The notes under the pieces are model-generated. The model was not told where the DNA came from. It made no database searches and worked only from the letters and a program-made list of their open reading frames with translations. 64,000 nucleotides of DNA. Origin: Candidatus Omnitrophota bacterium. GTDB taxonomy: Bacteria > Omnitrophota > Gorgyraeia > Zapsychrales > Zapsychraceae. The position numbers were made by a program, and so were the translations under genes. The number at the start of each line of letters is the position of its first letter. The stretch's first letter is position 1. The stretch spans positions 58,520 through 122,519 of the forward strand of contig JANQMA010000011.1 of NCBI GenBank assembly GCA_028280285.1, written 5' to 3'. Positions 1 through 64,000 of this stretch are shown here, piece after piece.

Positions 1-222
1 ATGAACAATAACCTCAGGCTGGATTGTTTCGATACACGACGTAATGCTTTTCTCATCGGTCAGCTGCATCACAACAACAGTAAAGGCACTACTCCAGGCG
101 GGAAAATTGTCTCTGGTTGTCGTCAAAACAATATCACAGGCAGGTTGCCGCTGTTTCAAATATGTTGCCAGACGCCCGCCCACATAACCCAAGCCTCCTG
201 TAATCAATATTTTCTTCATAAA

Positions 223-663
223 TCACACATTCCAAGAGTAGGGAATATTTTTATCATCTAACGAAAGTGTTTCAGATTCTTGCGGTGAATGGGGCAAATC
301 CGCGCAATTCGCAATGATGGCCTTGGTATCCCCTAACGCTTTAAATGCGTATATAACTCCTGGCGGGATACGCACCAGTTGATAATGATCAACACCGATT
401 GTTATTTCTTGCACTTGACTTTTGGTCGAGGACTGGTCCCTTGCGTCATACAAGACAAGCTGTATATTACCTTCAACAACGGCAAAATTTTGTGTTTGCT
501 CACTATGCTTCTTCCACCCTTTAATGATGCCCGGATTAACGACAGAAAAATAAATTTCGCCAAACTGTGTAAAATGCCCGGCATCGTTTCTAAGCATATG
601 CATCACAGCGCCCCTGTCATCAGCAATAACTTTAAGCGGTTCAATCAAAATACCCTCAATCAT
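223..663 (-). CDS. Cupin-fold sugar-nucleotide epimerase/isomerase (dTDP-4-dehydrorhamnose 3,5-epimerase / 3,4-ketoisomerase WxcM/FdtA-like)
   Basis: ORF 223..675 (~150 aa). Size and hydrophobic beta-strand pattern fit small cupin NDP-sugar epimerases/isomerases. The first in-frame ATG at 663 overlaps the upstream stop as ATGA; the ORF-track start at 675 is GTG. Confidence 0.55.
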   Translation of the reverse strand: MIEGILIEPLKVIADDRGAVMHMLRNDAGHFTQFGEIYFSVVNPGIIKGWKKHSEQTQNFAVVEGNIQLVLYDARDQSSTKSQVQEITIGVDHYQLVRIPPGVIYAFKALGDTKAIIANCADLPHSPQESETLSLDDKNIPYSWNV

Positions 664-1766
664 GCCTTCACCCACCTTAGTTTTTTTGCTGATGCTTTGG
701 CAACATAGTCATTAATTTGTCCGACCGTTAATTCATAAATATCTTCTGTATTGCCGTAAAAACGTTTATACCAATCGGCTGTAAACTGTATCGTCTCTGA
801 AAAGTTAAGCGTCGGCGCCCATGCCAAATCCTTATGCGATTTTTCAATCGATAGCTTAAGCAGTTTGGCTTCCTTCATATTGCCTTCAAGAGGTTCATGC
901 ACCCAACCCCCTTTGCCCCAAAATTTAAGAAATTCATCAGCCAACTCGCCTACCGATTTGACCTCCCCACTATCAGGGCCAAAATTATAAGACTCTCCAT
1001 TCCCTTTGCCAGAATTTAAAAGTTCTGCCGCAAGCCACAAATACCCACTGAGTGGTTCCAGCACATGCTGCCAGGGACGCGTGGCATCGGGTTTACGGAT
1101 AACAGGTTTATCATTTTTGCTCCATGCCCGCACGCAATCCGGCACAATCCGGTCGCGGGCCCAGTCACCACCGCCAATCACATTGCCCGCACGGGCCGCC
1201 GCCACTTTCAATGTAGCGGAGTGCTGATAAAACGATCTAAAGTAGGAACTAAACGCAATCTCCGCACACGCCTTAGAGGCGCTATATGGATCAGCGCCGC
1301 CCAATTGATCTGACTCTTTATAGCCGACATCTAAACCAACATTCTCATAACACTTATCACTGGTGACAATCACTGCCGCCTGCACATAGTCGCGCGTGCG
1401 CAGTAAGTCCAAAACATTGACCGTGCCACCTAAATTCACATCAAATGTTTCTTTGGGATCATCATAAGACGCGCGCACAATCGGTTGGGCTGCCATATGA
1501 AAAACAATGTGCGGTTTAAAATCATCTACCGTTTTTACTAAAAATGAATTATCACGCACATCCCCCATAACATGGGTGATTTTTGACTCGATGTCCAACA
1601 CTTCAAAATGATTAGGATCTGACGGCAAATATTTAGAATAACCCAAAACTTCCGCGCCCAGTTCGAGTAACCACGTGGTGAGCCATGAACCCTTAAACCC
1701 GGTGTGGCCTGTTACTAAAACACGCTTATTTTTATATATATTATTGAATATCTGTAAATTATTCAT
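660..1766 (-). CDS. rfbG: CDP-glucose 4,6-dehydratase
   Basis: 368 aa. N-terminal VLVTGHTGFKGSWL Rossmann motif and SDR YxxxK core (YSASKACAE) are characteristic of CDP-glucose 4,6-dehydratases. Confidence 0.8.
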   Translation of the reverse strand: MNNLQIFNNIYKNKRVLVTGHTGFKGSWLTTWLLELGAEVLGYSKYLPSDPNHFEVLDIESKITHVMGDVRDNSFLVKTVDDFKPHIVFHMAAQPIVRASYDDPKETFDVNLGGTVNVLDLLRTRDYVQAAVIVTSDKCYENVGLDVGYKESDQLGGADPYSASKACAEIAFSSYFRSFYQHSATLKVAAARAGNVIGGGDWARDRIVPDCVRAWSKNDKPVIRKPDATRPWQHVLEPLSGYLWLAAELLNSGKGNGESYNFGPDSGEVKSVGELADEFLKFWGKGGWVHEPLEGNMKEAKLLKLSIEKSHKDLAWAPTLNFSETIQFTADWYKRFYGNTEDIYELTVGQINDYVAKASAKKLRWVKA

Positions 1767-1767
1767 T

Positions 1768-2754
1768 TTAACTCTTACGTAACAAAAAAGTTTTTTTGAT
1801 CCATTGCAAAATATTTTTACACCATTTCACTGTTATATTTGATTGTCCCAGGTCAAAAAACGTTGATTGTTTTTTGTATCGCAGAGGATCATTGCATTGT
1901 TTCTTTTGCGCAAGAATTGATAAAATCGTTACATTAACACTACCCGGTAATTTTTCATACGACGTTGATAAACATTCAAATCCGTTTTCCTCCAGGAGCC
2001 GCATCATGGCCCGTCTTGAAAAATACGTAAAATGCGTAACATCAATGGGAAGATTTCGCCCCCGCCACTTCAAAAAGAATAGCCAAAAAAATACTGTCCC
2101 TATATCATAAGGCACCTCCACATAAAGTAAGCCATCTTCTTTTAGAACATTGTGAAGATTCTTTACTTCTTTTTTCAAATCAACGCAATGCGCTAAAACA
2201 TCGCAAAAAAGAACCAGATCGACGCCTTCCGCGCAAGCAACGTCAGACGCCCATACATCTTTTTTTAAAACTTTTGGACTACATGATTGCCGTGGAATAG
2301 GGTCTAAAACAGTGCATTGATACCTTTCTTCTGCTAAATCTTTAAGCATAAATCCATCACGTCCTCCGATGTCATAAATTGTCTCTATCTTATAGTTATA
2401 TTTTTTTTCAGTATGTTTCACCATGTCATAGATGCGCTTTGAATACATGGATAAAAAATTTTGATCGGCATAAACGAATGTGTCCAAATGACGAATACGC
2501 TCCTCCAAAAGAAAATAGGATTGACTATAAATTTGATGCAGCTCTTCTTCATCAAAAAATTTACTATTATAAAAAAGACGGCAGGGTAAACAGCAGGATA
2601 TCTCACCTTTTGGTTGGGCTTGATTGGTTACTTTAAGCAATATTTCATCAATCTCAATATCTGCAATAACTCCATTTCCTGAAGGTTTTATATTAAACGG
2701 AAATGAAAATGATGGTTTTTTATGACAAACAGGACAAACAGCATACTTCTTCAT
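1768..2754 (-). CDS. SAM-dependent methyltransferase with N-terminal Cys4 zinc ribbon (NDP-hexose C-methyltransferase-like)
   Basis: 328 aa. CPVCHKK...CCLPC ribbon, then a class I methyltransferase glycine-rich motif (IYDIGGRDGF). This architecture matches TylCIII-type sugar C-methyltransferases. Confidence 0.6.
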   Translation of the reverse strand: MKKYAVCPVCHKKPSFSFPFNIKPSGNGVIADIEIDEILLKVTNQAQPKGEISCCLPCRLFYNSKFFDEEELHQIYSQSYFLLEERIRHLDTFVYADQNFLSMYSKRIYDMVKHTEKKYNYKIETIYDIGGRDGFMLKDLAEERYQCTVLDPIPRQSCSPKVLKKDVWASDVACAEGVDLVLFCDVLAHCVDLKKEVKNLHNVLKEDGLLYVEVPYDIGTVFFWLFFLKWRGRNLPIDVTHFTYFSRRAMMRLLEENGFECLSTSYEKLPGSVNVTILSILAQKKQCNDPLRYKKQSTFFDLGQSNITVKWCKNILQWIKKTFLLRKS

Positions 2755-2796
2755 TGGTACTCCTAACCGGTTAAAATCTTTAATTGTTTTTTGATA

Positions 2797-3570
2797 CTAC
2801 CACTTTATCCAGGACGCATTATTGGTTTCATATAAATTTTGAAGAAATTTATAATCCCGGAAAGTATCCATGCACTGCCAAAATCCGTTGTGAACATAAA
2901 CATTCAATTCCTGGTCCTTAGCAAGATTCTGCAAAGGATCCCGTTCCAAAACACATGTTTCATCGTCAGTTAAGTAATCAAAAATCTTTTTATTAAAAAC
3001 AAAGTACCCGCCGGAGATAGAACTGGTATGATTTCTCGGCTTTTCACTGAAGGAGACCACCTTATCGCCTTCAATAGCTAATTCACCGTATTGTGAAACA
3101 GGCGCAACGCCTGTCACCGTTCCGAGTTTATCATGCGACCGGTGATATTTAACCAATTCAGTAATATCTAAATCAATAACACCGTCACCATATGTCAGCA
3201 TGAATTCGTCCCCATCAATATATTTTTCAATCCGTTTAACACGTGCACCCGTCATGGCGTTTTCACCGGTATCAACCAGTGTCACCTTCCAGTCAGATTC
3301 CATGTGACGTGGATGAATAACAATCTCACTCTTTCCAAACTCTACGGTAAAATCATTAGTGATCATTTCATATTCATAAAAAAACCGGCGGACAACCTCT
3401 CCCTTATAACCTAAACATAAAATAAAATCGGTATACCCATAATGCGCATACGTCTTCATGATGTGCCATAAAATCGGCATCCCGCCGATCTCAACCATTG
3501 GTTTCGGCTTGACTTCCGTTTCTTCCCTAAGGCGTGTGCCTTGGCCGCCACACAATATGACAACTTTCAT
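2797..3570 (-). CDS. rfbF: Glucose-1-phosphate cytidylyltransferase
   Basis: 257 aa. MKVVILCGGQGTRLREETEVKPKPMVEIGG nucleotidyltransferase signature typical of RfbF/DdhA. Confidence 0.85.
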   Translation of the reverse strand: MKVVILCGGQGTRLREETEVKPKPMVEIGGMPILWHIMKTYAHYGYTDFILCLGYKGEVVRRFFYEYEMITNDFTVEFGKSEIVIHPRHMESDWKVTLVDTGENAMTGARVKRIEKYIDGDEFMLTYGDGVIDLDITELVKYHRSHDKLGTVTGVAPVSQYGELAIEGDKVVSFSEKPRNHTSSISGGYFVFNKKIFDYLTDDETCVLERDPLQNLAKDQELNVYVHNGFWQCMDTFRDYKFLQNLYETNNASWIKW

Positions 3571-3579
3571 AATAGTATC

Positions 3580-4704
3580 CTATTTAATAATTTCTTTAAC
3601 AGATTGAATGATGTACTCTACTTCCGCATCTGTAAGCTGCGGATAAAGCGGCAATGTGATCGTCGCATCACCGATAAATTCACAATTCGGAAAATCCCCA
3701 CGCACATATTCATATTTGTTTCGATAATAACTCATTAAATGAATAGAACGATAGTTAACAGCAACACCAATTTCAGCATCTTGAAGCGCATGTAAATATT
3801 CATCCCGTTTATTAGGATCGACCCAAATAGTATACAGGTGATACGCAGACTTTGATCCATCAACAACAGCAGGTAAACGAATATCTTTAATTTGACTAAA
3901 GGCCTTGTTGTATTTTTCTGTAATTATTCGGCGCTTTTCAAGAAAAGTGTCAATCGAATCCATCTGATGAACTAAAAGAGCGGCGGCAATATTGTTCATA
4001 TTGCATTTAAATCCCAAAAACTCCATATCGTAATGCTTGTATAATTTAGAATACCGGTCGGCCGCATCCGCGCTCATTCCATGCATCCTTGCCTTAATAA
4101 ACCACGCGTAAGCTTCTTTATCATGACATGTGATGGCCCCACCCTCTCCTGAGGTAATACTTTTTGTCGCATAAAAAGAAAAGCAGGCCATATTCGGCGC
4201 TGCTCCTATAGGTACACCATCACGCTCGCTTTCCAGACAATGCGCGCTGTCTTCAATAACTTTTACATTATGTTTTTGGGCAATCGCATTGATGCGTTTC
4301 ATATCACACATCTGCCCGTATAAATGGACCGGTAAAATCGCCTTAGTCCGCTCCGAAATTTTACCTGCAATCAACTCAGCATCAATATTGCCGGTAGATG
4401 CTTCAACATCGACAAAGACAGGTTTCGCTCCACAAGCCTCAATCGCATTGGCCGTGGCGATAAACGACATCGGTGTTGTAATAACTTCATCCCCCGGACC
4501 TATGCCGTAATAATGAAGACATAACTCCAACGCATTGGTCCCTGAACTTAACCCCACCGCATAAGAGGCGTTTAAATAGGCAGCTAACTTATCTTCGAAG
4601 GTCTTGGTCCACTCACCCGTCGTTAAAAAAAGTCCGTCCAGGACCTTACGTACTTCATCCTTATCTTTATCAGATAAATTATGCCTATAAAATTCAATTT
4701 TCAC
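3580..4704 (-). CDS. DegT/DnrJ/EryC1/StrS-family PLP-dependent sugar aminotransferase
   Basis: 374 aa. SFYATKSITSGEGG PLP-lysine motif and conserved N-terminal region. GTG start. Confidence 0.8.
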   Translation of the reverse strand: MKIEFYRHNLSDKDKDEVRKVLDGLFLTTGEWTKTFEDKLAAYLNASYAVGLSSGTNALELCLHYYGIGPGDEVITTPMSFIATANAIEACGAKPVFVDVEASTGNIDAELIAGKISERTKAILPVHLYGQMCDMKRINAIAQKHNVKVIEDSAHCLESERDGVPIGAAPNMACFSFYATKSITSGEGGAITCHDKEAYAWFIKARMHGMSADAADRYSKLYKHYDMEFLGFKCNMNNIAAALLVHQMDSIDTFLEKRRIITEKYNKAFSQIKDIRLPAVVDGSKSAYHLYTIWVDPNKRDEYLHALQDAEIGVAVNYRSIHLMSYYRNKYEYVRGDFPNCEFIGDATITLPLYPQLTDAEVEYIIQSVKEIIK

Positions 4705-4779
4705 GATTAAGTGTTTCTGAAATGTGTATGGTGCACTTTATTATGAAATACATGGAGAAGAAGAACGCTTCAGATGTGT

Positions 4780-6732
4780 TTAGTTAGGACTAACGGTCTC
4801 TGAAACAACCTCTCTTACAGGAATATTGTCTTCGATACTCTTCTTGGCCGCAGTACGCATTTTCAATCTTTTATTTCCATAGCTACTGCGTAGTTTAGCG
4901 TCAATGAGTTTTTGAAATTGAAAGGTCGCGTTAATTTTCTTATTGATATGCTTCCATCCAATGATCCTATGGAAAATGTTACGTAATTTCAATTTCCAGC
5001 CGGCCAATCCAGTTTGACGGAAGACCTCCAGCTGCTCCAAACTTTCAATATTGTCTTTGATCGACGTTAAAATAAACGTCTCTTCAAAATTATCACCATA
5101 CGGTAAAAGCTCAACGAGCGGCGGAAAAACATACTGCTGTTCAAGCGGTGTAAAATCACCGGTCTCTATCGCGTGCATCTTTAATTCTATCTCTTCTGTC
5201 CGGTCTTCCGGTTTAATTAATCCATACTCAATCTTAGCATTGTCGTATTCCTTGCTGACAAAGTAATATTCAAATAACAGTTTGTGCTTGTTAGGAAGTT
5301 CCTCGACGTTAAACAGATTATCTAATTTAAACTTTTTGGCAAGTTGACAAAACTCCTCGAAACGTTCCATACGTTTCAAATATGTGCTATTCCCGTCTAA
5401 ACTCTCCCAAAACAAATGCCCCTTGGCTAAATCAATACCATGTTTTTCCGGATCAGCATGTCCCGCCGATCCCGGATAATACTCACAAAAATTAAGTGAA
5501 GGATTAACCATGCTAAACGACTTTTTATTTTCAACGAGAAATTTAATCAAATATTGAAAATCATCCTCCGTCTCCGTTGGAAGACCAAACATAATGTTAA
5601 CGCTCACATAAAGCCCGGCCTTTTTCCCTTCACGCAACACAGCTCCGATGTCCACATCCTTACACAGGTTCTTGCCAACCTCGGCTAATAGACGCAGCGA
5701 AGGCGTTTCCATCCCATATCCAAGAAGTGTGCAGCCCGCTTTTTTAAGCTTTTTATAAAGCGGTGTGCGCATCTCTTTACGGATAACGGCATTTTCTAAA
5801 TTCCATTCAATCTCTTTATTCAAGCCTGATTCAATCATCATATCGCAAAATTTCTCCAACTCACCGATTTTTGAGTTCGAGATATTATCACACATGCGTA
5901 AATAATTTAAGTTCGGATATTTGGCCTTTTGATATTTCACCTCTTCGAACAACCGCTCAGCTGAACGCACGCGGAATGTTTTCATAAAACCGATCGCGCT
6001 GCAGTAGTTGCATTTATTCACACACCCGCGCGTCGTATAGGTTGGCAGCGCATTAGGCTGATCATAATAACTGAATTCAAAATCATCAAAATCAGGAAAA
6101 GGCAGTGAGTCTAGCTTCTTAATAAATTCCGCGTGAGGTCCCCGGATAACCTTTCCGTTATGTTTATAAACAAACCCCGGAACGGCTTGACCTTCCTGAC
6201 CATTTAAGACCATTTTCATAAACCCGAGAAGCGCATTCTCTCCTTCATCCTGGCTGACCGCGTCAATATAATCACGGGAAAGTAAGCTGTCAGTATTTTT
6301 CATAAAACTGGCAACATCAGGCCCGCCCAGCATATGAATATAACCAGGAAAGATATTACGTAAATCTTCTAAAAATATTTCTGCTAAAATACGGGAAGAA
6401 CATTGGCAAGAACAGGCCACAACCAACGGGTTTAAATCACGAATGCGCTGCATAAACTCAAGGAAAATCGCGCGGTTATTTTTGTAGTACTCATACATTG
6501 CTTCCTGATCCATGCAATAGTTGTACCCCTGCGCCATATCCCAATAAAATCTATATTTCTTGCCACCCAAATTATACGCGTGCGCGTTAATATCTAAGAT
6601 CTTACACTTGATATCGTTTTCCGCTAAAAAACTTTTTAGCAAAGCCGGCCCTAACGGCGGGCACCCTACGCCCCAAAAAGGCATTTGGATCAAAACAATA
6701 TCTGCTTCACGTGTTTCAGTTGATCTTTTCAT
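4780..6732 (-). CDS. Cobalamin(B12)-binding radical SAM enzyme
   Basis: 650 aa. N-terminal B12-binding Rossmann-like region (ADIVLIQMPFWGVGCPPLGPALLKSFL), canonical CxxxCxxC (TRGCVNKCNYC) and a long C-terminal extension. Confidence 0.75.
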   Translation of the reverse strand: MKRSTETREADIVLIQMPFWGVGCPPLGPALLKSFLAENDIKCKILDINAHAYNLGGKKYRFYWDMAQGYNYCMDQEAMYEYYKNNRAIFLEFMQRIRDLNPLVVACSCQCSSRILAEIFLEDLRNIFPGYIHMLGGPDVASFMKNTDSLLSRDYIDAVSQDEGENALLGFMKMVLNGQEGQAVPGFVYKHNGKVIRGPHAEFIKKLDSLPFPDFDDFEFSYYDQPNALPTYTTRGCVNKCNYCSAIGFMKTFRVRSAERLFEEVKYQKAKYPNLNYLRMCDNISNSKIGELEKFCDMMIESGLNKEIEWNLENAVIRKEMRTPLYKKLKKAGCTLLGYGMETPSLRLLAEVGKNLCKDVDIGAVLREGKKAGLYVSVNIMFGLPTETEDDFQYLIKFLVENKKSFSMVNPSLNFCEYYPGSAGHADPEKHGIDLAKGHLFWESLDGNSTYLKRMERFEEFCQLAKKFKLDNLFNVEELPNKHKLLFEYYFVSKEYDNAKIEYGLIKPEDRTEEIELKMHAIETGDFTPLEQQYVFPPLVELLPYGDNFEETFILTSIKDNIESLEQLEVFRQTGLAGWKLKLRNIFHRIIGWKHINKKINATFQFQKLIDAKLRSSYGNKRLKMRTAAKKSIEDNIPVREVVSETVSPN

Positions 6733-6861
6733 AATTTTCCTCGAATATAATAAATATTAATTAGAAATATTAAACCTGAATATCTATCTTGATCTGATTA
6801 GTAATTATAGCACAGGCTATTATAGACTCAACTTATTATGCAATAATTACTTAGAGCCCTA

Positions 6862-7893
6862 TTAATGCATTTCTACCTTCCCACTGGTGGTATGGATAGG
6901 CACATGTTTCATCCATTCCAGGGCCTCCCACCACTGCGGATTATCCTGGTACCATTGGATTGTTTTCGTAAGTCCTTCTTCCACAGTGGTTTTCGCTTCC
7001 CAGCCCAGCAAATCCTTCGCCTTTTGGGTGGTTGCCTTATGCAGGGCCACCTGCCCCGGGCGATTGCCGATATAATCAATCAGATCCTCGGGTTTGCCCA
7101 ACTGTTTGAGAATAATCTTAGCCATATCCAATACACTGACGGCTTCACCGGTCCCGATATTGATAATCTCATTTTTAATCGCATCAAAATCCTTGATATG
7201 GAGCGCCGCATCAATCGCCTGGCAATGATCTTCGACATAAATCCAGTCGCGCTTGGCTCCGCCATCGCCATGAACAGTCAACTTTTCATCTTTGAGTGCG
7301 CTTGTAATAAAACGCGGTGTCATTTTTTCTAAATGCTGGCGGGCTCCGTAATTATTAAACGGACGCAAAATAACCGCCGGCAGATCATGACAAGACCAAT
7401 AAGAGTAAACCAAACGATCGGCTCCGGCTTTAGCACCGGCATAAGGGGACAGTGGATTTAAAATATCTTCCTCACTGATAATCTCCCCTGCCGCCGTTCC
7501 ATATACCTCAGATGTTGAAATATGAATGAAGCGTTCGATATGATCATATTTAAGCAGCGCATTCATCATTGTTTGCGTGCCGATCACGTCCGTATCAAAA
7601 AACTTGGTATTATCAAAAATCGAACGCGCCACGTGTGTTTCAGCGGCCAGATGCACAACATGCGTTGCCTTGGCCATCAGTTCATTGACAATATACGGAT
7701 TGGTGACATCCCCGTACCAAAACTCAAAACGCCCTGAATCCCGGATTTCTTTGGAAATGTTTTTTTCATTACCCGCGTAGGTTAACGAATCCAAAACAAT
7801 GAAATGGTATTTCTTATATTTTGTAAATAAATAATCCAATAAATTACTGCCGATAAAACCAGCCGCGCCCGTTAATAAAATCGTTTTTTTCAT
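6862..7893 (-). CDS. rfbB: dTDP-glucose 4,6-dehydratase-like NAD-dependent sugar dehydratase
   Basis: 343 aa. GAAGFIGSN, HLAAETHVARS and HISTSEVYG motifs as in RmlB/RfbB. Confidence 0.7.
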   Translation of the reverse strand: MKKTILLTGAAGFIGSNLLDYLFTKYKKYHFIVLDSLTYAGNEKNISKEIRDSGRFEFWYGDVTNPYIVNELMAKATHVVHLAAETHVARSIFDNTKFFDTDVIGTQTMMNALLKYDHIERFIHISTSEVYGTAAGEIISEEDILNPLSPYAGAKAGADRLVYSYWSCHDLPAVILRPFNNYGARQHLEKMTPRFITSALKDEKLTVHGDGGAKRDWIYVEDHCQAIDAALHIKDFDAIKNEIINIGTGEAVSVLDMAKIILKQLGKPEDLIDYIGNRPGQVALHKATTQKAKDLLGWEAKTTVEEGLTKTIQWYQDNPQWWEALEWMKHVPIHTTSGKVEMH

Positions 7894-7912
7894 TTGTTTT
7901 ACCTTTTTTCAA

Positions 7913-8845
7913 TCAAGTTAGAACAGCGTTTGTATTAACAATACTACTTAGTTTAAGAAATTTATCGCTTGCGTATGCATAAGCCACCTGCAATACGCGC
8001 AAGACACCATCACTTGTTGCGACATCACCATAATCATCATTTAATTCAATAATCATCCCCGGAGATTCATTACTTGTATAACCGGCTATCTCCGCCTGCC
8101 AAATAATAATTTTCTCGTCATTATAAAAAAAGAATGCCCCGGGATAAGGAAATGACAAAGCTCTAATCAAATTCCAATTCGCTTTGGCCGGCTCATTAAA
8201 ATTAAGCCGCCCATCTTCAGGCCGCCGGCGTTTTAAATAAGTTGCCTGAGTATGATCTTGTTTGATGCGCTTGTTGGTTCCATTAATAATGGCCTCTAAA
8301 TTATTTAAAATAATTTTCGGATATAGAGGTGTAATTTTTTCATTCAACGTTGTTGCGGTTTCATCGGGGGCGATATCAATGCTCATCTGATCGACGATAT
8401 CTCCTGCGTCAACGGCTTCATTGATATAGAACAATGTCACACCGGAGGTTTTTTCTTCATTAATAATCGCCCAATTCGTTGGAGCAAATCCGCGGTTTTT
8501 TGGCAGTAAAGAATCGTGCAAGACAAAAATCCCCTGCGCCGGAATTGCAAAACAATCGTTATTAATCAGATAACGCCAACCGACAACAAAGACAATATCA
8601 ACATCACATCGTTGTAAATAGTCACTGTAATCTTCGGGTTTAATTCTGTCCGAGGTTTCGCACAGAATATTGTTTTGTTCACACAAAGCTATAATATCTT
8701 CTGTTTTATTATTCAATTCGTGCGCCTCTTGTTTAAGAACAAACGCATGTGTGACAGCACAACCATCGTCAAGCAGTGCTTTTAAAACGACCAGCCCGCG
8801 TTCCCCGGCAAGAAACAATCCGATGTTTGACTGTTTATCACTCAC
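7913..8845 (-). CDS. Sugar N-formyltransferase (Fmt/ArnA-N-like formyltransferase family)
   Basis: 310 aa. Formyltransferase core HDSLLPKNRGFAPTNWAIIN and the folate-binding region. GTG start overlapping the upstream stop (GTGA). Confidence 0.7.
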   Translation of the reverse strand: MSDKQSNIGLFLAGERGLVVLKALLDDGCAVTHAFVLKQEAHELNNKTEDIIALCEQNNILCETSDRIKPEDYSDYLQRCDVDIVFVVGWRYLINNDCFAIPAQGIFVLHDSLLPKNRGFAPTNWAIINEEKTSGVTLFYINEAVDAGDIVDQMSIDIAPDETATTLNEKITPLYPKIILNNLEAIINGTNKRIKQDHTQATYLKRRRPEDGRLNFNEPAKANWNLIRALSFPYPGAFFFYNDEKIIIWQAEIAGYTSNESPGMIIELNDDYGDVATSDGVLRVLQVAYAYASDKFLKLSSIVNTNAVLT

Positions 8846-10128
8846 ACCATTAATTCCTTAAATAAATTTTTGTAATTTTCCGCATACTTTTCGGGCAGTA
8901 TTTTTTCCCGTGCCGCTTTAATATCAGTTTTGGCAACATCTTCTTCAAATTCAAACAAAGTCTGGTATAAGCCACGGCTGAAATCTTCCTCATCATAACA
9001 ATCAACAAGATAACCTGTTTGGGGTGATGTAATAAAATCCGGGGCTACGCCTCTGTTAAACGCGATCACACGGCTGCCGCACATAATCGCTTCATTGATC
9101 ACCATCGGTCCACAGTCATCTATAGAAGGACAGGCAAATATGTCACACGCCTGATAGGCCTTGACAATTTTACGGTTATCATCCAATAATCCTAAATTAA
9201 TCCACGGGCAACCGATTTGATCAGCGGCGAAACCATTGGCATTGCCAAACGTCACCAAGGCAAAGTTGTCTTTCTCCTCTGCAGAAAGTCTTTGCATAAG
9301 CAGTTTAAGCGCACCGAGAAGATGCTTGCCCCCTTTGCGTGGATCGTTTAGATTAAAACATCCATATAAAATAATTTTTTTATTGAGCGGAAGCCCTAAA
9401 TCTTCACGCGCTTGCGTTTTATCACCCATCATAAATTCTTTATCATTAATACCGATTAATATCTTCTCTATACGACGATTACGCGATAATAAACTTTTAT
9501 GACACTGCTCATGCGACCATGATGTGGGCGCGACAAAGGTGAGCGGGATATCAGCAAACATGCTCCGTTTTTCCTCCCAATGCTTCGCAATCACATCATT
9601 TCTTAATTGAACTCCGAGCTGTGGACACTCTTCACACTTTTCTTTAAACTTTTCACAGCCAGCATTAAAATGGCAACCACCCGTGAGTGGCTCAATATCC
9701 ATCGTTGTCCACACCATTGGTGTTTTAAAAACATCGTAGATCCGCCGGATAAGTCTTGCCGAAAGAAAATCCTGAACCGAATGCAAACAAATAATATCCG
9801 CGCCTTTTAGATAAGATCGCAACCGGTTAAAAGACACAGCCGGCAGATTAAAATTAATTAAAGTTTTAGGCTCGCATTTAAGCGTGTAATACTTGCGCCG
9901 CAACCTGTGGATCACCAGGTTGATATAATGCCAATGATATTTAAAGACATTTAAAACAGATTTAACCGGATGGCCTTTAACAAGCTCAACCACCTTCTCT
10001 ACTTTAGATTTTTTTCTATAAACAAGCATTTGGGAATCGCAACCGCAGGCATTAAGCGCCTGGTGAAGTGTCAAAACAGCACGGCCGGCCCCATCAAAAT
10101 CATTGTTTGTTAAATGGATTATTCGCAT
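8842..10128 (-). CDS. Glycosyltransferase family 1 (GT4-like, GT-B fold)
   Basis: 428 aa. N-terminal MRIIHLTNNDFDGAGRAV and a C-terminal nucleotide-sugar-binding half typical of GT1/GT4 retaining transferases. Confidence 0.7.
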   Translation of the reverse strand: MRIIHLTNNDFDGAGRAVLTLHQALNACGCDSQMLVYRKKSKVEKVVELVKGHPVKSVLNVFKYHWHYINLVIHRLRRKYYTLKCEPKTLINFNLPAVSFNRLRSYLKGADIICLHSVQDFLSARLIRRIYDVFKTPMVWTTMDIEPLTGGCHFNAGCEKFKEKCEECPQLGVQLRNDVIAKHWEEKRSMFADIPLTFVAPTSWSHEQCHKSLLSRNRRIEKILIGINDKEFMMGDKTQAREDLGLPLNKKIILYGCFNLNDPRKGGKHLLGALKLLMQRLSAEEKDNFALVTFGNANGFAADQIGCPWINLGLLDDNRKIVKAYQACDIFACPSIDDCGPMVINEAIMCGSRVIAFNRGVAPDFITSPQTGYLVDCYDEEDFSRGLYQTLFEFEEDVAKTDIKAAREKILPEKYAENYKNLFKELMV

Positions 10129-12038
10129 TTCACATGTACTGTATTATATTTCTCAGCATTCTTGAAAAAAGATTCATATTCCTCAGCACCGCCAGAACTA
10201 TATCTTTCCGGTGGTAAAATATAATCACCGGCCGGAGCTCTTAAAAAATTATCAATAATCTCAATCGCTTCATCCGCATTAGTATAACCTTGCAAATTTT
10301 TATCAAATGTTTTTAAAGCATTTGGCCGCACCCTTTGATCACCGATGCGATATAGACCCAATGTCGGGATTTTGGAAAAAATAGATTCAAAGTAAGCCGT
10401 ACTTGCTATATCACATATGACATAATCGGCTTTTACCAACCATTCCTTTAATTTTTTTTCAGAATACAGAATATTTTTTGCTTTAGAATCCTCGATAACT
10501 TGCCCCATATAATCAAATCCTTGCCCCTGATTAATCAATCCCTTCCAAACAAAATCAAACTGTGGATTGTTTTGAAAATACTGAATGAATTTTTTATGAA
10601 GACTTATGTACTCCATAGGAAAAGATTGACATAATTCTACAGGACGGCTTGGCCATAAAGCATCCATAACAGGCACAAATAAAACCATTTTATTTTTATT
10701 AGCTGTTTTTTGTTTACGCTTCTCTATAATTTCACCATAAGATTGTTGAAAGTAAGAATATGAATAAAATTTGGTCGAAACGCCAGGCCATTGCCGGGCC
10801 AAAGTTGTTTCATGTTCAGCCTCTTGATCGGTCATCGTATAATAATAATCAAAAATCTTCTCCAGAAACATAAGCCTCGATGGTGAATCAGACACATCAC
10901 ACCCATGGGAAAGTCCTATCTTTTTACATGTTGTTATCCTCCTCGCCGCATCCAAAGCCCCGAGCGCTTCAGGAGTATACAAAACATGTACAGCAACAGC
11001 ATTTATTTTGAATTGAGTGAGGATCTGCTCAAAAACCTTGGAACTCTTAATTATCTCTGGAACATAAAATAATAAACACTTTTTTAAACGCGACATTATT
11101 AAAGGTGTAACCTGCGCTCCTGCATGATCATCAATCCAATCCAAAATTTTCGCATCAGATAATTTTTGCTCAACAGAGGCCCATTGAGGAAGATTGAGCT
11201 TTTGACCGGCATTTAAAGCGTCAACATTTTCAACAATATCACCGGTTTCCGCGTTAATCATCTTTCGTCTACTCAACCAATACACACTAATATTTTTTTT
11301 AAGAAGGCTGCGCGTCATATCCAAAATATAAGGACTTTGGGTTAAGAATAATACACGCCCATCAAAATCTGAATTTTGTTTAGAAGCCGCATTGGTTTTT
11401 AATTGAAAATTTTGGAAAAACTCTGAAAAAGAAAATTTAAACGGAAGAGGTTTTAAAATTTTGTTAATACTCTCTTTAAATAAAACAAATTTTGATCTGT
11501 AGCCGTGAGCGTTATTTACTATTTTATTTATGACTTGGACTCTTTCAAATTCAATACCCAACTGCTTGGCCACGACGCCACAAACTCTCGAATATGTACT
11601 CTCCGCTCCTCGAAAGGCTAAAAAACAATCAAATTCATCATTTGCATACTTTTGACTACAAAAAATAATACGTGTGGGATTTGCCGTATTACAAAATTTT
11701 TTTAAAATTTTTGTCGTTAAAATAATATTATCAACCAAATATTTAAGATGATGAAAATACAGCGAGGCCACGTTCATTTCCAAACGCTTGGCTTCATCAA
11801 AAATATCTTGCACAACATAATCGAAATCACTTAACCATTTTAACTGTTCAGATAAATACGCCTTTGTGTCACCACGCATTTCTCCTGAAGAGTAGTAATC
11901 TTCTAAAGCCTCAAAATCAATTCCACATTGCTCTAAACAATAGTAAACCTGCTGATTTAGAGCGACAACCTTAAAAGAGCTCTTATCTTCCGGAAAAACA
12001 ATGTCTTTTGAAAAATCTTCTATTAAATAATAAATCAT
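10119..12038 (-). CDS. Large TagF-like (CDP-alcohol phosphotransferase / capsule-synthesis GT-B family) putative transferase
   Basis: 639 aa. C-terminal motif ADYVICDIASTAYFESIF resembles the TagF D-x-L-I-T-D-Y-S-S-x-x-F-D active-site motif. A paralogue lies at 31620..33527. Confidence 0.4.
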   Translation of the reverse strand: MIYYLIEDFSKDIVFPEDKSSFKVVALNQQVYYCLEQCGIDFEALEDYYSSGEMRGDTKAYLSEQLKWLSDFDYVVQDIFDEAKRLEMNVASLYFHHLKYLVDNIILTTKILKKFCNTANPTRIIFCSQKYANDEFDCFLAFRGAESTYSRVCGVVAKQLGIEFERVQVINKIVNNAHGYRSKFVLFKESINKILKPLPFKFSFSEFFQNFQLKTNAASKQNSDFDGRVLFLTQSPYILDMTRSLLKKNISVYWLSRRKMINAETGDIVENVDALNAGQKLNLPQWASVEQKLSDAKILDWIDDHAGAQVTPLIMSRLKKCLLFYVPEIIKSSKVFEQILTQFKINAVAVHVLYTPEALGALDAARRITTCKKIGLSHGCDVSDSPSRLMFLEKIFDYYYTMTDQEAEHETTLARQWPGVSTKFYSYSYFQQSYGEIIEKRKQKTANKNKMVLFVPVMDALWPSRPVELCQSFPMEYISLHKKFIQYFQNNPQFDFVWKGLINQGQGFDYMGQVIEDSKAKNILYSEKKLKEWLVKADYVICDIASTAYFESIFSKIPTLGLYRIGDQRVRPNALKTFDKNLQGYTNADEAIEIIDNFLRAPAGDYILPPERYSSGGAEEYESFFKNAEKYNTVHVKCE

Positions 12039-12077
12039 TACCGAAACTTATATGATGTGCATCTATTGAATTAATAT

Positions 12078-13067
12078 TTATACTCTAATAAAGCACTCCT
12101 GAGCATTCTGTTCGTATTGATCCACAAGCCGCTTCACAATATTTTTACCTTCCTCAGATGCTAAGCTGCTAATCACATCCCATTTTTTCTTCCTGTCCGC
12201 TTCATCGATGACACGCGGACATTTTTCCCGTTTCATAATACTCAAAGTATCTTTTGAAAATTTTGTGCCAATCACATCGGAGCAATGACCCAAAACCTTC
12301 TCTGTATCTTCAGCTAATTGTTCAAATATGATTGTCGTAATTTGGTTTTTATGACTTTTATCCAACGCATCATACGCTTTGTTATGCTGATCATCGATAT
12401 AATCAATCATAAAGATAATACGATCCATCGGTTCTAAACTCATAAACTTTTCAGCCCATGGAAGCGCATAATAGGGCACTACCCCCCATTCGGTTTGTAT
12501 CGTTGTTGCCCCCATACGAGGGCTTTCATAAACATCCTCTCCATAGTTTTTTGTATGCCAAGAATATATAATGTCAACAGGGTGGCGAATGATATTAAAC
12601 ATTTTTACTTTAGGAAAGGCTTTAAAATACGTTTGATTTTGCCATACGCCATTATGAATCATATAAACATTTATAGGATTAACATTTTTAATCCGTTCAT
12701 ACACCTCCACCCCTTCTTTGGTATATAATCGACGGACATACTCCTGAGGATCTCTATAGCTCCAGGCTCCTGTATAATCTCCGGGACGAAAATTAACATT
12801 GCGCCCTAAAAAACTATCATAAAGCGCTAAATTAACATGATACCGAGCAAGATATGCCGCTGACTCATGATCCATATACCCGATCGTACTCAGTATGGCC
12901 ACCTGCTCTAGAATTGCACTGTGCACAATGTTTTCTGCACGCTCTAAACTACATATTAATGGGCACAGAAGTGTTTTTCCTGATCTAGTAAAGCCGGTGA
13001 CAAAAACTAAATTATCGGAGACAATAGATTTAAATAATTTTTGTGAATTCACATATATTCCTTCCAC
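12078..13067 (-). CDS. PAPS-sulfotransferase-fold protein
   Basis: 329 aa. 5'-PSB loop FVTGFTRSGKT and 3'-PB motif RHPVDIIYSW match sulfotransferase nucleotide-binding signatures. GTG start. Confidence 0.65.
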   Translation of the reverse strand: MEGIYVNSQKLFKSIVSDNLVFVTGFTRSGKTLLCPLICSLERAENIVHSAILEQVAILSTIGYMDHESAAYLARYHVNLALYDSFLGRNVNFRPGDYTGAWSYRDPQEYVRRLYTKEGVEVYERIKNVNPINVYMIHNGVWQNQTYFKAFPKVKMFNIIRHPVDIIYSWHTKNYGEDVYESPRMGATTIQTEWGVVPYYALPWAEKFMSLEPMDRIIFMIDYIDDQHNKAYDALDKSHKNQITTIIFEQLAEDTEKVLGHCSDVIGTKFSKDTLSIMKREKCPRVIDEADRKKKWDVISSLASEEGKNIVKRLVDQYEQNAQECFIRV

Positions 13068-13076
13068 ATGCCCTCT

Positions 13077-13625
13077 TTATTTCTGTAATACTCCTTTTTG
13101 AGATAAAAATGCTTTAATTTTTTGAAGACTATCTTCAACAGACTCCTTATAAGGATGCACTATAACATCAGGAGTTCTAGGCCTCTCATATGGCAAATCC
13201 ACACCTAATAGTTGTGGGTTATCTTTCGGCATAGTTGTAGCGTAAACTTTTTTAGGATCATTGTTAATGCAATCAGCAATATCCGCATCTAAAAATATTT
13301 GTATATAATTTTCCCATTTCCGTCTTAAAAAATCTCTGACAATATATTGTCCGGCAATATTAGCCACAATGACATCTATTCCGTTTTTTGCAAGCAAGCT
13401 TGCAGCAAATGCAATATTTTTTGTTACGGCGAAACGTTCTTCTAAACCATATCCAAATTTCTGCTCATAAAAATCTCTTACAGTATCTCCATCAATTAAT
13501 TCTACAGGATGGCGGTCGCACTGCTGAAGTTCCTTTTTTAAAGCTAAACCTAATGTGGTCTTACCAGAACCTGATACGCCTGTTAACAAAATAATAAAAC
13601 CAGAACGCTCTTTAACTTTTAACAT
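13077..13625 (-). CDS. Adenylylsulfate (APS) kinase homologue; candidate CDP-phosphoramidate 3'-kinase (Cj1415-like)
   Basis: 182 aa. P-loop LLTGVSGSGKTTLG and CysC-like length. Confidence 0.8.
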   Translation of the reverse strand: MLKVKERSGFIILLTGVSGSGKTTLGLALKKELQQCDRHPVELIDGDTVRDFYEQKFGYGLEERFAVTKNIAFAASLLAKNGIDVIVANIAGQYIVRDFLRRKWENYIQIFLDADIADCINNDPKKVYATTMPKDNPQLLGVDLPYERPRTPDVIVHPYKESVEDSLQKIKAFLSQKGVLQK

Positions 13626-13631
13626 AATTGT

Positions 13632-14564
13632 TTAATCTTTTTTCTGAGCACACACAATAGCTGTTTTTGCTAAACAGCACAAAAATCCGAGAAAGGATAC
13701 CTTAGTAATTTTGTTAAAAAACCCGTCAACATTGCGGTTCAACGTAAAATTATTTACCTTTTCAGAAATACAATAGTAAGCACCATCGCATGACACCATT
13801 TGAAACAATGCATTTTTTAAAACTTTCCTTAATCTCATATAAGAATAAAGTCTCTTTTTAAGCGTATAAGATTTTTTCGTAATTCCTTTTGTCATAAACG
13901 GCAAGTTAAAAAAAGAAGTATTACGAAAACGTCCGAATATAATGCCCAATCTAGAATCACATAAAATTGATTTAAACGCCGGAAATAGCTCGTTTTCTTC
14001 ATAACAAATAAAATAAACACCCGAACGTATAAACTCTCTAAAAGAATTAAATGCCAGCCCCATCCCGCTACAATTACGCTGGGCTAATAGAATACGGCCT
14101 CCCTTTTTTAAAACACGTCGAGCTTCTGTCAGGCAAAAATTAATATCATAAACATACTGTAAAACACCTACCGCTATGACCACATCAAATGATTCATCTT
14201 CATAAGGCAACCTTTCATCTAAGTTTCCACATCGGAAATCAAATAAATCTTCTGAAACAACATTTTTGCAACGCTGTTTTGCACACACAAGTAACTTTTC
14301 ACTAACATCAAGTCCAGAGACTTTATATCCCAGCTCACATAATTTAGCAGCAGTATGCCCTGCCCCACAGCCGAGTTCAAGTACACGCGAACCTTGAGGA
14401 AGGTTAAACTTTTGTACATGATTAATAACTTTTTGTTGGCGTGAATTAACATAATAAGCAACATGTTGATCGGAAGAATCATAATGCTTATCCCACGCCA
14501 AAATATTTTCGGTATTCCACCACCCTTTCACATTTTCCATTTGAACATCTCGATCAATTGCCAT
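13632..14564 (-). CDS. Class I SAM-dependent methyltransferase
   Basis: 310 aa. VLELGCGAGHTAAKL SAM-binding motif. Confidence 0.65.
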   Translation of the reverse strand: MAIDRDVQMENVKGWWNTENILAWDKHYDSSDQHVAYYVNSRQQKVINHVQKFNLPQGSRVLELGCGAGHTAAKLCELGYKVSGLDVSEKLLVCAKQRCKNVVSEDLFDFRCGNLDERLPYEDESFDVVIAVGVLQYVYDINFCLTEARRVLKKGGRILLAQRNCSGMGLAFNSFREFIRSGVYFICYEENELFPAFKSILCDSRLGIIFGRFRNTSFFNLPFMTKGITKKSYTLKKRLYSYMRLRKVLKNALFQMVSCDGAYYCISEKVNNFTLNRNVDGFFNKITKVSFLGFLCCLAKTAIVCAQKKD

Positions 14565-14579
14565 TCTAACCCCTTCATC

Positions 14580-15872
14580 TTAAGTATAATTTTGTTTACC
14601 CTTTCCCGGAAAAATTTTTAATTTTAATAATCTAGGTACATGTAAAATGCGGACAAAAAATGCATAAACATAAGCTGCAATGGCTGTAAAACGTGGAGGA
14701 GCAATCATCGCCCGACGGGTTCCTGTATTCATAAGCGTTAAATAGAGTGTTATTTTCTCAACATCATCAAAATATTTTTTTTGATAATCATAATCAAAAA
14801 AAAATTTTTTATCTAATTGCGTCAAATCCAGCACAACATCCTTTGTAGATTCAATCAATTCAATCAGCGCTTTGGTTTCTTTCTTAATCAAATCAATTTC
14901 ATCATCCCGCAGCCACTTATTATATGATTGAAGGAGTCCTTTATTAACGCCCTGTTGTTTACCAGAATGGGAATTACCATGCCAATCAACGCCGCCTATT
15001 GTCGGATTAATTAAAGTGTCATCATAATCAATACCGACGCATTTAGATAACATCTGCATAGATTCAACAACATTTTTAACCAGGTAGTCATAACTCAAAA
15101 CAATAAACCTTTGATCACACCCGTATTTTTCCTGCAATAATACTAACCGGGTAACCGCCACCTTCCACGCGCGGATTAACGCCTTTAAATCATAATTGTT
15201 AAAACTCTTGATAAAATTATTAGGAAAAGGCGGATAGGAAAACCTCCGTGATCCATAATACCGTTTAACCAGTCGTGATTTTTCAGAAGCAATAAGGCCG
15301 AGTGGATTTCTGAGCGAATGCATAAAAACCGAACCGGAAAATTCTTGAAAAAAATCTTCAATATTGGTCAAATAAAGCCCCGCACTGGCATGCATCACCA
15401 CATACCCGGCCTCTTTACCGTGGGCCCCATTATCCCATGCCTCAAAATAGGCCTTATGCCGCGCGTCATAATACCCGGCGACAGAACCGGCATCTTTGGC
15501 ATAATCAACAACGAGATCTTTAAATTGATCAAAACTAAAATCGGTTTTAACCGCACCGTAATATTGCTTCTCTAAATAATTTTGCCTTACCCCGATTTTA
15601 TCACCCTGTTCTTTACCATATTTTAAAATGACATCCGGTTTTTCTTCAGGGATACCTAATAATGAAAATAACGATTCCTGATTAAAATCATCCCGTTTAG
15701 GAACCGTCATGGGTATTCCCAAATGATTTTCAAAACGCTTATAAAATTTATCAGAAAAAGGAAACCCTACTTCCACAGGATAACTGGCTATTTGTGGATG
15801 CCCATCAAATAAACGTGCTAACAAAGATCCGCCGCTCCTTTGCACACCCCCGATAAAAATGGTCTTATACAT
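14580..15872 (-). CDS. PAPS-sulfotransferase-fold protein
   Basis: ORF 14580..15890 starts at TTG. The in-frame ATG at 15872 gives MYKTIFIGGVQRSGGS (5'-PSB loop). A 3'-PB-like motif LRNPLGLIAS is present. It abuts the stop of the upstream cytidylyltransferase gene. Confidence 0.6.
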   Translation of the reverse strand: MYKTIFIGGVQRSGGSLLARLFDGHPQIASYPVEVGFPFSDKFYKRFENHLGIPMTVPKRDDFNQESLFSLLGIPEEKPDVILKYGKEQGDKIGVRQNYLEKQYYGAVKTDFSFDQFKDLVVDYAKDAGSVAGYYDARHKAYFEAWDNGAHGKEAGYVVMHASAGLYLTNIEDFFQEFSGSVFMHSLRNPLGLIASEKSRLVKRYYGSRRFSYPPFPNNFIKSFNNYDLKALIRAWKVAVTRLVLLQEKYGCDQRFIVLSYDYLVKNVVESMQMLSKCVGIDYDDTLINPTIGGVDWHGNSHSGKQQGVNKGLLQSYNKWLRDDEIDLIKKETKALIELIESTKDVVLDLTQLDKKFFFDYDYQKKYFDDVEKITLYLTLMNTGTRRAMIAPPRFTAIAAYVYAFFVRILHVPRLLKLKIFPGKGKQNYT

Positions 15873-15874
15873 GA

Positions 15875-16639
15875 TTATTCCCATCTCCAATCATGTATCC
15901 AGGGCGAATCACCAACAGCCACCAACTGTTGTTGATATAACTGCAAATCATTGACATTATCTGCTTCACACCAACGGCCATCAACACCGACCGTCTCAAT
16001 CCTTCCCTGAACCATCAAAACTTTATTTAATAATGCCGTCATATCTAATTTATCTAAATCCTCTGAAGACATTGTTTGAGTTATAGCATCAACACCCGCC
16101 CAACCTGCGGGAGTGAATTTTAGCAGTCCCATGTATTGGCCTTGAATATCGTCAACCGAACGCGGAGTCTGGCCAATTTCCGTCAACAGTCCATCATCAT
16201 CAACCTTGAACGTTTCCGCATCAGACAAAGGATCTTCAAAACGTAAACGCCACAACTTTTCCCATAAGCGGTCGTAGCTAATAACGATATCCCCCTTTGC
16301 CTGTTTAATACTTTCAATAATTTTAGGGTGATAAACTATATCCGCGTAGGAAACAATGCAGTCTTCATTCATTAAATAAGAACCGGCGCAAAACAAAGAT
16401 TGCACCATATTAGTCTGTTCCCATCTTTCGTTAACCAAAACCTCACAACCGCTGTCAACTAACATATCTTTACGGTATCCGCCAACGACAACCACGTCAT
16501 CCAACCCGGCATCCTTTAACGCGCTTATTTGCCAAGACAATAAACTTCGATCAACAAGCTTGGCTAAACACTTGGGCTTGTCTGCTGTTTCATCCCCCAT
16601 CCGGGATCCCCGTCCCGCCGCTAAAATAATGGCCTTCAT
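15875..16639 (-). CDS. Sugar/phospho-nucleotidyltransferase (candidate CTP:phosphoramidate cytidylyltransferase, Cj1416-like)
   Basis: Internal ATG gives MKAIILAAGRGSRMGDETADKPK. ATGA overlap with the upstream stop. ~254 aa. Confidence 0.75.
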   Translation of the reverse strand: MKAIILAAGRGSRMGDETADKPKCLAKLVDRSLLSWQISALKDAGLDDVVVVGGYRKDMLVDSGCEVLVNERWEQTNMVQSLFCAGSYLMNEDCIVSYADIVYHPKIIESIKQAKGDIVISYDRLWEKLWRLRFEDPLSDAETFKVDDDGLLTEIGQTPRSVDDIQGQYMGLLKFTPAGWAGVDAITQTMSSEDLDKLDMTALLNKVLMVQGRIETVGVDGRWCEADNVNDLQLYQQQLVAVGDSPWIHDWRWE

Positions 16640-17292
16640 GAGCAACTCATCTTTTCTTTAAAAATTTTGTGGAATAACCGCTGATCACAGGTTTGAAAAG
16701 GGTTATTGCGTTCCGGATGCCACATCGTCGCAAAGATTGGTAATCCCTTTACACCCATGGCCTCAACAATTTCATCTGAAGTTTGTGCCACAACATCCAA
16801 CTGCTTATCGACATCAGATGCTTTAAAACCAAAATGATGGTAGGAGTTCACCCTTATACTTTCAGATTCAAAACATGATTGAAAAGCACCGGGCGTTATA
16901 TCAACCTCGTGTTCTTTGGCGACATGCACATCCGCGTCACATTGGCTTAACTTTCCGCCAAAATAAACATGTAAGAGCTGCAAACCTCGGCAAATACCAT
17001 ATAAAGGCAACTTATTTTCAATGGCGAACTTCAATAATGTTTTCTCTGTTGCGTCACGTACTGGAGAATCTCCCACGCTATCTCCACCGGTTAAAATGAA
17101 CCCGTTTAACGCGTGTGCATTCACATAATCAAGAACCGGCTCTCCAAGATTAGGAATTAAAACCCACTTTTCCCCCTCTAATAAAAAATCAAGGCACGCG
17201 TACCAATCCCGCGCTAAAGCATCTCTTGGTTCGTTATATCCCTCCGCGTTAGATGTTCTTAGCGTAACGCCTATACGTAATTCTTTATTCAT
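16636..17292 (-). CDS. Class I glutamine amidotransferase / gamma-glutamyl hydrolase (Cj1417-like)
   Basis: 218 aa. GATase1 nucleophile elbow LPLYGICRGLQLL, and HPE near the C-terminus. Confidence 0.75.
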   Translation of the reverse strand: MNKELRIGVTLRTSNAEGYNEPRDALARDWYACLDFLLEGEKWVLIPNLGEPVLDYVNAHALNGFILTGGDSVGDSPVRDATEKTLLKFAIENKLPLYGICRGLQLLHVYFGGKLSQCDADVHVAKEHEVDITPGAFQSCFESESIRVNSYHHFGFKASDVDKQLDVVAQTSDEIVEAMGVKGLPIFATMWHPERNNPFQTCDQRLFHKIFKEKMSCS

Positions 17293-19684
17293 AAAGCGGA
17301 TTTAATGCCTTTGCCCCACAATTAAGTTCAACGGTTCCTGATTTAACTAATCTCTCAAAGGTGCCTTCTCCGCATCCAATAGCCGCCAATAATCCAAATT
17401 CCGCGCAACGGATTGCCATATGGGAATTAGCCCCGCCATATTTGGTTATTACACCCGCAATATCTTTTGTAAAAATCCAATCAAATCCAGGATCCGCGTT
17501 TTCGATACAAACAATTTTACCCGTCATATCCGCATTGGCTTTGGTCGCTGAATCAACAAAAATAACCGGCGCGACTATTGATAATGTACCGATAAAATTG
17601 GGCGCGCTGCGATGCAGAGGCAAAACATACATATCTTTTATATCGCGCAAAATATAACAAAATTTAATTTCCTTGGATAACTTAAATTTACTCTTTGCCT
17701 GCTTTATTTCCTTTTTAAAATAAGATTTTTGATCCTCATGTTTGATCGATACAGGACTATTTAATATCGATTCAATTGTCAAATGTGAAATATCTTCCCG
17801 TGACAATCCTATTTGGCCTCCCCACACAGCTAAAGACTCAAGAATATCTGAAATATTTTTGGTAAATACAAACTTCCCGTATTCACGCCCCACAATAGAC
17901 AAACGCATATACTCCAATAAATCGTCTACTGAGAAATGACCGAAATCAGATTCTTTGAGTAAATTTTCTATAGATACACGTTCTTGAGATGTCAGCAAAA
18001 ACTCATCTGTTATGACATGCGCGTGCAAACCATTAGAATGATTAAATAATTGATCCCGGTCAGAGTAACATAACGATGTAATATCATATGTTCCGGGCCG
18101 CAAGTGTCCGTAACGCTTCAGAAAGGATTCCTGTGATTTTATCTCTTTACTAACAGCTTCGATGTCCATAGCCATTTCAGAAGCAACCGTTACAATCGAA
18201 CGTTTAAATAATTTCATGCGCTCAGCGGTGATCGCCCCTCTTTTGACCATTGATCTTAGAAGTGACTCGACAATAAAAGCGTGCCTTGCGATGATCGAAA
18301 ATGGGAACGTACCTAACTCTTTGCATTCATCAATCAAATGTTGAATATGTCCCAATGTTTCCCGTTGCACCTCTTTGTTTTGATCACGTCTGTTTTGACG
18401 CTTGGCCAAATCGTCAATAGAAGTCAGCGCCATACGCAAGGAAGAAGTTTCCGCTAAATTCAAACATTGTTTGGTTAACTTGGATAATGCTGTTTTAAAT
18501 TCCTGATATTCCTGTTTTGTAAAAATATCACCGTATCGCTCATGAAAAGTTTCTTCAAATGAAAAATCAACACACGTTTGCATAACATCAAACTCTACTT
18601 TATCGTGCAGCTCGGGATGTTCGCGTAAGCGGTCTAACCACGCATTAACCATTTTTTCCGCCAAGCCACCAGTAAGGCCCTCTGGCAATAATGAATTAAA
18701 ACTATTTCTCACATCGATATAGGGCCGCCCCATTATTCCGGTCATTAACTCTACATCGGGCAGTGTAGAATACTTCATTTCCTGACGGGCTAACCGCCAT
18801 ACTGTCTGGGTAATTAATTTACGGTACAACGAAAAGGCTAACGGTTTAGGGGTGACACCTATCATCTCTGCCGGATTCCAGTCAGACATGGTTGTTAAAA
18901 TACTTTTTTCTCCAAAAATATTGTCACGTCTTTGGACATATGATTCAATTGTCCTGGTAACATCTGGTAAATTTTCCAAAACCCGCTTTTTAATTCCCTT
19001 TTCCCAGGCAGTAGTCAAACAAATCGGCCGTACTTGAAATAAATACGGTATTTCATTATGTGTGAGTCCAAACTCAATATCTAAGGCGGATTGCTCAGAT
19101 AATAATTTAACTTCTTCAACCAAATCCAAAACACTTTTGATTCGTTTAGACTGGATATACTCCTTCTGGTATTGGTGGTTTATTAAAACTGTTTTATGAA
19201 CACCCGTTCCTCCCGTGACAGAATCCGTTCTCCCTGAAAAATCGTCATAATTGATCACATAGTACGGCGCTCCGTCCTCGAGGTTATACGTCATAACAAC
19301 ACCACTGACCGCAACATCACTAATCATCGGCTGCACCAAAACCTGGTCATCCCCGTGTTCCTGATAGGAAGAAATAACCTTATCAATGGCCTTTGTAATG
19401 TCTGTTTTACTTTGCACATCAATATGTAGACAACTATGAAAAGCCCCGGCCATAGACTGCTCATGCGTATCTTCACATTGCGCACTGCTGCGTACAATTA
19501 GCTCTTTAAAGGAAATAAATTCTTTCTGAATTTGATTTAAAACCGCCTCTGATTGCGAACGCCATTGGGCGACAGTAAAATAATATAGCGGCGCAACCTG
19601 TCCTGTCTTAAGTAATGGCGCGATCCGCTCAAGCGTCTCAGCCTTTGTTCCGAATTTAAATTTTGATTTAGTGATTGAGCCCAT
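17285..19684 (-). CDS. PEP-utilizing / pyruvate-phosphate-dikinase-like kinase (candidate L-glutamine kinase, Cj1418-like)
   Basis: 799 aa. N-terminal PPDK_N ATP-grasp-like domain (LIVRSSAQCED...VLVQPMI...SGVVMTYN). C-terminal phosphohistidine mobile domain (GGANSHMAIRCAEFGLLAAIGCGEG). Confidence 0.75.
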   Translation of the reverse strand: MGSITKSKFKFGTKAETLERIAPLLKTGQVAPLYYFTVAQWRSQSEAVLNQIQKEFISFKELIVRSSAQCEDTHEQSMAGAFHSCLHIDVQSKTDITKAIDKVISSYQEHGDDQVLVQPMISDVAVSGVVMTYNLEDGAPYYVINYDDFSGRTDSVTGGTGVHKTVLINHQYQKEYIQSKRIKSVLDLVEEVKLLSEQSALDIEFGLTHNEIPYLFQVRPICLTTAWEKGIKKRVLENLPDVTRTIESYVQRRDNIFGEKSILTTMSDWNPAEMIGVTPKPLAFSLYRKLITQTVWRLARQEMKYSTLPDVELMTGIMGRPYIDVRNSFNSLLPEGLTGGLAEKMVNAWLDRLREHPELHDKVEFDVMQTCVDFSFEETFHERYGDIFTKQEYQEFKTALSKLTKQCLNLAETSSLRMALTSIDDLAKRQNRRDQNKEVQRETLGHIQHLIDECKELGTFPFSIIARHAFIVESLLRSMVKRGAITAERMKLFKRSIVTVASEMAMDIEAVSKEIKSQESFLKRYGHLRPGTYDITSLCYSDRDQLFNHSNGLHAHVITDEFLLTSQERVSIENLLKESDFGHFSVDDLLEYMRLSIVGREYGKFVFTKNISDILESLAVWGGQIGLSREDISHLTIESILNSPVSIKHEDQKSYFKKEIKQAKSKFKLSKEIKFCYILRDIKDMYVLPLHRSAPNFIGTLSIVAPVIFVDSATKANADMTGKIVCIENADPGFDWIFTKDIAGVITKYGGANSHMAIRCAEFGLLAAIGCGEGTFERLVKSGTVELNCGAKALNPLYE

Positions 19685-19690
19685 TTTAAA

Positions 19691-20758
19691 TTACTTTAAG
19701 ATTTGCGCACTTTCTTCAATTAAACTCCATGTGAGTGGACAACCTCTTTGAATAGACTGCGTTGCCTTTTTTCCTAAAATATCTTTTAAATATTTTGGCG
19801 GTAATCCGTGACCGGGACGAATAGAACGCACATTCTCAGCATTAAACTCTTCGCCTTCCGCTATATCTTTGACGGCAAAAAGAGACCTGGAAAATACCCT
19901 GGATTTTTCACCCTCTTCGGTTAACCGAAACTCTTCTTCTCCCAGGCTTTTTTCAACCTCCCGCACCAATTTAACCATTTCTTTAAATTCCTCTGGCTGC
20001 ATGGAAAAAGCAGAATCCGGCCCTCCCATGCTTCTATCCAAAATAAAATGCTTTTCAATAATACAGGCTCCAAGAGCCACAGCACCGGCGGCCACAGATG
20101 AAGTGAGTGTATGATCGGACAATCCAATCTCCACGCCTAATCTTGATTGCAATGCTTTAATCGCATTAATATTCATCTCTTCCAACGGTGCCGGATACGT
20201 CGATGTACACTTAAGAACCGCAACCTGCTTATTGCCTACTTTGTAACAAGCCGCTAATGCCTCCTCCAAGTCTTCCCAAGTAGCCACACCAGACGACATT
20301 ATGATAGGCTTACCTTTTGAGGCCGTATACTCAATCAACGGAATATCATTGATTTCACATGAAGCAATTTTATATGCCGGTACTCCGGCTGACTCCAAAA
20401 AATCAACAGAAGAATTATCAAATACCGAGGAAAACCCGATCACACCGCAATCTTTCGCATACTCAATTAACTCTTTTTGCCACTCCCAGGGAGTATAGGC
20501 TTCCTTATATAAATCATATAATGTGCGGCCATCCCAAAGCGTACCGTGATTGAGTTTAAAATAATCGGTATCCGCGTCTATTGTGATGGTATCAGGCGTA
20601 TACGTTTGCAATTTAACCGCATCAGCACCGCTATCCGCCATTGCCTTAATCGTCTTCTTAGCCAACTCTTTGTCATGCAAATGATTAGCCGATAATTCAG
20701 CAATAATAAAAGCCGGATACCCCGCTCCAACACTTCTACCTTCTATGTCAAAACTCAT
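19691..20758 (-). CDS. NeuB-family nonulosonic acid synthase (N-acetylneuraminate/pseudaminate/legionaminate synthase type) with C-terminal SAF domain
   Basis: 355 aa. AELSANH, DAVKLQTY and SDHT motifs, plus a SAF-like C-terminus. Confidence 0.85.
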   Translation of the reverse strand: MSFDIEGRSVGAGYPAFIIAELSANHLHDKELAKKTIKAMADSGADAVKLQTYTPDTITIDADTDYFKLNHGTLWDGRTLYDLYKEAYTPWEWQKELIEYAKDCGVIGFSSVFDNSSVDFLESAGVPAYKIASCEINDIPLIEYTASKGKPIIMSSGVATWEDLEEALAACYKVGNKQVAVLKCTSTYPAPLEEMNINAIKALQSRLGVEIGLSDHTLTSSVAAGAVALGACIIEKHFILDRSMGGPDSAFSMQPEEFKEMVKLVREVEKSLGEEEFRLTEEGEKSRVFSRSLFAVKDIAEGEEFNAENVRSIRPGHGLPPKYLKDILGKKATQSIQRGCPLTWSLIEESAQILK

Positions 20759-21442
20759 TTAATTGTCCTTTAAAATAATTGGTAGAATTTTATCCAAAGC
20801 GTTAACAACGTAATCCGCCGGCACAGGATTTGCCTGGCTTTCCGGATAAAACATTCTCTGTCCATTTTGTTCTAATTGAATACTCATCATTCCCATTACT
20901 TTTGGTGCATGAAAATCTTTATAAGGGTTATCGCCGACATATGCGGCCACTTCAGCATCTATATCAAATTCATTTAAAATTTGCTCATAAGGCACCTGCG
21001 AAGGCTTGGCATTCTCTCCTTCTAATTCATCGGTATATACAATACTTTGCATGTGATCTTCTAAACCCAATACCTTTACTTTATTGCGCTGGACGCTCGC
21101 CATTCCGTCAGTAATCAACCCTATCATGCAACTCTTGTTATGCAATTCAGATAAAATTTCTTCGACGCCATCAAATAAATTGATATTTGGCAAATGTGTT
21201 CTATAGGCAGTTACCATCTTTTTTACAAAACGCTCTTGATCCAAATCATGTTGAGCGCATAACACATTAAATACCTTGCCGCGGCCGTTTTGCTCTACAA
21301 TAGAAACCAATTGATCAAATATGCGTTTGTCATCCAATCCACATTCTTTTGTTACAAATTTAGCAACAGCCCGAAAACCGCTTAAAACATAATCGTATTC
21401 GCGATACAATGTGTCGTCTAAATCAAATATAACAGCCTTCAC
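20759..21442 (-). CDS. HAD-superfamily hydrolase
   Basis: 227 aa. MKAVIFDLDDTLY (DxD HAD motif I). GTG start. Confidence 0.7.
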   Translation of the reverse strand: MKAVIFDLDDTLYREYDYVLSGFRAVAKFVTKECGLDDKRIFDQLVSIVEQNGRGKVFNVLCAQHDLDQERFVKKMVTAYRTHLPNINLFDGVEEILSELHNKSCMIGLITDGMASVQRNKVKVLGLEDHMQSIVYTDELEGENAKPSQVPYEQILNEFDIDAEVAAYVGDNPYKDFHAPKVMGMMSIQLEQNGQRMFYPESQANPVPADYVVNALDKILPIILKDN

Positions 21443-22425
21443 AAAACAGCACCCTCTACGACGGAATCACCTTCTATAAAAAAATCATCTGTATAACGCA
21501 GCATCACAACATCTTCTTTATATTGTGATAGATGACCATCAAGTTTTTGACCGGATAATAACTTAATTAAAAACCGGGGCGTATTAACTCCTGCGGCAAA
21601 TCCTAAAGACGCGCCACCGCCAAAACGCGGATTAATTTCTAAAATTTGGATTACTTCACCAACTTTAATACATTGAAATGTCGTATGCCCTATCAAACCT
21701 AACCGCCCGGCTAAGGCAGTCACCTCACTGACCATTTTTTCGTCCTTAACCGTCCGCCCTTTATAAGACTCCCCACTGACAACTTCGATACGCTCTCTTG
21801 GAACAGCAGAAACAACACGCCCTTCAAAATCCGCAAATACATCGATGGTATATTCCGTCCCCTCGATAAACTCCTGGATAACGGCATCGTCTATGTAGCT
21901 TGTAAAAAAATCGAGTTCTTTTTCATTGTTTACCTTAAAAATATTTTCCGATCCGCTACCAAATCTGGATTTAACAATATAGGGAAATTTTAAATCCACC
22001 CCCTGAAGGTCTTTAGATAAATATGTTACCGGAGCATTAAAGCCATTTTCTTTTAAGAAATGAAAAAATAAATGCTTATCATTACAAATATTAACGGCCT
22101 CCGGCGGGGAAACCATTACCTGAATATTCTCTTTTTCAAACAGGGATTTATTTTCAGAGAATATGATCAATTCAGCGTCACGCGTCGGCACAATAAGACT
22201 GATCTTTTCTTTTTTGCATATATCCAAAATGACCGGCAAAAAATCCTTATCGGATGAGCGCGGAACGAGATAATAACGGTCACCGGCAATAAACCCGGCA
22301 CTCAATGGATCAATATCGACCGTGATTACTGACCCGGTGTTTTTTTCTTGTTGTAATGCTCCTAAAAAAGCCTTAACCAGCCATACCTTACGCGAAACAC
22401 TCGTAATTAATACATTGACATCCAT
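21439..22425 (-). CDS. ATP-grasp domain ligase
   Basis: 328 aa. ATP-grasp pattern (KSRFGSGSENIFKV, EINPRFGGG). Confidence 0.6.
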   Translation of the reverse strand: MDVNVLITSVSRKVWLVKAFLGALQQEKNTGSVITVDIDPLSAGFIAGDRYYLVPRSSDKDFLPVILDICKKEKISLIVPTRDAELIIFSENKSLFEKENIQVMVSPPEAVNICNDKHLFFHFLKENGFNAPVTYLSKDLQGVDLKFPYIVKSRFGSGSENIFKVNNEKELDFFTSYIDDAVIQEFIEGTEYTIDVFADFEGRVVSAVPRERIEVVSGESYKGRTVKDEKMVSEVTALAGRLGLIGHTTFQCIKVGEVIQILEINPRFGGGASLGFAAGVNTPRFLIKLLSGQKLDGHLSQYKEDVVMLRYTDDFFIEGDSVVEGAVL

Positions 22426-23015
22426 TATTGTTCCTGCTCTTGTTGCAACATCTCTTTCACTCTATTTTTCGTGCGCACCCAATCTTCTTCTAAGAAATCA
22501 TGGACAAATGAATCACAAAACGCGCCATTAATCACCACATGATCTTTCATAACGCCTCCCTGCTTCATTCCAAACTCTTCCATCACACTTAAAGTAAAAT
22601 GACGTATAGCATATGTTTCACTGTGCAGCTTATGCAGTTTAAGCTCTTCAAATAAATACGTGCACATCATATAAAGAACACTGAGAAAATCTATTCGATA
22701 AACAGGCCGGTCCTGCCTCCTCTTGGGAGAAACCAGAAACGACAACTCTGCCCGTTTATGGTCATAATCTATATTGGTTAAACCACAGTAACCGATAAAT
22801 TCATCATTGTGATCCAGTAAAGAAAATATAACCTGATTCTGATCTTCCTGTATCTTTTTAAACCACCTGTCCTGATCTTCATCGGTCAGTGGTTGTTTTT
22901 GACGAAGAACATCGATTTGCGCGTTCCGCCATTCTTTGAGAGTAGACAAATACTCCCTTTTCATTGATGAAAGACTTCGTCCACAAATAGAATCTATTTT
23001 GCTTTCAACCAGCAT
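22425..23015 (-). CDS. GNAT-family N-acetyltransferase (PseH-like)
   Basis: 196 aa. Acetyl-CoA-binding-like segment IGYCGLTNIDYDHKRAELSFLV. Confidence 0.5.
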   Translation of the reverse strand: MLVESKIDSICGRSLSSMKREYLSTLKEWRNAQIDVLRQKQPLTDEDQDRWFKKIQEDQNQVIFSLLDHNDEFIGYCGLTNIDYDHKRAELSFLVSPKRRQDRPVYRIDFLSVLYMMCTYLFEELKLHKLHSETYAIRHFTLSVMEEFGMKQGGVMKDHVVINGAFCDSFVHDFLEEDWVRTKNRVKEMLQQEQEQ

Positions 23016-23050
23016 AGATTTAAAAAGTTTTGAATGTGTAAAATTAACAA

Positions 23051-23797
23051 TTAGGCCGCTATTTCTGCCGTGTTCGCAATTGTCTGCTGTTGTAGTTTAT
23101 CTAAATAATATTGTGCCAAAAAGAAATCATCCCAATTATCAATTTCAATTGAAAAATAATCATCTTTTTGTATGGTGGGCAAGACCTTCTCACCTAAAAA
23201 GACATGAGCTCTTCTAATCCCTCTTGTATCATAGAGATTTTGGGCTAGCACTGCTGCAACCGAACCATCCAACATATACCTGTCGGGAAATTCTTGTCGC
23301 CTAATAGCTTTAACATCTTTGACAAGAGGTTGTAAAAATCCTTGTTCATCAACCACTTTCATTAACTCAGGAGCTTGTGTAACGGGATGGCAAGTAACAG
23401 ACGCGTGCGCGTCGGAGTGGACGAGCTTTTCCACCACTTCATCAATCAATCCGTCTGCTCTAAAAGGAACATTCGCCTGCATCAAAACGACAATGTCCGT
23501 TTCATAATTTTCTTCCTTCTTTAAAGTCTCAACAACATGAAGCAAGGCCTCCTCAATAGGCGAATCATCTAAAGCCAACTCACTTGGGCGCATAATGATT
23601 TCAACATCATAGTGTTGACGCACGACATCCGCAATTTCTTCACTGTCGGTTGAAACAATAACTTTGTCTAAAGTTTTTGCTTTTTGTGCCGCTTCAATGG
23701 TATGTCCAATAACAGGCTTGCCACCTAAATCTAAGATGTTTTTTGATTTAACTCCCTTAGACCCACCACGCGCAGGTATAACACCAATAATATTCAT
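23051..23797 (-). CDS. Acylneuraminate cytidylyltransferase family (CMP-nonulosonic acid synthetase)
   Basis: 248 aa. MNIIGVIPARGGSKGVKSKN signature. Confidence 0.8.
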   Translation of the reverse strand: MNIIGVIPARGGSKGVKSKNILDLGGKPVIGHTIEAAQKAKTLDKVIVSTDSEEIADVVRQHYDVEIIMRPSELALDDSPIEEALLHVVETLKKEENYETDIVVLMQANVPFRADGLIDEVVEKLVHSDAHASVTCHPVTQAPELMKVVDEQGFLQPLVKDVKAIRRQEFPDRYMLDGSVAAVLAQNLYDTRGIRRAHVFLGEKVLPTIQKDDYFSIEIDNWDDFFLAQYYLDKLQQQTIANTAEIAA

Positions 23798-23809
23798 GCT
23801 TTCCTCTCT

Positions 23810-25543
23810 CTATAAATTCGCTGTAGATGCCCCCCGCACAGCTGTTTCTTTATCTTTTCTTCCCGGATGCCGTTTTGTGTTTTGAGCGCCCAACTCATTT
23901 ATCGCCCACCATGAAAGCTCAACAATCTCTTCATCAGGCAGATCGCTAAAGTTCGTCCTAACGGCGTCGCCTTGTTCGCCTAAACGTAGGAAATATTGTT
24001 CAACCATATCATCATCCGCCGGGGCCACAACGCCGGTGACCGCTTTGGTAATAAGTCCCTTTTCCATGGCCAAGTCCCAGAAACTTGTGCCAGGGTATGC
24101 TGTTACAAAAAAGAACACTTCAGGCTTAAGCCCGATTTCTTTACACACCTCAACCGTTTCGGCAACTGTCTGGCGTGTTTCGCCTGGAGAACCAATCATA
24201 AAGGAACAGTCCGCATACCCGAGAACCCTTTGTGTCTCCCGCACAGCAATTTTGATTTTTTCCTGTGTTTGCCCGGATTTATCAATGCTTTTTAAAATGG
24301 TTGGACTTGCCGTTTCAACACCATAACCTGCCTGACGCATTCCTACCTCACGCCCTAATTCCAGAATATTAGGCCGGCCCTGCTTTTTCGCACGGACGAC
24401 ATCATCCGCAATAATATTGGTCCTGCACGCGCCTCCCCAAGTCACATCAAGCCCTGTTTTTTTACGTTGATTCTTAAGGGCCTCACAAAATTCCATAGCC
24501 CAACGATAATCTGTAAAAAGAAGATCATCTAAGAAATGCATATACCCTGCATCGTATCTGTCATGCAGATATTGCATTTCATCAACAATTTCCTGAGGAG
24601 ATCTTAAACGATACGTTTTACCCAAGTAAGAGGCATAGCAATAATCACATGCCTTTGCCGCATACGGACAACCACGTGAAGCCAAAAGCTCCACCGAGTA
24701 GGTATCACACGTACTCTTTCCGTCACTCCACTTATTTTCCCAGTTTAAATGACCAAGAGGATTCTGTTTATAAATTTCATCAATAGCAAAACGTGAACGA
24801 AGCGGCCACGGCAGTGTATCAAGACCATCCCATCTTGTCTTAAAACCGGTACGCTCGCCATTATTTCTAATTTCCCACTCACCTTTTTTTATTTCATGTT
24901 TATAGACAACGCCGGCACATCCTTCCAGTGAAACACCTTCTTCTAAGCGATGCAAAAGTTCTGATGTTGTCATCTCTCCTTCTTTATTAACGGCGATATC
25001 AATGGGAAGCATTTTGACCATAAATTCCGGCATACAGGAAGAAATACCCCCACCAAGAACAATGGGTATTTCTGGAAATACTTTCTTACAGTAGGTAGTA
25101 ATCTGTTTAATGCGGGCGTACTGCGGTATAATCCCACCAATCATGATCACATCAGGATGATAATGATTAAATTTTTCATCAATTTTCGCCTCAACCCACT
25201 TTGACATCTCCTCCGGGGTTTTATCCATAGGCTCCTTACGCAAAGCATTCAAATCCAGTGTTTCGACATAGTGACCATCCATAGCCGCTACGGAACAGAC
25301 ATAAGCCTGGCCTAAAGGAAATATATTGGGGTAGGACCACTCACGGATCGGCGCATTGATCATAAGGACCTTAAGTCCTTTATTCCGTAGAGGAAAGAGA
25401 CCCTCAGAATCATCTGTTGTAATCCGCGGAGCTTCAGGGAACTCATTCCCGCCTAAGGCATTAAACCGCTGGTAAAAGCGCTCCGGCGCCTTAGGCACAT
25501 TGATATTAACGAACGCGTCATTTTCTTTGGTTTTTGTAGTCAT
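23810..25543 (-). CDS. Cobalamin(B12)-binding radical SAM enzyme (non-canonical Cys spacing)
   Basis: 577 aa. N-terminal B12-binding-like region (KVLMINAPIREWSYPNIFPLGQAYV). Cys cluster GCPYAAKACDYC (CX6CX2C). Confidence 0.7.
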   Translation of the reverse strand: MTTKTKENDAFVNINVPKAPERFYQRFNALGGNEFPEAPRITTDDSEGLFPLRNKGLKVLMINAPIREWSYPNIFPLGQAYVCSVAAMDGHYVETLDLNALRKEPMDKTPEEMSKWVEAKIDEKFNHYHPDVIMIGGIIPQYARIKQITTYCKKVFPEIPIVLGGGISSCMPEFMVKMLPIDIAVNKEGEMTTSELLHRLEEGVSLEGCAGVVYKHEIKKGEWEIRNNGERTGFKTRWDGLDTLPWPLRSRFAIDEIYKQNPLGHLNWENKWSDGKSTCDTYSVELLASRGCPYAAKACDYCYASYLGKTYRLRSPQEIVDEMQYLHDRYDAGYMHFLDDLLFTDYRWAMEFCEALKNQRKKTGLDVTWGGACRTNIIADDVVRAKKQGRPNILELGREVGMRQAGYGVETASPTILKSIDKSGQTQEKIKIAVRETQRVLGYADCSFMIGSPGETRQTVAETVEVCKEIGLKPEVFFFVTAYPGTSFWDLAMEKGLITKAVTGVVAPADDDMVEQYFLRLGEQGDAVRTNFSDLPDEEIVELSWWAINELGAQNTKRHPGRKDKETAVRGASTANL

Positions 25544-25725
25544 TTTGTCCCCCTTTTGCGGGTCTTTAATATGGCAATATTATTACAACTTATTGGCAAA
25601 TATACCAGTTTTTTCTTTAAAAAAAATTGACGTTCAATATTTGAACATTTTAAAAAATTGATCATGATTATTGTTCAATTTATGAACACGATCTACTGTC
25701 TAATTTTAAAAATACACCTACTTTT

Positions 25726-26928
25726 TTAAACAACCACCGCAATAACAGCATCGATAACGCGTTTAATTTCTTCTGCTTTCATAGAAGGAAACAATGGAAT
25801 GGTGAGCGCCGTATCATAATATTTTTCTGCTTCTGGGAAATCACCGCGCTTAAACCCGAACTTGTTTTGATAGTATGGCAATAAATGCAATGGAATATAA
25901 TGCACATGGACACCTATTTGCATTGCCCTGAGCTCTTCAAAGATTTCCCGGCGTGTCTTTTGTACTTTATCAAGATCAATTCTCAACATATACAGATGCC
26001 AGGCGCTTTGACGGTCAGCCTCCTGAAACGGCGTGATTAAAGCTTCAACCGGACTAAACGCTTCATTATATTGTTCGATAATTTCACGACGGCATTCATT
26101 AAACTTATCAAGTTTTCTTAGCTGGCTTAATCCCAGCGAACACTGAATATCGGTAATACGATAATTATAGCCAAGTTCTTGCATCTCATAATACCAGGGC
26201 GCACGATTAGCAAACCGCTTACCGCGATTAAAGGCGTTCTCATTATCAAAGGCCTGCTCTTCTAAAGTCATCGCATCATTGGCATTGGTGATGCCATGCG
26301 TGCGAAACAGCTTTAGCTTTTCATACAATGCTTCATCATTGGTTACAATCATACCGCCTTCCCCCATCGCGACATGCTTAACCGGATGAAACGAAAAAAT
26401 GGTCATATCAGCTAAAGACCCTACCGGTTTTCCCTTATAAGTAGCGCCGATGGCATGCGCGCCATCTTCAATCACAATCAAATTATGCTTCTTGGCAATA
26501 GCATTGATCTCATCCATATCACATGGCTGACCGGTGAAATCGACTGGAATGATCGCTTTCGTTTTTTCAGTAATAACCGCCTCTAACTTTTGAGGATCCA
26601 TACAATAGGTATCCGGACGGATATCACAGAACTTAACATCAGCCCCGAGAAACAACGCGCAATTACCACTCGCCGCAAACGTAATAGGAGCGGTGATGAT
26701 CTCATCGCCTGCTTTCACACCGGCGGCGTAACACGCGCAATGAAGCGCCGCCGTTCCGGTAGCAACGGCAACAGCGTATTTGGCTCCAACCTTTTCGGCC
26801 ACTGCCTTTTCAAACTCGGCAATTTTAGGACCCTGCGTTAACCAGTTACTTTTAAGTGTTTCGATGACAGCATTAATGTCGTCGTCATCGATCGTCTGTT
26901 TGCCGTAAGGAATAAAATCAGTGCTCAT
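25726..26928 (-). CDS. DegT/DnrJ/EryC1/StrS-family PLP-dependent aminotransferase (PseC/LegC-like)
   Basis: 400 aa. FSFHPVKHVAMGEGG PLP-lysine motif. Confidence 0.85.
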   Translation of the reverse strand: MSTDFIPYGKQTIDDDDINAVIETLKSNWLTQGPKIAEFEKAVAEKVGAKYAVAVATGTAALHCACYAAGVKAGDEIITAPITFAASGNCALFLGADVKFCDIRPDTYCMDPQKLEAVITEKTKAIIPVDFTGQPCDMDEINAIAKKHNLIVIEDGAHAIGATYKGKPVGSLADMTIFSFHPVKHVAMGEGGMIVTNDEALYEKLKLFRTHGITNANDAMTLEEQAFDNENAFNRGKRFANRAPWYYEMQELGYNYRITDIQCSLGLSQLRKLDKFNECRREIIEQYNEAFSPVEALITPFQEADRQSAWHLYMLRIDLDKVQKTRREIFEELRAMQIGVHVHYIPLHLLPYYQNKFGFKRGDFPEAEKYYDTALTIPLFPSMKAEEIKRVIDAVIAVVV

Positions 26929-26937
26929 AAAATTTTC

Positions 26938-28374
26938 CTATGAATATTTAAGCGCCTGCAGGGCGCGCACATTACTGAAATGAAGTGAATCCAAGTCCTC
27001 TGTGCTTTTGTTTTCAAATAACTCTTTAAATTCCTGAAGCGCTTCCACAACACTGTGTTTAGCCTTAAACCCAACTACTCTTTCTAACTTTTCGAAACTC
27101 ACCCGGTAATTGCGGGGATCGATCAGGTCACTGTTTCTGATAATTTCCGTTGCGGGAAACACTTGCTTAGTTAGCTCGGCCAGATCATTAATTGTGTGAT
27201 TCTGCGCGTCGCCGCCGACATTAAAAGTTTGCGCGCGCACATCATCGATCGGCGCGTTTAAAACCGCGTTAATCGCCCCGGCAACATCCTTCACATGCAC
27301 ATTGGGTCGCCATTGATTGCCCCCGCCATGCACCTCAATTTTTTTATTTTGATAAGCATTCTTCGCAAAAATATTAACCACTAAATCAAACCGTGGACGA
27401 TAAGACGGCCCGAACACAGTTGCCAAACGTAAAATCGTCGGGGCAAAAAGCGGATTCGGCAGATTACATACCGAAAGGATTGACTCTTCCACAAGCGATT
27501 TAATACGCGCATAAAGAGAAACCGGATTTAAAGCAGACTCTTCGGTTAAAAATTCATCCGGATTTTCGCTCGCGCCATAAACACTGCACGACGACATATA
27601 AACAAACCGGTTAATATTTAAATGTGAGCATAAATGCGCCATGGATGTCACGGCCAGATAGTTGGTCTTAAGCGCTGCCTGCGGGGCCTCCGCACAGGCT
27701 GGATCCCCAACGAGCTCGGCCAAATAAACAACAGCATCGACCCCATCAACCGCGCGGACAATATCATCAATATTAGCCGCGTCACCTTCCATCAGCTCAA
27801 ACCGGTTATTATCAATCCCTTTGAGTGAGTCACCATAATAAATAAATTTATCCAGCACACGCACCGACCAACCGTCATTAAGTAAGACACGCGCCAGCGT
27901 TGAACCAATGTAACCACCTCCACCGACAATCAAGACCGTACGATGATTAGTTGCCATCGGTTCTTGATCTTTAGAAACATAAACAGTCAATGAATCGAGA
28001 TTAATGAGCCCGACAACTTTCTTATCTTTTCTCACAACAGGAGCCATAGCATAACGGAAATAAATATCTCCATAAGCCGCTTTCATGTCCTCCAAGACCT
28101 GATTGACATCTTCTGTTTTTTTCAACTGCTCCTCTTCAATCAAAATCGGTTCATCATTCATAACACGCTTAAGCGTCGTACTTACCGGATGGCCTTGCAA
28201 AATAGCTCTGCGTAAATCCCCTGGAGAGGCCACACCCACCAAACAACCTTGATCATCCACAACGGTGACAATCATCCAATGTTTACCCTCAATATTCTTG
28301 AGCGCATCAAAAATAGTATCCGTTTGACGCAGCTCAATAGGAGGAATTAAGTTTAATTGACCGTTTTTCTTCAT
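26938..28374 (-). CDS. CBS-pair domain fused to NAD-dependent epimerase/dehydratase (SDR)
   Basis: 478 aa. N-terminal tandem CBS-like region, then VLIVGGGGYIGSTLARVL Rossmann motif and an SDR core. Confidence 0.65.
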   Translation of the reverse strand: MKKNGQLNLIPPIELRQTDTIFDALKNIEGKHWMIVTVVDDQGCLVGVASPGDLRRAILQGHPVSTTLKRVMNDEPILIEEEQLKKTEDVNQVLEDMKAAYGDIYFRYAMAPVVRKDKKVVGLINLDSLTVYVSKDQEPMATNHRTVLIVGGGGYIGSTLARVLLNDGWSVRVLDKFIYYGDSLKGIDNNRFELMEGDAANIDDIVRAVDGVDAVVYLAELVGDPACAEAPQAALKTNYLAVTSMAHLCSHLNINRFVYMSSCSVYGASENPDEFLTEESALNPVSLYARIKSLVEESILSVCNLPNPLFAPTILRLATVFGPSYRPRFDLVVNIFAKNAYQNKKIEVHGGGNQWRPNVHVKDVAGAINAVLNAPIDDVRAQTFNVGGDAQNHTINDLAELTKQVFPATEIIRNSDLIDPRNYRVSFEKLERVVGFKAKHSVVEALQEFKELFENKSTEDLDSLHFSNVRALQALKYS

Positions 28375-28385
28375 AAAAAACTCCC

Positions 28386-28829
28386 TTATCTTTCCTCAAC
28401 ACTCCATGGATCCCAGTAATAGGCATCAAAACGGTAGTCATCATCCAGACTTTCCTCGAGTGATGAAGTTGAAAAAAACATGATTTTTGTATCAGATTGT
28501 AATGTCTTAAACCCGTTAGCATACCCTGCCGGTATTTTTAAAACTCCGGGTTTTTTTTCAGTAAGAACAAAACGTGCCACCTCTAAATCTTTCCCCGGAT
28601 TATCCCAATTATCAATTTTGACTGCCGCCACAATCGCTGCACCTGAAACAACATATACATATTTCATTTCATTTTTATGCCCATGCCAGGCACGGATAAA
28701 TTCCGCTCTATGATTGCTGACCGTATAAAACCGGCGGATCGTGCGTAAATCAAAGTCATTGCAAAATTGAATCTGACCGCGGTCATCAACAGCTAATCCT
28801 CCCGCAATTAGTTCTACTTGATCACTCAT
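28386..28829 (-). CDS. Cupin-fold NDP-sugar isomerase/epimerase (FdtA/WxcM C-terminal-like 3,4-ketoisomerase)
   Basis: 147 aa. RAWHGHKNEMKYVYVVSG cupin His motif typical of FdtA/QdtA-like enzymes. Confidence 0.6.
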   Translation of the reverse strand: MSDQVELIAGGLAVDDRGQIQFCNDFDLRTIRRFYTVSNHRAEFIRAWHGHKNEMKYVYVVSGAAIVAAVKIDNWDNPGKDLEVARFVLTEKKPGVLKIPAGYANGFKTLQSDTKIMFFSTSSLEESLDDDYRFDAYYWDPWSVEER

Positions 28830-28853
28830 TAATACATCCTTTCTAAAATTTGC

Positions 28854-29690
28854 TTACGATGCAATATGTGCCCTTAATTTATTGGCAACAGGAACTTCCT
28901 TTTCATGTATCCCTAAAACACCGTCTCCCATCGCGAGCTCAATTTTGCGTACAGCCCCAACCAACCGGCGAAATCCTTCCGGCTCAACCGAAGCAGACTG
29001 ATCAGAGCCATACATCGACCGTGAAAGCGTAATGTGCCGTTCAAGCGAGGTAATCCCCATAGCCGCCGCCGCATAAGATACAGCCAGTCCAACTTCATGC
29101 CCGCTGTAGCCAACAGCGCAGTCATATCTTTGACGCAATGTGTTGATGCAATTTAAATTCGCGTCCGTATCTTCCATCGGATAGGTCGACATGCAGTGCA
29201 TAAGTTCATAAGGACACTTGGCATCCTGGAAAATCTCCACCGCCGCATCGATCATAGCCACATCTGTCATGCCTGTGGAAATAAAGGTATGTCTTCCTTC
29301 GGAGGCCACCTCTTTAAGGAAGTTTTTATCGACAATCATCGCCGAGGCAATCTTGTTATACTTGCAATTATATTGAGCCAAAAACTTTTGGCTTTCTATA
29401 TCCCAGGCGGACGCGAACCAATCAATTCCCTTTTCTTTACAATACCGGTCGACTTCATCATATTCGGCCTTGCCAAACTCGAGCCCTTCTTTTTGTTCGC
29501 GCTGCGTTGTCCCCCAAGGGCTTTCCCGGGGAGAATCAAGCATCTCTTTGGTGTAGACAAGGTCAATGGTCCTTTTTTGAAACTTAACCGCATCAGCTCC
29601 GGCATCTTTGGCCACATCGATCAGCTTCTTTGCGGTTTCAATATCACCATTATGATTAATCCCTATTTCTGCAATGACATAAATGGACAT
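28854..29690 (-). CDS. NeuB-family (ulosonic acid / sugar-phosphate aldolase-type) synthase lacking the SAF domain
   Basis: 278 aa. IAEIGINHNGD and DAVKFQK motifs, no C-terminal SAF extension. Good AGGAG Shine-Dalgarno upstream. Confidence 0.75.
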   Translation of the reverse strand: MSIYVIAEIGINHNGDIETAKKLIDVAKDAGADAVKFQKRTIDLVYTKEMLDSPRESPWGTTQREQKEGLEFGKAEYDEVDRYCKEKGIDWFASAWDIESQKFLAQYNCKYNKIASAMIVDKNFLKEVASEGRHTFISTGMTDVAMIDAAVEIFQDAKCPYELMHCMSTYPMEDTDANLNCINTLRQRYDCAVGYSGHEVGLAVSYAAAAMGITSLERHITLSRSMYGSDQSASVEPEGFRRLVGAVRKIELAMGDGVLGIHEKEVPVANKLRAHIAS

Positions 29691-29698
29691 AACATCTC

Positions 29699-30181
29699 CT
29701 AGTTCTTTTTGATTAATAAATTGTCATATAGTTTACGGATAACCCCATCCCCGCCATTTTGGGGAACAATCACTTGCGCTATATCCAAAATTGTTTGGCT
29801 AGCATCTTGCGGCGCAACAGGATAACCGACAGCTTTCATCACTTCAAGATCATTAATGTCGTTACCGACATACAAAACATCATTAAGATCAACACCGCGT
29901 TCTTGGCAATATTTTGTAAGAACGCTTAATTTGTCTTCAACACCGTGAATCACATCAATGGCCAGCTTATTGGCACGGACCTTTACAACCGCATTGGTTT
30001 CTGTCGAAATGATGACTTGGGGTTTGTCCATCTTCTTAATCAGTGAAATCGCCAGTCCGTCACCACGATGACAAAAAACCGCCTCGGTGCCGTTCTGGTC
30101 AACCAAAACCCGGTTATCCGTTAACACACCGTCAAAATCGTAAACAATCAACTCTATTTTTTCTAAATCTAACTCTTTCAT
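29699..30181 (-). CDS. KdsC-like HAD phosphatase (ulosonic acid-phosphate phosphatase)
   Basis: 160 aa. IVYDFDGVLTDN motif I and overall KdsC/YrbI family pattern. Confidence 0.8.
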   Translation of the reverse strand: MKELDLEKIELIVYDFDGVLTDNRVLVDQNGTEAVFCHRGDGLAISLIKKMDKPQVIISTETNAVVKVRANKLAIDVIHGVEDKLSVLTKYCQERGVDLNDVLYVGNDINDLEVMKAVGYPVAPQDASQTILDIAQVIVPQNGGDGVIRKLYDNLLIKKN

Positions 30182-30186
30182 AACAA

Positions 30187-30909
30187 CTATAGTTTATGCG
30201 CATAAAATGTCATGATATTCCCCGGAAAAGGCGGCGACATTTCTGTATTATCAAACAATCGCATGAGATTTTCTTTTGTAAAATGACGTGTCTCAAAAAA
30301 AGGATAATCGACATGCTCTACTTCAAACCCATGATCACGTAACAAACGGAACACAGACTCATTAGAAAACAGACTGATATGTGTCTGATCGTGCAGCATC
30401 CTGAAATGCTCACCAAAGTGTCTGGCCAAATGGCAATCAAAATCCGGCGTTCCCAACACAATTTTTCCACCTGGCTTCATCACACGATTAATTTCCTTAA
30501 TAATAGATACAGGGTCCTCTAAATGTTCCAAAACGTGCATCAGTACAACGACATCAAAAGAATCACTTTCATATTTGGCATCATGTAATGGCCCTATAAA
30601 TATCTCAGCCCACTTCTTGGCTTGCTCGCCGGCAAATTTTGAAATTTCGACCCCATGTTTTTCCCAGTCATCATTAATCCCGGAAAGAAAAAAGCCAATC
30701 CCACAACCCACATCCAATATCCGCCCTGGGGGTAAGGCATTAATGTAGGCTAAATCATTTTTGACATCTTCCAGAATCCTGTCCCTCTCGTCCGCACGTT
30801 TGCGCTCCATTCCGTCAGGATCAATTGTCACTTTCCAATAATTTTCTTCAAAGACAGACTCTTTGCTTGTTTCTCTTCTAACAAAATATTTATCCGGGCT
30901 TACAAACAT
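30187..30909 (-). CDS. Class I SAM-dependent methyltransferase
   Basis: 240 aa. ILDVGCGIGFF SAM-binding motif. Confidence 0.65.
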   Translation of the reverse strand: MFVSPDKYFVRRETSKESVFEENYWKVTIDPDGMERKRADERDRILEDVKNDLAYINALPPGRILDVGCGIGFFLSGINDDWEKHGVEISKFAGEQAKKWAEIFIGPLHDAKYESDSFDVVVLMHVLEHLEDPVSIIKEINRVMKPGGKIVLGTPDFDCHLARHFGEHFRMLHDQTHISLFSNESVFRLLRDHGFEVEHVDYPFFETRHFTKENLMRLFDNTEMSPPFPGNIMTFYAHKL

Positions 30910-30919
30910 TTATACTCCT

Positions 30920-31609
30920 TTACCTAACATTGTTTTCCATTAATGCTGTTAATTTTTGAAACAGCTCAACATCTTGGGGCTCATCAATTTGAAATGAGTT
31001 TAGTGCCCCCATTTGATAGTGTGTAATCTTACCACCTAAGCGGTTATTTTGCTCCATTAAAATTTCCGGTCTGAAAATATAGATAGAACCATTTTCTATA
31101 AAATCTTCAGGGCAATCTTGCCTGCGCATACGCGCGTTCTTATCATAATTGAGCGGCTCAATGCCTCCGTTATTTTCCCTCCATAAAAATCCATGCACCA
31201 GACATGACGAAAACAGTGAATCGGCATTCTCTTCTATAATATGGTCAATCGCATTGGCTATATCATTTTCTTCTCTCAGCGGAGATGTTGCCTGCAAGAA
31301 AACGACCCAATCGGGGCTGTAATCTTCTTTAGCCCGGTAAACTTCAAGTGTGTGTTTAAGCGCAGATTCCGATGTTGCAAAATCATCACTCAATTCAGCC
31401 GGACGATCAATCACTTCTGCCCCCGCCTTAATAGAAACATTTTTAATATCCTCATTATCCGTTGAAACGACAACGCGATTAATCCTGGCCGTAGTTAGCG
31501 CCTGCTCAATAGAATGCACAATGAGCGGCTTACCGTTAAAAGGAATCAAATTTTTGCGTGGAATCCCTTTTGATCCACCGCGCGCTGGAATAATAGCCAT
31601 TATTTCCAT
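30920..31609 (-). CDS. Acylneuraminate/KDO-type cytidylyltransferase (second CMP-ulosonic acid synthetase)
   Basis: MEIMAIIPARGGSKGIPRKN signature. Start is ambiguous: in-frame ATGs at 31600, 31609 and 31618, and the ORF-track GTG at 31639 would overlap the upstream gene. Confidence 0.8.
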   Translation of the reverse strand: MEIMAIIPARGGSKGIPRKNLIPFNGKPLIVHSIEQALTTARINRVVVSTDNEDIKNVSIKAGAEVIDRPAELSDDFATSESALKHTLEVYRAKEDYSPDWVVFLQATSPLREENDIANAIDHIIEENADSLFSSCLVHGFLWRENNGGIEPLNYDKNARMRRQDCPEDFIENGSIYIFRPEILMEQNNRLGGKITHYQMGALNSFQIDEPQDVELFQKLTALMENNVR

Positions 31610-31619
31610 AGACAGCATC

Positions 31620-33527
31620 CTAAACACATACTTTTTCACTCACAGAGTCACGTGAAGCATCGATTGTCTTTTCATCACTTAAAAAGGAAATAACCCGGTT
31701 AAGCCCACTTTTCTCATCACAAAAAGGGTCGACTATCCTTTTAATATAATTCTCTTTAAATGCAACAAACTCTTCGTCTACTTCTTCTCTTAACCAGAAC
31801 GCAACACAATCAAACAACTCATCGCGACTAAACGCGGATAAATGCGGAATATCCTTAATCCAAATATCTAAAGAGTGATAATACTCTTCCGGAGCATAAT
31901 AAATAGCCTTCACGCCACCCGAAATCGCCTCAAACCCGGCTGATGAGGTAAAAAACGAGATGACCAGGTCGGATACCGCCATAATTTCTTGTGTTGTGTA
32001 AGCAGACGTTTTCTTGTCTATACATATAACCCTTTCCATGTGTTTTAACTTTTTGACAGCTAAACTAATAGGGCTACCCTCGGCATACTTATCAAAAGAA
32101 GACTTCATTTTATAAATCAAAAAATAATCATCATTAGCATCAATGAGTTGAGCAATATCTTCCAACCTCCTTGCCGATTGTGCTTCATCTGTCCAAGAAA
32201 ACCGCCCCATGGGTGCATCACACAAACAAATAATTTTTTTATTTTCCGGAATATTTAACTGCTGCCGCAGTTTATGACGCGCTTCCTTAATAGACGATAA
32301 TTCTTTAACAAAAGAAGATGTTACTGTTCCCACGTCAACCTTTTTCCCAAATGCATCTTGATTGGCTTCGAAAAGCCTTTGCGATAAACGGTTAGATAAC
32401 AGCACATTATGCGGTAAATAGCTATAATAAGTTATGTATAAGTCCGCCAACACCTTATCACTAAAAGGAAAAAACGACGTTGATAAATAAAGGAACGAAT
32501 TATGAGAACCGTTCAACTGCTGTATCATAATACTGTTACTGCTTCCCGGCTCCTGCACGTATAAAAAATGATTTACAGAATACTGTTCAAAAAAAGAAAA
32601 CCAAAGTATCTTTTGCCTCAATGTTTTTATATAAGACAGGAGAAAAATAATATTTTTATTTTTTAGAGATAAAAGCCTCAAATTCAAAGCAAATAACCGA
32701 TGTAACAAGCCGCCCAAATAACGAAACACATTACATTGATTAAGCAGCTCATCTAAGGTATAGCAATTTTTATACTTTACTTTTAACGCATTTAACTGAG
32801 GTTCGTTTATTTTTGTGTTCACAACAAATAAACTCTCCTCATCCTTGATAGTTTCGTCCACCTTTAATTTATCAATGAATCTTTCGCAAACCGATTTGGG
32901 AAAGGTCCCCCATATATTAATGGCGTAATAAAAGTTCTGTTTTCTCGACGCTTTAGCCATAGTCATTTTAAAAATAACATATAGCGGATAAACCAAAGCA
33001 GCAGCCAGATATTTCAATTGATTTCCTCGCGCTTCACGTTTCAAGCGTGAAACACAGCTTGGCGCGATATGAAACCATTTTGGCATGCTTTGCTTCCCGG
33101 CCAACAGAGTATATAATCTATACGGAAAATTTTGCGCAGGCACTAGTTCAACATGATCACATCCGTATTTTTCTCTGAATTTTTTAACAAATATAATCAT
33201 AAGCGTGATTTCTTTAAGATGGAGAATTAAATCTTTTTTCAAGCATAACGCAGAGTTGGAATGCCCCAATAAATCCTTATAGAGGCTTATTTCATCTTCG
33301 GAAAAATAAAAATCAAAAACCTCCTCTATCTTTTTTCCTGCCTCGATATCCGAGGAAAATAAATCAAAGCCGCTTATAAAATCACCGGCAAGCTTGTGTC
33401 CGTTTGTCAAAGAGCCTTCGAAATAAAAAACATCATCATATTGCCTGCACAACCGCTCATGCGTTTGATCAGCATTATAAATTAACAGTGTCTTTGTTTT
33501 TTTGCTGTCCGGCATCCTGCACCTCAT
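31620..33527 (-). CDS. Large TagF-like putative transferase (paralogue of 10119..12038)
   Basis: 635 aa. C-terminal SDLVISFFTSSAGFEAI resembles the TagF D-x-L-I-x-D-Y-S-S motif. Similar length and motif spacing to the ORF at 10119..12038. Confidence 0.4.
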   Translation of the reverse strand: MRCRMPDSKKTKTLLIYNADQTHERLCRQYDDVFYFEGSLTNGHKLAGDFISGFDLFSSDIEAGKKIEEVFDFYFSEDEISLYKDLLGHSNSALCLKKDLILHLKEITLMIIFVKKFREKYGCDHVELVPAQNFPYRLYTLLAGKQSMPKWFHIAPSCVSRLKREARGNQLKYLAAALVYPLYVIFKMTMAKASRKQNFYYAINIWGTFPKSVCERFIDKLKVDETIKDEESLFVVNTKINEPQLNALKVKYKNCYTLDELLNQCNVFRYLGGLLHRLFALNLRLLSLKNKNIIFLLSYIKTLRQKILWFSFFEQYSVNHFLYVQEPGSSNSIMIQQLNGSHNSFLYLSTSFFPFSDKVLADLYITYYSYLPHNVLLSNRLSQRLFEANQDAFGKKVDVGTVTSSFVKELSSIKEARHKLRQQLNIPENKKIICLCDAPMGRFSWTDEAQSARRLEDIAQLIDANDDYFLIYKMKSSFDKYAEGSPISLAVKKLKHMERVICIDKKTSAYTTQEIMAVSDLVISFFTSSAGFEAISGGVKAIYYAPEEYYHSLDIWIKDIPHLSAFSRDELFDCVAFWLREEVDEEFVAFKENYIKRIVDPFCDEKSGLNRVISFLSDEKTIDASRDSVSEKVCV

Positions 33528-35301
33528 TAAGATACGTATATAATCCCCTGTTTTTCATGAGAGCATCGTGCGTACCCTGATCTTTAACCACGCCATCATC
33601 CAGAATAACGATTTTATCCGCTCTTTTGATCGTCGATAAACGATGCGCAATAACAATAACTGTTGTAAATTTAGCAATATCCTCAATAGCATCTTGAATC
33701 TTTTTTTCGGAAATATTGTCCAAAGAGCTTGTTGCTTCATCCATAATAAGAATGGTCGGCTTTCTTAACATAGCCCGCGCGATGGCAATCCTCTGCTTTT
33801 GCCCTCCGGATAGTTTTATACCCGAATCGCCGACTAGCGTGTCATACCCATTTGGCGTTTCGTTAATAAAATCATGCGCATTGGCCAATTTAGCCGCCGC
33901 GACAATCTCTTGCTCAGAGTAATCCTCACGGCCAAAACATATGTTTTCTCGAATCGTACTGTTATAAATAAAAGAGGTCTGGCTCACATAAGCAATGTGG
34001 TCCAGGTAAGATCTATTTGTAAAAGAAAAAATATCCTCACCATCTATGAATATCGTTCCGCGATTGGGTTTATATAATCTGAGCAACAAATTAATAATCG
34101 TTGTTTTTCCCGCCCCTGAAACACCGACAAGAGCCGTAAAATCCCCCATATGAATATCAAAGGAAATACCTTTCACAACATCTTTCGTGTCATCGGTATA
34201 ACGGAACCAGACGTCCTTAAACGTGATTTTATCTTTTGGATTTTCTAACGCGATATCCCCGTAGGTTAAAGTAGAAACCTCCTGCAAAGACAATTCACGC
34301 ACCACCTGCGCATGAGGCAGACATTCACAAATCGACAAAAAAGAAGTCCCTATAATCTGCACTGATGGGAGCAGACGGTTGGTGACGACAACAAATGTTC
34401 CAAAAACAGGCAAAAGCTCTTTCATCATAACTTCCGGCTGATAACTAAGATAAATCCCAACACCGCCTAAGAGCCCAAAAAAGGCTAATTTAATAAACGA
34501 TTCGGGTAGTGCACGCCCCATCAACATTTTTAATTGATTATTCAAATGCTGGTCCATCGCCTTATAAAATTTATCCCTCCAGGTTTGAATTGATTGATAA
34601 ACCTTGATGGATTTGATGCCCGTAATGAGCTCATTTAAGACGACATTTTTCTCCTTTTCCCCCTCCATAGACAAAATGGAGCAACGCAGGGTGATCTTTT
34701 GAATAATCTTTTTAGTAAAAAATGCATAACAAAACCCTACAACAAATAAAACCAATGCGGCCTCAAGGCTTAACAACAAAAGAAGACTCAACAAAAACAA
34801 GGCGTTAACAGCATCGTAAAACAAACGGATAGTCGCCAAAACAAGCCCTGATGCATACCTTGGGGCGGTAGCTCCATTATAAATTAACTTACCTTGCTGA
34901 TGAGTATGGTAGAAATCAATGTCAGCTTGAACAAACTGCTGAAAAGCCTTTTTCTGCGCTTCACGGGAAATCTGCATCATAAAGGAGTATCCAAAATAGT
35001 GATACATAAATCTTGCCGTTACAGCAAAAAACGCCACTACCAATAAAAGAATGCACGCGCTACGCAACGAACCCTCAACTGAAAACGATGCCAGCAGGCC
35101 TTCGAAAAACCCGACCATAGTGCCCTGCGCCTGCACATCTAATCCATAGTTGATAACCGGATACAATGCCGCCAAACTCATAGTTTCCAGCCCGCCAGCA
35201 AGAAATGCCAGCATAATTAACAGACAGGATTTAATCTTATGCGGCTTAAAAAAATACCAAACAGTTTTGGGATATAATAAAATGTTATCTAATTTACTCA
35301 T
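33475..35301 (-). CDS. ABC exporter, fused transmembrane + ATPase (MsbA/type I exporter-like)
   Basis: Six predicted TM helices, then Walker A GVSGAGKTT, ABC signature LSGGQKQRIAIARA and Walker B ILIMDEAT. The ATG at 35301 avoids overlap with the regulator gene; the ORF-track TTG start is at 35343. Confidence 0.8.
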   Translation of the reverse strand: MSKLDNILLYPKTVWYFFKPHKIKSCLLIMLAFLAGGLETMSLAALYPVINYGLDVQAQGTMVGFFEGLLASFSVEGSLRSACILLLVVAFFAVTARFMYHYFGYSFMMQISREAQKKAFQQFVQADIDFYHTHQQGKLIYNGATAPRYASGLVLATIRLFYDAVNALFLLSLLLLLSLEAALVLFVVGFCYAFFTKKIIQKITLRCSILSMEGEKEKNVVLNELITGIKSIKVYQSIQTWRDKFYKAMDQHLNNQLKMLMGRALPESFIKLAFFGLLGGVGIYLSYQPEVMMKELLPVFGTFVVVTNRLLPSVQIIGTSFLSICECLPHAQVVRELSLQEVSTLTYGDIALENPKDKITFKDVWFRYTDDTKDVVKGISFDIHMGDFTALVGVSGAGKTTIINLLLRLYKPNRGTIFIDGEDIFSFTNRSYLDHIAYVSQTSFIYNSTIRENICFGREDYSEQEIVAAAKLANAHDFINETPNGYDTLVGDSGIKLSGGQKQRIAIARAMLRKPTILIMDEATSSLDNISEKKIQDAIEDIAKFTTVIVIAHRLSTIKRADKIVILDDGVVKDQGTHDALMKNRGLYTYLNEVQDAGQQKNKDTVNL

Positions 35302-35854
35302 TTTTAAGATTACTGCCGATAACCAGATTTGAGTCTTGGACAAGTTCTGAGACTAAGTCGATACTACGCTCTTTGTTAATTTCATTAACTTCCACATTCT
35401 CTTTACACAACAATAAAACACCATCAATAGTTTGATCAGGAATCTCATTAATCAATGTATATGATAAATCATCCAAATCTAATTCTTGCAGCACAACCTC
35501 GACCAATTTGCCAAAATCAGATGAACCGTAAATATAAAACTTACGATTACCCTGGGCGTATAAATCGGAAAGGTATTTATACATCGCGTCTTTAATCGAT
35601 CCAATCGAATGAATAGTCTTCCAGGCATATTTAACGGACTTGCGCAGCTTCTCAGAAATACCCTTTGGTGTCAGGAGGTACTGCACCTTACGCTTATCCA
35701 ATTGGACAATACGGATATACCCCTTAGAAATAAGACGGCGCAGAACCATATTAACCATTCCGAGGGACATACCTGTTTGTTTGGAAAGATACCGCTGGTT
35801 GGCATTCAGCTCAGGGCCGATAATATTAACAAGCTCAAATTCTCTTTCGTCCAA
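35294..35854 (-). CDS. Winged-helix (MarR/GntR-like HTH) transcriptional regulator
   Basis: 186 aa. N-terminal HTH LVNIIGPELNANQRYLSKQTGMSLGMVNMVLRRLISKGYI; the C-terminal domain has no recognised family. TTG start. Head of the island, divergent from 36114. Confidence 0.5.
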   Translation of the reverse strand: MDEREFELVNIIGPELNANQRYLSKQTGMSLGMVNMVLRRLISKGYIRIVQLDKRKVQYLLTPKGISEKLRKSVKYAWKTIHSIGSIKDAMYKYLSDLYAQGNRKFYIYGSSDFGKLVEVVLQELDLDDLSYTLINEIPDQTIDGVLLLCKENVEVNEINKERSIDLVSELVQDSNLVIGSNLKNE

Positions 35855-36019
35855 ATCCTGTTATCTCCGTTGAACTTAAAACGTGGGGGAATTAATATGT
35901 TCAATAATTGAACGATTGTATAATATAGAATAATACCGACAGTGTCAAGATAAATATGGTTCTTAGTCGTTGGTCGTTAGTATTTAGTCATTGGTTTGAC
36001 AACTAAAAGGTAGATTCAT

Positions 36020-36047
36020 TTGCTTTTTTCAGCATGCTTTGTATAAT
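36020..36047 (+). promoter_or_regulatory. Candidate sigma70-type promoter (TTGCTT -35, 16-bp spacer, TGTATAAT extended -10-like) for the GT-C gene
   Basis: TTGCTT near 36020-36025 and TATAAT at ~36042-36047, ~67 nt upstream of the ATG at 36114. A similar TTGTATAAT is at ~35916-35924. Confidence 0.3.
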
Positions 36048-36113
36048 ACCCTCAAAAAGGTTAAATGCTTTCATCCTTAGCCTTTGACCTTACACCAATA
36101 AAACTAACAGGTT

Positions 36114-37697
36114 ATGAACAAAATCATCCCTTTTTTCCTGGTTTTGACCTTTATTGCGGCCAGCTTCATTCTAAAGGTCCCGCATTTAGACGATCCTTAC
36201 TTCGGTCAGCATATATCAAGGCAGCTGCAAACCGTTGCAACTATTGACTATTACACACATTTCGGCATCGACCCGCTCTACCCAAGAGTCAATTATGAAG
36301 GCTGGCCCGGCTATTTGATTTATGAAATGCCGCTTTATCAAATGCTTACAACATGGCTGGCCCCTTCACCGGATAAAACGCTCATAACAGCCCGTATGCT
36401 CAATATATTCTTTGGGGCCCTGTCCACTATTTTCCTCTATCTGATAGCCGCGTTTTGGTTTAACCGCCGTGTCGGGGTCTATACGGCGCTCATATTCACG
36501 TTTGTACCTTTAAATATTGCTTTTATGCAGTCTTCGCTGCCGGATATATCCGCGGTAGCCATGGCCTTAGGCGCCTTATTATTCCTTATATATTGGCATC
36601 ACCTGCGCAAATGGTGGTTGATCATCCCCTATTGCCTGCTTGGCAGCATCGCATCACTCATTAAACCGATATTTTTATTGCCGGCTTTGATTTATATCGG
36701 CTTTTTTATTATCCAGAAATTATTCATACAAAAATCAACAAAGATAGGCCCCCTTATAAAGGAATACATCCCTTTTATTATCGCAACTTTTGTTATAGGC
36801 GTTCTATGCTTGCTGTGGATTAATCATAGCCATACTGTCCACGAAGGCAGCGGCCTTCTTAAACATCTATCATGGAAAGCTTTGCTCCATCCTAAGTTTT
36901 ATTATGTCATCGTCATTAGAATACTTAGACAACTTCTTAATCCGTTTAATACGCTTCTTTTTGTTATAGGCGGATTTTATCTTATTAAAAATTACCGCAG
37001 CAAAGAACAAATCACACTTTTAATTATACCGTTTTTGTTTTATCCACTGTTCGCCCATGTCGCAACAGTACATACCTATTATTCCTTAAGCATGTCACCG
37101 TATTTTTGCATGATCGCCGGGCTCGGCCTTTTTTGGATTGAAGAAAAACTCAGGTGTGACAATAAAAAGGTGGTTGTGATTATTATTATCACCATCTTGT
37201 GCGGATTTTCCGCTTTATCGTCGGTGGTCATGTACCTTAATTACGTAACAACTTCCATGATTCTGCCCAATCAGCGCTACACAGAAATGACAAACGAGGT
37301 TGGACATTTACTTGAACCTATGCAGTTTTCTACTGTGATCATTAATCCTAACGGCAACTTTTCCCTCGAAGAACGATTGCGCCACCTGCCTTCACGTTAC
37401 ATCAAATCATTTTTCAAAAAACCATCGGCAGCACAACTTTCTGAACGTGTTTCCAATGACCATCCTCTGGTTATGTCAGCGACGATGTACGCCCTTAAAC
37501 AATACGGGCGCTGCATTTATATTGATGACATTTCAACGTTTGATTTGGAAAACACAAAGGAAGATTTTAAGGGGCACTTGCGTTATGTCATCTACTATTT
37601 ATATGACGATCATAAACAAATTTATCAGCAGATGTCCGGCTATAGACCGGTTTTTGAGGATAAAAAGTGGGTTGTGTATGATTTAGCTGCAAAATAG
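36114..37697 (+). CDS. GT-C fold membrane glycosyltransferase (ArnT/PMT GT39/GT83-like, polyprenyl-phosphate-sugar dependent)
   Basis: 527 aa. ~11-13 TM helices, an acidic first loop (HLDDPYFG) and a C-terminal soluble domain of ~150 aa. Confidence 0.55.
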   Translation: MNKIIPFFLVLTFIAASFILKVPHLDDPYFGQHISRQLQTVATIDYYTHFGIDPLYPRVNYEGWPGYLIYEMPLYQMLTTWLAPSPDKTLITARMLNIFFGALSTIFLYLIAAFWFNRRVGVYTALIFTFVPLNIAFMQSSLPDISAVAMALGALLFLIYWHHLRKWWLIIPYCLLGSIASLIKPIFLLPALIYIGFFIIQKLFIQKSTKIGPLIKEYIPFIIATFVIGVLCLLWINHSHTVHEGSGLLKHLSWKALLHPKFYYVIVIRILRQLLNPFNTLLFVIGGFYLIKNYRSKEQITLLIIPFLFYPLFAHVATVHTYYSLSMSPYFCMIAGLGLFWIEEKLRCDNKKVVVIIIITILCGFSALSSVVMYLNYVTTSMILPNQRYTEMTNEVGHLLEPMQFSTVIINPNGNFSLEERLRHLPSRYIKSFFKKPSAAQLSERVSNDHPLVMSATMYALKQYGRCIYIDDISTFDLENTKEDFKGHLRYVIYYLYDDHKQIYQQMSGYRPVFEDKKWVVYDLAAK

Positions 37698-37704
37698 TAA
37701 AACT

Positions 37705-38583
37705 TTATTTTTCGCCGTAAGCAATAATAGTATCTGTTTTGTCTATTTTGTGTAAAAGGGTGTTATACATTTGCTCAAGCCACGCGGCTCTTAAAAAGGG
37801 CCATTTTTTATGCCCTCCCGGCTTACCACAAAAAATCCAGTAAATATGATTGGCCAGAGGATATCTTTGATATCCTTCTACTCTGACATTTTTAAATCCC
37901 GCCTCTTCTAAAAACACCTTCAAACTGGTTTTGGTGTGTAACAGCATATGCTCACTCCAAAATGTGAATTTTTTAAAACTTTTTAAATGAAATAAAGTGA
38001 TCAGCGCGTCCTTCGCGTGTGGTACTTCAACAACGATTTTTCCGCCGGGCGCAAGCATATTATAAATTCTTTCGAAAGCTGCGGAGGCATCAATTAAGTG
38101 CTCAACAACATGAAATAATGTGATGATATCAATATTTTCTACTGGGCAGTCATCAATACTCGTATAGACCTTATACCCTTCTTTGGCCAATTCATTACGA
38201 ATATGATCTTGCGGTTCAACCGCATAAACGTCAGACGCATATTTTCCTAATAAATCAAGCACTCCTCCAACACCTGTACCGCAATCCATCCATTTCTTTC
38301 CACGGATAAGTTCTTTAAACTGTGCACACCTTCTTTCATCATCATCTTTGACAAGCTGTTTTGCCTGCTCTCTGTCACTCGAAGACCAATACTCGCACCC
38401 CTCCTTTGCCTCATAATACTGCAAATCAATATGATCAGATTGTGAAAGAAAAATCACGCCCGACTTTTTATCACATAAAACTGAAATATCATCCCGGTCA
38501 CGTACTTGAGGGAATATCTCAACCACATCTTCCTGCTTAGTAATCCCCAGTGCGCATAATTGATCTAAAACTTTATGTCCCAT
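37705..38583 (-). CDS. Class I SAM-dependent methyltransferase
   Basis: 292 aa. MDCGTGVGGVLDLL SAM-binding motif. Confidence 0.6.
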   Translation of the reverse strand: MGHKVLDQLCALGITKQEDVVEIFPQVRDRDDISVLCDKKSGVIFLSQSDHIDLQYYEAKEGCEYWSSSDREQAKQLVKDDDERRCAQFKELIRGKKWMDCGTGVGGVLDLLGKYASDVYAVEPQDHIRNELAKEGYKVYTSIDDCPVENIDIITLFHVVEHLIDASAAFERIYNMLAPGGKIVVEVPHAKDALITLFHLKSFKKFTFWSEHMLLHTKTSLKVFLEEAGFKNVRVEGYQRYPLANHIYWIFCGKPGGHKKWPFLRAAWLEQMYNTLLHKIDKTDTIIAYGEK

Positions 38584-38591
38584 ATTATTTT

Positions 38592-39644
38592 CTATCTGCA
38601 GCTTTCATATATTTGCTGACAAGTGTCTTTTAAGCTATATTTTTGCTGCCAGGCAGAATAGTCTCGCTCAAAAGCTTTAAGACTGCTGATATACCAGATA
38701 TGATCGCCGCTGCGGTTTTGATCAGAAACACTATAATTCATTTTCTTTCCGGATATTTCTTCACACAGACTGATCGCCTCGAGGACCGAACAACTATTGT
38801 CCCGGCCGCCGCCCATATTATAAACAGCTGACGATTTAGGACTTTGCACATAGTGATAAAAGGCATTGACCATATCATAACTATGAATATTATCGCGCAC
38901 CTGCTTACCCTTATAGCCGAAAATGGTGTACTCTTTCCCCGTGATGCAGCATTTCATTAAATAGGAAAGAAACCCGTGCAACTGCGCACCGCTATGATTA
39001 GGCCCGGTCAAACATCCTCCACGGAAACACACGGTATTCATATCAAAATACCGTCCGTACTCCTGCACAAGCACATCAGCCGCCACTTTAGAAGCCCCAA
39101 ACAGAGAATGCTTACTCTGGTCAATACTCATCGTCTCATCAATCCCGTCCCAAAAGGCATGGTCTTGTTCAATTTCCCAACGCGTATCTGTTTCAATCAA
39201 AGGCAAACTGTTCGGCAAATCTCCGTAGACTTTATTAGTGCTGGTAAATATAAAGGCCGCTTTGGGGCAATGCAAACGCGTTAATTCCAACAGATTAAGC
39301 GTGCCGTTGGCATTAATTTCAAAATCAACAAATGGCTCCCGCGCCGCCCAGTCATGCGATGGCTGCGCTGCGGTATGGATAATAACCGAAATATCGGCTC
39401 CATACTCCTTAAAAATATTTTCTAAATCAGCATGATTACGGATATCAACCGGTTTATGTGTGTAGGCGGGAATTTCTTCCTGCAGAATTTTGAGGTTCCA
39501 GGCCGTTGACCCCTCTTCTCCGAAAAAATATTGGCGCATGTCATTGTCAATCCCGACAATGTTAAAGCCTTTATCGGCAAAAAAACGGACGGATTCTGAA
39601 CCAATCAAGCCCGCCGAACCTGTAATGAGAGCAATGTTATTCAT
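38592..39644 (-). CDS. CDP-paratose 2-epimerase (Tyv)-like NAD-dependent epimerase
   Basis: 350 aa. [28 protein letters not shown] and GKQVRDNIH motifs align with the Tyv/RfbE family. Confidence 0.7.
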
Positions 39645-39650
39645 AAAATT

Positions 39651-39697
39651 AGTTGCTGGTTGCTCGTTGCTAGCAACAAGCGACTAGCAACTGTTTG
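39651..39697. repeat. Intergenic palindromic repeat family R2 (GTTGCTAGCAAC core), copy 1
   Basis: agttgctggttgctcgttgctagcaacaagcgactagcaactgtttg, starting ~6 nt from the start codon of 38592..39644. Second copy at ~54292-54357. Confidence 0.6.
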
Positions 39698-39820
39698 AAT
39701 AATTATTAAGCCACCAAGATTATACATCAATCCTCACAGATTGAAATATGAATTCTTTGATTTAATTGTGGGCAAATCGCCAAATATTCCTATAATAGAC
39801 TATGAAAGTTGGGAAAAATC

Positions 39821-40690
39821 ATGGGCAACATACGCGATATATTCAAAACTAAGGACAAAACCTTTTCTATCGAACTGTTTCCGCCCAAGACGGAAAAAGG
39901 CTACAGCAATTTGATGGGAACCATCGCCAAAATGGCTGCCCTTAAGCCGGACTTTATTTCATGCACCTATGGCGCCGGTGGCAGCAGCCGCGGCAAAACA
40001 CTTGATATTGTTGAACATATTGAAAAAGAGCACAATATAGCCGCCATGCATCATTTGACGTGCGTTATGCACAGCAAAGATGAAATGGAATCTATACTTT
40101 CTGATATTAAATCCCGTGGTGTTGACAATATATTGGCCCTGCGCGGAGATCCTCCGCAGGATAATCCTGATTGGATGCCGGGAGAAAATAACTTTAAGTA
40201 TAGCTCCGAATTAATCGCATTTATCCGGGAAAAATTCGGTGATGATTTTACGATCGGTGTGGCAGGCTTTCCGGAAGGCCATATTCTTTGCCCGGACCTT
40301 AATCAGGATGCTCAATATTTAAAAGGAAAAGTCCAAAGCGGCGCTGATTTTGTAATCACTCAGCTCTTTTTTGATAACCGTGATTACTTTGAGTATATGG
40401 GAAGGCTTAAAAATATTGATGTGACTGTACGCATTATTCCGGGCATTTTGCCGATAACGGATTATCAGGCCTTGCTCCGGTTCACAAAACTGTGTGGCGC
40501 AAGTGTACCAGATAAAGTGCATAAAATCTTTGAGCCTATTCAAGACGATAAAGAAGCAACACTTAAAGCCGGCATCGCATTCTGTATCGAGCAATGCGAG
40601 CGGCTGCTTGCCGCAGGCGCCCCGGGCATCCACTTCTACGCGCTTAACAAAATCCATCCGGTCGATGAAATATTATCAGCGATTTGTTAA
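39821..40690 (+). CDS. metF: 5,10-methylenetetrahydrofolate reductase
   Basis: MetF signature region SIELFPPKT...ISCTYGAGGSSR and ~290 aa length. ATG at 39821 is preferred over TTG at 39809. TATAAT at ~39791. Confidence 0.85.
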   Translation: MGNIRDIFKTKDKTFSIELFPPKTEKGYSNLMGTIAKMAALKPDFISCTYGAGGSSRGKTLDIVEHIEKEHNIAAMHHLTCVMHSKDEMESILSDIKSRGVDNILALRGDPPQDNPDWMPGENNFKYSSELIAFIREKFGDDFTIGVAGFPEGHILCPDLNQDAQYLKGKVQSGADFVITQLFFDNRDYFEYMGRLKNIDVTVRIIPGILPITDYQALLRFTKLCGASVPDKVHKIFEPIQDDKEATLKAGIAFCIEQCERLLAAGAPGIHFYALNKIHPVDEILSAIC

Positions 40691-40743
40691 ATTAAGGGGA
40701 CACAATACTTAATTCAATAATTAAGTATTGTGTCCCCTTAATT
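40690..40743. repeat. Intergenic hairpin repeat family R1 (perfect 25-bp stem aattaaggggacacaatacttaatt), copy 1
   Basis: Left arm ~40690-40714, 4-nt loop, right arm ~40719-40743, immediately after the metF stop. Identical arms at ~55705-55767. Confidence 0.6.
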
Positions 40744-40756
40744 TTAACCGCTACCT

Positions 40757-40794
40757 GCACCGGGTGCGGGCGCACCCGGTGCGCGGAGAGGTTT
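40757..40794 (+). terminator. GC-rich hairpin + T-run (intrinsic terminator between convergent metF and 40794..42083)
   Basis: gcaccgggtgc-gggc-gcacccggtgc (11-bp stem) followed by gcggagaggtttta. Confidence 0.5.
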
Positions 40795-42083
40795 TATTCC
40801 CAAGAAAATCCGATACCATGAATTTCAATGTCTGCTGTACCTGGTGCCGTAACTTTATAAACCAGATCATTAGTACTTGTAGAGGTTAAAGAAACATCTG
40901 CCTCAATAATACGGATGTTCCCCTGATACTCACCAACATCTGTTATTGTGCTGGCTGCATCAAATGTGCCTGTACTACCATTACGTGCCACCGAAACGGT
41001 AAGATCGTTTGTTAAATCATCACCGACAGCTAACAGCATAACTTTCGCACTTGTCGGGGTTGACTCAGCCTCAAACGTCTCAGATACTAATGTAAATGTT
41101 TGCCCTGACTGCGAAGCTAAATAGGATGATGTTTTCTCAGGAGCTTGTGCTGGTGCTGTTGGCACTGTGAATGATGGTGGTGTCGTTGTATCCGGTATAA
41201 TCCCGAATACATTCGGACTACTTACACGAAATTCATCAATATTGCCTTTCATATAAACAGTATCAACAATTTGACCAATAAAAATCGGTGAATCCTCAAC
41301 AAGTGTTGTGGTTACGGTGCTTGATACATGAGCCTTCTGACTCCCATCAAGATAAATACCAAACTCGGTACCTTCTTTAATAAATGCCACATGATACCAG
41401 TCATCATCTTCAATACTATTACCATTGGCATAACCAGTGTTAAGATTGATAATATTTGAACCATCCTTTAGAAAAAATTGTAACATTGATCCCTGCACAG
41501 GATCATAACTCGCCATGTAATATCTAATCAGATTATTAGATGGGGCCCAACCAGAAAAAAAGTACTGATTATCATACTGACCATCTAACTTAACCCAAAA
41601 ATCAATCGATAATGAGGATGTTGTACTGCTAAATGATAAAAAATCTTTTTCATCATTCAAAATAGCTGCATGATCACCGGATCCATCAACATATAAAGAC
41701 GCACCCCCAAAATAACCTTCCGATGTATCAATTGTTGCATCATATTTAAGCTCAATAATCTGACAATTTTGAGAAACATCAGATGTTAAATCACTTGTAT
41801 ATCCAGGCAAAGACTTTGATTCATCAAAATGAACAAGTGCTATAATATCGTCGTTATCATCTGATATAAAATCTACATAACTAGTATTGCTGTAATTAAT
41901 TCCACATTTATCAACAAACGCATCTATAAACCCATCTTGCATTTTACTTACTGATCTATTACTATTCTCAAGTATACGGTACCCGTTAAGAAACTCATTA
42001 ATAGACATTTCCGTTGCTTGCGCCTGCAAGGCACAAAACATTACACCAAAAAACATCAAACAGAAAATAATTCGTTTTTTCAT
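40794..42083 (-). CDS. Secreted LamG/concanavalin-A-like lectin domain protein
   Basis: 429 aa. Signal peptide MKKRIIFCLMFFGVMFCALQAQA. Central region matches the Laminin_G_3-type pattern (SIDFWVKLDG...YHVAFIKEGTEFGIYLDG). Confidence 0.5.
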   Translation of the reverse strand: MKKRIIFCLMFFGVMFCALQAQATEMSINEFLNGYRILENSNRSVSKMQDGFIDAFVDKCGINYSNTSYVDFISDDNDDIIALVHFDESKSLPGYTSDLTSDVSQNCQIIELKYDATIDTSEGYFGGASLYVDGSGDHAAILNDEKDFLSFSSTTSSLSIDFWVKLDGQYDNQYFFSGWAPSNNLIRYYMASYDPVQGSMLQFFLKDGSNIINLNTGYANGNSIEDDDWYHVAFIKEGTEFGIYLDGSQKAHVSSTVTTTLVEDSPIFIGQIVDTVYMKGNIDEFRVSSPNVFGIIPDTTTPPSFTVPTAPAQAPEKTSSYLASQSGQTFTLVSETFEAESTPTSAKVMLLAVGDDLTNDLTVSVARNGSTGTFDAASTITDVGEYQGNIRIIEADVSLTSTSTNDLVYKVTAPGTADIEIHGIGFSWE

Positions 42084-42291
42084 AACACCCTCCTTTTTGT
42101 AGTAGATGAAAGATAAAACAATTCGTTAAAATTGAAAAGGAGGAAAAGGAAGTTTATAGAAAGAGGCGAAGGTGCTCTGGCGGAGCGCCCCTTCAATCAG
42201 AAGTAATATAATATATATCAGTTAACATTATTATGCTATGAAAATTTTATGAGGAGGAAATGACAATTGGGTGAATTGTTTGTGAAAAAAA

Positions 42292-42365
42292 AGACCCAAG
42301 ACACCGGACACATGACACAGGGTAAAACTTGTGTCTTGTGTCATGTGACTTGTGTCCTATTTCAA
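42292..42365 (-). terminator. Imperfect hairpin + U-run downstream of yceI-like gene (minus strand)
   Basis: gacacatgacacag / ctgtgtcatgtgac-type inverted repeats at ~42300-42358, followed on the minus strand by a U8 run (plus-strand A-run ~42285-42292). Confidence 0.45.
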
Positions 42366-42372
42366 GTCTTGC

Positions 42373-42960
42373 TTACGACGCGTGGCCTTCGATTTCAATC
42401 ACGAGCGTGACTTCATCGTCGACAACTAGCCCGCCCCCATCAAGGGTCTTATTCCAGGAAATACCGAAATCCTGACGGTTGATCGTGACCCGTCCTTTAA
42501 GCCCGATAGCCGTCCCTCCGAATGGATTATTGACCGGCCCGGCAATCTCAACGGGAATATAAATCCTCTTCTCAACGCCTTTCATGTTGAGAATCCCAGC
42601 AATTTGATAACCATCATCGTTTTTGACAAGCGCTTCGCCTTTAAACGTAATGATCGGATACTTTTCAACATCAAAAAAATCAGCGCCGACCAGATGATTG
42701 TCACGCCCTTCGTGATTGGTATCAATAGATTTGGCTTGAATAGTAACCGCCGCACTAAAACCGGAAAGATTATCTTTATCCAAGGTAAACGATCCTTTGT
42801 AGTCATCAAATTGACCCCTGACCGTTGAGATGCCTAAATGCTTAACCTCAAACCCAAGTGTCGTATGCGAATTATCAATATTGTAGTCGACTGCATGAGC
42901 AGAAAGAGCGACCCCTGAGATCAATGTTAATGTTACACCTATAATCAAAATCTTCTTCAT
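42373..42960 (-). CDS. YceI-family periplasmic protein
   Basis: In-frame ATG gives MKKILIIGVTLTLISGVALSAHA, a signal peptide, then the YceI-like core (YNIDNSHTTLGFEVKHLGISTVRGQF). Two nt from the MarR gene stop. Confidence 0.75.
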   Translation of the reverse strand: MKKILIIGVTLTLISGVALSAHAVDYNIDNSHTTLGFEVKHLGISTVRGQFDDYKGSFTLDKDNLSGFSAAVTIQAKSIDTNHEGRDNHLVGADFFDVEKYPIITFKGEALVKNDDGYQIAGILNMKGVEKRIYIPVEIAGPVNNPFGGTAIGLKGRVTINRQDFGISWNKTLDGGGLVVDDEVTLVIEIEGHAS

Positions 42961-42962
42961 TA

Positions 42963-43439
42963 TTAGACCCCTTCTGTTTTTTGAATTGTATCCATCACTT
43001 CGGATAATTCCTGGCAAAGCGCGTCAATACGCTCCTGGCCAACAGATTGATTAAGTTGTTGTTGAAATGCTTTAAATAGCGCAGACGCCTGATTTGATTT
43101 TTTAAGTCCCTGCTCGGTAATAACAACCTTTTTAACACGCTTATCTTCTCCGGGTTTAAGATCAATCAGCCCATCTCTCTCCAGAATTTTTAAATTGCGT
43201 GTTAAGGTGGTTCTATCGGTGGCAATAGCCTCGGCCAGTTCATTCACTGTCAGCGGGCCCAACTCTCTAATCGATGCCAGCAGAGTCCCTTGGGGGGCAG
43301 TGATCCCAACCGGCTTAAACATACGTTCATATATGGCTGTAATTACCTTAGAAGCCCGGCGCACATTAAAACAAATACATGGACTTTCTTTGGCAAATTT
43401 TTGAACTTCGTCTTTTTTGTTTGCATCAAGTGTACACAT
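42963..43439 (-). CDS. MarR-family transcriptional regulator
   Basis: 158 aa. Winged HTH LLASIRELGPLTVNELAEAIATDRTTLTRNLKILERDGLI. Confidence 0.8.
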   Translation of the reverse strand: MCTLDANKKDEVQKFAKESPCICFNVRRASKVITAIYERMFKPVGITAPQGTLLASIRELGPLTVNELAEAIATDRTTLTRNLKILERDGLIDLKPGEDKRVKKVVITEQGLKKSNQASALFKAFQQQLNQSVGQERIDALCQELSEVMDTIQKTEGV

Positions 43440-43511
43440 AACTTATCCCAGTGGATAGGAGTATATACACATATTTGATGCTTGTCAATGAAAAAGCCCC
43501 GGCCGCCCTAC

Positions 43512-43946
43512 TTAATAACTTCCTTTATGCTCATGGTCAGATCCGTGGTGATCATGATCTGAGCCTTTCATACTACCTTTACCTTCCTTCATCTTTTTCT
43601 TATATTCTTTTTTTAGTTCTATAGCCTTGGCTTCAAAATCTTCTAAATATTTAGCTGGGTCTTCCAAGAACGTGTCCAACTGCTCTTGACCAACAAAATA
43701 GTAGGTTTTGCCTTCATACTCAGCCTTAAAAGCATCTGTCCCTTTCATAAACTTACCCTTAAAAACACACACAGGGCACAGACCACCCATTTCCGCTCCT
43801 TCAGCCATTTCCTTAGCCATGCTGCCTTTATCGCTGTCTCCCTTCATGTAACCACTTCCCTTTTTCTCATAACCGGATGCGGCAGCACTGTGCGTAAAAG
43901 CAACAACAAATGCTAATACTAAAAATCCTAACAATGTTTTTTTCAT
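43512..43946 (-). CDS. Periplasmic YHS-domain metal-binding protein with His-rich C-terminus
   Basis: Signal peptide. CPVCVFKGKFMKGTD...EYEGKTYYFVGQE matches the YHS-domain pattern. C-terminal GSDHDHHGSDHEHKG. Confidence 0.6.
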   Translation of the reverse strand: MKKTLLGFLVLAFVVAFTHSAAASGYEKKGSGYMKGDSDKGSMAKEMAEGAEMGGLCPVCVFKGKFMKGTDAFKAEYEGKTYYFVGQEQLDTFLEDPAKYLEDFEAKAIELKKEYKKKMKEGKGSMKGSDHDHHGSDHEHKGSY

Positions 43947-43977
43947 AATCTCCTCACTTTACTTTTGGTTAAACGAT

Positions 43978-44472
43978 TTAAAATACCTCTTCGAGATTCC
44001 CAGGAAGCTCATGTTCAACAGCTTTGACGATCCCTTGACTATCGACAAAGAAAAATGTCGGCACGCCGATGAGCTCATATGGTTCTTCGAGCGTTGCTCC
44101 CTGATCAACAATCATATCCAACTCAATCTTATTACGTTTGGCATACTTAGCGACCGTTGCAATATCTTCCCCATAATCAACAATGACCAACTTAATCCCT
44201 TGTTGTAATATATTTTCACTTTTCGCACTTAACTCTTTAAGTTGTGTGCGACAATGCGGGCACCATGTGGCCCAGAAAAATATAATCGCTTTATCATCAC
44301 CTCTGTATTCGGTTAAATTGATTTCTTTGCCATTGGTCGCCGGGAGTGTAAAGTCGGGGGCAGGCTTTCCGATATTGCTGTTTTCCATATAAAAAAGCTG
44401 CGCCGAGGCCGACGCAGCTAGCATGGGGGGCATAAAAACTAATGCCATACAAATAACTAGAAATTTTCTCAT
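43978..44472 (-). CDS. TlpA/ResA-like periplasmic thiol:disulfide oxidoreductase (thioredoxin fold)
   Basis: Signal peptide, WATWCPHCR active site, 164 aa. Confidence 0.75.
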   Translation of the reverse strand: MRKFLVICMALVFMPPMLAASASAQLFYMENSNIGKPAPDFTLPATNGKEINLTEYRGDDKAIIFFWATWCPHCRTQLKELSAKSENILQQGIKLVIVDYGEDIATVAKYAKRNKIELDMIVDQGATLEEPYELIGVPTFFFVDSQGIVKAVEHELPGNLEEVF

Positions 44473-44565
44473 GTATCCTATCCTTTATGAAATTCTTAAA
44501 ATTAATCCAAGACAACATGCTATCACCTAACGTTTACAATTGCCACGGGTATCTTATCTTTACAA

Positions 44566-45339
44566 TCAACTCATTAATTCGATAAGCTCGCTTTCCGGCA
44601 TATCGGTCACAATCACACACCCGACACCGGAATGCCTCTTATCAAGGCACAAAAGACTGGAATAGCCTTGCTCATTGCGAACATACATCTCTTTATCACC
44701 TTTACTTACATCTTTACCTTTAGTAAATTTCATATCCGTCGAGTCAATCATATAAAGTGACATGCGGTGTCCGTCTTTTTCGTAAAATAAAAGCGCAACC
44801 GGCTTTTCTTTTAAATGGCAAAGCCTCGCCCCGATCAGTTTGGCTCCTTTAACAGAAAGGTCCGGCGGACGCACTGGAAAAGATAGGCGGCCTTCAAACC
44901 ATTTGGTCACTTCCTCTAAATTATCAGTCTGTACTTCGGAAGAATACCGGCCACCCAAGCAATCAATATGACGTTCGATAGAGGCCTTAAATATAGGAAA
45001 GGCATTGGTGCTGCTTGTTAAAACAACAACAGCAAACACCGCAATCAAACCAACTGTGGCAAACCGGCCAAGCAAAGGGAAATCAAAGTCAAACCGCGGT
45101 ATCCAGGACAGCCAGCTTTTTTTTGCGAGACTCGCGACAACCTGCTCGCGCAATTCATACGGTGCTTCTTCTTGAACCATATGTTTGGCAACCAGCCCGT
45201 CAAACCGCTTTTCTTTTTCGTATTCCAGACGGGCCAGGGGATCCTCTGTCATCTTGGCCTTCATCTGAATGGCAAGGGTTTGGTCTAATTCATTGTGAAT
45301 ATAGGCCTGTAAATTTTCTCTAAACTGTTTTTCGTCCAT
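44566..45339 (-). CDS. Membrane-spanning anti-sigma factor (putative)
   Basis: 257 aa. Immediately downstream of the ECF sigma gene. Cytoplasmic N-terminal domain, a single TM helix (ATVGLIAVFAVVVLTSS) and a periplasmic C-terminal domain. Confidence 0.45.
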   Translation of the reverse strand: MDEKQFRENLQAYIHNELDQTLAIQMKAKMTEDPLARLEYEKEKRFDGLVAKHMVQEEAPYELREQVVASLAKKSWLSWIPRFDFDFPLLGRFATVGLIAVFAVVVLTSSTNAFPIFKASIERHIDCLGGRYSSEVQTDNLEEVTKWFEGRLSFPVRPPDLSVKGAKLIGARLCHLKEKPVALLFYEKDGHRMSLYMIDSTDMKFTKGKDVSKGDKEMYVRNEQGYSSLLCLDKRHSGVGCVIVTDMPESELIELMS

Positions 45340-45353
45340 AATACACCTTCAAT

Positions 45354-45908
45354 TTAAATTTCTGCCTGCACTTTTGGGTCCAACATTTTTTTAAGCGCAT
45401 TTTTAGCTGTGTGTAGCCTCGACATAACTGTTCCGATCGGCGTTTTCATAATCTTGGCAATCTCTTTATAGGCAAAACCTTCGACATAATAAAGCGTCAA
45501 AACCGTCCGTAATTCCTCGGGCAATTTATCAATCGCTACTTGCAGCGACTCACCAAATATCTCCTCCTGGGCCCCACTGAGCTCGGTTGTCCCGATCATC
45601 CCCTGATATTCATCAAAATCGATTTTGACCGGCTCTTTGGCTTTTTTGCGGTAATCATTGATGAACAAATTACGCAAAATCGTCAAAATCCAGCCTTTAA
45701 AATTCGTCCCTTCCTCAAATTTATGGTAAAAGCGGAAGGCCCTGAGCGATGCCTCCTGAACCAAGTCAGAGGCATTGGCATGATTGAGCGTCAACCTATA
45801 GGCGAGGTTATACATGGAATCCATAGCCTTAAGCAAATTCTCTTCAAAGTCTCTTGTAGACGTATTTTTTTGGGCTGCACTTAACATATCAAATCCTACC
45901 GGCTTCAT
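45354..45908 (-). CDS. ECF-type RNA polymerase sigma-70 factor
   Basis: 184 aa. Region 2 (LVQEASLRAFRFYHKFEEGTNFKGWILTILRNLFINDYRK) and region 4 HTH (YKEIAKIMKTPIGTVMSRLHTAKNAL). Confidence 0.85.
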   Translation of the reverse strand: MKPVGFDMLSAAQKNTSTRDFEENLLKAMDSMYNLAYRLTLNHANASDLVQEASLRAFRFYHKFEEGTNFKGWILTILRNLFINDYRKKAKEPVKIDFDEYQGMIGTTELSGAQEEIFGESLQVAIDKLPEELRTVLTLYYVEGFAYKEIAKIMKTPIGTVMSRLHTAKNALKKMLDPKVQAEI

Positions 45909-45956
45909 CTCTATAACAGCAGAAATAGTGGATTTATTCGAAAAAAGTGAGTTGGA

Positions 45957-47312
45957 TTAATAGAGAACGTCAAATTCCGGGCGGAATTCCTTGGGGTCTT
46001 TTTCATAGACAAATTGGCTGGTGGCCTCATCAAAGTCCTGTATCTTGGGAACGACCAGGTCGTCACTAATGCAGGTGTCGCTATTTTCGGCATAATACTG
46101 TATTTCTTCAGAAAAACTGTTCAGAATACTTTGCGACACGATAGAGGCTTGTTGGGGGAGAAAACAACGTGTTTGCTGGGTACACCGCCCACTGATATCA
46201 CGAATCATATCAATATCATTCTGCGAGCCCTTCCCGTTTCTCAGATTCTCAAAATGCTCCATAATATTGCGTGTGCCCGAATTGCAAGGAATACATTGCC
46301 CGCAGCTTGAGACAGCTAAAAATTTGGTCATCATCCATGCGATCTCGCACATGGAACGGTCTGCGTCATAGACAATAAATCCGGCGGAACCCAAACCAAT
46401 CCCTGCATTGCGCAATGTCCCGAAATCAATTTTCAGATCAAAATGCTCAGGCAGCATCATACGATTAGACATACCTGATAAAATGGCCTTAAATTCCTTA
46501 TCGCCGCGCGGGCCGCCGCCGATATCGTATAATAATTGTCTTACAGTTAACCCCGTCTCCACCTCATACATCCCGGGGTTTTTCACATCACCCGATAAAG
46601 TAAAAATAACAGTGCCGGGGGTGTCTTCGGTCCCCATTGAGGTAAACCATTCGGCACCATTTTGAATAATTTTAGGAACATGACTTAAGGTTTCACAATT
46701 ATTAACAACCGTTGGATTAGTTTCCGTGGCATTCACGCCAACACCGACCATAAACGGCGGGAAAAAACGTGGCATGGGCTGACGACCATCAATGGATTCT
46801 AATAAACCCTTTTCTTCACCTAATAAATAATCGTCCGGACCAAGATGTATTTGAAGAAAACCTTTTTCGACAACACCCTGCTGCTCAAATTCACGCAGCG
46901 CTTGCTCAAGACGGGCTACCGTTGATTTAAATTTATCTTTTGTTCCAAGAATCGCCTGCTTGGCGCCAATGGCATAAGCCCCGATCAACATCCCTTCAAA
47001 AACAAGATAAGGATTTTTACCGATTAAATAACGGTCTTTATAGGTGCCCGGCTCGCCCTCCGCCATATTACACACAAGATATTTCTTTTCATCTGGAGTA
47101 GCGCGGACCCCGGCCCATTTGATCGCCGCCGGAAAACCAGCTCCGCCGCGACCACGTAGGTTTGCCGCTTTAATCTCGGCAATCACATCATTAGGATCCA
47201 TGGCGCGTGCTTTTTTAAGCGCTTCAAGACCGCCCTGGGCTATGTATTCTTTAATATTCTTAAGTGGCTTTAAATCTTCCGGCAGTAAATTCCGTTTTTC
47301 GAGAGGATGCAT
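45957..47312 (-). CDS. NuoF-like (respiratory complex I 51-kDa family) NAD(H)-binding FMN/Fe-S flavoprotein, stand-alone
   Basis: GRGGAGFPAAIKW FMN/NADH motif and C-terminal CGQCIPC 4Fe-4S motif. ATG at 47312 is preferred; the ORF-track TTG start is at 47324. Confidence 0.75.
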   Translation of the reverse strand: MHPLEKRNLLPEDLKPLKNIKEYIAQGGLEALKKARAMDPNDVIAEIKAANLRGRGGAGFPAAIKWAGVRATPDEKKYLVCNMAEGEPGTYKDRYLIGKNPYLVFEGMLIGAYAIGAKQAILGTKDKFKSTVARLEQALREFEQQGVVEKGFLQIHLGPDDYLLGEEKGLLESIDGRQPMPRFFPPFMVGVGVNATETNPTVVNNCETLSHVPKIIQNGAEWFTSMGTEDTPGTVIFTLSGDVKNPGMYEVETGLTVRQLLYDIGGGPRGDKEFKAILSGMSNRMMLPEHFDLKIDFGTLRNAGIGLGSAGFIVYDADRSMCEIAWMMTKFLAVSSCGQCIPCNSGTRNIMEHFENLRNGKGSQNDIDMIRDISGRCTQQTRCFLPQQASIVSQSILNSFSEEIQYYAENSDTCISDDLVVPKIQDFDEATSQFVYEKDPKEFRPEFDVLY

Positions 47313-47338
47313 ATCTTGCTCCAAAATAATTTAAAAAT

Positions 47339-47411
47339 CGTACTTCGTACTTAGAACTTCGTACCTCGTGGATTACGATGTACTAAGTACGATGTGCGAA
47401 GTACGACTGTA
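47339..47411. repeat. Palindromic repeat family R3 (GTACTTAG / CTAAGTAC modules), copy 1
   Basis: cgtacttcgtacttagaacttcgtacc ... gatgtactaagtacgatgtgcgaagtacg, imperfect inverted repeats. Related copy at ~59582-59655. Confidence 0.5.
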
Positions 47412-47465
47412 TTAATTTAATTATATAATACTCACTTTTCGACCTATGACAAATGATATTTAATA

Positions 47466-47531
47466 AATTGGTGACAGGCACTTATTTTCAAAAAACAAAT
47501 TGGTGATGAAAATAAGTGCCTGTCACCAATT
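47466..47531 (+). promoter_or_regulatory. Perfect 23-bp inverted repeat (20-nt spacer) in the 5' leader of the ZIP transporter gene
   Basis: aattggtgacaggcacttatttt ... aaaataagtgcctgtcaccaatt, followed by tttta ~20 nt before the ATG at 47553. A TATAAT sits ~40 nt upstream of it at ~47424. Confidence 0.5.
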
Positions 47532-47552
47532 TTATGTTATGATGATTGCATT

Positions 47553-48329
47553 ATGGGCACAATGACTCTCATTTACTGGGCACTTGTGACCGGTGTTTTA
47601 AGCGCGCTGGCAACCGGCCTCGGAGCAATCCCTGTTAAATTCTTGAAGGAAGACTCACACAAGGTCCGCGGCATGGCTTCGGCGATTGCCGCCGGGATGA
47701 TGATTTCCGCGTCCGTCTTTTCGCTCGCCCAAGAAGGCATTGCCCTAGAAGCCAAAATCCCCTTTTCTCCTTATATTGTCATTATCGGTTTATTGTTGGG
47801 GGCTGCTTTTTTTCATTGGTCAGAACGGTTTTTGGATGAACCTGATATTACAAAGTTTTATACAAAACAAGGGTTTAGCCGTAAAGGATTTCTGATTTTC
47901 ATTGCGATGTTTATTCATTCCATCCCCGAAGGGATTGCCATCGGTGTGGCCTTTGCCACCGATAATCTCACCTTTGGTTTGACCATGGCAATCGCGATTG
48001 CTGTGCACAATATCCCGGAAGGGATCGCCATTTCTCTACCTCTTAAGGCCGAAGGGATCAGCACACCCAAATGTGCCTGGATTTCCATTCTCACAAGTGT
48101 TCCACAACCGGTCATGGCTGTGCCCGCGGCTGTGCTCGCCTGGTTTTTTGAGCCACTTCTACCGATCGGCTTAGGCTTTGCCGGCGGAGCCATGATTTAT
48201 CTGACTATTTCTGAGTTAATTCCTGATGCGTTTGAAGAGGGTGGCCACCAGTTAACTGCCTGGGGCGTTATGATTGGTTTGTGCGGGATGCTTCTTATTA
48301 CAACACTGCTTAATTTGATTCCTTATTAA
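47553..48329 (+). CDS. zupT: ZIP-family divalent metal transporter (ZupT-like)
   Basis: 258 aa, 8 TM helices. HSIPEGIAIG and HNIPEGIAIS metal-binding motifs. Confidence 0.8.
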   Translation: MGTMTLIYWALVTGVLSALATGLGAIPVKFLKEDSHKVRGMASAIAAGMMISASVFSLAQEGIALEAKIPFSPYIVIIGLLLGAAFFHWSERFLDEPDITKFYTKQGFSRKGFLIFIAMFIHSIPEGIAIGVAFATDNLTFGLTMAIAIAVHNIPEGIAISLPLKAEGISTPKCAWISILTSVPQPVMAVPAAVLAWFFEPLLPIGLGFAGGAMIYLTISELIPDAFEEGGHQLTAWGVMIGLCGMLLITTLLNLIPY

Positions 48330-48360
48330 AAAAGGGCGGCCACAAGGGCCGCCCCTACGA

Positions 48361-48855
48361 TCACTCCACCGACACAACTGTCACATCAAAGTTCAACACC
48401 TTACCGGCCAGTGGATGATTAAAACTGACAACAACTGTTGTTTCTTTCACTTCCGTCACAACAGCTGGAACAGGCTTTCCTTCAGGATCATTAAACTGCA
48501 AAATCATTCCAACAGACACTTGAAAATCTTCAGGGAATTGCTCCATAGGAAGTTCCGTAAAGGCATCGGGATTAACTGCACCATAGGCGTCTTCTGGTTG
48601 AAGGGTGACCTTCTTTGAATCGCCTGGTTCTAGACCCAACAAGGCATTTTCAAGCCCGGGGATGATTTGACCTGATCCGTGCACATATTCCAAAGGTGTT
48701 TTACCCGATGTTGTGTCAAGCACCTCGCCTTCGACTGTTAAGACATAATCAAACTTAACTGTTTTTCCTTCCTCAATCTTTGCTGCCAACGCCGACGAAC
48801 TTAACGCAAAAATTAAACCGGCACTCACTGCAACACCCTTAAGAATAGATTTCAT
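48361..48855 (-). CDS. Periplasmic FKBP-type peptidyl-prolyl cis-trans isomerase
   Basis: Signal peptide, then FKBP fold pattern (VKFDYVLTVEGEVLDTT...IIPGLENALLGLEPGD). Confidence 0.75.
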   Translation of the reverse strand: MKSILKGVAVSAGLIFALSSSALAAKIEEGKTVKFDYVLTVEGEVLDTTSGKTPLEYVHGSGQIIPGLENALLGLEPGDSKKVTLQPEDAYGAVNPDAFTELPMEQFPEDFQVSVGMILQFNDPEGKPVPAVVTEVKETTVVVSFNHPLAGKVLNFDVTVVSVE

Positions 48856-48924
48856 AACAATCCCCTTTACGGATAGTAGATTAATGTATAGCTCACCATA
48901 CGCGGTTGTTGGAAGTTTGTCAAA

Positions 48925-49941
48925 TTAAAACGCCTTCTGCCAACCAATGGTTGTAGTCAAGTCCGTCATCAACTGCGGGCCCTCCGCGTGAATATACGCA
49001 GGAAAACCGATTTCTAAAGCCAGACGGTGATCCTTAAAGATTCCTGAGGGAATCACGATATTAGTTCCAAACAAAAGATCCAAACGCTCATGTGCATAAT
49101 TATTAGGATCTGCGGTTGGAACCATACTAGCATTTAATTGATGATCACGTCCACGGATATGTCCGCGCTTGGTCGCGTTAACACGGAAAGACGTGCTGAA
49201 CCAATCAAGCCACTCATAGGCAATCCATGTCGTTAACCGGTACTCATTACCCAGCGTATACTTGTGTTCATTACGCCCATTACGTACAACGGAGCTGACT
49301 TGCGTGCCCCAGTTCCATTTGTCGTGTGTATCACTATAGGTAAGCCCCGGAAGCAGATCAAATGTGCCTGAACCAAGCTGCATCGGATATGGCAATTTTC
49401 GATCAGGCCCCATTAATGTCGCATCACGTTCACCAATCGAACCAGTCGGCATGCTTACTCCGAAATTAAACTGAACCTTTTTATTTAAGTATCTTTCCAA
49501 AGAAAACATCCCAGTTAATTTAAGGTCCCCAATGCCTTCGGTCCTTGTAGTGAAGGTTTTGCCATCTGTCCGGCGGACATGCGACATGGATTTAAAATGA
49601 TAAGGAAGCATAGCCATTAACGTCACCTCATCAGTGAGACCATACATCATTCCAACCATGTGCATATGCATATTCATCTTCGTTGGAGCAATCATAAATT
49701 CGTTATGCACTGACTCCTTTGATATATTTTTTGAGCCGGCATAAAGTTCGTCCATATCCATATACATATGTCGGTAAGAGACCATCCACTCCCCTTGTTT
49801 ATGCATATGATCGGCCATCACACCGATCGGCGCATGACCGGTAGGCGAAGCATGACCTTCATGTCCTGCATGAACTGCACCGGCACTAGCATTAAAAGCC
49901 AAAGTTAATAAAAACAAAAATGTTAAGAATAATTTTTTCAT
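48925..49941 (-). CDS. Outer-membrane beta-barrel protein with His/Met-rich N-terminal region (CopB-like?)
   Basis: In-frame ATG gives MKKLFLTFLFLLTLAFNASAGA, a signal peptide. Followed by HAGHEGHASPTGHAPIGVMADHMHKQ and alternating amphipathic strands. C-terminal ...GWQKAF ends in Phe. The ORF-track N-terminal extension to 50079 is probably spurious. Confidence 0.5.
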   Translation of the reverse strand: MKKLFLTFLFLLTLAFNASAGAVHAGHEGHASPTGHAPIGVMADHMHKQGEWMVSYRHMYMDMDELYAGSKNISKESVHNEFMIAPTKMNMHMHMVGMMYGLTDEVTLMAMLPYHFKSMSHVRRTDGKTFTTRTEGIGDLKLTGMFSLERYLNKKVQFNFGVSMPTGSIGERDATLMGPDRKLPYPMQLGSGTFDLLPGLTYSDTHDKWNWGTQVSSVVRNGRNEHKYTLGNEYRLTTWIAYEWLDWFSTSFRVNATKRGHIRGRDHQLNASMVPTADPNNYAHERLDLLFGTNIVIPSGIFKDHRLALEIGFPAYIHAEGPQLMTDLTTTIGWQKAF

Positions 49942-50147
49942 AATATTGATAGAACAATGGGTAAAATCATTGTTCAACCTTTCTATATATTGGAAATTGA
50001 AATTACATAAGTATTTCGGTATTCGGTATCGATGCCCGTATCGGTTTTCGGTTGCGTTAAGCGTGTTGTATAACGACAACCGTTAACCGAACATACGAAA
50101 CGGGCTTCGCAACCGTAACCGAAAAACGTTACCGGTTTATGTATTTA

Positions 50148-50510
50148 TTATGAAGTGATAGGAACGTGCTCGATGGAAGGATAACTGCCTTCTTGTTTAA
50201 CAAGAACATGAAACAAAGAAAATAATAAAAACCGATGTGGGTGCGCACTTTGTTGTTTCTGCGCCATAATAAACTGTGGTGAACCGGCCTTATCTGTTTG
50301 CATAGGTGTATGTTGAGGTGCGGTTGCAACAAACGCAATGCCATCAATGGCTTGATGTTTTTTAATAAGCGCCTGCGTACATAGACAAATCGCCCGTCGG
50401 CCACCACACAGATTAGCTTCTTGCGCAACTTTAATGTAAATACCCAGCGGAAAAATCCATAGAAGGAAAGCGGCACACACACAAAGAGTAAGAAATTTAA
50501 AACCTGACAT
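50148..50510 (-). CDS. Hypothetical small membrane/secreted protein (doubtful)
   Basis: 120 aa with an N-terminal hydrophobic segment. An ORF in another frame overlaps it. No recognisable family. Confidence 0.2.
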   Translation of the reverse strand: MSGFKFLTLCVCAAFLLWIFPLGIYIKVAQEANLCGGRRAICLCTQALIKKHQAIDGIAFVATAPQHTPMQTDKAGSPQFIMAQKQQSAHPHRFLLFSLFHVLVKQEGSYPSIEHVPITS

Positions 50511-50555
50511 AAGAGCTTACTTATAACAAAAAGAAGACTTGAGGTAAAGAAAAAT

Positions 50556-51263
50556 TTATTGTCCCTTAGGTTTATGTAGAAGCTTCCACGGATTGTTTTT
50601 CAAATCCTGGCTCATTTCCTCCAAATTAACACTTAAGCCGTGCATATGGGTCACAAGATCATCAATCTTTTGTTTATTCACTTCAAGACGCTCATCCGCA
50701 TTATTAAAAAACGACGACATTTTTGTCATGGTTGTATCCATCTGCGCCAAAATATTATCAATATGATCTTTGTTTTTGGTTAGACGCTCATTAAGGTTTT
50801 GCATAATGCCTTTTATATCGCCGGCAATGATCTTGCCTTCTTTAACAAGCTCTTCAATACTTTGCGGTTCGGTTCCGGCAATAACGGCTCCTTCAACAAG
50901 CTCAGCGGCCCCGGTATCGCCCGACTCAAGGCCAATATATTTCTCCCCCATAAACCCTAAATTCTTAACATGGGCCGTCGCGCCTTCACGCAAAACAGCA
51001 TCCGATTGCAGCCATAAGGTCAGCTCCATCGCCACATCATCGGCGATTTCCATAATCTGAATATCCTGAACGATTCCAACCTCATACCCATTATACATAA
51101 CAGGAGAATTCATATTAACACCGTCGATGTTTTTAAAATGAACTTTTATGATATACCCATCGCTCTTAAAAGCAAACTTTCCCGTCTGGAATGTCAGTAT
51201 GCCGAGTGCCGTTAAGACAATCGCTACCATAATTCCTACTTTGGTTTCTTTATTCAGTGCCAT
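50556..51263 (-). CDS. mlaD: MlaD (MCE-domain) periplasmic component of phospholipid ABC transport system
   Basis: 235 aa. N-terminal TM anchor and MCE-domain pattern (VHFKNIDGVNMNSPVMYNGYEVGIVQDI). Confidence 0.75.
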   Translation of the reverse strand: MALNKETKVGIMVAIVLTALGILTFQTGKFAFKSDGYIIKVHFKNIDGVNMNSPVMYNGYEVGIVQDIQIMEIADDVAMELTLWLQSDAVLREGATAHVKNLGFMGEKYIGLESGDTGAAELVEGAVIAGTEPQSIEELVKEGKIIAGDIKGIMQNLNERLTKNKDHIDNILAQMDTTMTKMSSFFNNADERLEVNKQKIDDLVTHMHGLSVNLEEMSQDLKNNPWKLLHKPKGQ

Positions 51264-51311
51264 AACTTGCTCCTTTTTAAAAGATAGGGATTTATCCCTC
51301 TAACCCTATTT

Positions 51312-52082
51312 TCAATTAATCTGTATAGGTCCCTCAATTTCTCCATTGATAAACTGCTTCACAATGGGATCAGTCGAATTTTTAATTTCTTCGGGCGTTG
51401 CGATCTGTAAAATTTTCCCCTTATAAATCATCGCCATACGATCCGCTATTTTAAACGCGCTTTCCATGTGGTGCGTCACGACAATAGAAGTTAAATTTAA
51501 CTTTTTCGTCAAATCTAAAATCAGTTTATCCACATGCGAACAAACAACCGGATCAAGCCCGGCCGAAGGCTCGTCATAAAACACAATCTCGGGATCCATG
51601 GCAATGGCGCGGGCCAGGCCCACACGTTTTTTCATCCCCCCGGATATTTGACTTGGATAAAGATGCTCAAATCCCTGCAAGCCAACCAAACTCAACTTCA
51701 TTTTGGCAATAATCCCGATAATCTTTTCATCCAAATTTGTATGCTCCCTTAAAGGCAGACTCACATTTTCCTCAACGGTTAAAAAATCAAGCAGGGCTGA
51801 GGATTGAAAACTCATCCCAAAACGCCGTTTGACTTTTTCGCGTTCCTCCTCATTCAAATCGCCAATATTATTATCATTAAAATATATCTGCCCTGAAGTC
51901 GCTTTCACACCTCCGGTCATAATCCTGAGCAATGTGCTCTTCCCGCTTCCCGAGCCTCCCATAATGACAAATGTCTCTCCTTTATAAATATCAAGCGAAA
52001 CATCATCAAGAACTTTACGCTCATCATCAAATATTTTCACAATGTTTTTGACGGATATTGCAATGTCTTTATGTTCGCTCAT
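51312..52082 (-). CDS. mlaF: MlaF ABC transporter ATP-binding protein
   Basis: Walker A GGSGSGKST, signature ISGGMKKRVGLARA, 256 aa. Confidence 0.8.
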   Translation of the reverse strand: MSEHKDIAISVKNIVKIFDDERKVLDDVSLDIYKGETFVIMGGSGSGKSTLLRIMTGGVKATSGQIYFNDNNIGDLNEEEREKVKRRFGMSFQSSALLDFLTVEENVSLPLREHTNLDEKIIGIIAKMKLSLVGLQGFEHLYPSQISGGMKKRVGLARAIAMDPEIVFYDEPSAGLDPVVCSHVDKLILDLTKKLNLTSIVVTHHMESAFKIADRMAMIYKGKILQIATPEEIKNSTDPIVKQFINGEIEGPIQIN

Positions 52083-52084
52083 AA

Positions 52085-52882
52085 CTAAAAGTCCGAAAAG
52101 AAAAAGATGCCGGTTAATATGGCATCCGCAATAATAATTAATATAAAACTGGTGACGACACTGACTGTTGTCGCCTGCCCTACCCCAACAGCCCCGCCAC
52201 GCGTCTTAAGCCCCTGATATGCACCGACGAGAACAATAATAATGGCAAACACGACCGATTTGACTAAGCCAGTATAAATATCGGCTAAGGCTAAAAATTT
52301 GATCGCCGTCTGCCAATAAAGTCCGCTGTTAATATTTAGATTAAACACTCCGATCGCATAACCGCCGAATATCCCGGAAAAATCCCCGACAACCGTCAGA
52401 CACGGCAGCATAATGACAAGTGAAACAAGTTTCGGGACAACCAAAAACCGCACCGGATCAATGGCCATGGTATCAAGTGCTTCGAGCTGCTCATTAACTT
52501 TCATCGAACCGATCTCGGCCGTAATCGCCGCGCCAATCCTGCCGGCAATAACAAGCGCCGTTAAAACAGGACCCAACTCACGACAAATCGAGACAGTCAC
52601 AAGCCCCGCGACATAAAAGACCCCGCCCATTTTCTCAAGCTGCGGGGCCGACTGCATCGCCAGAACAACGCCGGTGAAAAACGTCACAAAAAAAACGATA
52701 ATGATCGAATGAATCCCCATGTAGACCATTTGATCAACAACGGCCTTGGGGTTGATGGGTTTCTTTCGAAAGGGACCAATACAAATCCAATAGATTGTGG
52801 CAAACATCAGCTGGCAAAATTCAAAGAAAACTGTAATCCAGCCGTATATCGCTCGCCCAATCTTTTCGAAAAATAAGATCAT
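52085..52882 (-). CDS. mlaE: MlaE ABC transporter permease
   Basis: 265 aa, 5-6 TM helices. MlaE/YrbE family pattern. Confidence 0.8.
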   Translation of the reverse strand: MILFFEKIGRAIYGWITVFFEFCQLMFATIYWICIGPFRKKPINPKAVVDQMVYMGIHSIIIVFFVTFFTGVVLAMQSAPQLEKMGGVFYVAGLVTVSICRELGPVLTALVIAGRIGAAITAEIGSMKVNEQLEALDTMAIDPVRFLVVPKLVSLVIMLPCLTVVGDFSGIFGGYAIGVFNLNINSGLYWQTAIKFLALADIYTGLVKSVVFAIIIVLVGAYQGLKTRGGAVGVGQATTVSVVTSFILIIIADAILTGIFFFSDF

Positions 52883-52895
52883 ATATTTTGATTAG

Positions 52896-53285
52896 CTACT
52901 GGCTATTTTGTGCGGTGACGAGGTCTATTGTCCGGAATAATTCTTCTATATCGACCGGCTTTATCAGATAAGCATCTGCCCCCATATCGAGGCCTATAGC
53001 AACATCCTCTTGCGCGTCACGGGAGGTTAGAAGAATGATCGGAATATGGCCGGTAGCCTCTTCTGTTTTGAGCAGACGACAGACATTATAACCGTTGATC
53101 ACCGGCATCATGACATCCAGAATGATGAGATCAGGCCCGTCATTCATGGCCTTCTGAAGTCCAACAGGGGCCTCACTACTCACATCAACAGTATACCCAT
53201 GTTCGCCAAGGCGTTTTTCCAGCATTTTGTTGATCACAGGGTCATCGTCAATCACTAATATTTGCAACGATTTACTTTCACTCAT
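52896..53285 (-). CDS. Stand-alone response-regulator receiver domain protein (CheY-like)
   Basis: 129 aa. ILVIDDD...DLIILDVMMP...LLTS...K receiver motifs. Confidence 0.75.
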   Translation of the reverse strand: MSESKSLQILVIDDDPVINKMLEKRLGEHGYTVDVSSEAPVGLQKAMNDGPDLIILDVMMPVINGYNVCRLLKTEEATGHIPIILLTSRDAQEDVAIGLDMGADAYLIKPVDIEELFRTIDLVTAQNSQ

Positions 53286-53373
53286 GGACTTATTCTATAC
53301 AGACTTTAGGCCTTAGACAAATTAAAAAACCATTTTTTGTAGATTGGTGGATTCAGATAAGTAAATGCGACCT

Positions 53374-53503
53374 CAGAATACCAGCACATCAGAAAGAGAA
53401 TTCAGAGTGTCAGATTATCAGAAAAAGATTTCTGCCTTCAGAGATCAGATTTTATCTGAATTCCTTAATCTGCGTTCTCTTTCTGATAATCTGATATTCT
53501 GGA
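53374..53503. promoter_or_regulatory. Highly structured non-coding region with nested inverted repeats upstream of the response-regulator/mlaEFD operon
   Basis: 14-bp perfect IR cagattatcagaaa / tttctgataatctg (~53411-53424 and ~53480-53493), plus gaattcaga / tctgaattc and cagaataccag / ctgatattctgg. Confidence 0.4.
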
Positions 53504-53511
53504 CTCTGTAT

Positions 53512-54285
53512 TTATGTGCGCAAGCCCACACCCTTTTTCATCAGGTATAGGTTAACTGAGGTTAGGCCTATGATAAGAAATATCAGAAGAAACAGGCTTC
53601 CCATGATGCTGACATCGGTAAAGCCGTAAAATCCGAAGCGAAAACCATTGACCATATAAAGGATCGGATTGAATTTGGAAAGATTCTGCCAAATAGCCGG
53701 TAAATTAGAAATAGAATAAAAAACCCCGCCTAAATAAATGAGCGGTGCTAAAACAAATGTCGGAAATATAGAAACATCATCAAAGGTCTTGGCAAAGATC
53801 GCATTGGTAAATCCGGCCAGAGCAAACATAGCCGCTGTTAAAACCATAAACACAAATATGATACCTAAATCACTTATCACCGGTTTAGCAAAAAATATCG
53901 ATACAGCAAATACAAGGCTCCCTGCCATGATCCCTCTTAACATGCCTCCGGCCACATACCCCGCAATAATAATTCCGTTTGGAACGGGGGATACCAAAAG
54001 CTCTTCAACACTCCGTTGGAATTTAGAACTGAAAAATGAACCAACGACATTTGTATAAGAACCGGTGATAATCGCCATCATAATCAGACCGGGAATAATA
54101 AAAGCCATATAATCGACGCCATTGATATTGTTAATCTGTCGACCAAGAAATTTACCAAAAACCAAAAAATATAAACTCTGTGTAATAACCGGTGGAAGCA
54201 TTGTTTGCGTCCAGATCCGCAGAAAGCGCGTCATCTCCTTGCGCAAGATCGTCATAAAAGCGATGTAGTTCTGTCTGATTCGCAT
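53512..54285 (-). CDS. ABC-2 family transporter permease
   Basis: 257 aa, 6 TM helices, ABC-2 type. Confidence 0.6.
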   Translation of the reverse strand: MRIRQNYIAFMTILRKEMTRFLRIWTQTMLPPVITQSLYFLVFGKFLGRQINNINGVDYMAFIIPGLIMMAIITGSYTNVVGSFFSSKFQRSVEELLVSPVPNGIIIAGYVAGGMLRGIMAGSLVFAVSIFFAKPVISDLGIIFVFMVLTAAMFALAGFTNAIFAKTFDDVSIFPTFVLAPLIYLGGVFYSISNLPAIWQNLSKFNPILYMVNGFRFGFYGFTDVSIMGSLFLLIFLIIGLTSVNLYLMKKGVGLRT

Positions 54286-54291
54286 GATAAA

Positions 54292-54357
54292 AGTTGCTGG
54301 TTGCTAGTTGCTAGCAAGTCCCCGAGCGACTAGCATCGAGCAACTAGCAACTGTTTG
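54292..54357. repeat. Intergenic palindromic repeat family R2, copy 2
   Basis: agttgctggttgctagttgctagcaag...gcgactagca...gcaactagcaactgtttg between the ABC ATPase stop and the permease start. Shares both termini and the gcgactagca core with copy 1. Confidence 0.6.
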
Positions 54358-54358
54358 T

Positions 54359-55270
54359 CTATTTCCTTAGAATACTTAAAAACAAATTCTCAAGCCGGTT
54401 GTCCTTAGGTCGTATATCTTTCAAACACATGCCGGCCTTAACAAGCTCATTAACAAAAATACTTAAACGTTCCTTTTTATCCGAAACGATTTCAAACGTT
54501 TCCTCGTCAATTTCAAGCGGATTGTATTTGCTCAACTTATTAAGGTTCTTAACCTGATCGACGTGCACAACCAATGTCTCTTGCTCGACTAAATCAAGCA
54601 GATTACGCACCCGGTCATTTTTAATAATTTGACCGGTCTTAATGATGGCCGCCCGCTCACATAACCGTTCAACCTCTTCAAGATAATGTGTTGTCAGTAA
54701 AATCGTTGTCCCCTGCTCATTTAACTTAGTCAAAAACTTCCACATCGAATGACGCAACTCCACATCAACGCCTGCTGTTGGCTCGTCAAGGATAAGCAGT
54801 TTAGGCCGTGTAATCAAAGCGCGCCCGATCATAAGCCGGCGTTTCATCCCCCCCGAAAGGCCGCGCGAGGCAATATCACGCTTGCCCCATAACTCGAGGC
54901 TTTTTAAAATACCTTCAGCGTCAGCCAAAGCCTGAGCGCGCGGTATACCAAAATAGCCGGCCTCTGTAGTGAGAATATCAATGACTTTCTCGAATTGATT
55001 GAAATTAAACTCTTGTGGAACAACACCGATGGTTTGTTTAGCTGCAGAGAGATGTGTATCGATATCATGACCAAAGACACGGACTGTCCCACTGGTTTTA
55101 TTAACCAGTCCGGTCATAATACCGATGATCGTTGTTTTGCCGGCCCCGTTGGCCCCGAGAAGCGCGAAAAAATCACCTTCATCAACGGTTAAGTTGATTC
55201 CTTTCAGTGCTTCTGTCCCATCGGCATAAACTTTTTTTAAATTTTCTATTTCAACTGCATATTCTGACAT
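54359..55270 (-). CDS. ABC transporter ATP-binding protein (ABC-2 exporter partner)
   Basis: Walker A GANGAGKTT, signature LSGGMKRRLMIGRA, Walker B LLILDEPT. Confidence 0.85.
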   Translation of the reverse strand: MSEYAVEIENLKKVYADGTEALKGINLTVDEGDFFALLGANGAGKTTIIGIMTGLVNKTSGTVRVFGHDIDTHLSAAKQTIGVVPQEFNFNQFEKVIDILTTEAGYFGIPRAQALADAEGILKSLELWGKRDIASRGLSGGMKRRLMIGRALITRPKLLILDEPTAGVDVELRHSMWKFLTKLNEQGTTILLTTHYLEEVERLCERAAIIKTGQIIKNDRVRNLLDLVEQETLVVHVDQVKNLNKLSKYNPLEIDEETFEIVSDKKERLSIFVNELVKAGMCLKDIRPKDNRLENLFLSILRK

Positions 55271-55273
55271 CTA

Positions 55274-55696
55274 TTACTCTTCATCTGTATGCAAACCAAT
55301 ATGCAATACTTCCCCCGTCTTGCCATCAATTTCAATGGCTATCGGAATAACAGGATACACCCCGGCAAAATACGTGTTTTCCCGGTCCTTAAAAAGCACA
55401 ACCCATTTGTCTTGCACATCGAATTGGAAGTTATCGCTCGGCGGACCTTCCAGATAAACCGGGCCTGTGGCCGTGTCCCAGATATATTGATGTTCAACTT
55501 TGATCGGTTTAAAACTATAAACGCGATCGCCTAACCCTCTATTTAAAATTTCTTTGTGCGCGATGAGAATCACTTCATTACGGTCAATGCCGTCGGTTAA
55601 ATCGACATATTTATACGCCTGATGAATATCTTGATAGCTGATCCTGTTCGCGCAGCCAGTGGTAAAAATTAATAATAAAAAAATGAAATATTTCAT
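55274..55696 (-). CDS. Putative lipoprotein
   Basis: 140 aa. MKYFIFLLLIFTTGCANR, a lipobox-like Cys after the signal sequence. Confidence 0.4.
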   Translation of the reverse strand: MKYFIFLLLIFTTGCANRISYQDIHQAYKYVDLTDGIDRNEVILIAHKEILNRGLGDRVYSFKPIKVEHQYIWDTATGPVYLEGPPSDNFQFDVQDKWVVLFKDRENTYFAGVYPVIPIAIEIDGKTGEVLHIGLHTDEE

Positions 55697-55704
55697 ATTG
55701 TTTT

Positions 55705-55767
55705 AATTAAGGGGACACAATACTTAATTATTAGTCTGATCGAATTAAGTATTGTGTCCCCTTAATT
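55705..55767. repeat. Intergenic hairpin repeat family R1, copy 2 (25-bp stem, 13-nt loop)
   Basis: aattaaggggacacaatacttaatt - attagtctgatcg - aattaagtattgtgtccccttaatt. Overlaps the stop codon of 55762..56532; ~9 nt from the start of 55274..55696. Confidence 0.6.
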
Positions 55768-56532
55768 CCTCAGTCGCTGTTGTTCATGAAGCGCACGCCT
55801 GCGCATTTCCTGTTCGTATTGATTCTTTAAGATCTGCTGCTGCTTATAATAATCTTGTTGTATTTGCCGGTACTGCCTTTCGACTTGTTGAACCTGCTCT
55901 ATCCTTTCTCTCTGTATAGCCTGCATGCGCTGAGCCATGGCCTGCTGAATGGCTTCCTGATAGTAGCGCTGCATCATTTGCTGCATATATATATGCTGTG
56001 CCTGTATCGCAGCCAGCTGCGCCTGCTGCTGGGCGACCGCCATGACAATAATCTTGCGGTTTTGAACCATCGCCTCTTTAACCCCGAGCTTGATCACCTC
56101 TTGATAAACATACTCATCGCGCAAAGGATCAAGGATGCCGTTAATCACATTCCGGATTTGATTTTGCATCTGTTGCGGCGAGGCCCCTTTATCACGCAAT
56201 TCACGAAACTTATCGACGGCGTCCTTATACGCATCCTGAGGAAATGACTTAAGCGCTTCTTGCTTAAATACCTGCATGGCAATCATCTGAACAGCATTAT
56301 AGGTAATCTGCGGAAACACATTAATGTTTTGCGACTTCATAAAATCGGTGACAATTTTCCCTGTCTTTTCAATAATCGTAGCAATCACCATTTGTTCAAT
56401 AAGCTTCTGCGCTTGGCTGTCAACCTTTTGCTGCGTATACCGTGTATTCCCACTGGCATAAATGCCTTCATTGGCAGACGCCGGCGCGGATAAAAACACA
56501 CTTACAAACAATAACAGTATTATCCGTTTCAA
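55762..56532 (-). CDS. Secreted Gln/Arg-rich coiled-coil protein
   Basis: Signal peptide MKRIILLLFVSVFLSAPASA. C-terminal ~90 aa is low-complexity Q/R/E-rich (QQQAQLAAIQAQHIYMQQMMQRYYQEAIQQAMAQRMQ...). Confidence 0.45.
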   Translation of the reverse strand: MKRIILLLFVSVFLSAPASANEGIYASGNTRYTQQKVDSQAQKLIEQMVIATIIEKTGKIVTDFMKSQNINVFPQITYNAVQMIAMQVFKQEALKSFPQDAYKDAVDKFRELRDKGASPQQMQNQIRNVINGILDPLRDEYVYQEVIKLGVKEAMVQNRKIIVMAVAQQQAQLAAIQAQHIYMQQMMQRYYQEAIQQAMAQRMQAIQRERIEQVQQVERQYRQIQQDYYKQQQILKNQYEQEMRRRALHEQQRLRN

Positions 56533-57212
56533 ATTAATACCTTCTCTCCTTGCAGAATGGGAGACAGTGGTGTTACATCGATACGTAATCCCCCGTCGTG
56601 TTCGATCACAATTGTATAGATATACCCTGGAATAAACAGTGTGCCCGGTGCTTCAATCTGGGCATTCTTGACTCCGCGCGCCTTTTGTGTGGCAGGATCA
56701 AGTGCCACCGTCCAAAACTGATCCCACATTGTCTTCTCATACACCGTTTCGGAATGCTCTAGCTTATAGCCGGCTGGTATTTCATTGACCGGGGTCAGCT
56801 CATACTCCTGCGTGTTTTCCCCGTCTAACATAAAAACCTTCCAAAACAAAAACGCACTCTTTCCGCGCAAGCGGTCGGCATGTTTAACATGCTCATCATC
56901 AAAACGGATCACAAGCGATTGAAATTGGATAATATTTCCGGAAAAAGTGAAATACTTCGGCGCAAGCGGATTACCCTTAACATCATATTCCAAAAACTTA
57001 ATCGTCGTAAACGGCTTTTTCTTTTCTTCATTATAATGAACATTAGTGACCAACACCTCAGCCACACGGCTATCAGCCTGAAGGCGTTCGATCACCTGCT
57101 TAAGTACTCTATTCTCACTAAGCTTTGTATCAATGAACAAATACCCCTTTATCCCCACGACTGACACAACCACAATAATGACAATGTTTTTGACATTAGA
57201 AAGCCACTTCAT
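56529..57212 (-). CDS. Membrane-anchored hypothetical protein
   Basis: 227 aa. N-terminal TM helix (IVIIVVVSVVGIKGYLFI). ATGA overlap with the downstream gene. No recognised family. Confidence 0.4.
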   Translation of the reverse strand: MKWLSNVKNIVIIVVVSVVGIKGYLFIDTKLSENRVLKQVIERLQADSRVAEVLVTNVHYNEEKKKPFTTIKFLEYDVKGNPLAPKYFTFSGNIIQFQSLVIRFDDEHVKHADRLRGKSAFLFWKVFMLDGENTQEYELTPVNEIPAGYKLEHSETVYEKTMWDQFWTVALDPATQKARGVKNAQIEAPGTLFIPGYIYTIVIEHDGGLRIDVTPLSPILQGEKVLI

Positions 57213-57275
57213 GCCACCATTCTAGGGCGAATCAGGCCGATACGCAAATGTCTTAATAAATTTCTCAACCCTTAA

Positions 57276-57626
57276 CTATTGGCGTATAATTGATTCAACA
57301 TTATACCCGCCCCATTCAATCTTCTCTGTGATAAGTGCATCAGACATTTCATGCCCTTTTTTAAGATTAATTAATATTTCTTTCGTCGTTAAATCAATCC
57401 CCATCCCTGATACAGAATCTTCTTTAAAAAACACTTTTTCCAAGGATGTCGCGCAAAATGCACATACCAAACCCTTAGCCTTAACAATAATCACCTTTCC
57501 ATCAGGGTCATATACACCCTGTGTGATAGTAGACTCAACTTGTTGCTTTTCCTCAGCCAAGACAGAGACCACATTTATTGACATAAACATCAATATTGAT
57601 AAGAAAAATATAATAAATTTTTTCAT
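57276..57626 (-). CDS. Secreted heavy-metal-associated (HMA/CopZ-like fold) domain protein
   Basis: Signal peptide. IVKAKGLVCAFCATSLEKVF...ILINLKKGHE...KIEWGGYNV follows the HMA beta-alpha-beta-beta-alpha-beta pattern with a CxxC metal site. Confidence 0.45.
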   Translation of the reverse strand: MKKFIIFFLSILMFMSINVVSVLAEEKQQVESTITQGVYDPDGKVIIVKAKGLVCAFCATSLEKVFFKEDSVSGMGIDLTTKEILINLKKGHEMSDALITEKIEWGGYNVESIIRQ

Positions 57627-57640
57627 GACTAACTCCTTAT

Positions 57641-58315
57641 TTAAAATCTAATGATTACATTTCCTAAAACATCTCCTTCATCACTTATACCCATTTCAAA
57701 CATAGATACACCTTTAATAAAACGGACAAACGGTGTTACTCTAAACTGATCAGGGTCATCAGGCTTATGATCTAATTTAAGCATAAGCCAAGTATGCAAA
57801 TCACCATACTCTCCTATATAAGGCGCAATGCCTAAAGTAATGCTTTGCTCAAACTCACGATCAAAGTCACCGAAATAATGATAACTATTTTCGTACTTTG
57901 TAAAATAACGCCTATCCTCCCAGTCAAGCGCCAGCCCGGTATAAACATGCGGCTGCACGGTGTGATCAAGCTCATTGCTTGTATCATGCGCAATACCGAC
58001 ACCGGACTTAAGATAAAAATTGGCCTGAGAGTCGATTTGATTCCATCGTTTAAGCAAATTATTCAACTGCAAAGAATGCGTTTGAATCTTTTTCTCATAC
58101 CAATAGGCGCCTTTATAGCCTACAGAATATTTGGCTGTAGGCGAGTAATGCCAATGAAGCGAACTTTTTTCTTTATCGTTTTTCTGCATCACCGTCCATC
58201 CACCAGGATAAGATACAGGACGGGCCTCGCCTAAGGTGGCAAAACACACGGCAATCATCACTGTCAAGCAAGTGACGAATGTTGAATTGAATTTATTTTT
58301 AATGCGTTTATTCAT
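57641..58315 (-). CDS. Small outer-membrane beta-barrel protein (putative)
   Basis: 224 aa. Signal peptide, alternating aromatic/hydrophobic strands, C-terminal ...NVIIRF ending in Phe. Confidence 0.4.
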   Translation of the reverse strand: MNKRIKNKFNSTFVTCLTVMIAVCFATLGEARPVSYPGGWTVMQKNDKEKSSLHWHYSPTAKYSVGYKGAYWYEKKIQTHSLQLNNLLKRWNQIDSQANFYLKSGVGIAHDTSNELDHTVQPHVYTGLALDWEDRRYFTKYENSYHYFGDFDREFEQSITLGIAPYIGEYGDLHTWLMLKLDHKPDDPDQFRVTPFVRFIKGVSMFEMGISDEGDVLGNVIIRF

Positions 58316-58377
58316 ATAAATCTCCTACTAAAAACATCCATTAGAAACAGCATGTAGTGTTCTTATGAAGCAAGAGA

Positions 58378-58755
58378 TTAAATGCGTAGGACAGAATTCT
58401 TGATATAAAGTGGTACGGCGTGGACTATGCCAGGCGGGGCACTGTCAGTGGCCACTACCCTTAATTGAGGTAAGTTATTAAATGTTGCCTTTTGCGGAAA
58501 TTCGATGACCGAGTAAGCTAAATAAAAGGTCATTGAATTGCTTTTCTCAACCGTTGCTTGCAGGCTCATGCAATCACAGTCTGCCGCCTCAGAGGCGGCA
58601 TCAGAAGTCGCTGTTGGCGCATCAGCCCCGTGACAGGACGGGTACGCCTGCTCTACCTGTTGATCCGGGATCTGCGCGGCCTCAGCCAGGCAACAACACG
58701 TTAAACTGGAAAACAGTACGGTCGCGCTTAATAAAATATAAGCTGTTTTTTTCAT
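58378..58755 (-). CDS. Small secreted Cys-rich protein
   Basis: Signal peptide MKKTAYILLSATVLFSS. CCC, SCHG and CDC motifs. Unknown family. Confidence 0.35.
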   Translation of the reverse strand: MKKTAYILLSATVLFSSLTCCCLAEAAQIPDQQVEQAYPSCHGADAPTATSDAASEAADCDCMSLQATVEKSNSMTFYLAYSVIEFPQKATFNNLPQLRVVATDSAPPGIVHAVPLYIKNSVLRI

Positions 58756-58789
58756 TATACCCATAATTATAGTATATCACCTTCTGATC

Positions 58790-59581
58790 TTGACTGTCCA
58801 ATCAATCATAGATATATTACTACCACTTGCTACTTCAACAATCGGCCGTACCGATTTATTCACAGGACCTATTTATTTGAAACCCGAACTGACTATAGTC
58901 ATTCCAACCTACAATGAGCGGGACAATATCCGTCCTCTGATTGAGAAAATCGATCAAACCCTTGTTAATGAGTCCTGGTCCGTCCTGTTCGTCGATGATG
59001 ATTCCACCGACGGAACGCTCGATACGGTCCGTGCAATTATCAAAAATGATTCCCGTATAGAACTGCTTCACCGCATCGGCCGGCGCGGGCTTTCCTCGGC
59101 CTGCATTGACGGGATGTCTGCCTCTCAGTCGACGTATCTGGCCGTTATGGATGGCGACCTTCAGCATGATGAGTCGCTTCTCAAATACATGTTAGCCTCC
59201 CTTAAAAATGAAAATCTTGATCTGGTCATCGGCAGCCGCTACATGCCAGGCGGCAGTGTGGGCAATTGGAAGTGGTCACGCAAAACAACAAGCTTGATTG
59301 CCACGTGGATGGCCAAGATTGTCTCTGACTATCATCTGAAAGATCCGATGAGTGGATTTTTTATGCTGAGGCGTGATTTTTTCGAACAGGCTAAACCGCA
59401 TCTTCATGGCGGCGGCTTTAAAATCCTCTTGGATTTGATTGTCTCTTCTCCCCGGGAAGTGAATTTTAAAGAAATCCCTTTTACATTCCGCAATCGTCAT
59501 TCCGGCGAAAGCAAATTAGGGGCTGAGGTAGTGTGGGAGTATGTGAAGTTTATCGTAGATAAGAAAATCGGAAAGAAATAA
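58790..59581 (+). CDS. GT2 polyprenyl-phosphate sugar synthase (Dpm1/GtrB-like, soluble)
   Basis: TIVIPTYNERDNI, FVDDDSTDGT and GSRYMPGGS motifs. The ORF-track start is TTG. A TTG at ~58877 would give MKPELTIVIPTYNE, a typical N-terminus. Confidence 0.75.
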   Translation: MTVQSIIDILLPLATSTIGRTDLFTGPIYLKPELTIVIPTYNERDNIRPLIEKIDQTLVNESWSVLFVDDDSTDGTLDTVRAIIKNDSRIELLHRIGRRGLSSACIDGMSASQSTYLAVMDGDLQHDESLLKYMLASLKNENLDLVIGSRYMPGGSVGNWKWSRKTTSLIATWMAKIVSDYHLKDPMSGFFMLRRDFFEQAKPHLHGGGFKILLDLIVSSPREVNFKEIPFTFRNRHSGESKLGAEVVWEYVKFIVDKKIGKK

Positions 59582-59653
59582 TACTTGGTACTTAGGACAT
59601 TGGACTTAGGACTTGGGAAGCCTAGGTCCTAAGTACTAAGTCCCAAGTACTAT

Positions 59654-59655
<2 letters not shown>
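59582..59655. terminator. Palindromic repeat R3 copy 2; likely bidirectional terminator between convergent genes
   Basis: tacttggtacttaggacattggacttaggacttgggaag / cctaggtcctaagtactaagtcccaagta, imperfect inverted repeat between the stops at 59581 (+) and 59654 (-). Confidence 0.5.
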
Positions 59656-61303
<1,648 letters not shown>

Positions 61304-61360
61304 TCAGGGTGAGATTATACACGATTTTCATATTTAGTAAATTATTAATATTAGAGCGGC

Positions 61361-62035
61361 CTAGAGTATTTGTGGCGTGAGTTTAACCAAACCATTTTGC
61401 TTAATCTGCTGGAAAGAAACCCCTTTTTGGGCCAACTGGACCGATTTGATTAAATCGGCATAACCCATTTTCAGATGTTGCGTTAAATCCTGACTGGAAA
61501 GTTTTTGATCAACAATAATTTGCTGATAGATGCGTGAGGACATTATTTTTTGGATTGACTCGCCCGGCTCGATCTTAAGACTGGACTGAAGCATGGCGGC
61601 GGCTTTTGTATATTCGTTCAGATCTAAATAAACAGAAACGAGATTATAGCTATTCCAGAAAAAATTTGGGACCAATGCATGGGCTTTTTCATAATTTATT
61701 CTGGCCTGTGTTAAATCACCGATTTGATAAAAATAAAAACCAAGCATAGCATACGCCTGGTCATTATTCGGAAAAACATTTAAGACAGCCTCATAATAGG
61801 CCTTATACATTTTGAGCCTTGCCTTACTGACCTCATCCTGAAAGAGAAAATCATAGGTCTTTGGCATCAGGCTATTGAGCCTTCTTATATGCGCACGGCT
61901 AAGGCTTTCTTTTTGTGAAAAGTTTTGTTTCTTAACAATACGGTGATTGATATGAAATGCGGTAAAGACCATCCCGTACACAATGCCTACAAAAACTAAG
62001 AAAAATAAACTGCGGCCTAGGAATTTTTTCATCAT
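61361..62035 (-). CDS. TPR-repeat protein with N-terminal membrane anchor
   Basis: 224 aa. TM segment, then TPR-like repeats (AYAMLGFYFYQIGDLTQARINYEKAHALVPN). Confidence 0.55.
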   Translation of the reverse strand: MMKKFLGRSLFFLVFVGIVYGMVFTAFHINHRIVKKQNFSQKESLSRAHIRRLNSLMPKTYDFLFQDEVSKARLKMYKAYYEAVLNVFPNNDQAYAMLGFYFYQIGDLTQARINYEKAHALVPNFFWNSYNLVSVYLDLNEYTKAAAMLQSSLKIEPGESIQKIMSSRIYQQIIVDQKLSSQDLTQHLKMGYADLIKSVQLAQKGVSFQQIKQNGLVKLTPQIL

Positions 62036-62038
62036 TGA

Positions 62039-62986
62039 TTAATGGTTTGGTCCCCGGTAATCTTTATCAAACCACATCGCAAAAAACAGCGATTGAAACC
62101 CCATGGAAATACTAAACAGCCACGACAATGTCGTAATCGGCGGGAAAAATCCGTTTTCTATCCGCCCGGCAATAAGGGAACTAAAAAACCACAAGCTTAA
62201 GGCCAAAAGCCCCATACCCATAATGTAAAAAAAGACCAATGGATGAAAATCGCGGACAATATATTTCTCCTTAAGCCTCCACAAAAAGAGTTTAAACAAC
62301 ATCCAGCCAATGGTAAAAATGACCACATAAATTTTCATGTTCGATTTCTCGCCGACATTATAAATGGGCGCAACCGCGACGTCCTTAACACGAAAGTCAA
62401 AGACATTTAACCGCACCAAGACATCATTGGGATTGCCATAGCGTTTATACATCTTATTCCAGTCAATCATCTTTAATGCACGGTAGTGGATCGCACAAAA
62501 CCCGGACTGTGAATCGGCAATGTCCCAATACCCCGATGCTATTTTCGTGAGAAGCGAAAGAACAGAATTACCAAAATATCTGATTTTAGGGATTTTAGAA
62601 AATGCCTCGCCGGTAAACAAGCGGTTACCTTTCGTATAATCGGCCATATTATCAACAATCGGATCGAGTAATTTGACAATATCATCCGGATTCATTTGCC
62701 CGTCGCCATCCATCCGGACAACAATATCAACCGGATTATCCTTCACCCAATTATATCCGTTCGCCAAAGAACCCCCGCAACCGGAGTTAGTTGCGTTTTC
62801 AATCAAAACAATCGCGGCATTTTCTTTTTGATAGTCTTTTACAACAAAAACGGTTTCGTCTTTACTCTTATCATCGACAATAATAATTTTATCGACAAAA
62901 TCAGGCATGGTCTCAATAACCCGCCCAATTTGCTTCGCCTCATTATACGCCGGAATAACAACACCAATTGTATGCTCTTTATACAT
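62039..62986 (-). CDS. GT2 polyprenyl-phosphate glycosyltransferase with C-terminal TM helices (GtrB/ArnC-like)
   Basis: IGVVIPAYNE, IIVDDKSKD and VVRMDGDGQ motifs, plus two C-terminal TM helices. Confidence 0.8.
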   Translation of the reverse strand: MYKEHTIGVVIPAYNEAKQIGRVIETMPDFVDKIIIVDDKSKDETVFVVKDYQKENAAIVLIENATNSGCGGSLANGYNWVKDNPVDIVVRMDGDGQMNPDDIVKLLDPIVDNMADYTKGNRLFTGEAFSKIPKIRYFGNSVLSLLTKIASGYWDIADSQSGFCAIHYRALKMIDWNKMYKRYGNPNDVLVRLNVFDFRVKDVAVAPIYNVGEKSNMKIYVVIFTIGWMLFKLFLWRLKEKYIVRDFHPLVFFYIMGMGLLALSLWFFSSLIAGRIENGFFPPITTLSWLFSISMGFQSLFFAMWFDKDYRGPNH

Positions 62987-62994
62987 AGACCCTC

Positions 62995-64000
62995 TTAGAT
63001 GGCAATGTTTAAATTTTTCTTAACTAGCCCTTTGAGTATAAAAATACCGATAAAAGACGACACTCCTGTGGCAACAGCTGCCCCGTAGAGCGAAAACTTT
63101 GGAATCAATATCCAATTCAACACAACATTTAACATAACGATCAAAAATATATATATAGTGTTGTGCCCAACAAATCCTGTTTGAATCAAAATCATATTAA
63201 ACGGATAATAGCCCGCGCTGAACCACAGCCCAATGATTAACCAGACAAAAATCATCCAGCTCTGCAAAAAGTCACTGTAAGGAAAAATCCACTGAATGAT
63301 CAGATAAAATCCTCCGATTAAAATAGCACTCAATACCAGCATACTCAAATAAAATGTAAAGACACCTGATTTGATAATTTGCTTCATTTCGTCAATCTTC
63401 TTATCATGATACAAAGCGGTTAATTTCGGATTAACATTGGCACGGACAACCACCATCAATTGAATGACCCCCTCAATGGCTATGGCGGCCAGACTATAAA
63501 TGCCCACAATATGATCAGCCGTTAAAATACCGAGCATAATAATATCAACCCGGATATTTATCTCATAGAACAGCCCTGAAAGAGACCCTTTGCGGATAAA
63601 ATCATAATGCCGCATAAACCATTGATGTAATGCCACACAAGGTGTACGCCAATAATACTGAACAAAATAAATGACATTAACCAAAAAAACCACTATCTCA
63701 GAAGCACTTAATATGACAGGCAAATGATGCGCGTTATGCCGTCCGAAATAAAAAACAACGAGCGCCAACACAACACCAATATAACGCAGACTCTGCAGGC
63801 AGGCATACGCTCGCATATGCCGTAATCCGTTGAGCCCGGCGAGCAATGTTTTGTTAACAGCAAAACACCACAGCCCCGGAATAATCCAGACAATACCAAG
63901 GCCAACGGCTGCGCTATCAAAAACCTGCGCTAAAACGCCACGCAAGGCATATAAAACACCACACACAAACAAAGCAAAAAGAGCAACAATCACTACCGCG
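62995..64000 (-). CDS. Polytopic membrane protein, partial (flippase/Wzx-MurJ-like or GtrC-like), N-terminus beyond window end
   Basis: The ORF is open to the window edge. >8 TM helices. C-terminal GAAVATGVSSFIGIFILKGLVKK resembles PST-family flippases. Confidence 0.45.
   Translation of the reverse strand, partial: AVVIVALFALFVCGVLYALRGVLAQVFDSAAVGLGIVWIIPGLWCFAVNKTLLAGLNGLRHMRAYACLQSLRYIGVVLALVVFYFGRHNAHHLPVILSASEIVVFLVNVIYFVQYYWRTPCVALHQWFMRHYDFIRKGSLSGLFYEINIRVDIIMLGILTADHIVGIYSLAAIAIEGVIQLMVVVRANVNPKLTALYHDKKIDEMKQIIKSGVFTFYLSMLVLSAILIGGFYLIIQWIFPYSDFLQSWMIFVWLIIGLWFSAGYYPFNMILIQTGFVGHNTIYIFLIVMLNVVLNWILIPKFSLYGAAVATGVSSFIGIFILKGLVKKNLNIAI

Follow-up and report, generated by a model that had tools for sequence, protein, structure and literature searches.

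An activated phosphoramidate (P-N) donor is known from the capsule of Campylobacter. In the parts of the published C. jejuni work drawn on here, the L-glutamine kinase Cj1418 acts first, followed by the CTP:phosphoglutamine cytidylyltransferase Cj1416, which gives CDP-glutamine, the hydrolase Cj1417, which yields CDP-amidate, and the 3'-kinase Cj1415. The same partial account places the methyltransferases Cj1419/1420 and the transferases Cj1421/1422 in the MeOPN locus and describes Cj1419 and Cj1420 knockouts without visible change, leaving the methylation step without an assigned enzyme even in C. jejuni. Genes 308-311 of the Cobalt Borg, an archaeal extrachromosomal element, carry a structure-based annotation as a MeOPN-type cluster in the section of that study considered here. 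Presence of the cassette outside Campylobacter is already known; the sulfotransferase-linked variant set out below is a new observation.

In the window analyzed here (the whole 64,000-nucleotide stretch, from a Candidatus Omnitrophota bacterium), ten genes at 10119-21442 form one tightly packed minus-strand operon with intergenic gaps of -16 to +39 nt. To judge by its sequence, the operon very probably makes this donor in another bacterium. We give a probability of roughly 0.55 to the reading that it runs the four-step C. jejuni donor route within a pseudaminic-acid glycan island, with sulfotransferase-fold enzymes using PAPS-like 3'-phospho-CDP-amidate. On this best reading, the eight-gene arrangement would be a conserved, undescribed cassette variant found mostly in marine metagenomes. 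The genes concerned are as follows.

19691 to 20758, minus strand: pseudaminic acid synthase PseI (NCBIfam TIGR03586, 476.4 bits against a cut-off of 340)
17285 to 19684, minus strand: L-glutamine kinase homologue, 799 aa (NF004508 and Pfam domains)
16636 to 17292, minus strand: class I glutamine-amidotransferase-fold hydrolase, 218 aa, candidate gamma-glutamyl-CDP-amidate hydrolase, Cj1417-like (NF045546, Peptidase_C26)
15875 to 16639, minus strand: small nucleotidyltransferase, 254 aa, candidate CTP:phosphoglutamine cytidylyltransferase, Cj1416-like (NTP_transf_3, synteny)
14580 to 15890, minus strand: ST3, sulfotransferase fold, 436 aa, candidate group transferase with a 3'-phosphonucleotide donor (Sulfotransfer_3)
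13632 to 14564, minus strand: class I SAM-dependent methyltransferase, 310 aa, candidate O-methyltransferase for phosphoramidate or another group (Methyltransf_11)
13077 to 13625, minus strand: APS-kinase-superfamily P-loop kinase, 182 aa, candidate CDP-amidate 3'-kinase (APS_kinase, context)
12078 to 13067, minus strand: ST1, sulfotransferase fold, 329 aa, candidate phosphoramidate transferase (Sulfotransfer_1)
10119 to 12038, minus strand: T639, LIC12162 family, GT-B fold with a TagF-like C-terminal nucleotide-binding domain, 639 aa (family and fold)

Every reading frame that the earlier note had named is present on the minus strand at its proposed coordinates, and Pfam agrees with the proposed domain content (PPDK_N and PEP-utilizers; Peptidase_C26/GATase; NTP_transf_3; Methyltransf_11; APS_kinase). 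The note left three genes of the same operon (14580-15890, 12078-13067 and 10119-12038) uninterpreted and so passed over what most sets the locus apart, its sulfotransferase-fold genes. Some starts are flexible: ST3 may begin at 15890, 15884 or 15872 (about 430 aa), the 329 aa of ST1 are counted from a GTG (the deposited form has 324 aa and starts at 13052), and the 254 aa of the nucleotidyltransferase are counted from an ATG, with a TTG at 16645 also open. The pseI gene belongs to the same operon, 6 nt upstream of the gene for glutamine kinase, and glycan genes surround the operon on the window. NeuB-family genes occur close to the cassette in 14 of the 80 species loci, and 17 of the 80 metagenome loci have one close to an ST1-like gene. 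GC content is 34-38% in ST3, the methyltransferase, the 182-aa kinase, ST1 and T639 against 40-44% in the kinase-amidotransferase-nucleotidyltransferase trio, which counts for the best reading. Promoter-like and terminator-like sites were no more frequent than in shuffled sequence.

The 799-aa protein joins an N-terminal PPDK_N/ATP-grasp part (Pfam, 5.5e-12) to a C-terminal phosphohistidine PEP-utilizers domain (6.9e-10). Over residues 5-797 it matches NCBIfam NF004508/PRK05849 at 915.4 bits (cut-off 501), like the proteins that JGI names glutamine kinase (903-916 bits). The phosphohistidine motif proposed earlier, GGANSHMAIRCAEFG, was read in the protein, and its His, residue 755, is the catalytic residue, set in GGANSHMAIRCAE and invariant in 13 homologues. 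Direct reading also found the proposed overlaps, 8 nt between the kinase and amidotransferase genes (ATGAATAA) and ATGA between the amidotransferase and nucleotidyltransferase genes. The 218-aa protein (Peptidase_C26, 2e-26) carries the expected Cys in LYGICRGLQ, together with His-Glu in WHPE. Its top NCBIfam match is the Cj1417 model NF045546 (GCDPHdlase), aligned over its full length (residues 7-201 against positions 3-187 of 198). The score of 95.7 bits lies below the equivalog cut-off of 250, which counts against the best reading; all five cassette amidotransferases compared from other loci follow the same pattern (87-131 bits). The 254-aa protein (NTP_transf_3, 7.9e-19) has the anticipated ILAAGRGSRMG motif, and among solved structures it is closest to LicC, a CTP:phosphocholine cytidylyltransferase (1jyk, 2.1e-10); the libraries searched hold no Cj1416-specific family model. 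Of 80 independent related loci, 68, from many phyla, keep the three genes colinear, a recurrence that makes the arrangement more than chance.

It could be argued that the likeness extends only to superfamilies, in which case the 799-aa protein would belong with PEP synthase, PPDK or antibiotic phosphotransferases, the amidotransferase with PuuD- or anthranilate-synthase-like enzymes, and the 182-aa kinase would be a housekeeping CysC. Pfam indeed detects generic domains only, and the closest solved structures are PEP synthase for the kinase (3e-05) and PuuD for the amidotransferase (1.7e-12). This explanation is very improbable and already contradicted: models for PEP synthase, PPDK and rifampin phosphotransferase (Rph) reach only 15-41 bits on the kinase (cut-offs 456-1700) against 915 for NF004508, those for PuuD and anthranilate-synthase types 52-55 bits on the amidotransferase (runner-up family 55), about 40 under NF045546, and the trio is colinear across the 68 loci. 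The comparisons that the earlier note had proposed with these families therefore leave its grouping unrefuted, and its assignment of the trio to a CDP-amidate-making enzyme family is well supported by the kinase model, the top amidotransferase match and synteny.

Homology and synteny likewise support well the first three predicted steps, in which the 799-aa enzyme would phosphorylate L-glutamine on its amide nitrogen via His755, the 254-aa cytidylyltransferase would add CMP to give CDP-L-glutamine, and the 218-aa hydrolase would free glutamate to leave CDP-amidate. The earlier note had reversed the last two, with free phosphoramidate as the cytidylyltransferase substrate; in the published C. 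jejuni work, as far as it is drawn on here, Cj1416 precedes Cj1417 and free phosphoramidate is not that substrate. A non-Campylobacter host was correctly recognized, in that the best 80 species-representative kinase matches include no Campylobacter (the closest, at 48%, is a gammaproteobacterial MAG). Such presence is less exceptional than was implied: with the kinase in 584 or more species of bacteria and archaea, the cassette is no rarity.

The 182-aa kinase (Pfam APS_kinase, 8.4e-29) falls under every NCBIfam cut-off (PRK00889, 125.9 against 244; TIGR00455, 108.7 against 138.7; PRK05541, 108.7 against 127), and its substrate is therefore uncertain. The proposed match to Cj1415 is not secured, as the protein fails PRK05541, the usual cassette type, and belongs to a small clade apart from it. 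Its nearest relatives stand beside ST1-like and T639-like genes (L092/L093, 54%; L116, 58%) or beside glutamine kinase (L034, 47%; L074, 34%). Compared with solved APS kinases it is an unusual subtype, with IAGQY replacing ISPY and LLG replacing (F/L)TG, and the missing Ser-Pro of ISP(Y/F) counts for the best reading. The Thr of (F/L)TG is aliphatic in nearly all aligned cassette-linked kinases, this one included, with the APS-type form seen in three; in most species loci the cassette-kinase motif set matches PRK05541 rather than APS kinase. On the best reading, the enzyme would add a 3'-phosphate to CDP-amidate; the product, 3'-phospho-CDP-amidate, is structurally analogous to PAPS.

The chief rival to this reading has ordinary sulfation proceed alongside phosphoramidation. 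Here the CDP-amidate of the trio would be used by T639, releasing CMP as TagF does with CDP-glycerol, and the 182-aa protein would be an APS kinase supplying PAPS to ST1 and ST3, so that the glycan is both sulfated and phosphoramidated. We consider this possible but rather unlikely. In its favour, the kinase is of the APS_kinase fold, with a 2e-26 match to solved APS kinases. The kinase is equally similar to these (96 bits) and to most cassette kinases (75-87 bits), its clade relatives in L034 and L074 pass TIGR00455, and a second kinase in L093 and L105 makes two donors possible; these points count against the best reading, as does the failure against PRK05541. The rival sits poorly with the motifs absent from the window kinase and its failure against TIGR00455. 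Moreover, no sulfate-activation gene was found among all scanned ORFs of the window, including ten in 44-63 kb (nine more of at least 150 aa, at 43-62 kb, lay outside the scan). Of 80 cassette loci, 56 contain an APS-kinase-like gene, though most cassettes have no sulfotransferase-like gene, which argues that the kinase belongs to the phosphoramidate route.

The same two accounts meet over the sulfotransferase-fold proteins. ST1 has a Walker-A-like TGFTRSGKT loop and a 3'-phosphate-binding RHPVDxxYSW motif (RxPxDxxxS), and its best matches are PAP-bound enzymes, as the sulfation rival would have it. ST3, encoded between the nucleotidyltransferase and methyltransferase genes, matches Sulfotransfer_3 at 5.7e-09 over residues 11-291, with a GVQRSGGSLL loop and LRNP...S. 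Its homologues (39-55% identity) lie within or beside glutamine-kinase cassettes in L083, L093, L095, L105, L116, L131, L142 and L169, and a 429-aa protein with a faint Sulfotransfer_3 match occupies its position in L089. ST1 homologues were inside the cassette in five of five contexts inspected, beside ST3-like, methyltransferase and LIC12162-like genes. More than ten independent metagenomic loci combine the cassette with counterparts of ST1, ST3, T639 and the ~310-aa methyltransferase, and most of these loci have the cassette-type kinase only. In at least ten loci with ST1-like genes (L082, L083, L085, L089, L095, L127, L129, L145, L152, L166) the sole kinase found is of this type rather than the APS type, with LSxF variants replacing ISPY and xVxG replacing FTG, which weighs against separate sulfation. 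Conversely, of the 39 ST1-like loci that span 8 kb or more, 12 lack cassette genes altogether and 7 have an APS-kinase-like gene only, without glutamine kinase, and in L124 the ST1-like gene is paired instead with AsnB, aldehyde dehydrogenase and nucleotidyltransferase genes; these count against the best reading. On that reading, ST1 and ST3 may be the missing enzymes that attach phosphoramidate to sugar. We speculate that one or both could bind 3'-phospho-CDP-amidate as a sulfotransferase binds PAPS and pass phosphoramidate to the hydroxyl of a sugar, possibly pseudaminic acid itself or a residue beside it, releasing 3',5'-CDP. A CysQ-like Inositol_P gene between the amidotransferase and nucleotidyltransferase genes of L083, L084 and L087 fits disposal of such a 3',5'-bisphosphonucleotide by-product.

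T639 resembles TagF/TarL (Pfam Glyphos_transf) and LIC12162 proteins (PF27859, TIGR04331) in its GT-B fold, and its C-terminal domain aligns with a cassette-linked Glyphos_transf-like family. A related TagF-like family occurs beside cassettes at nine loci, gammaproteobacterial and other, and a role as a TagF-like CDP-X phosphotransferase or phosphoramidate transferase is plausible, as the sulfation rival has it. T639 differs in that it lacks a significant sequence match to solved TagF or TarL; its TIGR04331 score is far under the cut-off. In L019 and L060, GT-B and LIC12162 proteins adjoin CMP-sugar synthetase genes, which suggests nonulosonate transfer, and T639 is most likely a transferase of nonulosonic acid (CMP-nonulosonate, pseudaminic acid).

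The 310-aa methyltransferase (Methyltransf_11, 1.9e-23) has homologues (32-42% identity) in the same modules of L083 and L085, a 311-aa counterpart at the equivalent position in L089, and relatives in 26 of the 80 loci with an ST1-like gene. Other methyltransferase families also lie beside the cassette, f9 in 14 and f10 in 13 of the 80 species loci. On the best reading, this enzyme would O-methylate the phosphoramidate group. A different end product, which we regard as improbable, would be a phospho-amino-acid or non-methylated phosphoramide decoration built from CDP-glutamine or CDP-amidate, or a small-molecule P-N natural product, the methyltransferase and sulfotransferase-fold proteins acting on other parts of the glycan. 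Non-methylated phosphoramide is known in the LPS of Xanthomonas and Shewanella, a C. difficile phosphotransferase uses CDP-amino-acid donors directly in the partial account drawn on here, the C. jejuni knockouts described above had no visible effect, and accessory genes vary greatly between cassettes (formyltransferase-like, GDSL, sulfatase, TagF-like). Weighing against it, the hydrolase gene has been kept, in translational coupling, which makes processing of CDP-glutamine to CDP-amidate probable; the operon sits among glycan genes, and a methyltransferase recurs in the extended module.

Among known systems, the Cobalt Borg cluster has the same three enzymes and is an earlier report outside Campylobacter; in the section of that study considered here, it is fused to phosphonate (PEP mutase) functions, and 3'-kinase or sulfotransferase-fold genes are not reported. 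The C. difficile flagellar Type A glycan (CDP-threonine; FtaC, FtaD) likewise uses a CDP-activated, amino-acid-derived donor for a surface glycan. There, in the part of the literature drawn on, the CDP-amino acid is the direct phosphotransferase donor, and the pathway has no amide N-phosphorylation, hydrolase or 3'-kinase.

As in the PAPS system (CysC, sulfotransferases), an APS-kinase-fold enzyme would make a 3'-phosphorylated nucleotide donor for proteins with P-loop-like and 3'-phosphate-binding motifs, and related cassettes contain a counterpart of the 3'(2'),5'-bisphosphate nucleotidase CysQ. Unlike that system, the genes travel with the glutamine-kinase route rather than ATP sulfurylase, ISP(Y/F) and (F/L)TG are missing from the kinase, the ST1 loop reads SGK(S/T) instead of SGTT, the sulfotransferase form, and the group proposed to be transferred is PO2(NH2), not SO3.

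The locus differs from C. jejuni MeOPN in its host, its fusion to a pseudaminic-acid operon where C. jejuni has a kps capsule locus, the different subtype of its 3'-kinase candidate, and its two sulfotransferase-fold genes and LIC12162-family gene. No poly-G or poly-C tract reaching a length of 7 was found either, so phase variation of the Campylobacter type is not evident. By family models and synteny, it shares with C. jejuni the four enzyme families plus a methyltransferase in a surface-glycan locus, adjacent and coupled kinase, amidotransferase and nucleotidyltransferase genes and, as its predicted product, 3'-phospho-CDP-amidate.

In an open reading frame (ORF) reading of the window, the cassette genes form a single co-directional block on the minus strand, which includes two sulfotransferase-fold genes (ST3 and ST1) and a gene for a 639-aa candidate LIC12162-family protein (T639).

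Genes of the cassette block
17285-19684, minus strand: glutamine kinase homologue, 799 aa (ORF and Pfam)
16636-17292, minus strand: amidotransferase, 218 aa (ORF and Pfam)
15875-16639, minus strand: nucleotidyltransferase, 254 aa (ORF and Pfam)
14580-15890, minus strand: ST3, 436 aa, Sulfotransfer_3, between the nucleotidyltransferase and methyltransferase genes
13632-14564, minus strand: methyltransferase, 310 aa (ORF and Pfam)
13077-13625, minus strand: APS-kinase-like protein, 182 aa (ORF and Pfam)
12078-13067, minus strand: ST1, 329 aa, Sulfotransfer_1 (ORF and Pfam)
10119-12038, minus strand: T639, 639 aa (ORF)

The five ORFs named in the earlier note were all found at these positions, the motifs it quoted are all visible in the translated ORFs, and Pfam returned the domains it had claimed. 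Its two gene overlaps can be read directly from the sequence, as ATGAATAA (8 nt) between the 799-aa and 218-aa genes and as ATGA between the amidotransferase and nucleotidyltransferase genes. Its account of the block was incomplete, leaving ST3, ST1 and T639 uninterpreted. Between 10119 and 21442 lie ten genes with intergenic distances of -16 to +39 nt, and pseI (pseudaminic acid synthase; TIGR03586, 476 bits) ends 6 nt ahead of the 799-aa gene. Promoter-like and terminator-like sites were as numerous as in shuffled sequence and are uninformative on internal regulation. The GC content of ST3, methyltransferase, kinase, ST1 and T639 genes (10119-15890) is 34-38%, lower than that of the core trio and pseI (40-44%; window mean, 41%), which suggests that this accessory five-gene block was acquired as a unit, separately from the trio. 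Two genes upstream of the glutamine kinase gene lies a HAD-family hydrolase gene (20759-21442, minus strand) with weak matches to pyrimidine 5'-nucleotidases (TIGR01993, 57 bits; YjjG, 49 bits). Since to our knowledge the pseudaminic acid route requires no phosphatase, this hydrolase might act on a nucleotide by-product as its putative substrate.

Likeness of the encoded enzymes to Cj1415-Cj1418, which synthesize the donor for the O-methyl phosphoramidate (MeOPN) of Campylobacter jejuni, was judged through NCBIfam models as proxies. The 799-aa protein matched NF004508 (PRK05849) over its full length with 915.4 bits (cut-off, 501), a model without a name whose function we read through proteins named "glutamine kinase" by JGI. 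Two of these homologues, P0058 and P0085 (45-47% identical), scored 916 and 903 bits, and such near-equal scores place the window protein in the same family. Models for PEP synthase, PPDK and rifampin phosphotransferase gave 15-41 bits against cut-offs of 456-1700 (the best were 40.7 with a cut-off of 850, 33.5 with 598, 26.9 with 456 and 22.8 with 999). His755, the presumed phosphohistidine, was invariant across 13 diverse homologues. For the amidotransferase, which retains the GICRG and HPE motifs of a Cys-His-Glu triad, the best model was NF045546, "gamma-glutamyl-CDP-amidate hydrolase" (the Cj1417 function), at 95.7 bits over the full length; this is under the curated cut-off of 250, as are the 87-131 bits of five amidotransferases from other cassettes, and leads the anthranilate-synthase and PuuD models by 40 bits. 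The nucleotidyltransferase, a candidate Cj1416 counterpart, has an NTP_transf_3 fold, and among solved structures the CTP:phosphocholine cytidylyltransferase LicC is the closest to it; none of the models searched was specific to Cj1416. The earlier note had named two groupings that would undo its proposal, of the kinase with PEP synthases or antibiotic phosphotransferases and of the amidotransferase with PuuD or anthranilate-synthase types; neither was found. On the NCBIfam scores we rejected PEP synthase, rifampin phosphotransferase and PuuD identities, and likewise a resemblance at the superfamily level only.

As outlined in published descriptions of the C. jejuni pathway, Cj1418 phosphorylates L-glutamine on its amide nitrogen, Cj1416 then forms CDP-L-glutamine in a CTP-dependent step, Cj1417 converts this to glutamate and cytidine diphosphoramidate, and Cj1415 finally adds a 3'-phosphate. 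That outline, with the cytidylyltransferase ahead of the hydrolase, reverses the order in the earlier note, where the amidohydrolase preceded the cytidylyltransferase and released free phosphoramidate. Our best reading, to which we give a probability of roughly 0.55 as a whole, is that the operon product would be 3'-phospho-CDP-amidate, that ST1 and/or ST3 would move phosphoramidate from this PAPS analogue onto a sugar of a pseudaminic-acid-containing glycan, and that the methyltransferase would complete the O-methyl phosphoramidate as the last step. The kinase, cytidylyltransferase and hydrolase steps of this reading are, taken by themselves, very probable. A non-methylated phosphoramide occurs in the lipopolysaccharide of Xanthomonas and Shewanella, and a different end product of this kind is improbable here.

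The cassette itself is common in sequence data. Its kinase family is large (5802 proteins at an E value of ≤1e-5 among 8000 candidates in a word-indexed search), and when each species was represented by one genome, a scan yielded at least 584 stretches with a kinase relative. Carriers among the matches listed include Alteromonas, Aeromonas, Pseudomonas, Desulfovibrio, Planctomycetota, Verrucomicrobiota, Acidobacteriota, Cohnella, candidate phyla and several archaea. Cultured carriers are represented by Alteromonas ponticola, Aeromonas sanarellii and a Pseudomonas. The earlier note's emphasis on a non-Campylobacter setting is borne out: Campylobacter is missing from the best 80 of these at least 584 loci, where the closest kinase match is 48% identical, so that the window belongs neither to Campylobacter nor to any species representative already sequenced. 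Among the same best 80, the amidotransferase and nucleotidyltransferase genes follow the kinase gene in 68, the misses being mostly short contigs, and 56 have an APS-kinase-like gene. Recurrent accessory genes encode two methyltransferase families, a GDSL-like protein, a sulfatase-family protein and TIGR04331 LIC12162-family proteins. A further accessory pair, commonest in species genomes, comprises an unknown 190-aa protein with no Pfam match and a formyltransferase-like protein of ~240 aa (16/80 and 22/80 loci, respectively). The pair lies immediately upstream of the glutamine kinase gene in several related loci from other genomes and metagenomes (L007, L018, L020, L022, L074, L076 and others; L-numbers denote such loci throughout), and in gammaproteobacteria a TagF-like Glyphos_transf gene often stands ahead of it. 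Glycan-borne phosphoramidate counts in the literature as a hallmark of Campylobacter. Phosphoramidate-modified sugars were described in a 2019 review as known solely from Campylobacter, a 2022 review termed the glutamine kinase "C. jejuni-specific," and a 2024 preprint noted that an archaeal Borg element carries the trio. The core cassette of the window is thus a member of an already known kind, common in databases, and its presence in at least 584 species of many phyla suggests that P-N glycan chemistry is probably far more widespread than measured so far.

The 182-aa kinase is more divergent. Typical cassette kinases (those of L007, L004 and L055) scored 157-172 bits against PRK05541, over its cut-off of 127, and carry LSxF for the ISPY/VSPY motif and xVVG for the (F/L)TG motif of solved APS kinases. 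In APS kinase structures, (F/L)TG and a neighboring Phe contact the adenine of APS; the Thr of this motif is absent in nearly all aligned cassette-linked kinases, the APS-type motif being present in three. The window kinase carries IAGQY and LLG, compared with ISPY/VSPY and (F/L)TG in four solved APS kinases, and reached none of the relevant cut-offs (108.7 bits against 127 for PRK05541, 108.7 against 138.7 for TIGR00455, and 125.9 against 244 for PRK00889). It therefore falls short of a cassette-type 3'-kinase (PRK05541-like, with LSxF and xVVG) in both score and motifs, and of the APS kinase CysC in all of TIGR00455 score, ISP(Y/F) and (F/L)TG. Its nearest relatives, in L092/L093 (54%) and L116 (58%), share IAG(T/S)Y and also the gene order kinase, ST1, T639; the next nearest, in L034 (47%) and Cohnella L074 (34%), adjoin a glutamine kinase gene, retain ISPY and pass the APS-kinase model. 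Judged by these comparisons, the window kinase has diverged within the superfamily and belongs to a cassette-linked clade. The match to Cj1415 proposed in the earlier note is thus not secured: superfamily, place in the operon and clade agree with it, but PRK05541 is failed and the Cj1415 function is not assignable by sequence. Two loci that also bear sulfotransferase-like genes contain two APS-kinase-like genes of different subtypes (L093, 7566-8996; L105, 4315-4836 and 10701-11237), each pair combining a VISPF-motif kinase with one of the IAG or LSN type, and two distinct 3'-phosphorylated donors may coexist there.

The main alternative hypothesis is that ST1 and ST3 are ordinary sulfotransferases supplied with PAPS by the 182-aa kinase, and that T639, as a TagF-like protein, takes phosphoramidate from CDP-amidate that bears no 3'-phosphate. 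The similarity of the kinase to APS kinases is in its favor, as is the existence of ST1-like genes that are accompanied by a kinase but by no glutamine kinase; it is opposed by the lack of APS-kinase motifs in the window kinase, by the finding of no sulfate-activation gene among the window ORFs scanned, and by modules bearing sulfotransferase-like genes whose sole kinase is of the cassette type. We consider it unlikely.

Evidence on the sulfotransferase-fold genes comes chiefly from their neighborhoods. The features of PAPS-dependent sulfotransferases (fold, 5'-phosphosulfate-binding loop and 3'-phosphate-binding motif) are present, the ST1 family conserving a G-x4-GK(S/T) loop and RHPVDxxYSW, of the 3'-phosphate-binding type. 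A word-indexed search of 5.8 billion proteins returned just 14 homologues of ST1. In the contexts of ST1 homologues (L082, L083/L084, L085/L086 and L087) and of a T639 homologue (L089), an ST1-like gene in every case lies within a cassette that encodes a glutamine kinase, an amidotransferase, a nucleotidyltransferase and an APS-kinase-like protein. Usually these loci add a second sulfotransferase-like protein (~420-430 aa), a ~311-aa methyltransferase and a ~640-655-aa protein, and NeuB and CMP-sugar synthetase genes are frequent. By tblastn, ST3 had a match of 47% in L083, T639 of 28-29% in L082 and L085, and the methyltransferase of 32-42% in L083 and L085. Given this recurrence in independent loci, we rejected the view of the sulfotransferase-like genes as chance neighbors. 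An Inositol_P gene (CysQ-like, of the 3',5'-bisphosphate nucleotidase family) between the amidotransferase and nucleotidyltransferase genes (L083, 6262-6951; L084, 4638-5327; L087, 1825-2562) fits the disposal of a 3'-phosphorylated nucleotide by-product.

A metagenome scan with an ST1 profile found 130 relatives. Of their loci, 39 reach a length of 8 kb or more; among these, 13 have a glutamine kinase gene, 23 have an APS-kinase-like gene and 12 have no core gene at all, so that distant ST1 relatives evidently occur in other contexts. One such module, in L124 (7840-19536), combines ST1-like, APS-kinase-like (GIAxKKKWR), asparagine synthase, aldehyde dehydrogenase and small nucleotidyltransferase genes with genes for two PhyH dioxygenases and for methyltransferases of the TylF type and other types, and lacks a glutamine kinase gene; it has kindred loci in L111, L115, L122 and L125 and may make a different 3'-phosphonucleotide-activated group. 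In at least 10 loci with ST1-like and cassette genes, the sole kinase found is of the cassette type (LSxF and xVxG variants), not the APS type. We infer that gene context favors a 3'-phosphonucleotide donor other than PAPS for the ST proteins. That the sulfotransferase-fold enzymes of the module are phosphoramidate transferases, with 3'-phospho-CDP-amidate replacing PAPS, is a tentative proposal to which we give somewhat less than an even chance. Literature searches found no paper combining "MeOPN" and "sulfotransferase" and none on "PRK05849"; as far as the literature searched shows, an arrangement of these eight genes that includes sulfotransferase-fold proteins is undescribed.

T639 has a precomputed Pfam match to PF27859 (LIC12162) and a very weak match to TIGR04331. 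A profile of its family matched the TagF-like family f13 in the C-terminal domain (93.8% probability; E value, 1.7e-07) and gave no meaningful match among PDB sequences, and LIC12162-family genes directly follow a CMP-sugar synthetase gene in L019 and L060. T639 is accordingly a candidate for one of two roles, as a CDP-X phosphotransferase or as the enzyme that transfers nonulosonate in this island. That island, a single glycan locus, extends from position 1 to ~39,600 and contains, in addition to the cassette block, the following genes.

Genes of the glycan locus
Within 1-~39,600: pseudaminic-acid genes (PseI, GNAT, CTP_transf_3, DegT, CBS-epimerase)
28854-31639, minus strand: second ulosonic/nonulosonic-acid module (NeuB-family protein of 278 aa without SAF domain, KdsC-like HAD [Hydrolase_3], methyltransferase, second CTP_transf_3)
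4780-6732 and 23810-25543, minus strand: two B12-binding radical SAM proteins
Within 1-~39,600: sugar N-formyltransferase, deoxy-amino-sugar enzymes, GT1 and GT2 transferases, MsbA-like ABC exporter, PMT_2 protein

Because of the second NeuB-like/CTP_transf_3 module, the island may activate two different CMP-sugars. Identity to L085 is far higher for the radical SAM protein at 4780-6732 (77%), the neighboring epimerase (81%) and DegT (71%) than for the cassette genes (30-42%), which points to a mosaic locus. No flagellar genes were seen between position 1 and ~39,600; MlaE and ABC transporter genes lie farther along the window. A 635-aa ORF with no Pfam match (31620-33527, minus strand) overlaps the start of the MsbA-like exporter gene (33475-35343) by ~50 nt and has no similarity to T639.

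If correct, the proposed phosphoramidate transfer by the sulfotransferase-fold enzymes would be a kind of group transfer new to that fold, would account for the PAPS-like 3'-phosphorylation that ends the phosphoramidate pathway, would open a tractable route to the still-uncharacterized transfer step, and would mean that marine bacteria commonly have glycans that contain nonulosonate and bear P-N groups. Were transfer by the ST proteins to prove wrong, the locus would still predict a glycan with sulfate and phosphoramidate together. The recurrent linkage of cassette and sulfotransferase-fold genes provides a concrete candidate for the capsule-decorating transfer step and suggests why the donor should carry a PAPS-like 3'-phosphate. 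As of 2025, in vitro study of the enzymes that attach methyl phosphoramidate to the capsule was still described as future work. A paper on a C. jejuni "CGPTase" deals with a different gene, not that of the MeOPN transferase.

In C. jejuni, the MeOPN transferase genes are phase-variable, whereas the 9-21 kb region of the window lacks any stretch of seven or more consecutive G or C, and we rejected a Campylobacter-style phase-variable transferase on this ground; the region's sole homopolymer of at least 9 is an A9 run (T9 on the coding strand) within the ST3 gene (14796-14804). If the genetically defined MeOPN transferases Cj1421 and Cj1422 hold a sulfotransferase-like domain, the variant described here would be less new and its proposed mechanism better supported.

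Follow-up and report, generated by a model that had tools for sequence, protein, structure and literature searches.

Organization of the surface-glycan locus

The window, as we call the whole 64-kb stretch of DNA analysed, carries a surface-glycan locus of ~35 kb whose 33 genes all lie on the minus strand and include two sets of nonulosonic-acid genes (Table 1). The region 19691-31609 is the upstream half of this single large locus, which starts with a MarR_EPS regulator and an ABC exporter and extends to ~223; every gene listed there by the earlier note was found at its position on the minus strand. Neighbouring genes overlap or are 0-35 bp apart, with the 182-bp gap at 25544-25725 as the sole exception, and the regulator gene is preceded by the best sigma-70-like match (~35948-35920), with promoter-like counts not above chance. 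The exporter scored 367 bits against the HepA family and 342 bits against MsbA, both below the cut-offs. Among 50 relatives of the PFTS-motif protein, TIGR04417 was found in 33 and a weak match to the BFO_1060 glycosyltransferase family in 3, and in one comparison locus (L091) a 24%-identical homologue adjoins a cytidylyltransferase; speculatively, this protein is a candidate transferase or polymerase for a CMP-sugar.

Table 1. Features of the locus and the matches on which their assignments rest.
Feature	Position	Strand	Basis
MarR-family EPS-associated regulator	35294..35854	-	TIGR04176, 48.7 bits; first gene of co-directional block
MsbA/PglK/HepA-like half-ABC exporter	33475..35343	-	ABC_membrane and ABC_tran domains
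Divergent PFTS-motif polysaccharide biosynthesis protein	31620..33527	-	PF27878 (Logan annotation)
CT2, putative CMP-ulosonate synthetase of Kdn-type module	30920..31639	-	CTP_transf_3, 109 bits
Class I SAM methyltransferase within Kdn-type module	30187..30909	-	Methyltransf_23, 94 bits
C0-type HAD phosphatase, KdsC/Kdn-9-P phosphatase family	29699..30181	-	NCBIfam, PDB, residue alignment
SAF-less NeuB-family synthase, 278 aa	28854..29690	-	NeuB domain only (Pfam)
RmlC-like cupin	28386..28829	-	dTDP_sugar_isom, 34 bits
CBS-pair and extended SDR fusion (CBS-SDR), 478 aa	26938..28374	-	CBS and Epimerase domains
PseC-type nucleotide-4-keto-sugar aminotransferase, DegT family	25726..26928	-	TIGR03588
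B12-binding radical SAM enzyme	23810..25543	-	B12-binding and Radical_SAM domains
CT1, cytidylyltransferase	23051..23797	-	CTP_transf_3, 99 bits
Short GNAT N-acyltransferase, weakly PseH-like	22425..23015	-	Acetyltransf_4, 52 bits
ATP-grasp ligase, PylC-like N-domain	21439..22425	-	ATP-grasp_3, 86 bits; PylC-like_N, 73 bits
HAD-IA hydrolase	20759..21442	-	HAD_2, 91 bits; 4-bp overlap with ATP-grasp gene
PseI, pseudaminic-acid-type synthase with SAF	19691..20758	-	Pfam NeuB, 292 bits; SAF, 51 bits
Homologues of Cj1418, Cj1417, Cj1416, Cj1415 (phosphoramidate donor pathway)	13077..19684	-	Family profile searches
Sulfotransferase-fold protein	14580-15890	-	In 13077..19684 block
Methyltransferase	13632-14564	-	In 13077..19684 block

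Adjoining the nonulosonic-acid genes, and absent from the earlier note, lies a block of homologues of the MeOPN (phosphoramidate) donor pathway known from Campylobacter, accompanied by two sulfotransferase-fold proteins; the roles of Cj1415-1418 are those given in PMC11800397. This block includes a PRK05849 match of 915 bits (cut-off 501), a GATase whose best match is gamma-glutamyl-CDP-amidate hydrolase, an NTP_transf_3 protein, and one that resembles APS kinase but scored below every APS-kinase cut-off.

The Kdn-type module

In module B (30920-28854), the missing SAF domain of the synthase is a real feature, because the next gene begins 24 bp downstream; the SAF-less family comprises more than 8000 proteins with a typical length of ~282 aa. 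The synthase reached neither the NeuB nor the PseI equivalog cut-off, and its best NCBIfam match was NeuB_NnaB (250 bits). Experimentally characterised reference sequences (Kdn-9-P synthetase, CMP-Kdn synthetase and BT1713) were taken from the supplement of PMC6200933. Against the Prymnesium parvum Kdn-9-P synthetase the synthase showed 37% identity and 139 bits, compared with 61 bits against the window's own PseI, and in a neighbour-joining tree these two proteins grouped apart from PseI, NeuB and 6NCS, a split found in 100 of 100 bootstraps. They also share a KFQKR...LEF loop that does not occur in 6NCS, C. jejuni PseI or N. meningitidis NeuB. The protein is predicted to condense PEP with a sugar-6-phosphate, as Kdn-9-P synthases do. 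The Prymnesium enzyme, its closest characterised homologue, is strictly specific for Man-6-P (PMC6200933); a eukaryotic homologue at 37% identity is not sufficient to establish the substrate specificity of the bacterial enzyme.

The phosphatase best matched the NCBIfam model of Kdn-9-P phosphatase (NF058599; 113 bits, cut-off 180), followed by TIGR01670 (99.8 bits, cut-off 106.95). Its PDB relatives, 3MMZ (133 bits), BT1713 (3E81; 85 bits, 34% identity) and KdsC enzymes (51-75 bits), all belong to the KdsC/Kdn9PP family. At the positions of E56, R64 and K67 of BT1713, which Lu et al. in 2009 reportedly described as specificity residues, it carries Glu, Arg and Lys, whereas E. coli KdsC carries Arg, Asp and Thr; the Glu is found in 35 of 35 NeuB-adjacent phosphatases. 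These features set the protein apart from generic HAD phosphatases, as its earlier designation as KdsC-like implied, and point to a putative ulosonate-9-phosphate phosphatase.

CT2 probably starts at an ATG at 31609 (229 aa), with the ORF reaching a GTG at 31639. It aligned over its full length with the P. parvum CMP-Kdn synthetase (36% identity, 126 bits, as opposed to 58 bits for CT1); its best PDB matches were the mouse CMP-Neu5Ac synthetase 1QWJ (112 bits), Vibrio 6IFD (110 bits) and PpNeuA 9T4Z (109 bits), and PseF/NeuA-type models scored below cut-off. A Kdo-type product, which the earlier note had left as an option for this gene set, is disfavoured on three counts: the synthase belongs with NeuB rather than KdsA, the Arg of KdsC is missing from the phosphatase, and the KdsB matches to CT2 in the PDB search were limited to its N-terminus. 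The embedded class I methyltransferase has homologues of 40-52% identity near SAF-less NeuB genes in five comparison loci (L030, L042, L044, L045 and L047) and probably O-methylates the ulosonic acid.

We propose that the SAF-less NeuB would condense PEP with a hexose-6-phosphate, that the Kdn9PP-like HAD would remove the 9-phosphate, that CT2 would form the CMP-sugar, and that the methyltransferase would probably O-methylate it. Mannose-6-P is the most likely substrate, because no gene that would supply ManNAc-6-P was found among the scanned window ORFs, and the product would then be Kdn, possibly O-methylated. An animal-like ManNAc-6-P/Neu5Ac-9-P route, of the kind proposed for Neu5Ac in Leptospira (PMC3438082), would instead give Neu5Ac or some other N-acyl neuraminic acid and would agree with the NeuB_NnaB match of the synthase and the mouse CMP-Neu5Ac synthetase match of CT2. 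We nevertheless consider it unlikely, since UDP-GlcNAc 2-epimerase (Epimerase_2), ManNAc kinase and NanE were not found among the scanned window ORFs, Epimerase_2 in L091-L093 is paired with a SAF-containing NeuB rather than the SAF-less type, and the closest characterised homologue is strict for Man-6-P.

The company of the SAF-less synthase was further compared across 80 loci from genome contigs (L002-L081). A phosphatase neighbours it in ~44 of the 80 and a cytidylyltransferase in ~46, so that synthase, phosphatase and cytidylyltransferase stay together in roughly half of these genomes. The genomes come from many phyla and include Pelagibacter, Prochlorococcus, Lachnospiraceae, Nitrosopumilaceae and Dehalococcoidia. 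Most of the other genomes combine the synthase with SDRs, a GmhA-like isomerase and a TIM barrel of the xylose-isomerase type, and a class-III aminotransferase is often present as well; therefore, the usual substrate or product of the family may not be plain Kdn. The enzyme might accordingly use another sugar phosphate, such as a heptose-7-phosphate from a GmhA-like isomerase, or its product might be further oxidised and aminated, yielding an uncharacterised ulosonic acid. In keeping with this, 37 of the 80 loci have a SIS protein resembling GmhA, in some cases as a fusion with the phosphatase; an AP_endonuc_2 TIM barrel was found in 33, adh_short SDRs in 41, and a class-III aminotransferase and glyoxalase pair in ~12. 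At least one such partner also accompanies several of the synthase's closest relatives, which are 72-79% identical to it (L002, L006, L007 and L088). However, all of these partners are absent from the window, whose module comprises only synthase, phosphatase, methyltransferase and cytidylyltransferase and suits a substrate from central metabolism, and a GmhA paralogue could equally give Man-6-P from Fru-6-P. This alternative to Kdn appears improbable for the present locus.

The pseudaminic-type module

In module A (28829-19691), two enzymes passed their equivalog cut-offs, namely PseI (TIGR03586; 476 bits, cut-off 340), which also matched C. jejuni PseI (8H2C) with 318 bits, and PseC (TIGR03588; 515 bits, cut-off 423.5). 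PseC is preceded by the cupin and the CBS-SDR, and this trio is kept in five other loci (L088, L089, L091, L092 and L093), where the cupin lies directly upstream of the CBS-SDR (58-72% identity) and the aminotransferase after it is 67-71% identical to the window's PseC. The assignment of cupin and CBS-SDR to this gene set by the earlier note is borne out by the trio; its description of the cupin as FdtA-like fits less well than RmlC-like, since dTDP_sugar_isom exceeded its cut-off of 27 and FdtA, with 19.9 bits, fell short of 23. The only PDB match of the cupin was the GDP-4-keto-heptose 3-epimerase 8DAK (E = 0.002).

The CBS-SDR belongs to a family of ~475-aa proteins found in many phyla, and its best PDB match was 6VO6/6VO8 (133 bits). 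Its active-site strand reads SSCSVYG...YxxxK, with Cys in 115 of 120 and Ser in 120 of 120 sequences of the family at positions where the window's own dehydratases read STSEVYG and TSDKCY. We infer that the CBS-SDR acts as a nucleotide-sugar C4 oxidase and the cupin as a 4-keto-sugar C5 (or C3/C5) epimerase, together forming a substitute for PseB. PseC and PseI canonically act on a 6-deoxy sugar, which a CBS-SDR without the Asp/Glu pair typical of 4,6-dehydratases does not account for, and the diamino sugar might be either 9-deoxy or 9-hydroxy.

The best NCBIfam match of CT1 was PseF (102 bits, cut-off 205.7), a model on which CT2 scored higher (131 bits); CT1 shares 59% identity with its L091 homologue and is presumably the CMP-synthetase for the pseudaminic-type sugar. 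The GNAT scored 45.5 on PseH (TIGR03585, cut-off 93), and the PseG-PseH fusions of L088 and L091 gave no tblastn match to it. The ATP-grasp protein, predicted to make an amide linkage on the sugar or its N-acyl group, matched PRK12767 with 289 bits (cut-off 390) and had no homologue in the 80 comparison loci; every NCBIfam match of the HAD-IA hydrolase was below cut-off. The radical SAM enzyme, with a 69%-identical homologue at the same position in L091 and NCBIfam matches all far below cut-offs, is presumed to be a C-methyltransferase; of the two methyltransferases proposed earlier, the class I enzyme of module B is clear and the second corresponds to this protein.

The early enzymes of the pseudaminic-type route are unusual. 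PseB, PseG and Epimerase_2/NeuC were absent from the ORFs of the locus and its near flank that were scanned against family libraries (223-43017 and 45957-47324), and tblastn with PseG gave no match anywhere in the 64-kb window. In a putative order, the CBS-SDR would oxidise C4 of a nucleotide-HexNAc, the cupin would invert C5, and PseC would aminate C4; decorations would come from the GNAT, the B12-radical-SAM enzyme and the paired ATP-grasp and HAD proteins, another enzyme would take the place of PseG, PseI would condense the product with PEP, and CT1 would activate it. The lack of PseB and PseG in these searches, together with the sub-threshold PseH and PseF scores of the GNAT and CT1, could also mean redundancy or partial decay of the two sets, with module A stalled and only one functional nonulosonic acid. 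We regard this as very improbable: the ORFs are all intact and tightly packed, the rest of the 131-kb contig or of the genome may hold PseG, and five loci of different lineages retain the PseB-less trio at 50-72% identity, which speaks for selection to maintain a functional alternative.

Two nonulosonic-acid routes in one locus

Judging by protein families, clade placement, synteny and the residues conserved at aligned positions, the locus probably makes two different CMP-activated nonulosonic acids, a Kdn-type one (module B) and a pseudaminic-type 5,7-diamino sugar (module A). The two synthases share 31% identity and the two cytidylyltransferases 35%; with one synthase above the PseI cut-off and the other grouping with Kdn-9-P synthetase, they are not redundant paralogues, and the two separate routes of synthesis and CMP activation put forward in the earlier note are supported.

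Its view that such a pairing is unusual does not hold, and the combination is not rare. L088 is near-syntenic with the window across both modules; in L088 and L091, the trio is accompanied by a PseG-PseH fusion, WbuX and a PseI above cut-off (50-51% identical to that of the window). L088, L091, L092 and L093 each encode at least two NeuB homologues and two or three cytidylyltransferases, and a 2012 publication (PMC3438082) described a Leptospira cluster that combines a legionaminic route with a phospho route of the animal type.

A co-directional gene cluster with two nonulosonic acid gene sets

The two nonulosonic acid gene sets are enclosed by a run of 33 co-directional minus-strand ORFs that extends from ~35854 down to 223, in which successive genes overlap or are spaced by 0–40 bp. 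The sole sizeable gap in the region singled out by the earlier note measures 182 bp (25544-25725). Its first genes encode a MarR-family EPS-associated regulator and then an ABC exporter of the MsbA/PglK/HepA kind. In the stretch scanned for promoters, the highest-scoring sigma-70-like site is located just upstream of this regulator, but promoter-like sites overall are no more frequent than in shuffled sequence. GC skew stays below zero in all 2-kb bins of the window, and the minus strand carries almost every long ORF, consistent with a window that lies on one replichore with its genes co-oriented with replication. Every gene that the earlier note had listed was recovered in place, with two annotations revised: the cupin, which had been called FdtA-like, is instead RmlC-like, and of the two proposed methyltransferases, one is indeed a class I SAM enzyme while the other is a B12-binding radical SAM enzyme.

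Positions of the genes and gene blocks discussed in the text
Feature	Position	Strand	Description
CDP-hexose branch	223-8845	-	further downstream, same locus
Second protein of ~635 aa	10119-12038	-	no family match in Pfam and NCBIfam scans
Phosphoramidate-type donor block	13077-19684 and 12078-13067	-	directly downstream of PseI
PseI	19691-20758	-	355 aa, NeuB and SAF domains
GNAT	22425-23015	-	
CT1	23051-23797	-	CTP_transf_3 cytidylyltransferase
PseC-like aminotransferase	25726-26928	-	
CBS-SDR	26938-28374	-	
Cupin	28386-28829	-	RmlC-like
Short NeuB	28854-29690	-	278 aa, NeuB barrel only
Phosphatase	29699-30181	-	160 aa, HAD
Embedded methyltransferase	30187-30909	-	
CT2	30920-31639	-	CTP_transf_3 cytidylyltransferase
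635-aa protein	31620-33527	-	upstream of CT2; divergent uncharacterised "PFTS motif" family, TIGR04417
PMT_2 glycosyltransferase and following genes	36114-39644		

The two synthases are distinct and the second set is probably of Kdn type

The first synthase reached the PseI equivalog (TIGR03586; 476 bits vs a cut-off of 340) and scored 318 bits to C. jejuni PseI, 8H2C. The second, the SAF-less short NeuB, is 31% identical to the PseI of the window and reached neither the NeuB nor the PseI equivalog. Both were compared with the experimentally characterised Kdn-9-P synthetase of Prymnesium parvum, whose sequence was taken from the PMC6200933 supplement. This enzyme is specific for Man-6-P and shows no activity with ManNAc-6-P, Ara-5-P, or free sugars (PMC6200933). 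The Prymnesium enzyme (312 aa) is also SAF-less, and its identity is 37% (139 bits) to the short NeuB vs 25% (61 bits) to the PseI of the window. The short NeuB and the Prymnesium synthetase have in common a KFQKR...LEF segment, placed after the second strand and before the second helix, which 6NCS, C. jejuni PseI, and N. meningitidis NeuB either lack or carry in a different form. In a neighbor-joining tree (33 sequences, 276 columns, 100 bootstraps), where the Prymnesium enzyme served as the only characterised Kdn-9-P synthase reference, this enzyme, the short NeuB, and its relatives were parted from PseI, N. meningitidis NeuB, and 6NCS by a split recovered in 100/100 replicates. Because of this split, the two synthases do not belong to one clade and are distinct, as the earlier note had proposed.

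The phosphatase next to the short NeuB, which had been described as KdsC-like, is likewise no generic HAD, as its PDB matches were solely KdsC/Kdn-9-P-phosphatase-type C0 HADs (3MMZ, 133 bits; BT1713, 85 bits; KdsC enzymes, 51–75 bits). Its top NCBIfam match was the Kdn-9-P phosphatase model NF058599, at 113 bits and below the cut-off of 180. When aligned with BT1713 and E. coli KdsC (MG1655), the window phosphatase agrees with BT1713 at Glu56, Arg64, and Lys67 (STE..R..K in the window and TGE..R..K in BT1713), whereas the corresponding residues of E. coli KdsC are Arg, Asp, and Thr (TGR..D..T). These BT1713 residues are said to bind the nonulosonate substrate. The Glu at the Glu56 position is present in all the phosphatases recovered beside a short NeuB in other genomes (35/35).

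The two cytidylyltransferases are 35% identical to each other. CT2 aligned over its full length to the Prymnesium CMP-Kdn synthetase (36%, 126 bits) and scored 109–112 bits against mouse, Vibrio, and other NeuA-type enzymes. CT1 is more divergent, with PseF as its top NCBIfam match (102 bits vs a cut-off of 205.7). A Kdo-type acid, which had also been considered as the product of the second set, was rejected: the synthase belongs to the NeuB family and not to KdsA, the Gly-Arg of KdsC is replaced by Thr-Glu in the phosphatase, and KdsB matches to CT2 are limited to the N-terminus (residues 10-121, ≤44 bits). No Epimerase_2/NeuC-type gene and no ManNAc-6-P supply genes were found among the scanned ORFs of the window (223-43017 and 45957-47324). 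The simplest reading of the second set is, judging by sequence, a route in which Man-6-P would be converted to Kdn-9-P, Kdn, and CMP-Kdn, with an additional O-methylation step. O-methyl-Kdn occurs in the Sinorhizobium capsule.

The short NeuB family is widespread and travels with variable partners

The short NeuB family comprises >8000 proteins at E < 1e-20, typically of 282 aa. In one-genome-per-species data, identity to the window protein is 79% in Deltaproteobacteria, 77% in Syntrophorhabdaceae, 74% in Omnitrophota, 73% in Spirochaetes, ~66% in Pelagibacter and Prochlorococcus, 62–67% in Lachnospiraceae, 56–60% in Nitrosopumilaceae, and 49–61% in Dehalococcoidia, the nearest genomes being Deltaproteobacteria and Syntrophorhabdaceae MAGs and Desulfobacter curvatus. 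For a surface-glycan gene the short NeuB is unusually conserved (72–80% vs Omnitrophota, Spirochaetes, Alphaproteobacteria, and Thiotrichales), as would be expected if the protein were strongly constrained, if the module were often transferred horizontally, or if both applied.

We further inspected 80 loci from this set, with flanks of up to 10 kb on each side. A KdsC-like phosphatase was present in the fetched flanks of ~44 of the 80 and a CTP_transf_3 enzyme in ~46, while homologs of the embedded methyltransferase (40–52% identity) occurred in five. Most loci hold further partners, among them a GmhA-like SIS isomerase that falls short of the gmhA cut-offs and in some loci forms a fusion with the phosphatase, 1–3 short-chain dehydrogenases, sometimes or often a class-III aminotransferase together with a glyoxalase-fold protein, and a xylose-isomerase-like TIM barrel of the same type as the domain fused to a Leptospira NeuB (Ricaldi et al., PMC3438082). 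None of these partners was found in the window. Given such accessory genes elsewhere, the substrate or final product of the family may differ from Kdn; across phyla, the short NeuB and its partners look like a widespread uncharacterised ulosonic-acid pathway. The Kdn-type phospho-sugar module, made up of the short NeuB, a Kdn9PP-like phosphatase, and a cytidylyltransferase, presents itself as a portable unit that occurs in groups as different as SAR11, Prochlorococcus, gut Lachnospiraceae, and ammonia-oxidising archaea, and we know of no biochemical characterisation of it in any of these groups.

A pseudaminic-type set without PseB

In the first set, the aminotransferase reached the PseC equivalog (TIGR03588; 515 bits vs a cut-off of 423.5) and the GNAT scored 45.5 vs 93.1 on the PseH model. 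For PseB, the inverting UDP-GlcNAc 4,6-dehydratase (TIGR03589, of Polysacc_synt_2 type), the best score in the window was 28–38 bits vs a cut-off of 408. PseG (TIGR03590) had no NCBIfam match among the scanned window proteins, and tblastn of PseG-PseH fusions from two related loci (L088 and L091) against all 64 kb returned nothing. With PseG absent from the 64 kb, nucleotide removal before PseI is unaccounted for in the window.

In place of PseB, the window holds a trio composed of the RmlC-like cupin, the CBS-SDR, whose family members are ~475 aa long, and the PseC-like aminotransferase. The trio was found together in five of the six contexts fetched around CBS-SDR relatives (L088, L089, L091, L092, and L093), with identities to the window proteins of 58–72% for the cupin, 50–62% for the CBS-SDR, and 67–71% for the aminotransferase. 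These loci always include SAF-containing NeuB and CTP_transf_3 genes and never a canonical PseB. A metagenome scan with the CBS-SDR gave four weak matches, to the SDR part. Two of the trio loci additionally encode a PseG-PseH fusion (L088, 15593-17062; L091, 18479-19939) that matches the PseG model at 104–123 bits over its full length, a PseI above cut-off, and WbuX plus HisH/HisF-like genes, which make acetamidino groups. Since the trio recurs without PseB beside PseG-PseH and PseI, it is best read as a PseB substitute that would feed an otherwise recognisable pseudaminic pathway.

The active site of the CBS-SDR bears on the chemistry of this putative substitute. Its active-site strand reads SSCSVYG and is followed by YxxxK, and the canonical dehydratase acid/base pair (Asp/Glu) is absent; in the family, Cys (115/120) and Ser (120/120) occupy the positions where the window's own 4,6-dehydratases read STSEVYG and TSDKCY. 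The lack of this pair argues against a canonical 4,6-dehydratase of the LegB, RmlB, or PseB-like kind. Among solved structures, the closest to the SDR domain of the protein is 6VO6/6VO8 (133 bits), which we take to be the C4 dehydrogenase Cj1427 of C. jejuni, while Pal (6BWL) is a distant SDR relative at 52.6 bits. The only PDB match of the cupin was a GDP-4-keto-heptose 3-epimerase.

The PseG-PseH fusion and the WbuX set of those two loci give way in the window to three genes, for a GNAT that is short and unrelated, for an ATP-grasp ligase, and for a HAD hydrolase, the last two of which overlap by 4 bp. The replacement fits a different N-acyl or amide decoration. In C. jejuni, Cj1438C and Cj1435 carry out amidation with a phospho-amine and then dephosphorylation (PMC11800397). 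The ATP-grasp/HAD pair might be likened to these enzymes only by way of analogy, as the opening residues looked dissimilar.

A putative phosphoramidate-type block adjoins PseI

The block directly downstream of PseI includes a PPDK-like protein of 799 aa that scores 915 bits, above the cut-off of 501, on PRK05849, presumably a Cj1418-type model. It also includes a C26 amidohydrolase with gamma-glutamyl-CDP-amidate hydrolase as top match (95.7 vs 250), a LicC-like nucleotidyltransferase with LicC as top PDB match (44 bits), and an APS-kinase-like protein that scores under every APS-kinase cut-off. A class I methyltransferase and two sulfotransferase-fold proteins are interleaved with these genes, and both of the latter keep intact 5'-phosphosulfate-binding-type (PAPS-type) P-loops. 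The order PseI, sulfotransferase, Cj1418-like is retained in L088. In C. jejuni, Cj1418, Cj1417, Cj1416, and Cj1415 make 3'-phospho-CDP-amidate, the presumed phosphoramidate donor (PMC11800397). Candidate transferases adjoin the phosphoramidate set: the sulfotransferase-fold proteins could be phosphoramidyl transferases, which would use 3'-phospho-CDP-amidate.

A bolder proposal joins this block to the first set. The cupin and CBS-SDR would form a new PseB-independent entry. With Cys/Ser where a dehydratase needs Asp/Glu, and with a C4 dehydrogenase as its closest structural match, the CBS-SDR might oxidise C4 and leave the 6-hydroxyl in place, leading to an undescribed 9-hydroxy 5,7-diamino nonulosonic acid. 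The primary hydroxyl of this acid could accept a phosphoramidate or sulfate group from the neighboring machinery, in which the sulfotransferase-fold enzymes would use 3'-phospho-CDP-amidate as a PAPS analog. Taken as a whole, we consider this proposal improbable.

The remaining genes of the locus are more peripheral. In the CDP-hexose branch, the glucose-1-P cytidylyltransferase and the CDP-glucose 4,6-dehydratase exceed their equivalog cut-offs. The branch further encodes another 4,6-dehydratase, a second DegT protein, a formyltransferase, an RmlC-like cupin, and a radical SAM enzyme, a gene content that suggests a formamido-dideoxyhexose. For the 635-aa protein upstream of CT2, a word-based homolog search found the protein itself alone, a profile search against the PDB returned nothing, and AlphaFold, run on the single sequence, gave a model of too low confidence for use (pLDDT 41.7). 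Weak matches to the BFO_1060 glycosyltransferase family were seen for a few relatives of this protein. Neither this protein nor the second one of ~635 aa had a Pfam match in the local library, and they are not paralogs, as they share no mutual similarity; a reading of the two as Cj1421/Cj1422-like was also set aside. On the other side of the run, a 527-aa PMT_2 (GT-C type) membrane glycosyltransferase, transcribed divergently from the locus, is followed by a minus-strand methyltransferase and an extended SDR, genes that may serve the transfer of the finished glycan.

Two routes in one locus and comparison with known systems

Homology to characterised enzymes, clade placement, conserved aligned residues, and conserved synteny bear out the reading of two separate nonulosonic acid routes encoded in one locus, which is supported at the level of sequence, while we infer the specific products of both. 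The earlier note's view that two CMP-ulosonic acids from one operon are unusual did not hold, as four of the trio loci and a published Leptospira cluster also hold two routes. L088, on a 349-kb contig, is near-syntenic with the window: next to the trio and a PseI, it has three cytidylyltransferases and a short NeuB with 76% identity. L091 combines the trio route with a legionaminic-type set (CBS-nucleotidyltransferase, DegT, PglD-like acetyltransferase, NeuB/SAF, and Epimerase_2), and L092 and L093 combine the trio with NeuB/Epimerase_2 sets. In C. jejuni, the flagellin glycosylation island has genes for Pse as well as Leg. More out of the ordinary are the recurrence of a pseudaminic entry without PseB, with its testable candidate enzymes, and the fact that this entry is physically linked to a putative phosphoramidate pathway outside Campylobacter. 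Nonulosonic acids shape the recognition of bacterial surfaces by phages, predators, and immune systems, and their chemical diversity in uncultured environmental bacteria is largely unmapped.

With the PseB-C-H-G-I-F pathway of H. pylori and C. jejuni, the first set shares PseC and PseI at the equivalog level, and the roles of PseH and PseF would be taken by the GNAT and a CTP_transf_3 enzyme. Whereas the canonical pathway has PseB and PseG, the window has the RmlC-like cupin and a CBS-SDR without the dehydratase acid/base pair, no PseG, and additional ATP-grasp, HAD, and B12-radical-SAM enzymes. B. thuringiensis reportedly uses a seven-enzyme pseudaminic pathway in which the PseB reaction is split between Pen and Pal, a precedent for dividing this step between two proteins; there, however, both are SDRs, while the window has a cupin epimerase and a CBS-fused SDR and no Pen-like dehydratase. 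The same logic as proposed for CBS-SDR plus cupin is found in C. jejuni, where the C4 dehydrogenase Cj1427 and the C3/C5 cupin epimerase Cj1430 oxidise C4 without dehydration and then epimerise (PMC10680097). The C. jejuni sugar is a GDP-heptose and the next step a C4 reductase, whereas the window presumably uses a UDP-HexNAc, proceeds to a PseC-type aminotransferase, and has the CBS pair in addition. As for the C. jejuni MeOPN system, family and domain models place the four domain types of Cj1415-Cj1418 in one block here; no homolog of the transferases Cj1421/Cj1422 was identified in the window, and the two sulfotransferase-fold proteins are interleaved instead.

The second set has the same three enzyme types as the Kdn pathway of B. 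thetaiotaomicron (BT1713-BT1715) and P. parvum, at identities of 34–37%. It differs in that its phosphatase lies under the NCBIfam Kdn-9-P phosphatase cut-off, in its embedded methyltransferase, and in its placement within a larger locus beside a second nonulosonic acid route. In Leptospira interrogans, the synthase is fused to an endonuclease-like domain, whereas the window phosphatase is a separate KdsC-type HAD, and the di-N-acyl route is legionaminic where that of the window is of pseudaminic type; as in the window, this di-N-acyl route shares one cluster with a second route, which was proposed to be of a phosphorylated, animal-like kind (Ricaldi et al. 2012, PMC3438082).

Follow-up and report, generated by a model that had tools for sequence, protein, structure and literature searches.

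The protein family described here, radical SAM proteins with a predicted B12-binding domain, probably adds a modification in pseudaminic acid operons, and comparison of related sequences and gene orders suggests that the modification is most likely a carbon-bound methyl group. For the member encoded in the Candidatus Omnitrophota DNA under study, we consider the chance about even that it is a functional class B radical SAM enzyme supplying an extra tailoring step in a pseudaminic-acid-type pathway by cobalamin-dependent C-methylation. The protein carries its cluster cysteines in the non-canonical spacing CX6CX2C. Spacing variants are already known in the superfamily and the motif alone is of modest novelty; the association with the pathway is the more interesting lead.

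Domains and cluster loop

All coordinates refer to the window, the whole 64,000-nucleotide stretch of DNA that was analyzed. A sequence-only reading of this DNA had reported a 577-aa open reading frame (ORF) at 23810-25543 with a B12-binding-like N-terminus, and its extent and domain assignment are both borne out. The strand can now be added: the plus-strand reading of the interval is riddled with stop codons, and the ORF list and translation place the gene on the minus strand, where its start codon, ATG, is at 25543 and follows a Shine-Dalgarno-like GGGGGA. The protein and its parts are as follows.

23810..25543, minus strand: B12-binding-domain radical SAM protein, 577 aa (ORF list and translation; Pfam; AF2; Foldseek)
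24956..25324, minus strand: B12-binding (Rossmann-like) domain, residues 74-196 (Pfam PF02310, E 4.7e-10, 39.8 bits against a cut-off of 32.1)
24149..24679, minus strand: radical SAM core, residues 289-465 (Pfam PF04055, E 1e-12, 49 bits against a gathering score of 29.5)
24638..24670, minus strand: cluster loop codons, C292-PYAAKA-C299-DY-C302, the putative [4Fe-4S]/SAM loop with a three-residue insertion between Cys1 and Cys2 (translation)

The domain matches and an AF2 model (pTM 0.82) predict that an N-terminal Rossmann-like B12-binding domain is joined to a partial TIM-barrel radical SAM core. In the model, the strand and helix pattern of residues 58 to 202 is compatible with a Rossmann-like domain, strands and helices alternate through residues 282 to 480 in a partial TIM-barrel that matches radical SAM structures, and the cluster loop is the lowest-confidence part, with pLDDT below 50 at residues 296-305. 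The top Foldseek matches are solved structures of B12-domain radical SAM proteins, namely TsrM, OxsB, AprD4, CysS, MgmA and TokK, with E-values from 2.5e-19 (TsrM) to about 1e-11 (TokK), query TM-scores of about 0.5-0.58 and identities of just 14-19%. The radical SAM core fold on which the earlier reading depended is predicted to be present by both methods. A profile search against the PDB retrieved TokK, MgmA and OxsB at E 6.5e-7 to 2.5e-5 and did not set methylases apart from non-methylases; when the single sequence was used, the best PDB match was AprD4 (E 6e-7).

The core holds a GVE(T/S) SAM-binding motif (G408, E410) and the motif FMIGSPGE (E455), and these three numbered residues are invariant among the aligned relatives. 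HMMER alignments set its YGVETAS opposite YGIESGS of MgmA and its FMIGSPGET opposite FLIGLPRET of AprD4. In the B12 domain the GG motif G164-G165 is invariant in both the long and the short clade described below, across which the residues of this domain are strongly conserved. Inspection of the 577-aa sequence by eye found no DxHxxG motif, which most class B enzymes also lack. AprD4 has the B12-type domain architecture and does not use cobalamin, and we know of no sequence signature that separates cobalamin users from AprD4-like non-users.

All 21 NCBIfam matches of the protein fall far under their cut-offs, the best being TIGR04072 (101 bits against 360). Its highest scores are to the non-methylating ladderane radical SAM enzyme, BchE and HpnJ, and none of the named class B equivalogs (these three, ApyD, BzaD, PhpK, HpnR, AprD4, MgmA and TsrM) reaches its cut-off; nor does the protein match any NCBIfam model of a Pse family. 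An Rfam search of the whole window gave no match, and so no cobalamin or SAM riboswitch upstream of the gene, where the spacer of 182 nt that separates it from pseC is AT-rich and contains a Shine-Dalgarno sequence.

Positions 24638-24673 on the minus strand encode, by translation, GCPYAAKACDYC. This segment contains the sole triad among the 12 cysteines of the protein, C292-x6-C299-x2-C302, just as the sequence-only reading had it, and CxxxCxxC occurs nowhere in the 577 residues. A member of the radical SAM superfamily (PF04055) thus departs from the canonical CX3CX2C spacing and has CX6CX2C instead. The earlier reading had proposed an alignment as a check on which cysteines bind the cluster, and the result agrees with it: C292, C299 and C302 occupy the columns of the canonical triad in sister and paralogous proteins, a three-residue gap falls precisely between Cys1 and Cys2 in the sister protein P0122 and in all paralogues, and no other cysteine is constant throughout the long, sister, short and remaining clades. 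The loop reads CPY-A-x-x-A-CDYC in the long clade as against CPY-x-C-x-Y-C in the canonical form. By this alignment, C292, C299 and C302 are the putative [4Fe-4S] ligands, in the loop predicted to follow the first barrel strand, and CX6CX2C appears as a clade-specific loop insertion of three residues that arose recently within one clade, the sister being still canonical. An auxiliary Fe-S cluster bound by C152, C373, C446 and C467, which are invariant in the long clade, was considered and rejected, as the sister and paralogous clades conserve none of the four.

The CX6 spacing is kept in 118 of 120 database homologues (63-71% identity) and in all 31 full-length orthologues from GTDB species representatives, with the consensus G-C-P-Y-[AG]-x-x-[AS]-C-[DE]-Y-C, and is therefore not a product of chance or sequencing error; CX3 is found in each of 35 paralogues. 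A single homologue among the 120 (P0094) has lost a cluster cysteine. Three relatives carry inteins, inserted immediately before Cys2 or Cys3, as would be expected of a functionally essential site.

In the genome collection, single-protein patterns gave no match and an alignment-based scan gave the orthologues. Their identities are 57-84%, in archaea as well as bacteria, and neither the triad nor the SAM motifs vary; the nearest orthologue (71%) comes from an uncultured Planctomycetales MAG (L005). Of all carriers found, one is a cultured organism, Lusitaniella coriacea LEGE 07167 (L004/L011). The sister clade, 50-54% identical to the long clade, and about 35 more distant paralogues carry CPYxCxYC. 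Short paralogues with the canonical motif CPYxCIYC, about 455 aa long and ~39% identical to the window protein, lack its 56-residue extension at the N-terminus, 13 residues inserted within the B12 domain, the three-residue cluster-loop insertion and its C-terminal helical region. At 43 positions the window residue is found in every long-clade and at least 95% of short-clade sequences. A search for the short clade with a Brocadiaceae paralogue as query returned 3790 database clusters at E <= 1e-30. We found no curated family or literature coverage of the protein, and no relevant literature either on a CX6CX2C enzyme or linking radical SAM or cobalamin with pseudaminic, legionaminic or nonulosonic acid. 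The radical SAM genes of Campylobacter fetus glycosylation loci were set aside because they are of the MoaA/SPASM type and hence not B12-type.

QueE (CX14CX2C) and HmdB (CX5CX2C) are examples of altered spacing elsewhere in the superfamily. RadicalSAM.org describes Megaclusters with CX4 to CX11, in which CX6CX2C is represented by DUF5131, Megacluster-5-2 (PMC9477430). In those families, as in the window protein, the extra residues lie between Cys1 and Cys2 and CX2C is kept; unlike the window protein, however, none of the listed spacing variants belongs to the B12-binding subgroup, Megacluster-2-1 (PMC9477430). The two-domain architecture is shared with the methylases TsrM, TokK, CysS and MgmA and with OxsB, although these enzymes have CX3CX2C, seen for TokK and MgmA in the alignment, and act on substrates (Trp, carbapenem, peptide Gln, nucleotide) that bear no relation to nonulosonic acids. 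Relatives that are 50-54% identical and are distinguished in the cluster loop by exactly three inserted residues offer a natural experiment on Cys1-Cys2 spacing.

The gene in nonulosonic-acid operons

The gene was originally described as the second B12-type radical SAM gene of the stretch, flanked by genes for a CMP-nonulosonate synthetase and a DegT aminotransferase. The flanking genes can be named as PseF-like (downstream) and PseC (upstream), and the other B12-type gene is at 4780-6732 on the minus strand; it has the canonical motif CVNKCNYC and adjoins a different dehydratase/aminotransferase pair. The neighboring genes are listed below.

28386..28829, minus strand: RmlC-like cupin ORF, 147 aa, at the head of the block (ORF list; in family f25 with a 146-aa PF00908 gene at the same place in loci L001 and L006)
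26938..28374, minus strand: CBS-domain and SDR sugar-nucleotide 4,6-dehydratase-like protein, PseB/LegB role (Pfam CBS and Epimerase)
25726..26928, minus strand: PseC, UDP-4-amino-4,6-dideoxy-N-acetyl-beta-L-altrosamine transaminase of the DegT type, directly upstream of the radical SAM gene (TIGR03588, 515 bits against 423.5)
23051..23797, minus strand: CMP-nonulosonate (PseF-like) cytidylyltransferase, downstream of the radical SAM gene (TIGR03584, 102 bits, under the cut-off of 205.7)
22425..23015, minus strand: PseH-like GNAT N-acetyltransferase (TIGR03585, 45.5 bits, under the cut-off of 93.1)
21439..22425, minus strand: ATP-grasp ligase, possibly for N-acyl or aminoacyl decoration (PF02655, PF15632, PF21360; NF009405, 289 bits, under cut-off)
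20759..21442, minus strand: HAD-family hydrolase (TIGR02253, 95 bits, under cut-off)
19691..20758, minus strand: PseI, pseudaminic acid synthase (TIGR03586, 476 bits against a cut-off of 340)

Of the canonical Pse set in the window, PseC and PseI thus exceed their cut-offs; the dehydratase and the PseF-like and PseH-like proteins do not reach theirs. The dehydratase-like protein has sub-threshold NCBIfam matches to RmlB, GalE and LegB, and its 477-aa CBS and SDR architecture recurs in L001; the cupin has no NCBIfam match. The stop codon of the radical SAM gene lies 12 nt from the start codon of the PseF-like gene. A tblastn search of the window found no PseG homologue, and the pathway may therefore deviate from the textbook one. 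Numerous further sugar genes make the window as a whole a long glycan island.

Across genomes, the long clade with CX6 and the short one with the canonical motif share one slot, PseB-PseC-[radical SAM]-CMP-synthetase...PseG...PseI, at about 60 loci; more than 15 phyla are represented, CPR bacteria and DPANN archaea among them. The proposed placement of the gene within a nonulosonic-acid operon is upheld by this association, which is kept in about 60 independent loci. When only loci of at least 10 kb are counted, PseC, NeuB or CMP-synthetase lies within 10 kb at all 35 orthologue loci and at 19 of 20 paralogue loci; homologues of the dehydratase, PseC, PseG, PseI and cytidylyltransferase are each present in 60-80% of loci, with PseG in 41 of 55 related loci. 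PseC is the commonest gene directly upstream (about 23 of ~55 loci scored), and the genes directly downstream are CMP-synthetase, the commonest (about 22), and a Gfo oxidoreductase (about 17). The order PseC, radical SAM, CMP-synthetase is found in Omnitrophota, cyanobacterial and many other loci, and in one locus (L046) the short canonical form sits inside a cluster otherwise homologous to that of the window. Since most of the canonical Pse homologues co-occur with the radical SAM gene in most loci, the enzyme would be an added step and not a replacement. Genes for amino-group decoration (acetyl, formyl, acetimidoyl and ATP-grasp) differ among loci and the radical SAM gene is constant; we therefore suggest the conserved sugar core of the nonulosonic acid as its most probable target.

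Candidate reactions

C-methylation and epimerization of a nonulosonic-acid precursor, the reactions suggested by the sequence-only reading, are both candidates. Most characterized radical SAM enzymes with a cobalamin domain are methyltransferases. The B12-radical SAM enzymes GenK, GenD1 and Fom3 add methyl groups to unactivated sp3 carbons of aminosugars; GenK and GenD1 act at carbinol carbons of sugars, and the cytidylylated substrate of Fom3 is CMP-activated by an adjacent cytidylyltransferase, an arrangement analogous to that of the window enzyme and PseF. These are enzymes of antibiotic pathways with canonical motifs, and the likeness is drawn from general knowledge of them, not from their sequences. 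In the C-methylation that we favor, SAM on the unique iron of the [4Fe-4S] cluster would be reductively cleaved to give a 5'-deoxyadenosyl radical, which would remove a hydrogen atom from carbon in one of three candidate substrates, the UDP-4-amino-4,6-dideoxy-hexosamine intermediate, Pse or CMP-Pse. Methylcobalamin would pass its methyl group to the substrate radical and be re-methylated by a second SAM, and the resulting ulosonic acid would be C-methylated and formally have ten carbons.

It is considerably less probable that the enzyme performs non-methylating radical chemistry on the sugar skeleton, either epimerization at an unactivated carbon to a new stereoisomer of the 5,7-diamino nonulosonic acid or a rearrangement or ring contraction of the OxsB/HpnJ kind. 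BchE and HpnJ, among the top NCBIfam similarities, are not methyltransferases, HpnJ rearranges a ring derived from N-acetylglucosamine, OxsB is one of the best structural matches, and the many stereoisomers generally known among 5,7-diamino nonulosonic acids are compatible with extra epimerases. The similarities to BchE, HpnJ and OxsB, however, lie far under cut-offs and are no better than those to methylases. Moreover, no cysteine beyond the cluster triad is conserved across clades, and so there is no conserved thiol to serve as hydrogen-atom donor of the epimerase kind; radical SAM epimerases are not known to use a B12 domain.

A radical lyase resembling DesII or AprD4, which would deaminate or dehydrate the amino-alcohol made by PseC to a keto-deoxy sugar and in which the B12-like domain would be purely structural, seems to us rather unlikely. 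The order of aminotransferase and radical SAM genes does mirror that of DesI and DesII, and in desosamine synthesis their substrate is likewise a 4-amino-4,6-dideoxy sugar nucleotide; DesII, however, lacks the B12 domain, so that the likeness is one of gene order only. No DesII-named family is among the 21 NCBIfam matches, although a DesII model is perhaps not in the library. AprD4, a radical SAM 1,2-diol dehydratase of apramycin biosynthesis (PDB 6fd2), is the closer parallel, with an aminosugar substrate, a B12-like N-terminal domain, a non-canonical triad and the best single-sequence PDB score. Its GCPYPCRFYC is CX3CX3C, however, with the change after Cys2 and not before it; its family model gives 43 bits where the cut-off is 500, the methylases TokK and MgmA rank above it in the family-profile search, and to our knowledge the intermediates of the Pse pathway contain no vicinal diol. 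At the 17 loci where a Gfo/Idh/MocA oxidoreductase and a class-III aminotransferase follow the radical SAM gene, this pair could process a keto product, but it is absent from the window. The N-acyl-transfer genes of the window and many other loci (PseH-like, ATP-grasp, formyltransferase, amidotransferase) require that the 4-amino group survive, and the strong conservation of the B12 domain in both clades argues against a purely structural role.

That the gene is merely co-located, and that its product acts on an N-acyl side chain, on another sugar of the glycan or on the glycosylated protein, we judge improbable. In its favor, the glycan island contains many sugar genes and a second B12-type radical SAM gene, and enzymes of the TokK/ThnK type are generally known to make alkyl side chains. 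The gene nevertheless directly follows PseC and directly precedes CMP-synthetase or Gfo at the frequencies given above, its 12-nt distance from the PseF-like gene is operon-like, and it stays in place where the side-chain genes change. It is extremely improbable that the cluster site has lost its activity through the altered spacing, leaving a non-catalytic relic, since the non-canonical motif and the poorly modeled loop that might suggest this stand against orthologues with invariant triad and SAM motifs in bacteria and archaea, the loss of a cluster cysteine in only one of 120 homologues, and spacings of CX4 to CX14 in other active radical SAM families (PMC9477430; QueE and HmdB from general knowledge).

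Possible link to ten-carbon ulosonic acids

Nonulosonic acids coat flagella, S-layers, capsules and LPS and shape phage and immune recognition, and their known diversity consists of stereochemistry and of N- and O-substituents introduced by conventional enzymes. A radical SAM gene conserved in these operons across much of the uncultured bacterial and archaeal tree would imply a harder modification, of the carbon skeleton, outside current pathway schemes. If C-methylation is correct, it would be the first example of radical, cobalamin-dependent chemistry in the biosynthesis of sialic-acid-like sugars.

‘Higher-carbon’ (C10) CMP-ulosonic acids have been detected in bacteria by mass spectrometry, with no enzyme assigned (PMC8157484; bioRxiv 10.64898/2026.04.20.719630), and the radical SAM gene is a candidate for their formation. 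In the bioRxiv work, MS3 after DMB labeling tells the chain lengths apart by marker ions, m/z 297.09 for C9 and 311.10 for C10. We put forward only tentatively that the long and short clades are the missing C-methylation enzymes of pseudaminic- and legionaminic-type sugars and the source of these C10 CMP-activated ulosonic acids. The organism of the reported C10 sugars is Magnetospirillum gryphiswaldense; no Magnetospirillum protein was among the best 120 matches to each of two queries, an alphaproteobacterial orthologue and a Brocadiaceae paralogue, or among the window-protein matches listed. A point against C-methylation with cobalamin is that many carriers of the gene are CPR bacteria or DPANN archaea, organisms with small genomes that probably have to obtain B12 by scavenging. 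The step, if C-methylation is correct, would occur in more than 15 phyla, CPR and DPANN included, and the gene is also found on contigs predicted to be viral.

The cluster motif of the radical SAM protein

The open reading frame at 23810-25543, which the sequence-only reading had described as a radical SAM gene with a B12-binding-like N-terminus, is real and encodes 577 residues on the minus strand, the plus-strand reading being interrupted by many stops. Its ATG start codon is preceded, at a distance of seven bases, by GGGGGA, which resembles a Shine-Dalgarno sequence. Pfam bears out the description: residues 74-196 match B12-binding (39.8 bits against a cut-off of 32.1) and residues 289-465 match Radical_SAM (49 bits against 29.5). 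The 21 NCBIfam matches are nearly all B12-radical SAM families, led by the ladderane-lipid radical SAM family (101 bits), BchE (99) and HpnJ (94); because all 21 scores fall far under the curated cut-offs (251-775 bits), the protein belongs to no named equivalog. An AlphaFold2 model built from a 30-sequence alignment (pTM 0.82, mean pLDDT 77.7) has a Rossmann-like domain of strands and helices (58-202) followed by a beta/alpha barrel segment (282-480), with low confidence in the cluster loop (296-305), as expected without the cofactor. When this model was compared with the PDB using Foldseek, every solved cobalamin-type radical SAM enzyme ranked first, namely TsrM (E 2.5e-19), OxsB, AprD4, CysS, MgmA and TokK, and generic radical SAM barrels came next (LIAS, BioB, MqnE, PylB, HemN). 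Sequence/profile similarity to these structures is remote (E 6e-7 at best), and that comparison did not tell methylases and non-methylases apart. The protein keeps its SAM-binding motifs: YGVETAS aligns with YGIESGS of MgmA and FMIGSPGET with FLIGLPRET of AprD4, and G408, E410 and E455 are invariant.

Positions 24638-24673 (minus) encode GCPYAAKACDYC, that is C292-x6-C299-x2-C302, and CxxxCxxC is absent from the entire protein, which has 12 cysteines. Among 5.8 billion proteins searched, 761 clusters matched at E <= 1e-10, and the best 120 (63-71% identity over ~97% of the length, from metagenomes and MAGs of many phyla) include 118 with G-C-P-Y-[AG]-x-x-[AS]-C-[DE]-Y-C; one of the remaining two (P0094) has Gly for the second Cys and the other (P0115) an intein directly before the third. 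The family proved tight when 1.84 billion representatives clustered at 50% identity were searched exhaustively with HMMER: family fragments aside, the best full-length match (67% identity) represents the query's own family and contains an intein, the next is P0122, from a sister clade (52%, full-length), and beyond it identities are 40% or less. P0122 and essentially all more distant relatives (134/150) carry the canonical CX3CX2C, and a MAFFT alignment places a clean three-column gap between the first and second cysteines of P0122 and all paralogues (CPY---xCxYC, against CPYAAKACDYC in the window protein). The same division holds in independent species-representative genomes, with CX6 in 31/31 full-length orthologues and CX3 in 35/35 paralogues. 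Across 30 proteins of the long CX6CX2C clade, the sister, 26 short paralogues and 9 other paralogues, C292, C299 and C302 are the sole invariant cysteines. The unusual spacing is thus not an oversight of a canonical motif elsewhere, nor is the radical SAM core missing; the triad is the predicted cluster site, and its spacing, as judged from the alignments, results from three residues inserted into the loop within one clade. C152, C373, C446 and C467 are invariant inside the long clade and unconserved beyond it, which argues against an auxiliary cluster.

Spacing variants are well documented in the superfamily, RadicalSAM.org recording CX4, CX5, CX6, CX7, CX8, CX9 and CX11 (PMC9477430). Its sole CX6CX2C entry, DUF5131, shares the motif with the window protein but belongs to Megacluster-5-2, not to the B12-binding subgroup, Megacluster-2-1 (PMC9477430); AprD4 differs again, with CX3CX3C. 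The full-text literature outside most subscription journals held no description of CX6CX2C in a B12-type enzyme. Taken alone, the motif is of modest note: this insertion is specific to a lineage, and the superfamily is known to tolerate others like it.

Inteins interrupt the cluster motif in three relatives (slashes mark the junctions): before the third Cys in the long clade (P0115/P0121, ...ACDY/AV...SHN/CYAAYLG) and in the paralogue P0192 (GCPRRCRF/CLSGDT...SHN/C), and before the second in the paralogue P0131 (GCPFN/CLRGDT...VHN/CFFC). In all three the cluster Cys is the +1 extein nucleophile.

Place in pseudaminic acid-type operons

Between ~7.9 and 35.8 kb of the window, all genes are read from the minus strand. 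As the sequence-only reading had it, the radical SAM gene stands between a DegT aminotransferase gene and a CMP-nonulosonate synthetase gene, here PseC and a PseF-like cytidylyltransferase of the pseudaminic acid (Pse) pathway.

Genes of the block, in order of transcription
28386-28829, minus: RmlC-like cupin (ORF list)
26938-28374, minus: CBS-domain + SDR 4,6-dehydratase-like protein
25726-26928, minus: PseC (TIGR03588, 515 bits, above cut-off)
23810-25543, minus: radical SAM gene (Pfam domains)
23051-23797, minus: PseF-like cytidylyltransferase, starting 12 nt after the radical SAM stop
22425-23015, minus: PseH-like GNAT
21439-22425, minus: ATP-grasp ligase
20759-21442, minus: HAD hydrolase
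19691-20758, minus: PseI, a NeuB-type synthase (TIGR03586, 476 bits, above cut-off)

The CBS-domain SDR and the cupin occupy the place of a typical PseB, and a homologue of PseG (UDP-sugar hydrolase) was not detected in the window, against 41 of 55 related loci of at least 10 kb, so the early steps here may differ from the textbook pathway.

Homology to the radical SAM protein alone retrieved 68 loci from GTDB species representatives. Orthologues (59-73% identity) occur in Planctomycetes, Omnitrophota, Methylomirabilota/Rokubacteria, Nitrospiria, Acidobacteria/Terriglobia, Chloroflexota, Alpha-, Gamma- and Deltaproteobacteria, Verrucomicrobiota, Sericytochromatia, the cyanobacterium Lusitaniella coriacea, CPR bacteria and one Pacearchaeota archaeon; a second set (34-39% identity, ~455 aa, canonical motif) has a similar host spread, including a Methanoregulaceae archaeon and a Brocadiaceae bacterium. 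Concordant results from tblastn with the window proteins and all-against-all clustering of locus ORFs give one dominant layout in both sets, SDR dehydratase - PseC - radical SAM - X - PseG - (PseH) - NeuB/PseI, where X is a CMP-synthetase, or a Gfo/Idh/MocA oxidoreductase, an SpsF-type cytidylyltransferase and a class-III aminotransferase. Of the loci no shorter than 10 kb, 35/35 with an orthologue and 19/20 with a paralogue have a gene for PseC, NeuB or a CMP-synthetase within 10 kb, and precomputed Pfam labels of the Omnitrophota and Lusitaniella contigs agree with the layout.

Homology between the window's cluster and a planctomycetial one (L046) extends far past the Pse genes (PseF 58%, sulfotransferase-like 52%, APS-kinase-like 62%, Gln-kinase-like 36%), and the radical SAM slot of the latter holds a short canonical-motif enzyme; the two clades therefore look functionally interchangeable. 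Since homologues of most canonical Pse enzymes are still found in most loci, the radical SAM reaction is probably an added step. The amino-decorating genes vary by locus (GNAT; formyltransferase + PIG-L deacetylase; amidotransferase + HisH/HisF-like; ATP-grasp), which makes the invariant sugar core a likelier target than a side chain. The long clade comprises hundreds of 90%-identity clusters and a short-clade query returned 3790 clusters at E <= 1e-30: together they form a very large uncharacterised family in Pse-type operons across much of the uncultured tree. Such embedding implies an undescribed radical step in nonulosonic-acid biosynthesis, a more valuable result than the motif. Within the same literature coverage, no radical SAM/cobalamin enzyme was tied to pseudaminic, legionaminic or nonulosonic acid biosynthesis. 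The original observation is confirmed, and its interpretation supported as far as sequence analysis allows.

In 17 related loci (e.g. L011, L036, L037, L049, L053, L058) the radical SAM gene is followed by genes for the oxidoreductase, SpsF-type cytidylyltransferase and class-III (GSA-like) aminotransferase, the last two sometimes fused, which suggests that an extra amino group is put on the nonulosonic acid or a precursor. Two or three B12-type radical SAM paralogues are adjacent in the nonulosonic-acid loci L055, L056, L057, L059, L060, L064, L066 (564 beside 458 residues), L032 and L039, hinting at successive radical modifications. The sister clade (50-54% identity, GCPYSCDYC or GCFYRCDFC) occurs on two contigs classed viral by IMG/VR, near NeuB, a PseB-type dehydratase, Gfo oxidoreductase, cytidylyltransferase and class-III aminotransferase in L074 (IMGVR_UViG_2811995091_000190) and near NeuB and PseC- and PseH-like genes in L075 (IMGVR_UViG_3300025122_005621). 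The clade also occurs on a third, short contig (L073, Logan SRR33452761) with an HNH endonuclease and many small ORFs, where just a GNAT is close by.

Candidate chemistry

By its architecture the protein is of the radical SAM class-B type, its cluster loop is lengthened yet intact, and its place in Pse-type operons is conserved. C292, C299 and C302 would hold the cluster at which SAM is cleaved, the resulting 5'-deoxyadenosyl radical would take a hydrogen from a carbon of a Pse-pathway intermediate, and methylcobalamin would deliver a methyl group. We favour methylation, giving it about an even chance, because the majority of enzymes characterised with this architecture transfer methyl groups, because aminosugar carbons are methylated by GenK and GenD1, and because the CMP-activated substrate of Fom3 is the product of a cytidylyltransferase encoded nearby. 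Epimerisation, or a rearrangement of the HpnJ or OxsB kind, is unlikely. A lyase like DesII or AprD4 would suit the gene order, aminotransferase then radical SAM, and AprD4 is the best sequence match in the PDB, but the persistence of amine-acylating genes downstream disfavours it. Action on a different substrate seems distinctly improbable, and an inactive relic very unlikely given the sequence conservation.

A ten-carbon marker fragment of ulosonic acids is described in two mass-spectrometry studies (PMC8157484; bioRxiv 10.64898/2026.04.20.719630), one of them including CMP-activated forms in Magnetospirillum gryphiswaldense, and neither assigns a biosynthetic gene. A C-methylating enzyme in Pse-type operons would explain such acids; no Magnetospirillum homologue is among the best 120 matches listed in our homology searches.

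Other genes of the glycan island

Directly downstream of PseI, 12078-19684 (minus) looks like an O-methyl-phosphoramidate-type pathway and resembles Campylobacter Cj1415-Cj1418; its two sulfotransferase-fold proteins could be the transferases. The same module also follows the Pse genes in L001/L006 and L046.

Genes of the proposed phosphoramidate-type module
17285-19684, minus: Gln-kinase-like PEP-utilising protein (NF004508, 915 bits)
16636-17292, minus: gamma-glutamyl-CDP-amidate-hydrolase-like GATase
15875-16645, minus: NTP transferase
14580-15890, minus: sulfotransferase-fold protein, candidate transferase
13632-14564, minus: SAM methyltransferase
13077-13625, minus: APS-kinase-like kinase
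12078-13067, minus: sulfotransferase-fold protein, candidate transferase

The other B12-type radical SAM gene of the window (4780-6732, minus, 650 aa) has a canonical CVNKCNYC and matches rSAM_ocin_1 best in NCBIfam (125 bits, below cut-off). It is flanked by genes for a 4,6-dehydratase-like SDR (6862-7893) and a DegT aminotransferase (3580-4704), both minus, a setting like that of 23810-25543, so that a trio of radical SAM, dehydratase and aminotransferase occurs twice in the island. Upstream of the Pse block, 28854-31639 (minus) holds a second ulosonic-acid set: a NeuB-like synthase of 278 aa without the C-terminal SAF region, a KDN-9-P/KdsC-type phosphatase, a SAM methyltransferase and a second CMP-synthetase. 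The set is followed by a 635-aa protein that matches no NCBIfam or Pfam model, and by an MsbA-like ABC exporter. In addition to its two B12-radical SAM genes the island has five or more genes for SAM methyltransferases, and a methylenetetrahydrofolate reductase gene at its edge (39809-40690, plus; PF02219, 325 bits) may be linked to methyl supply.
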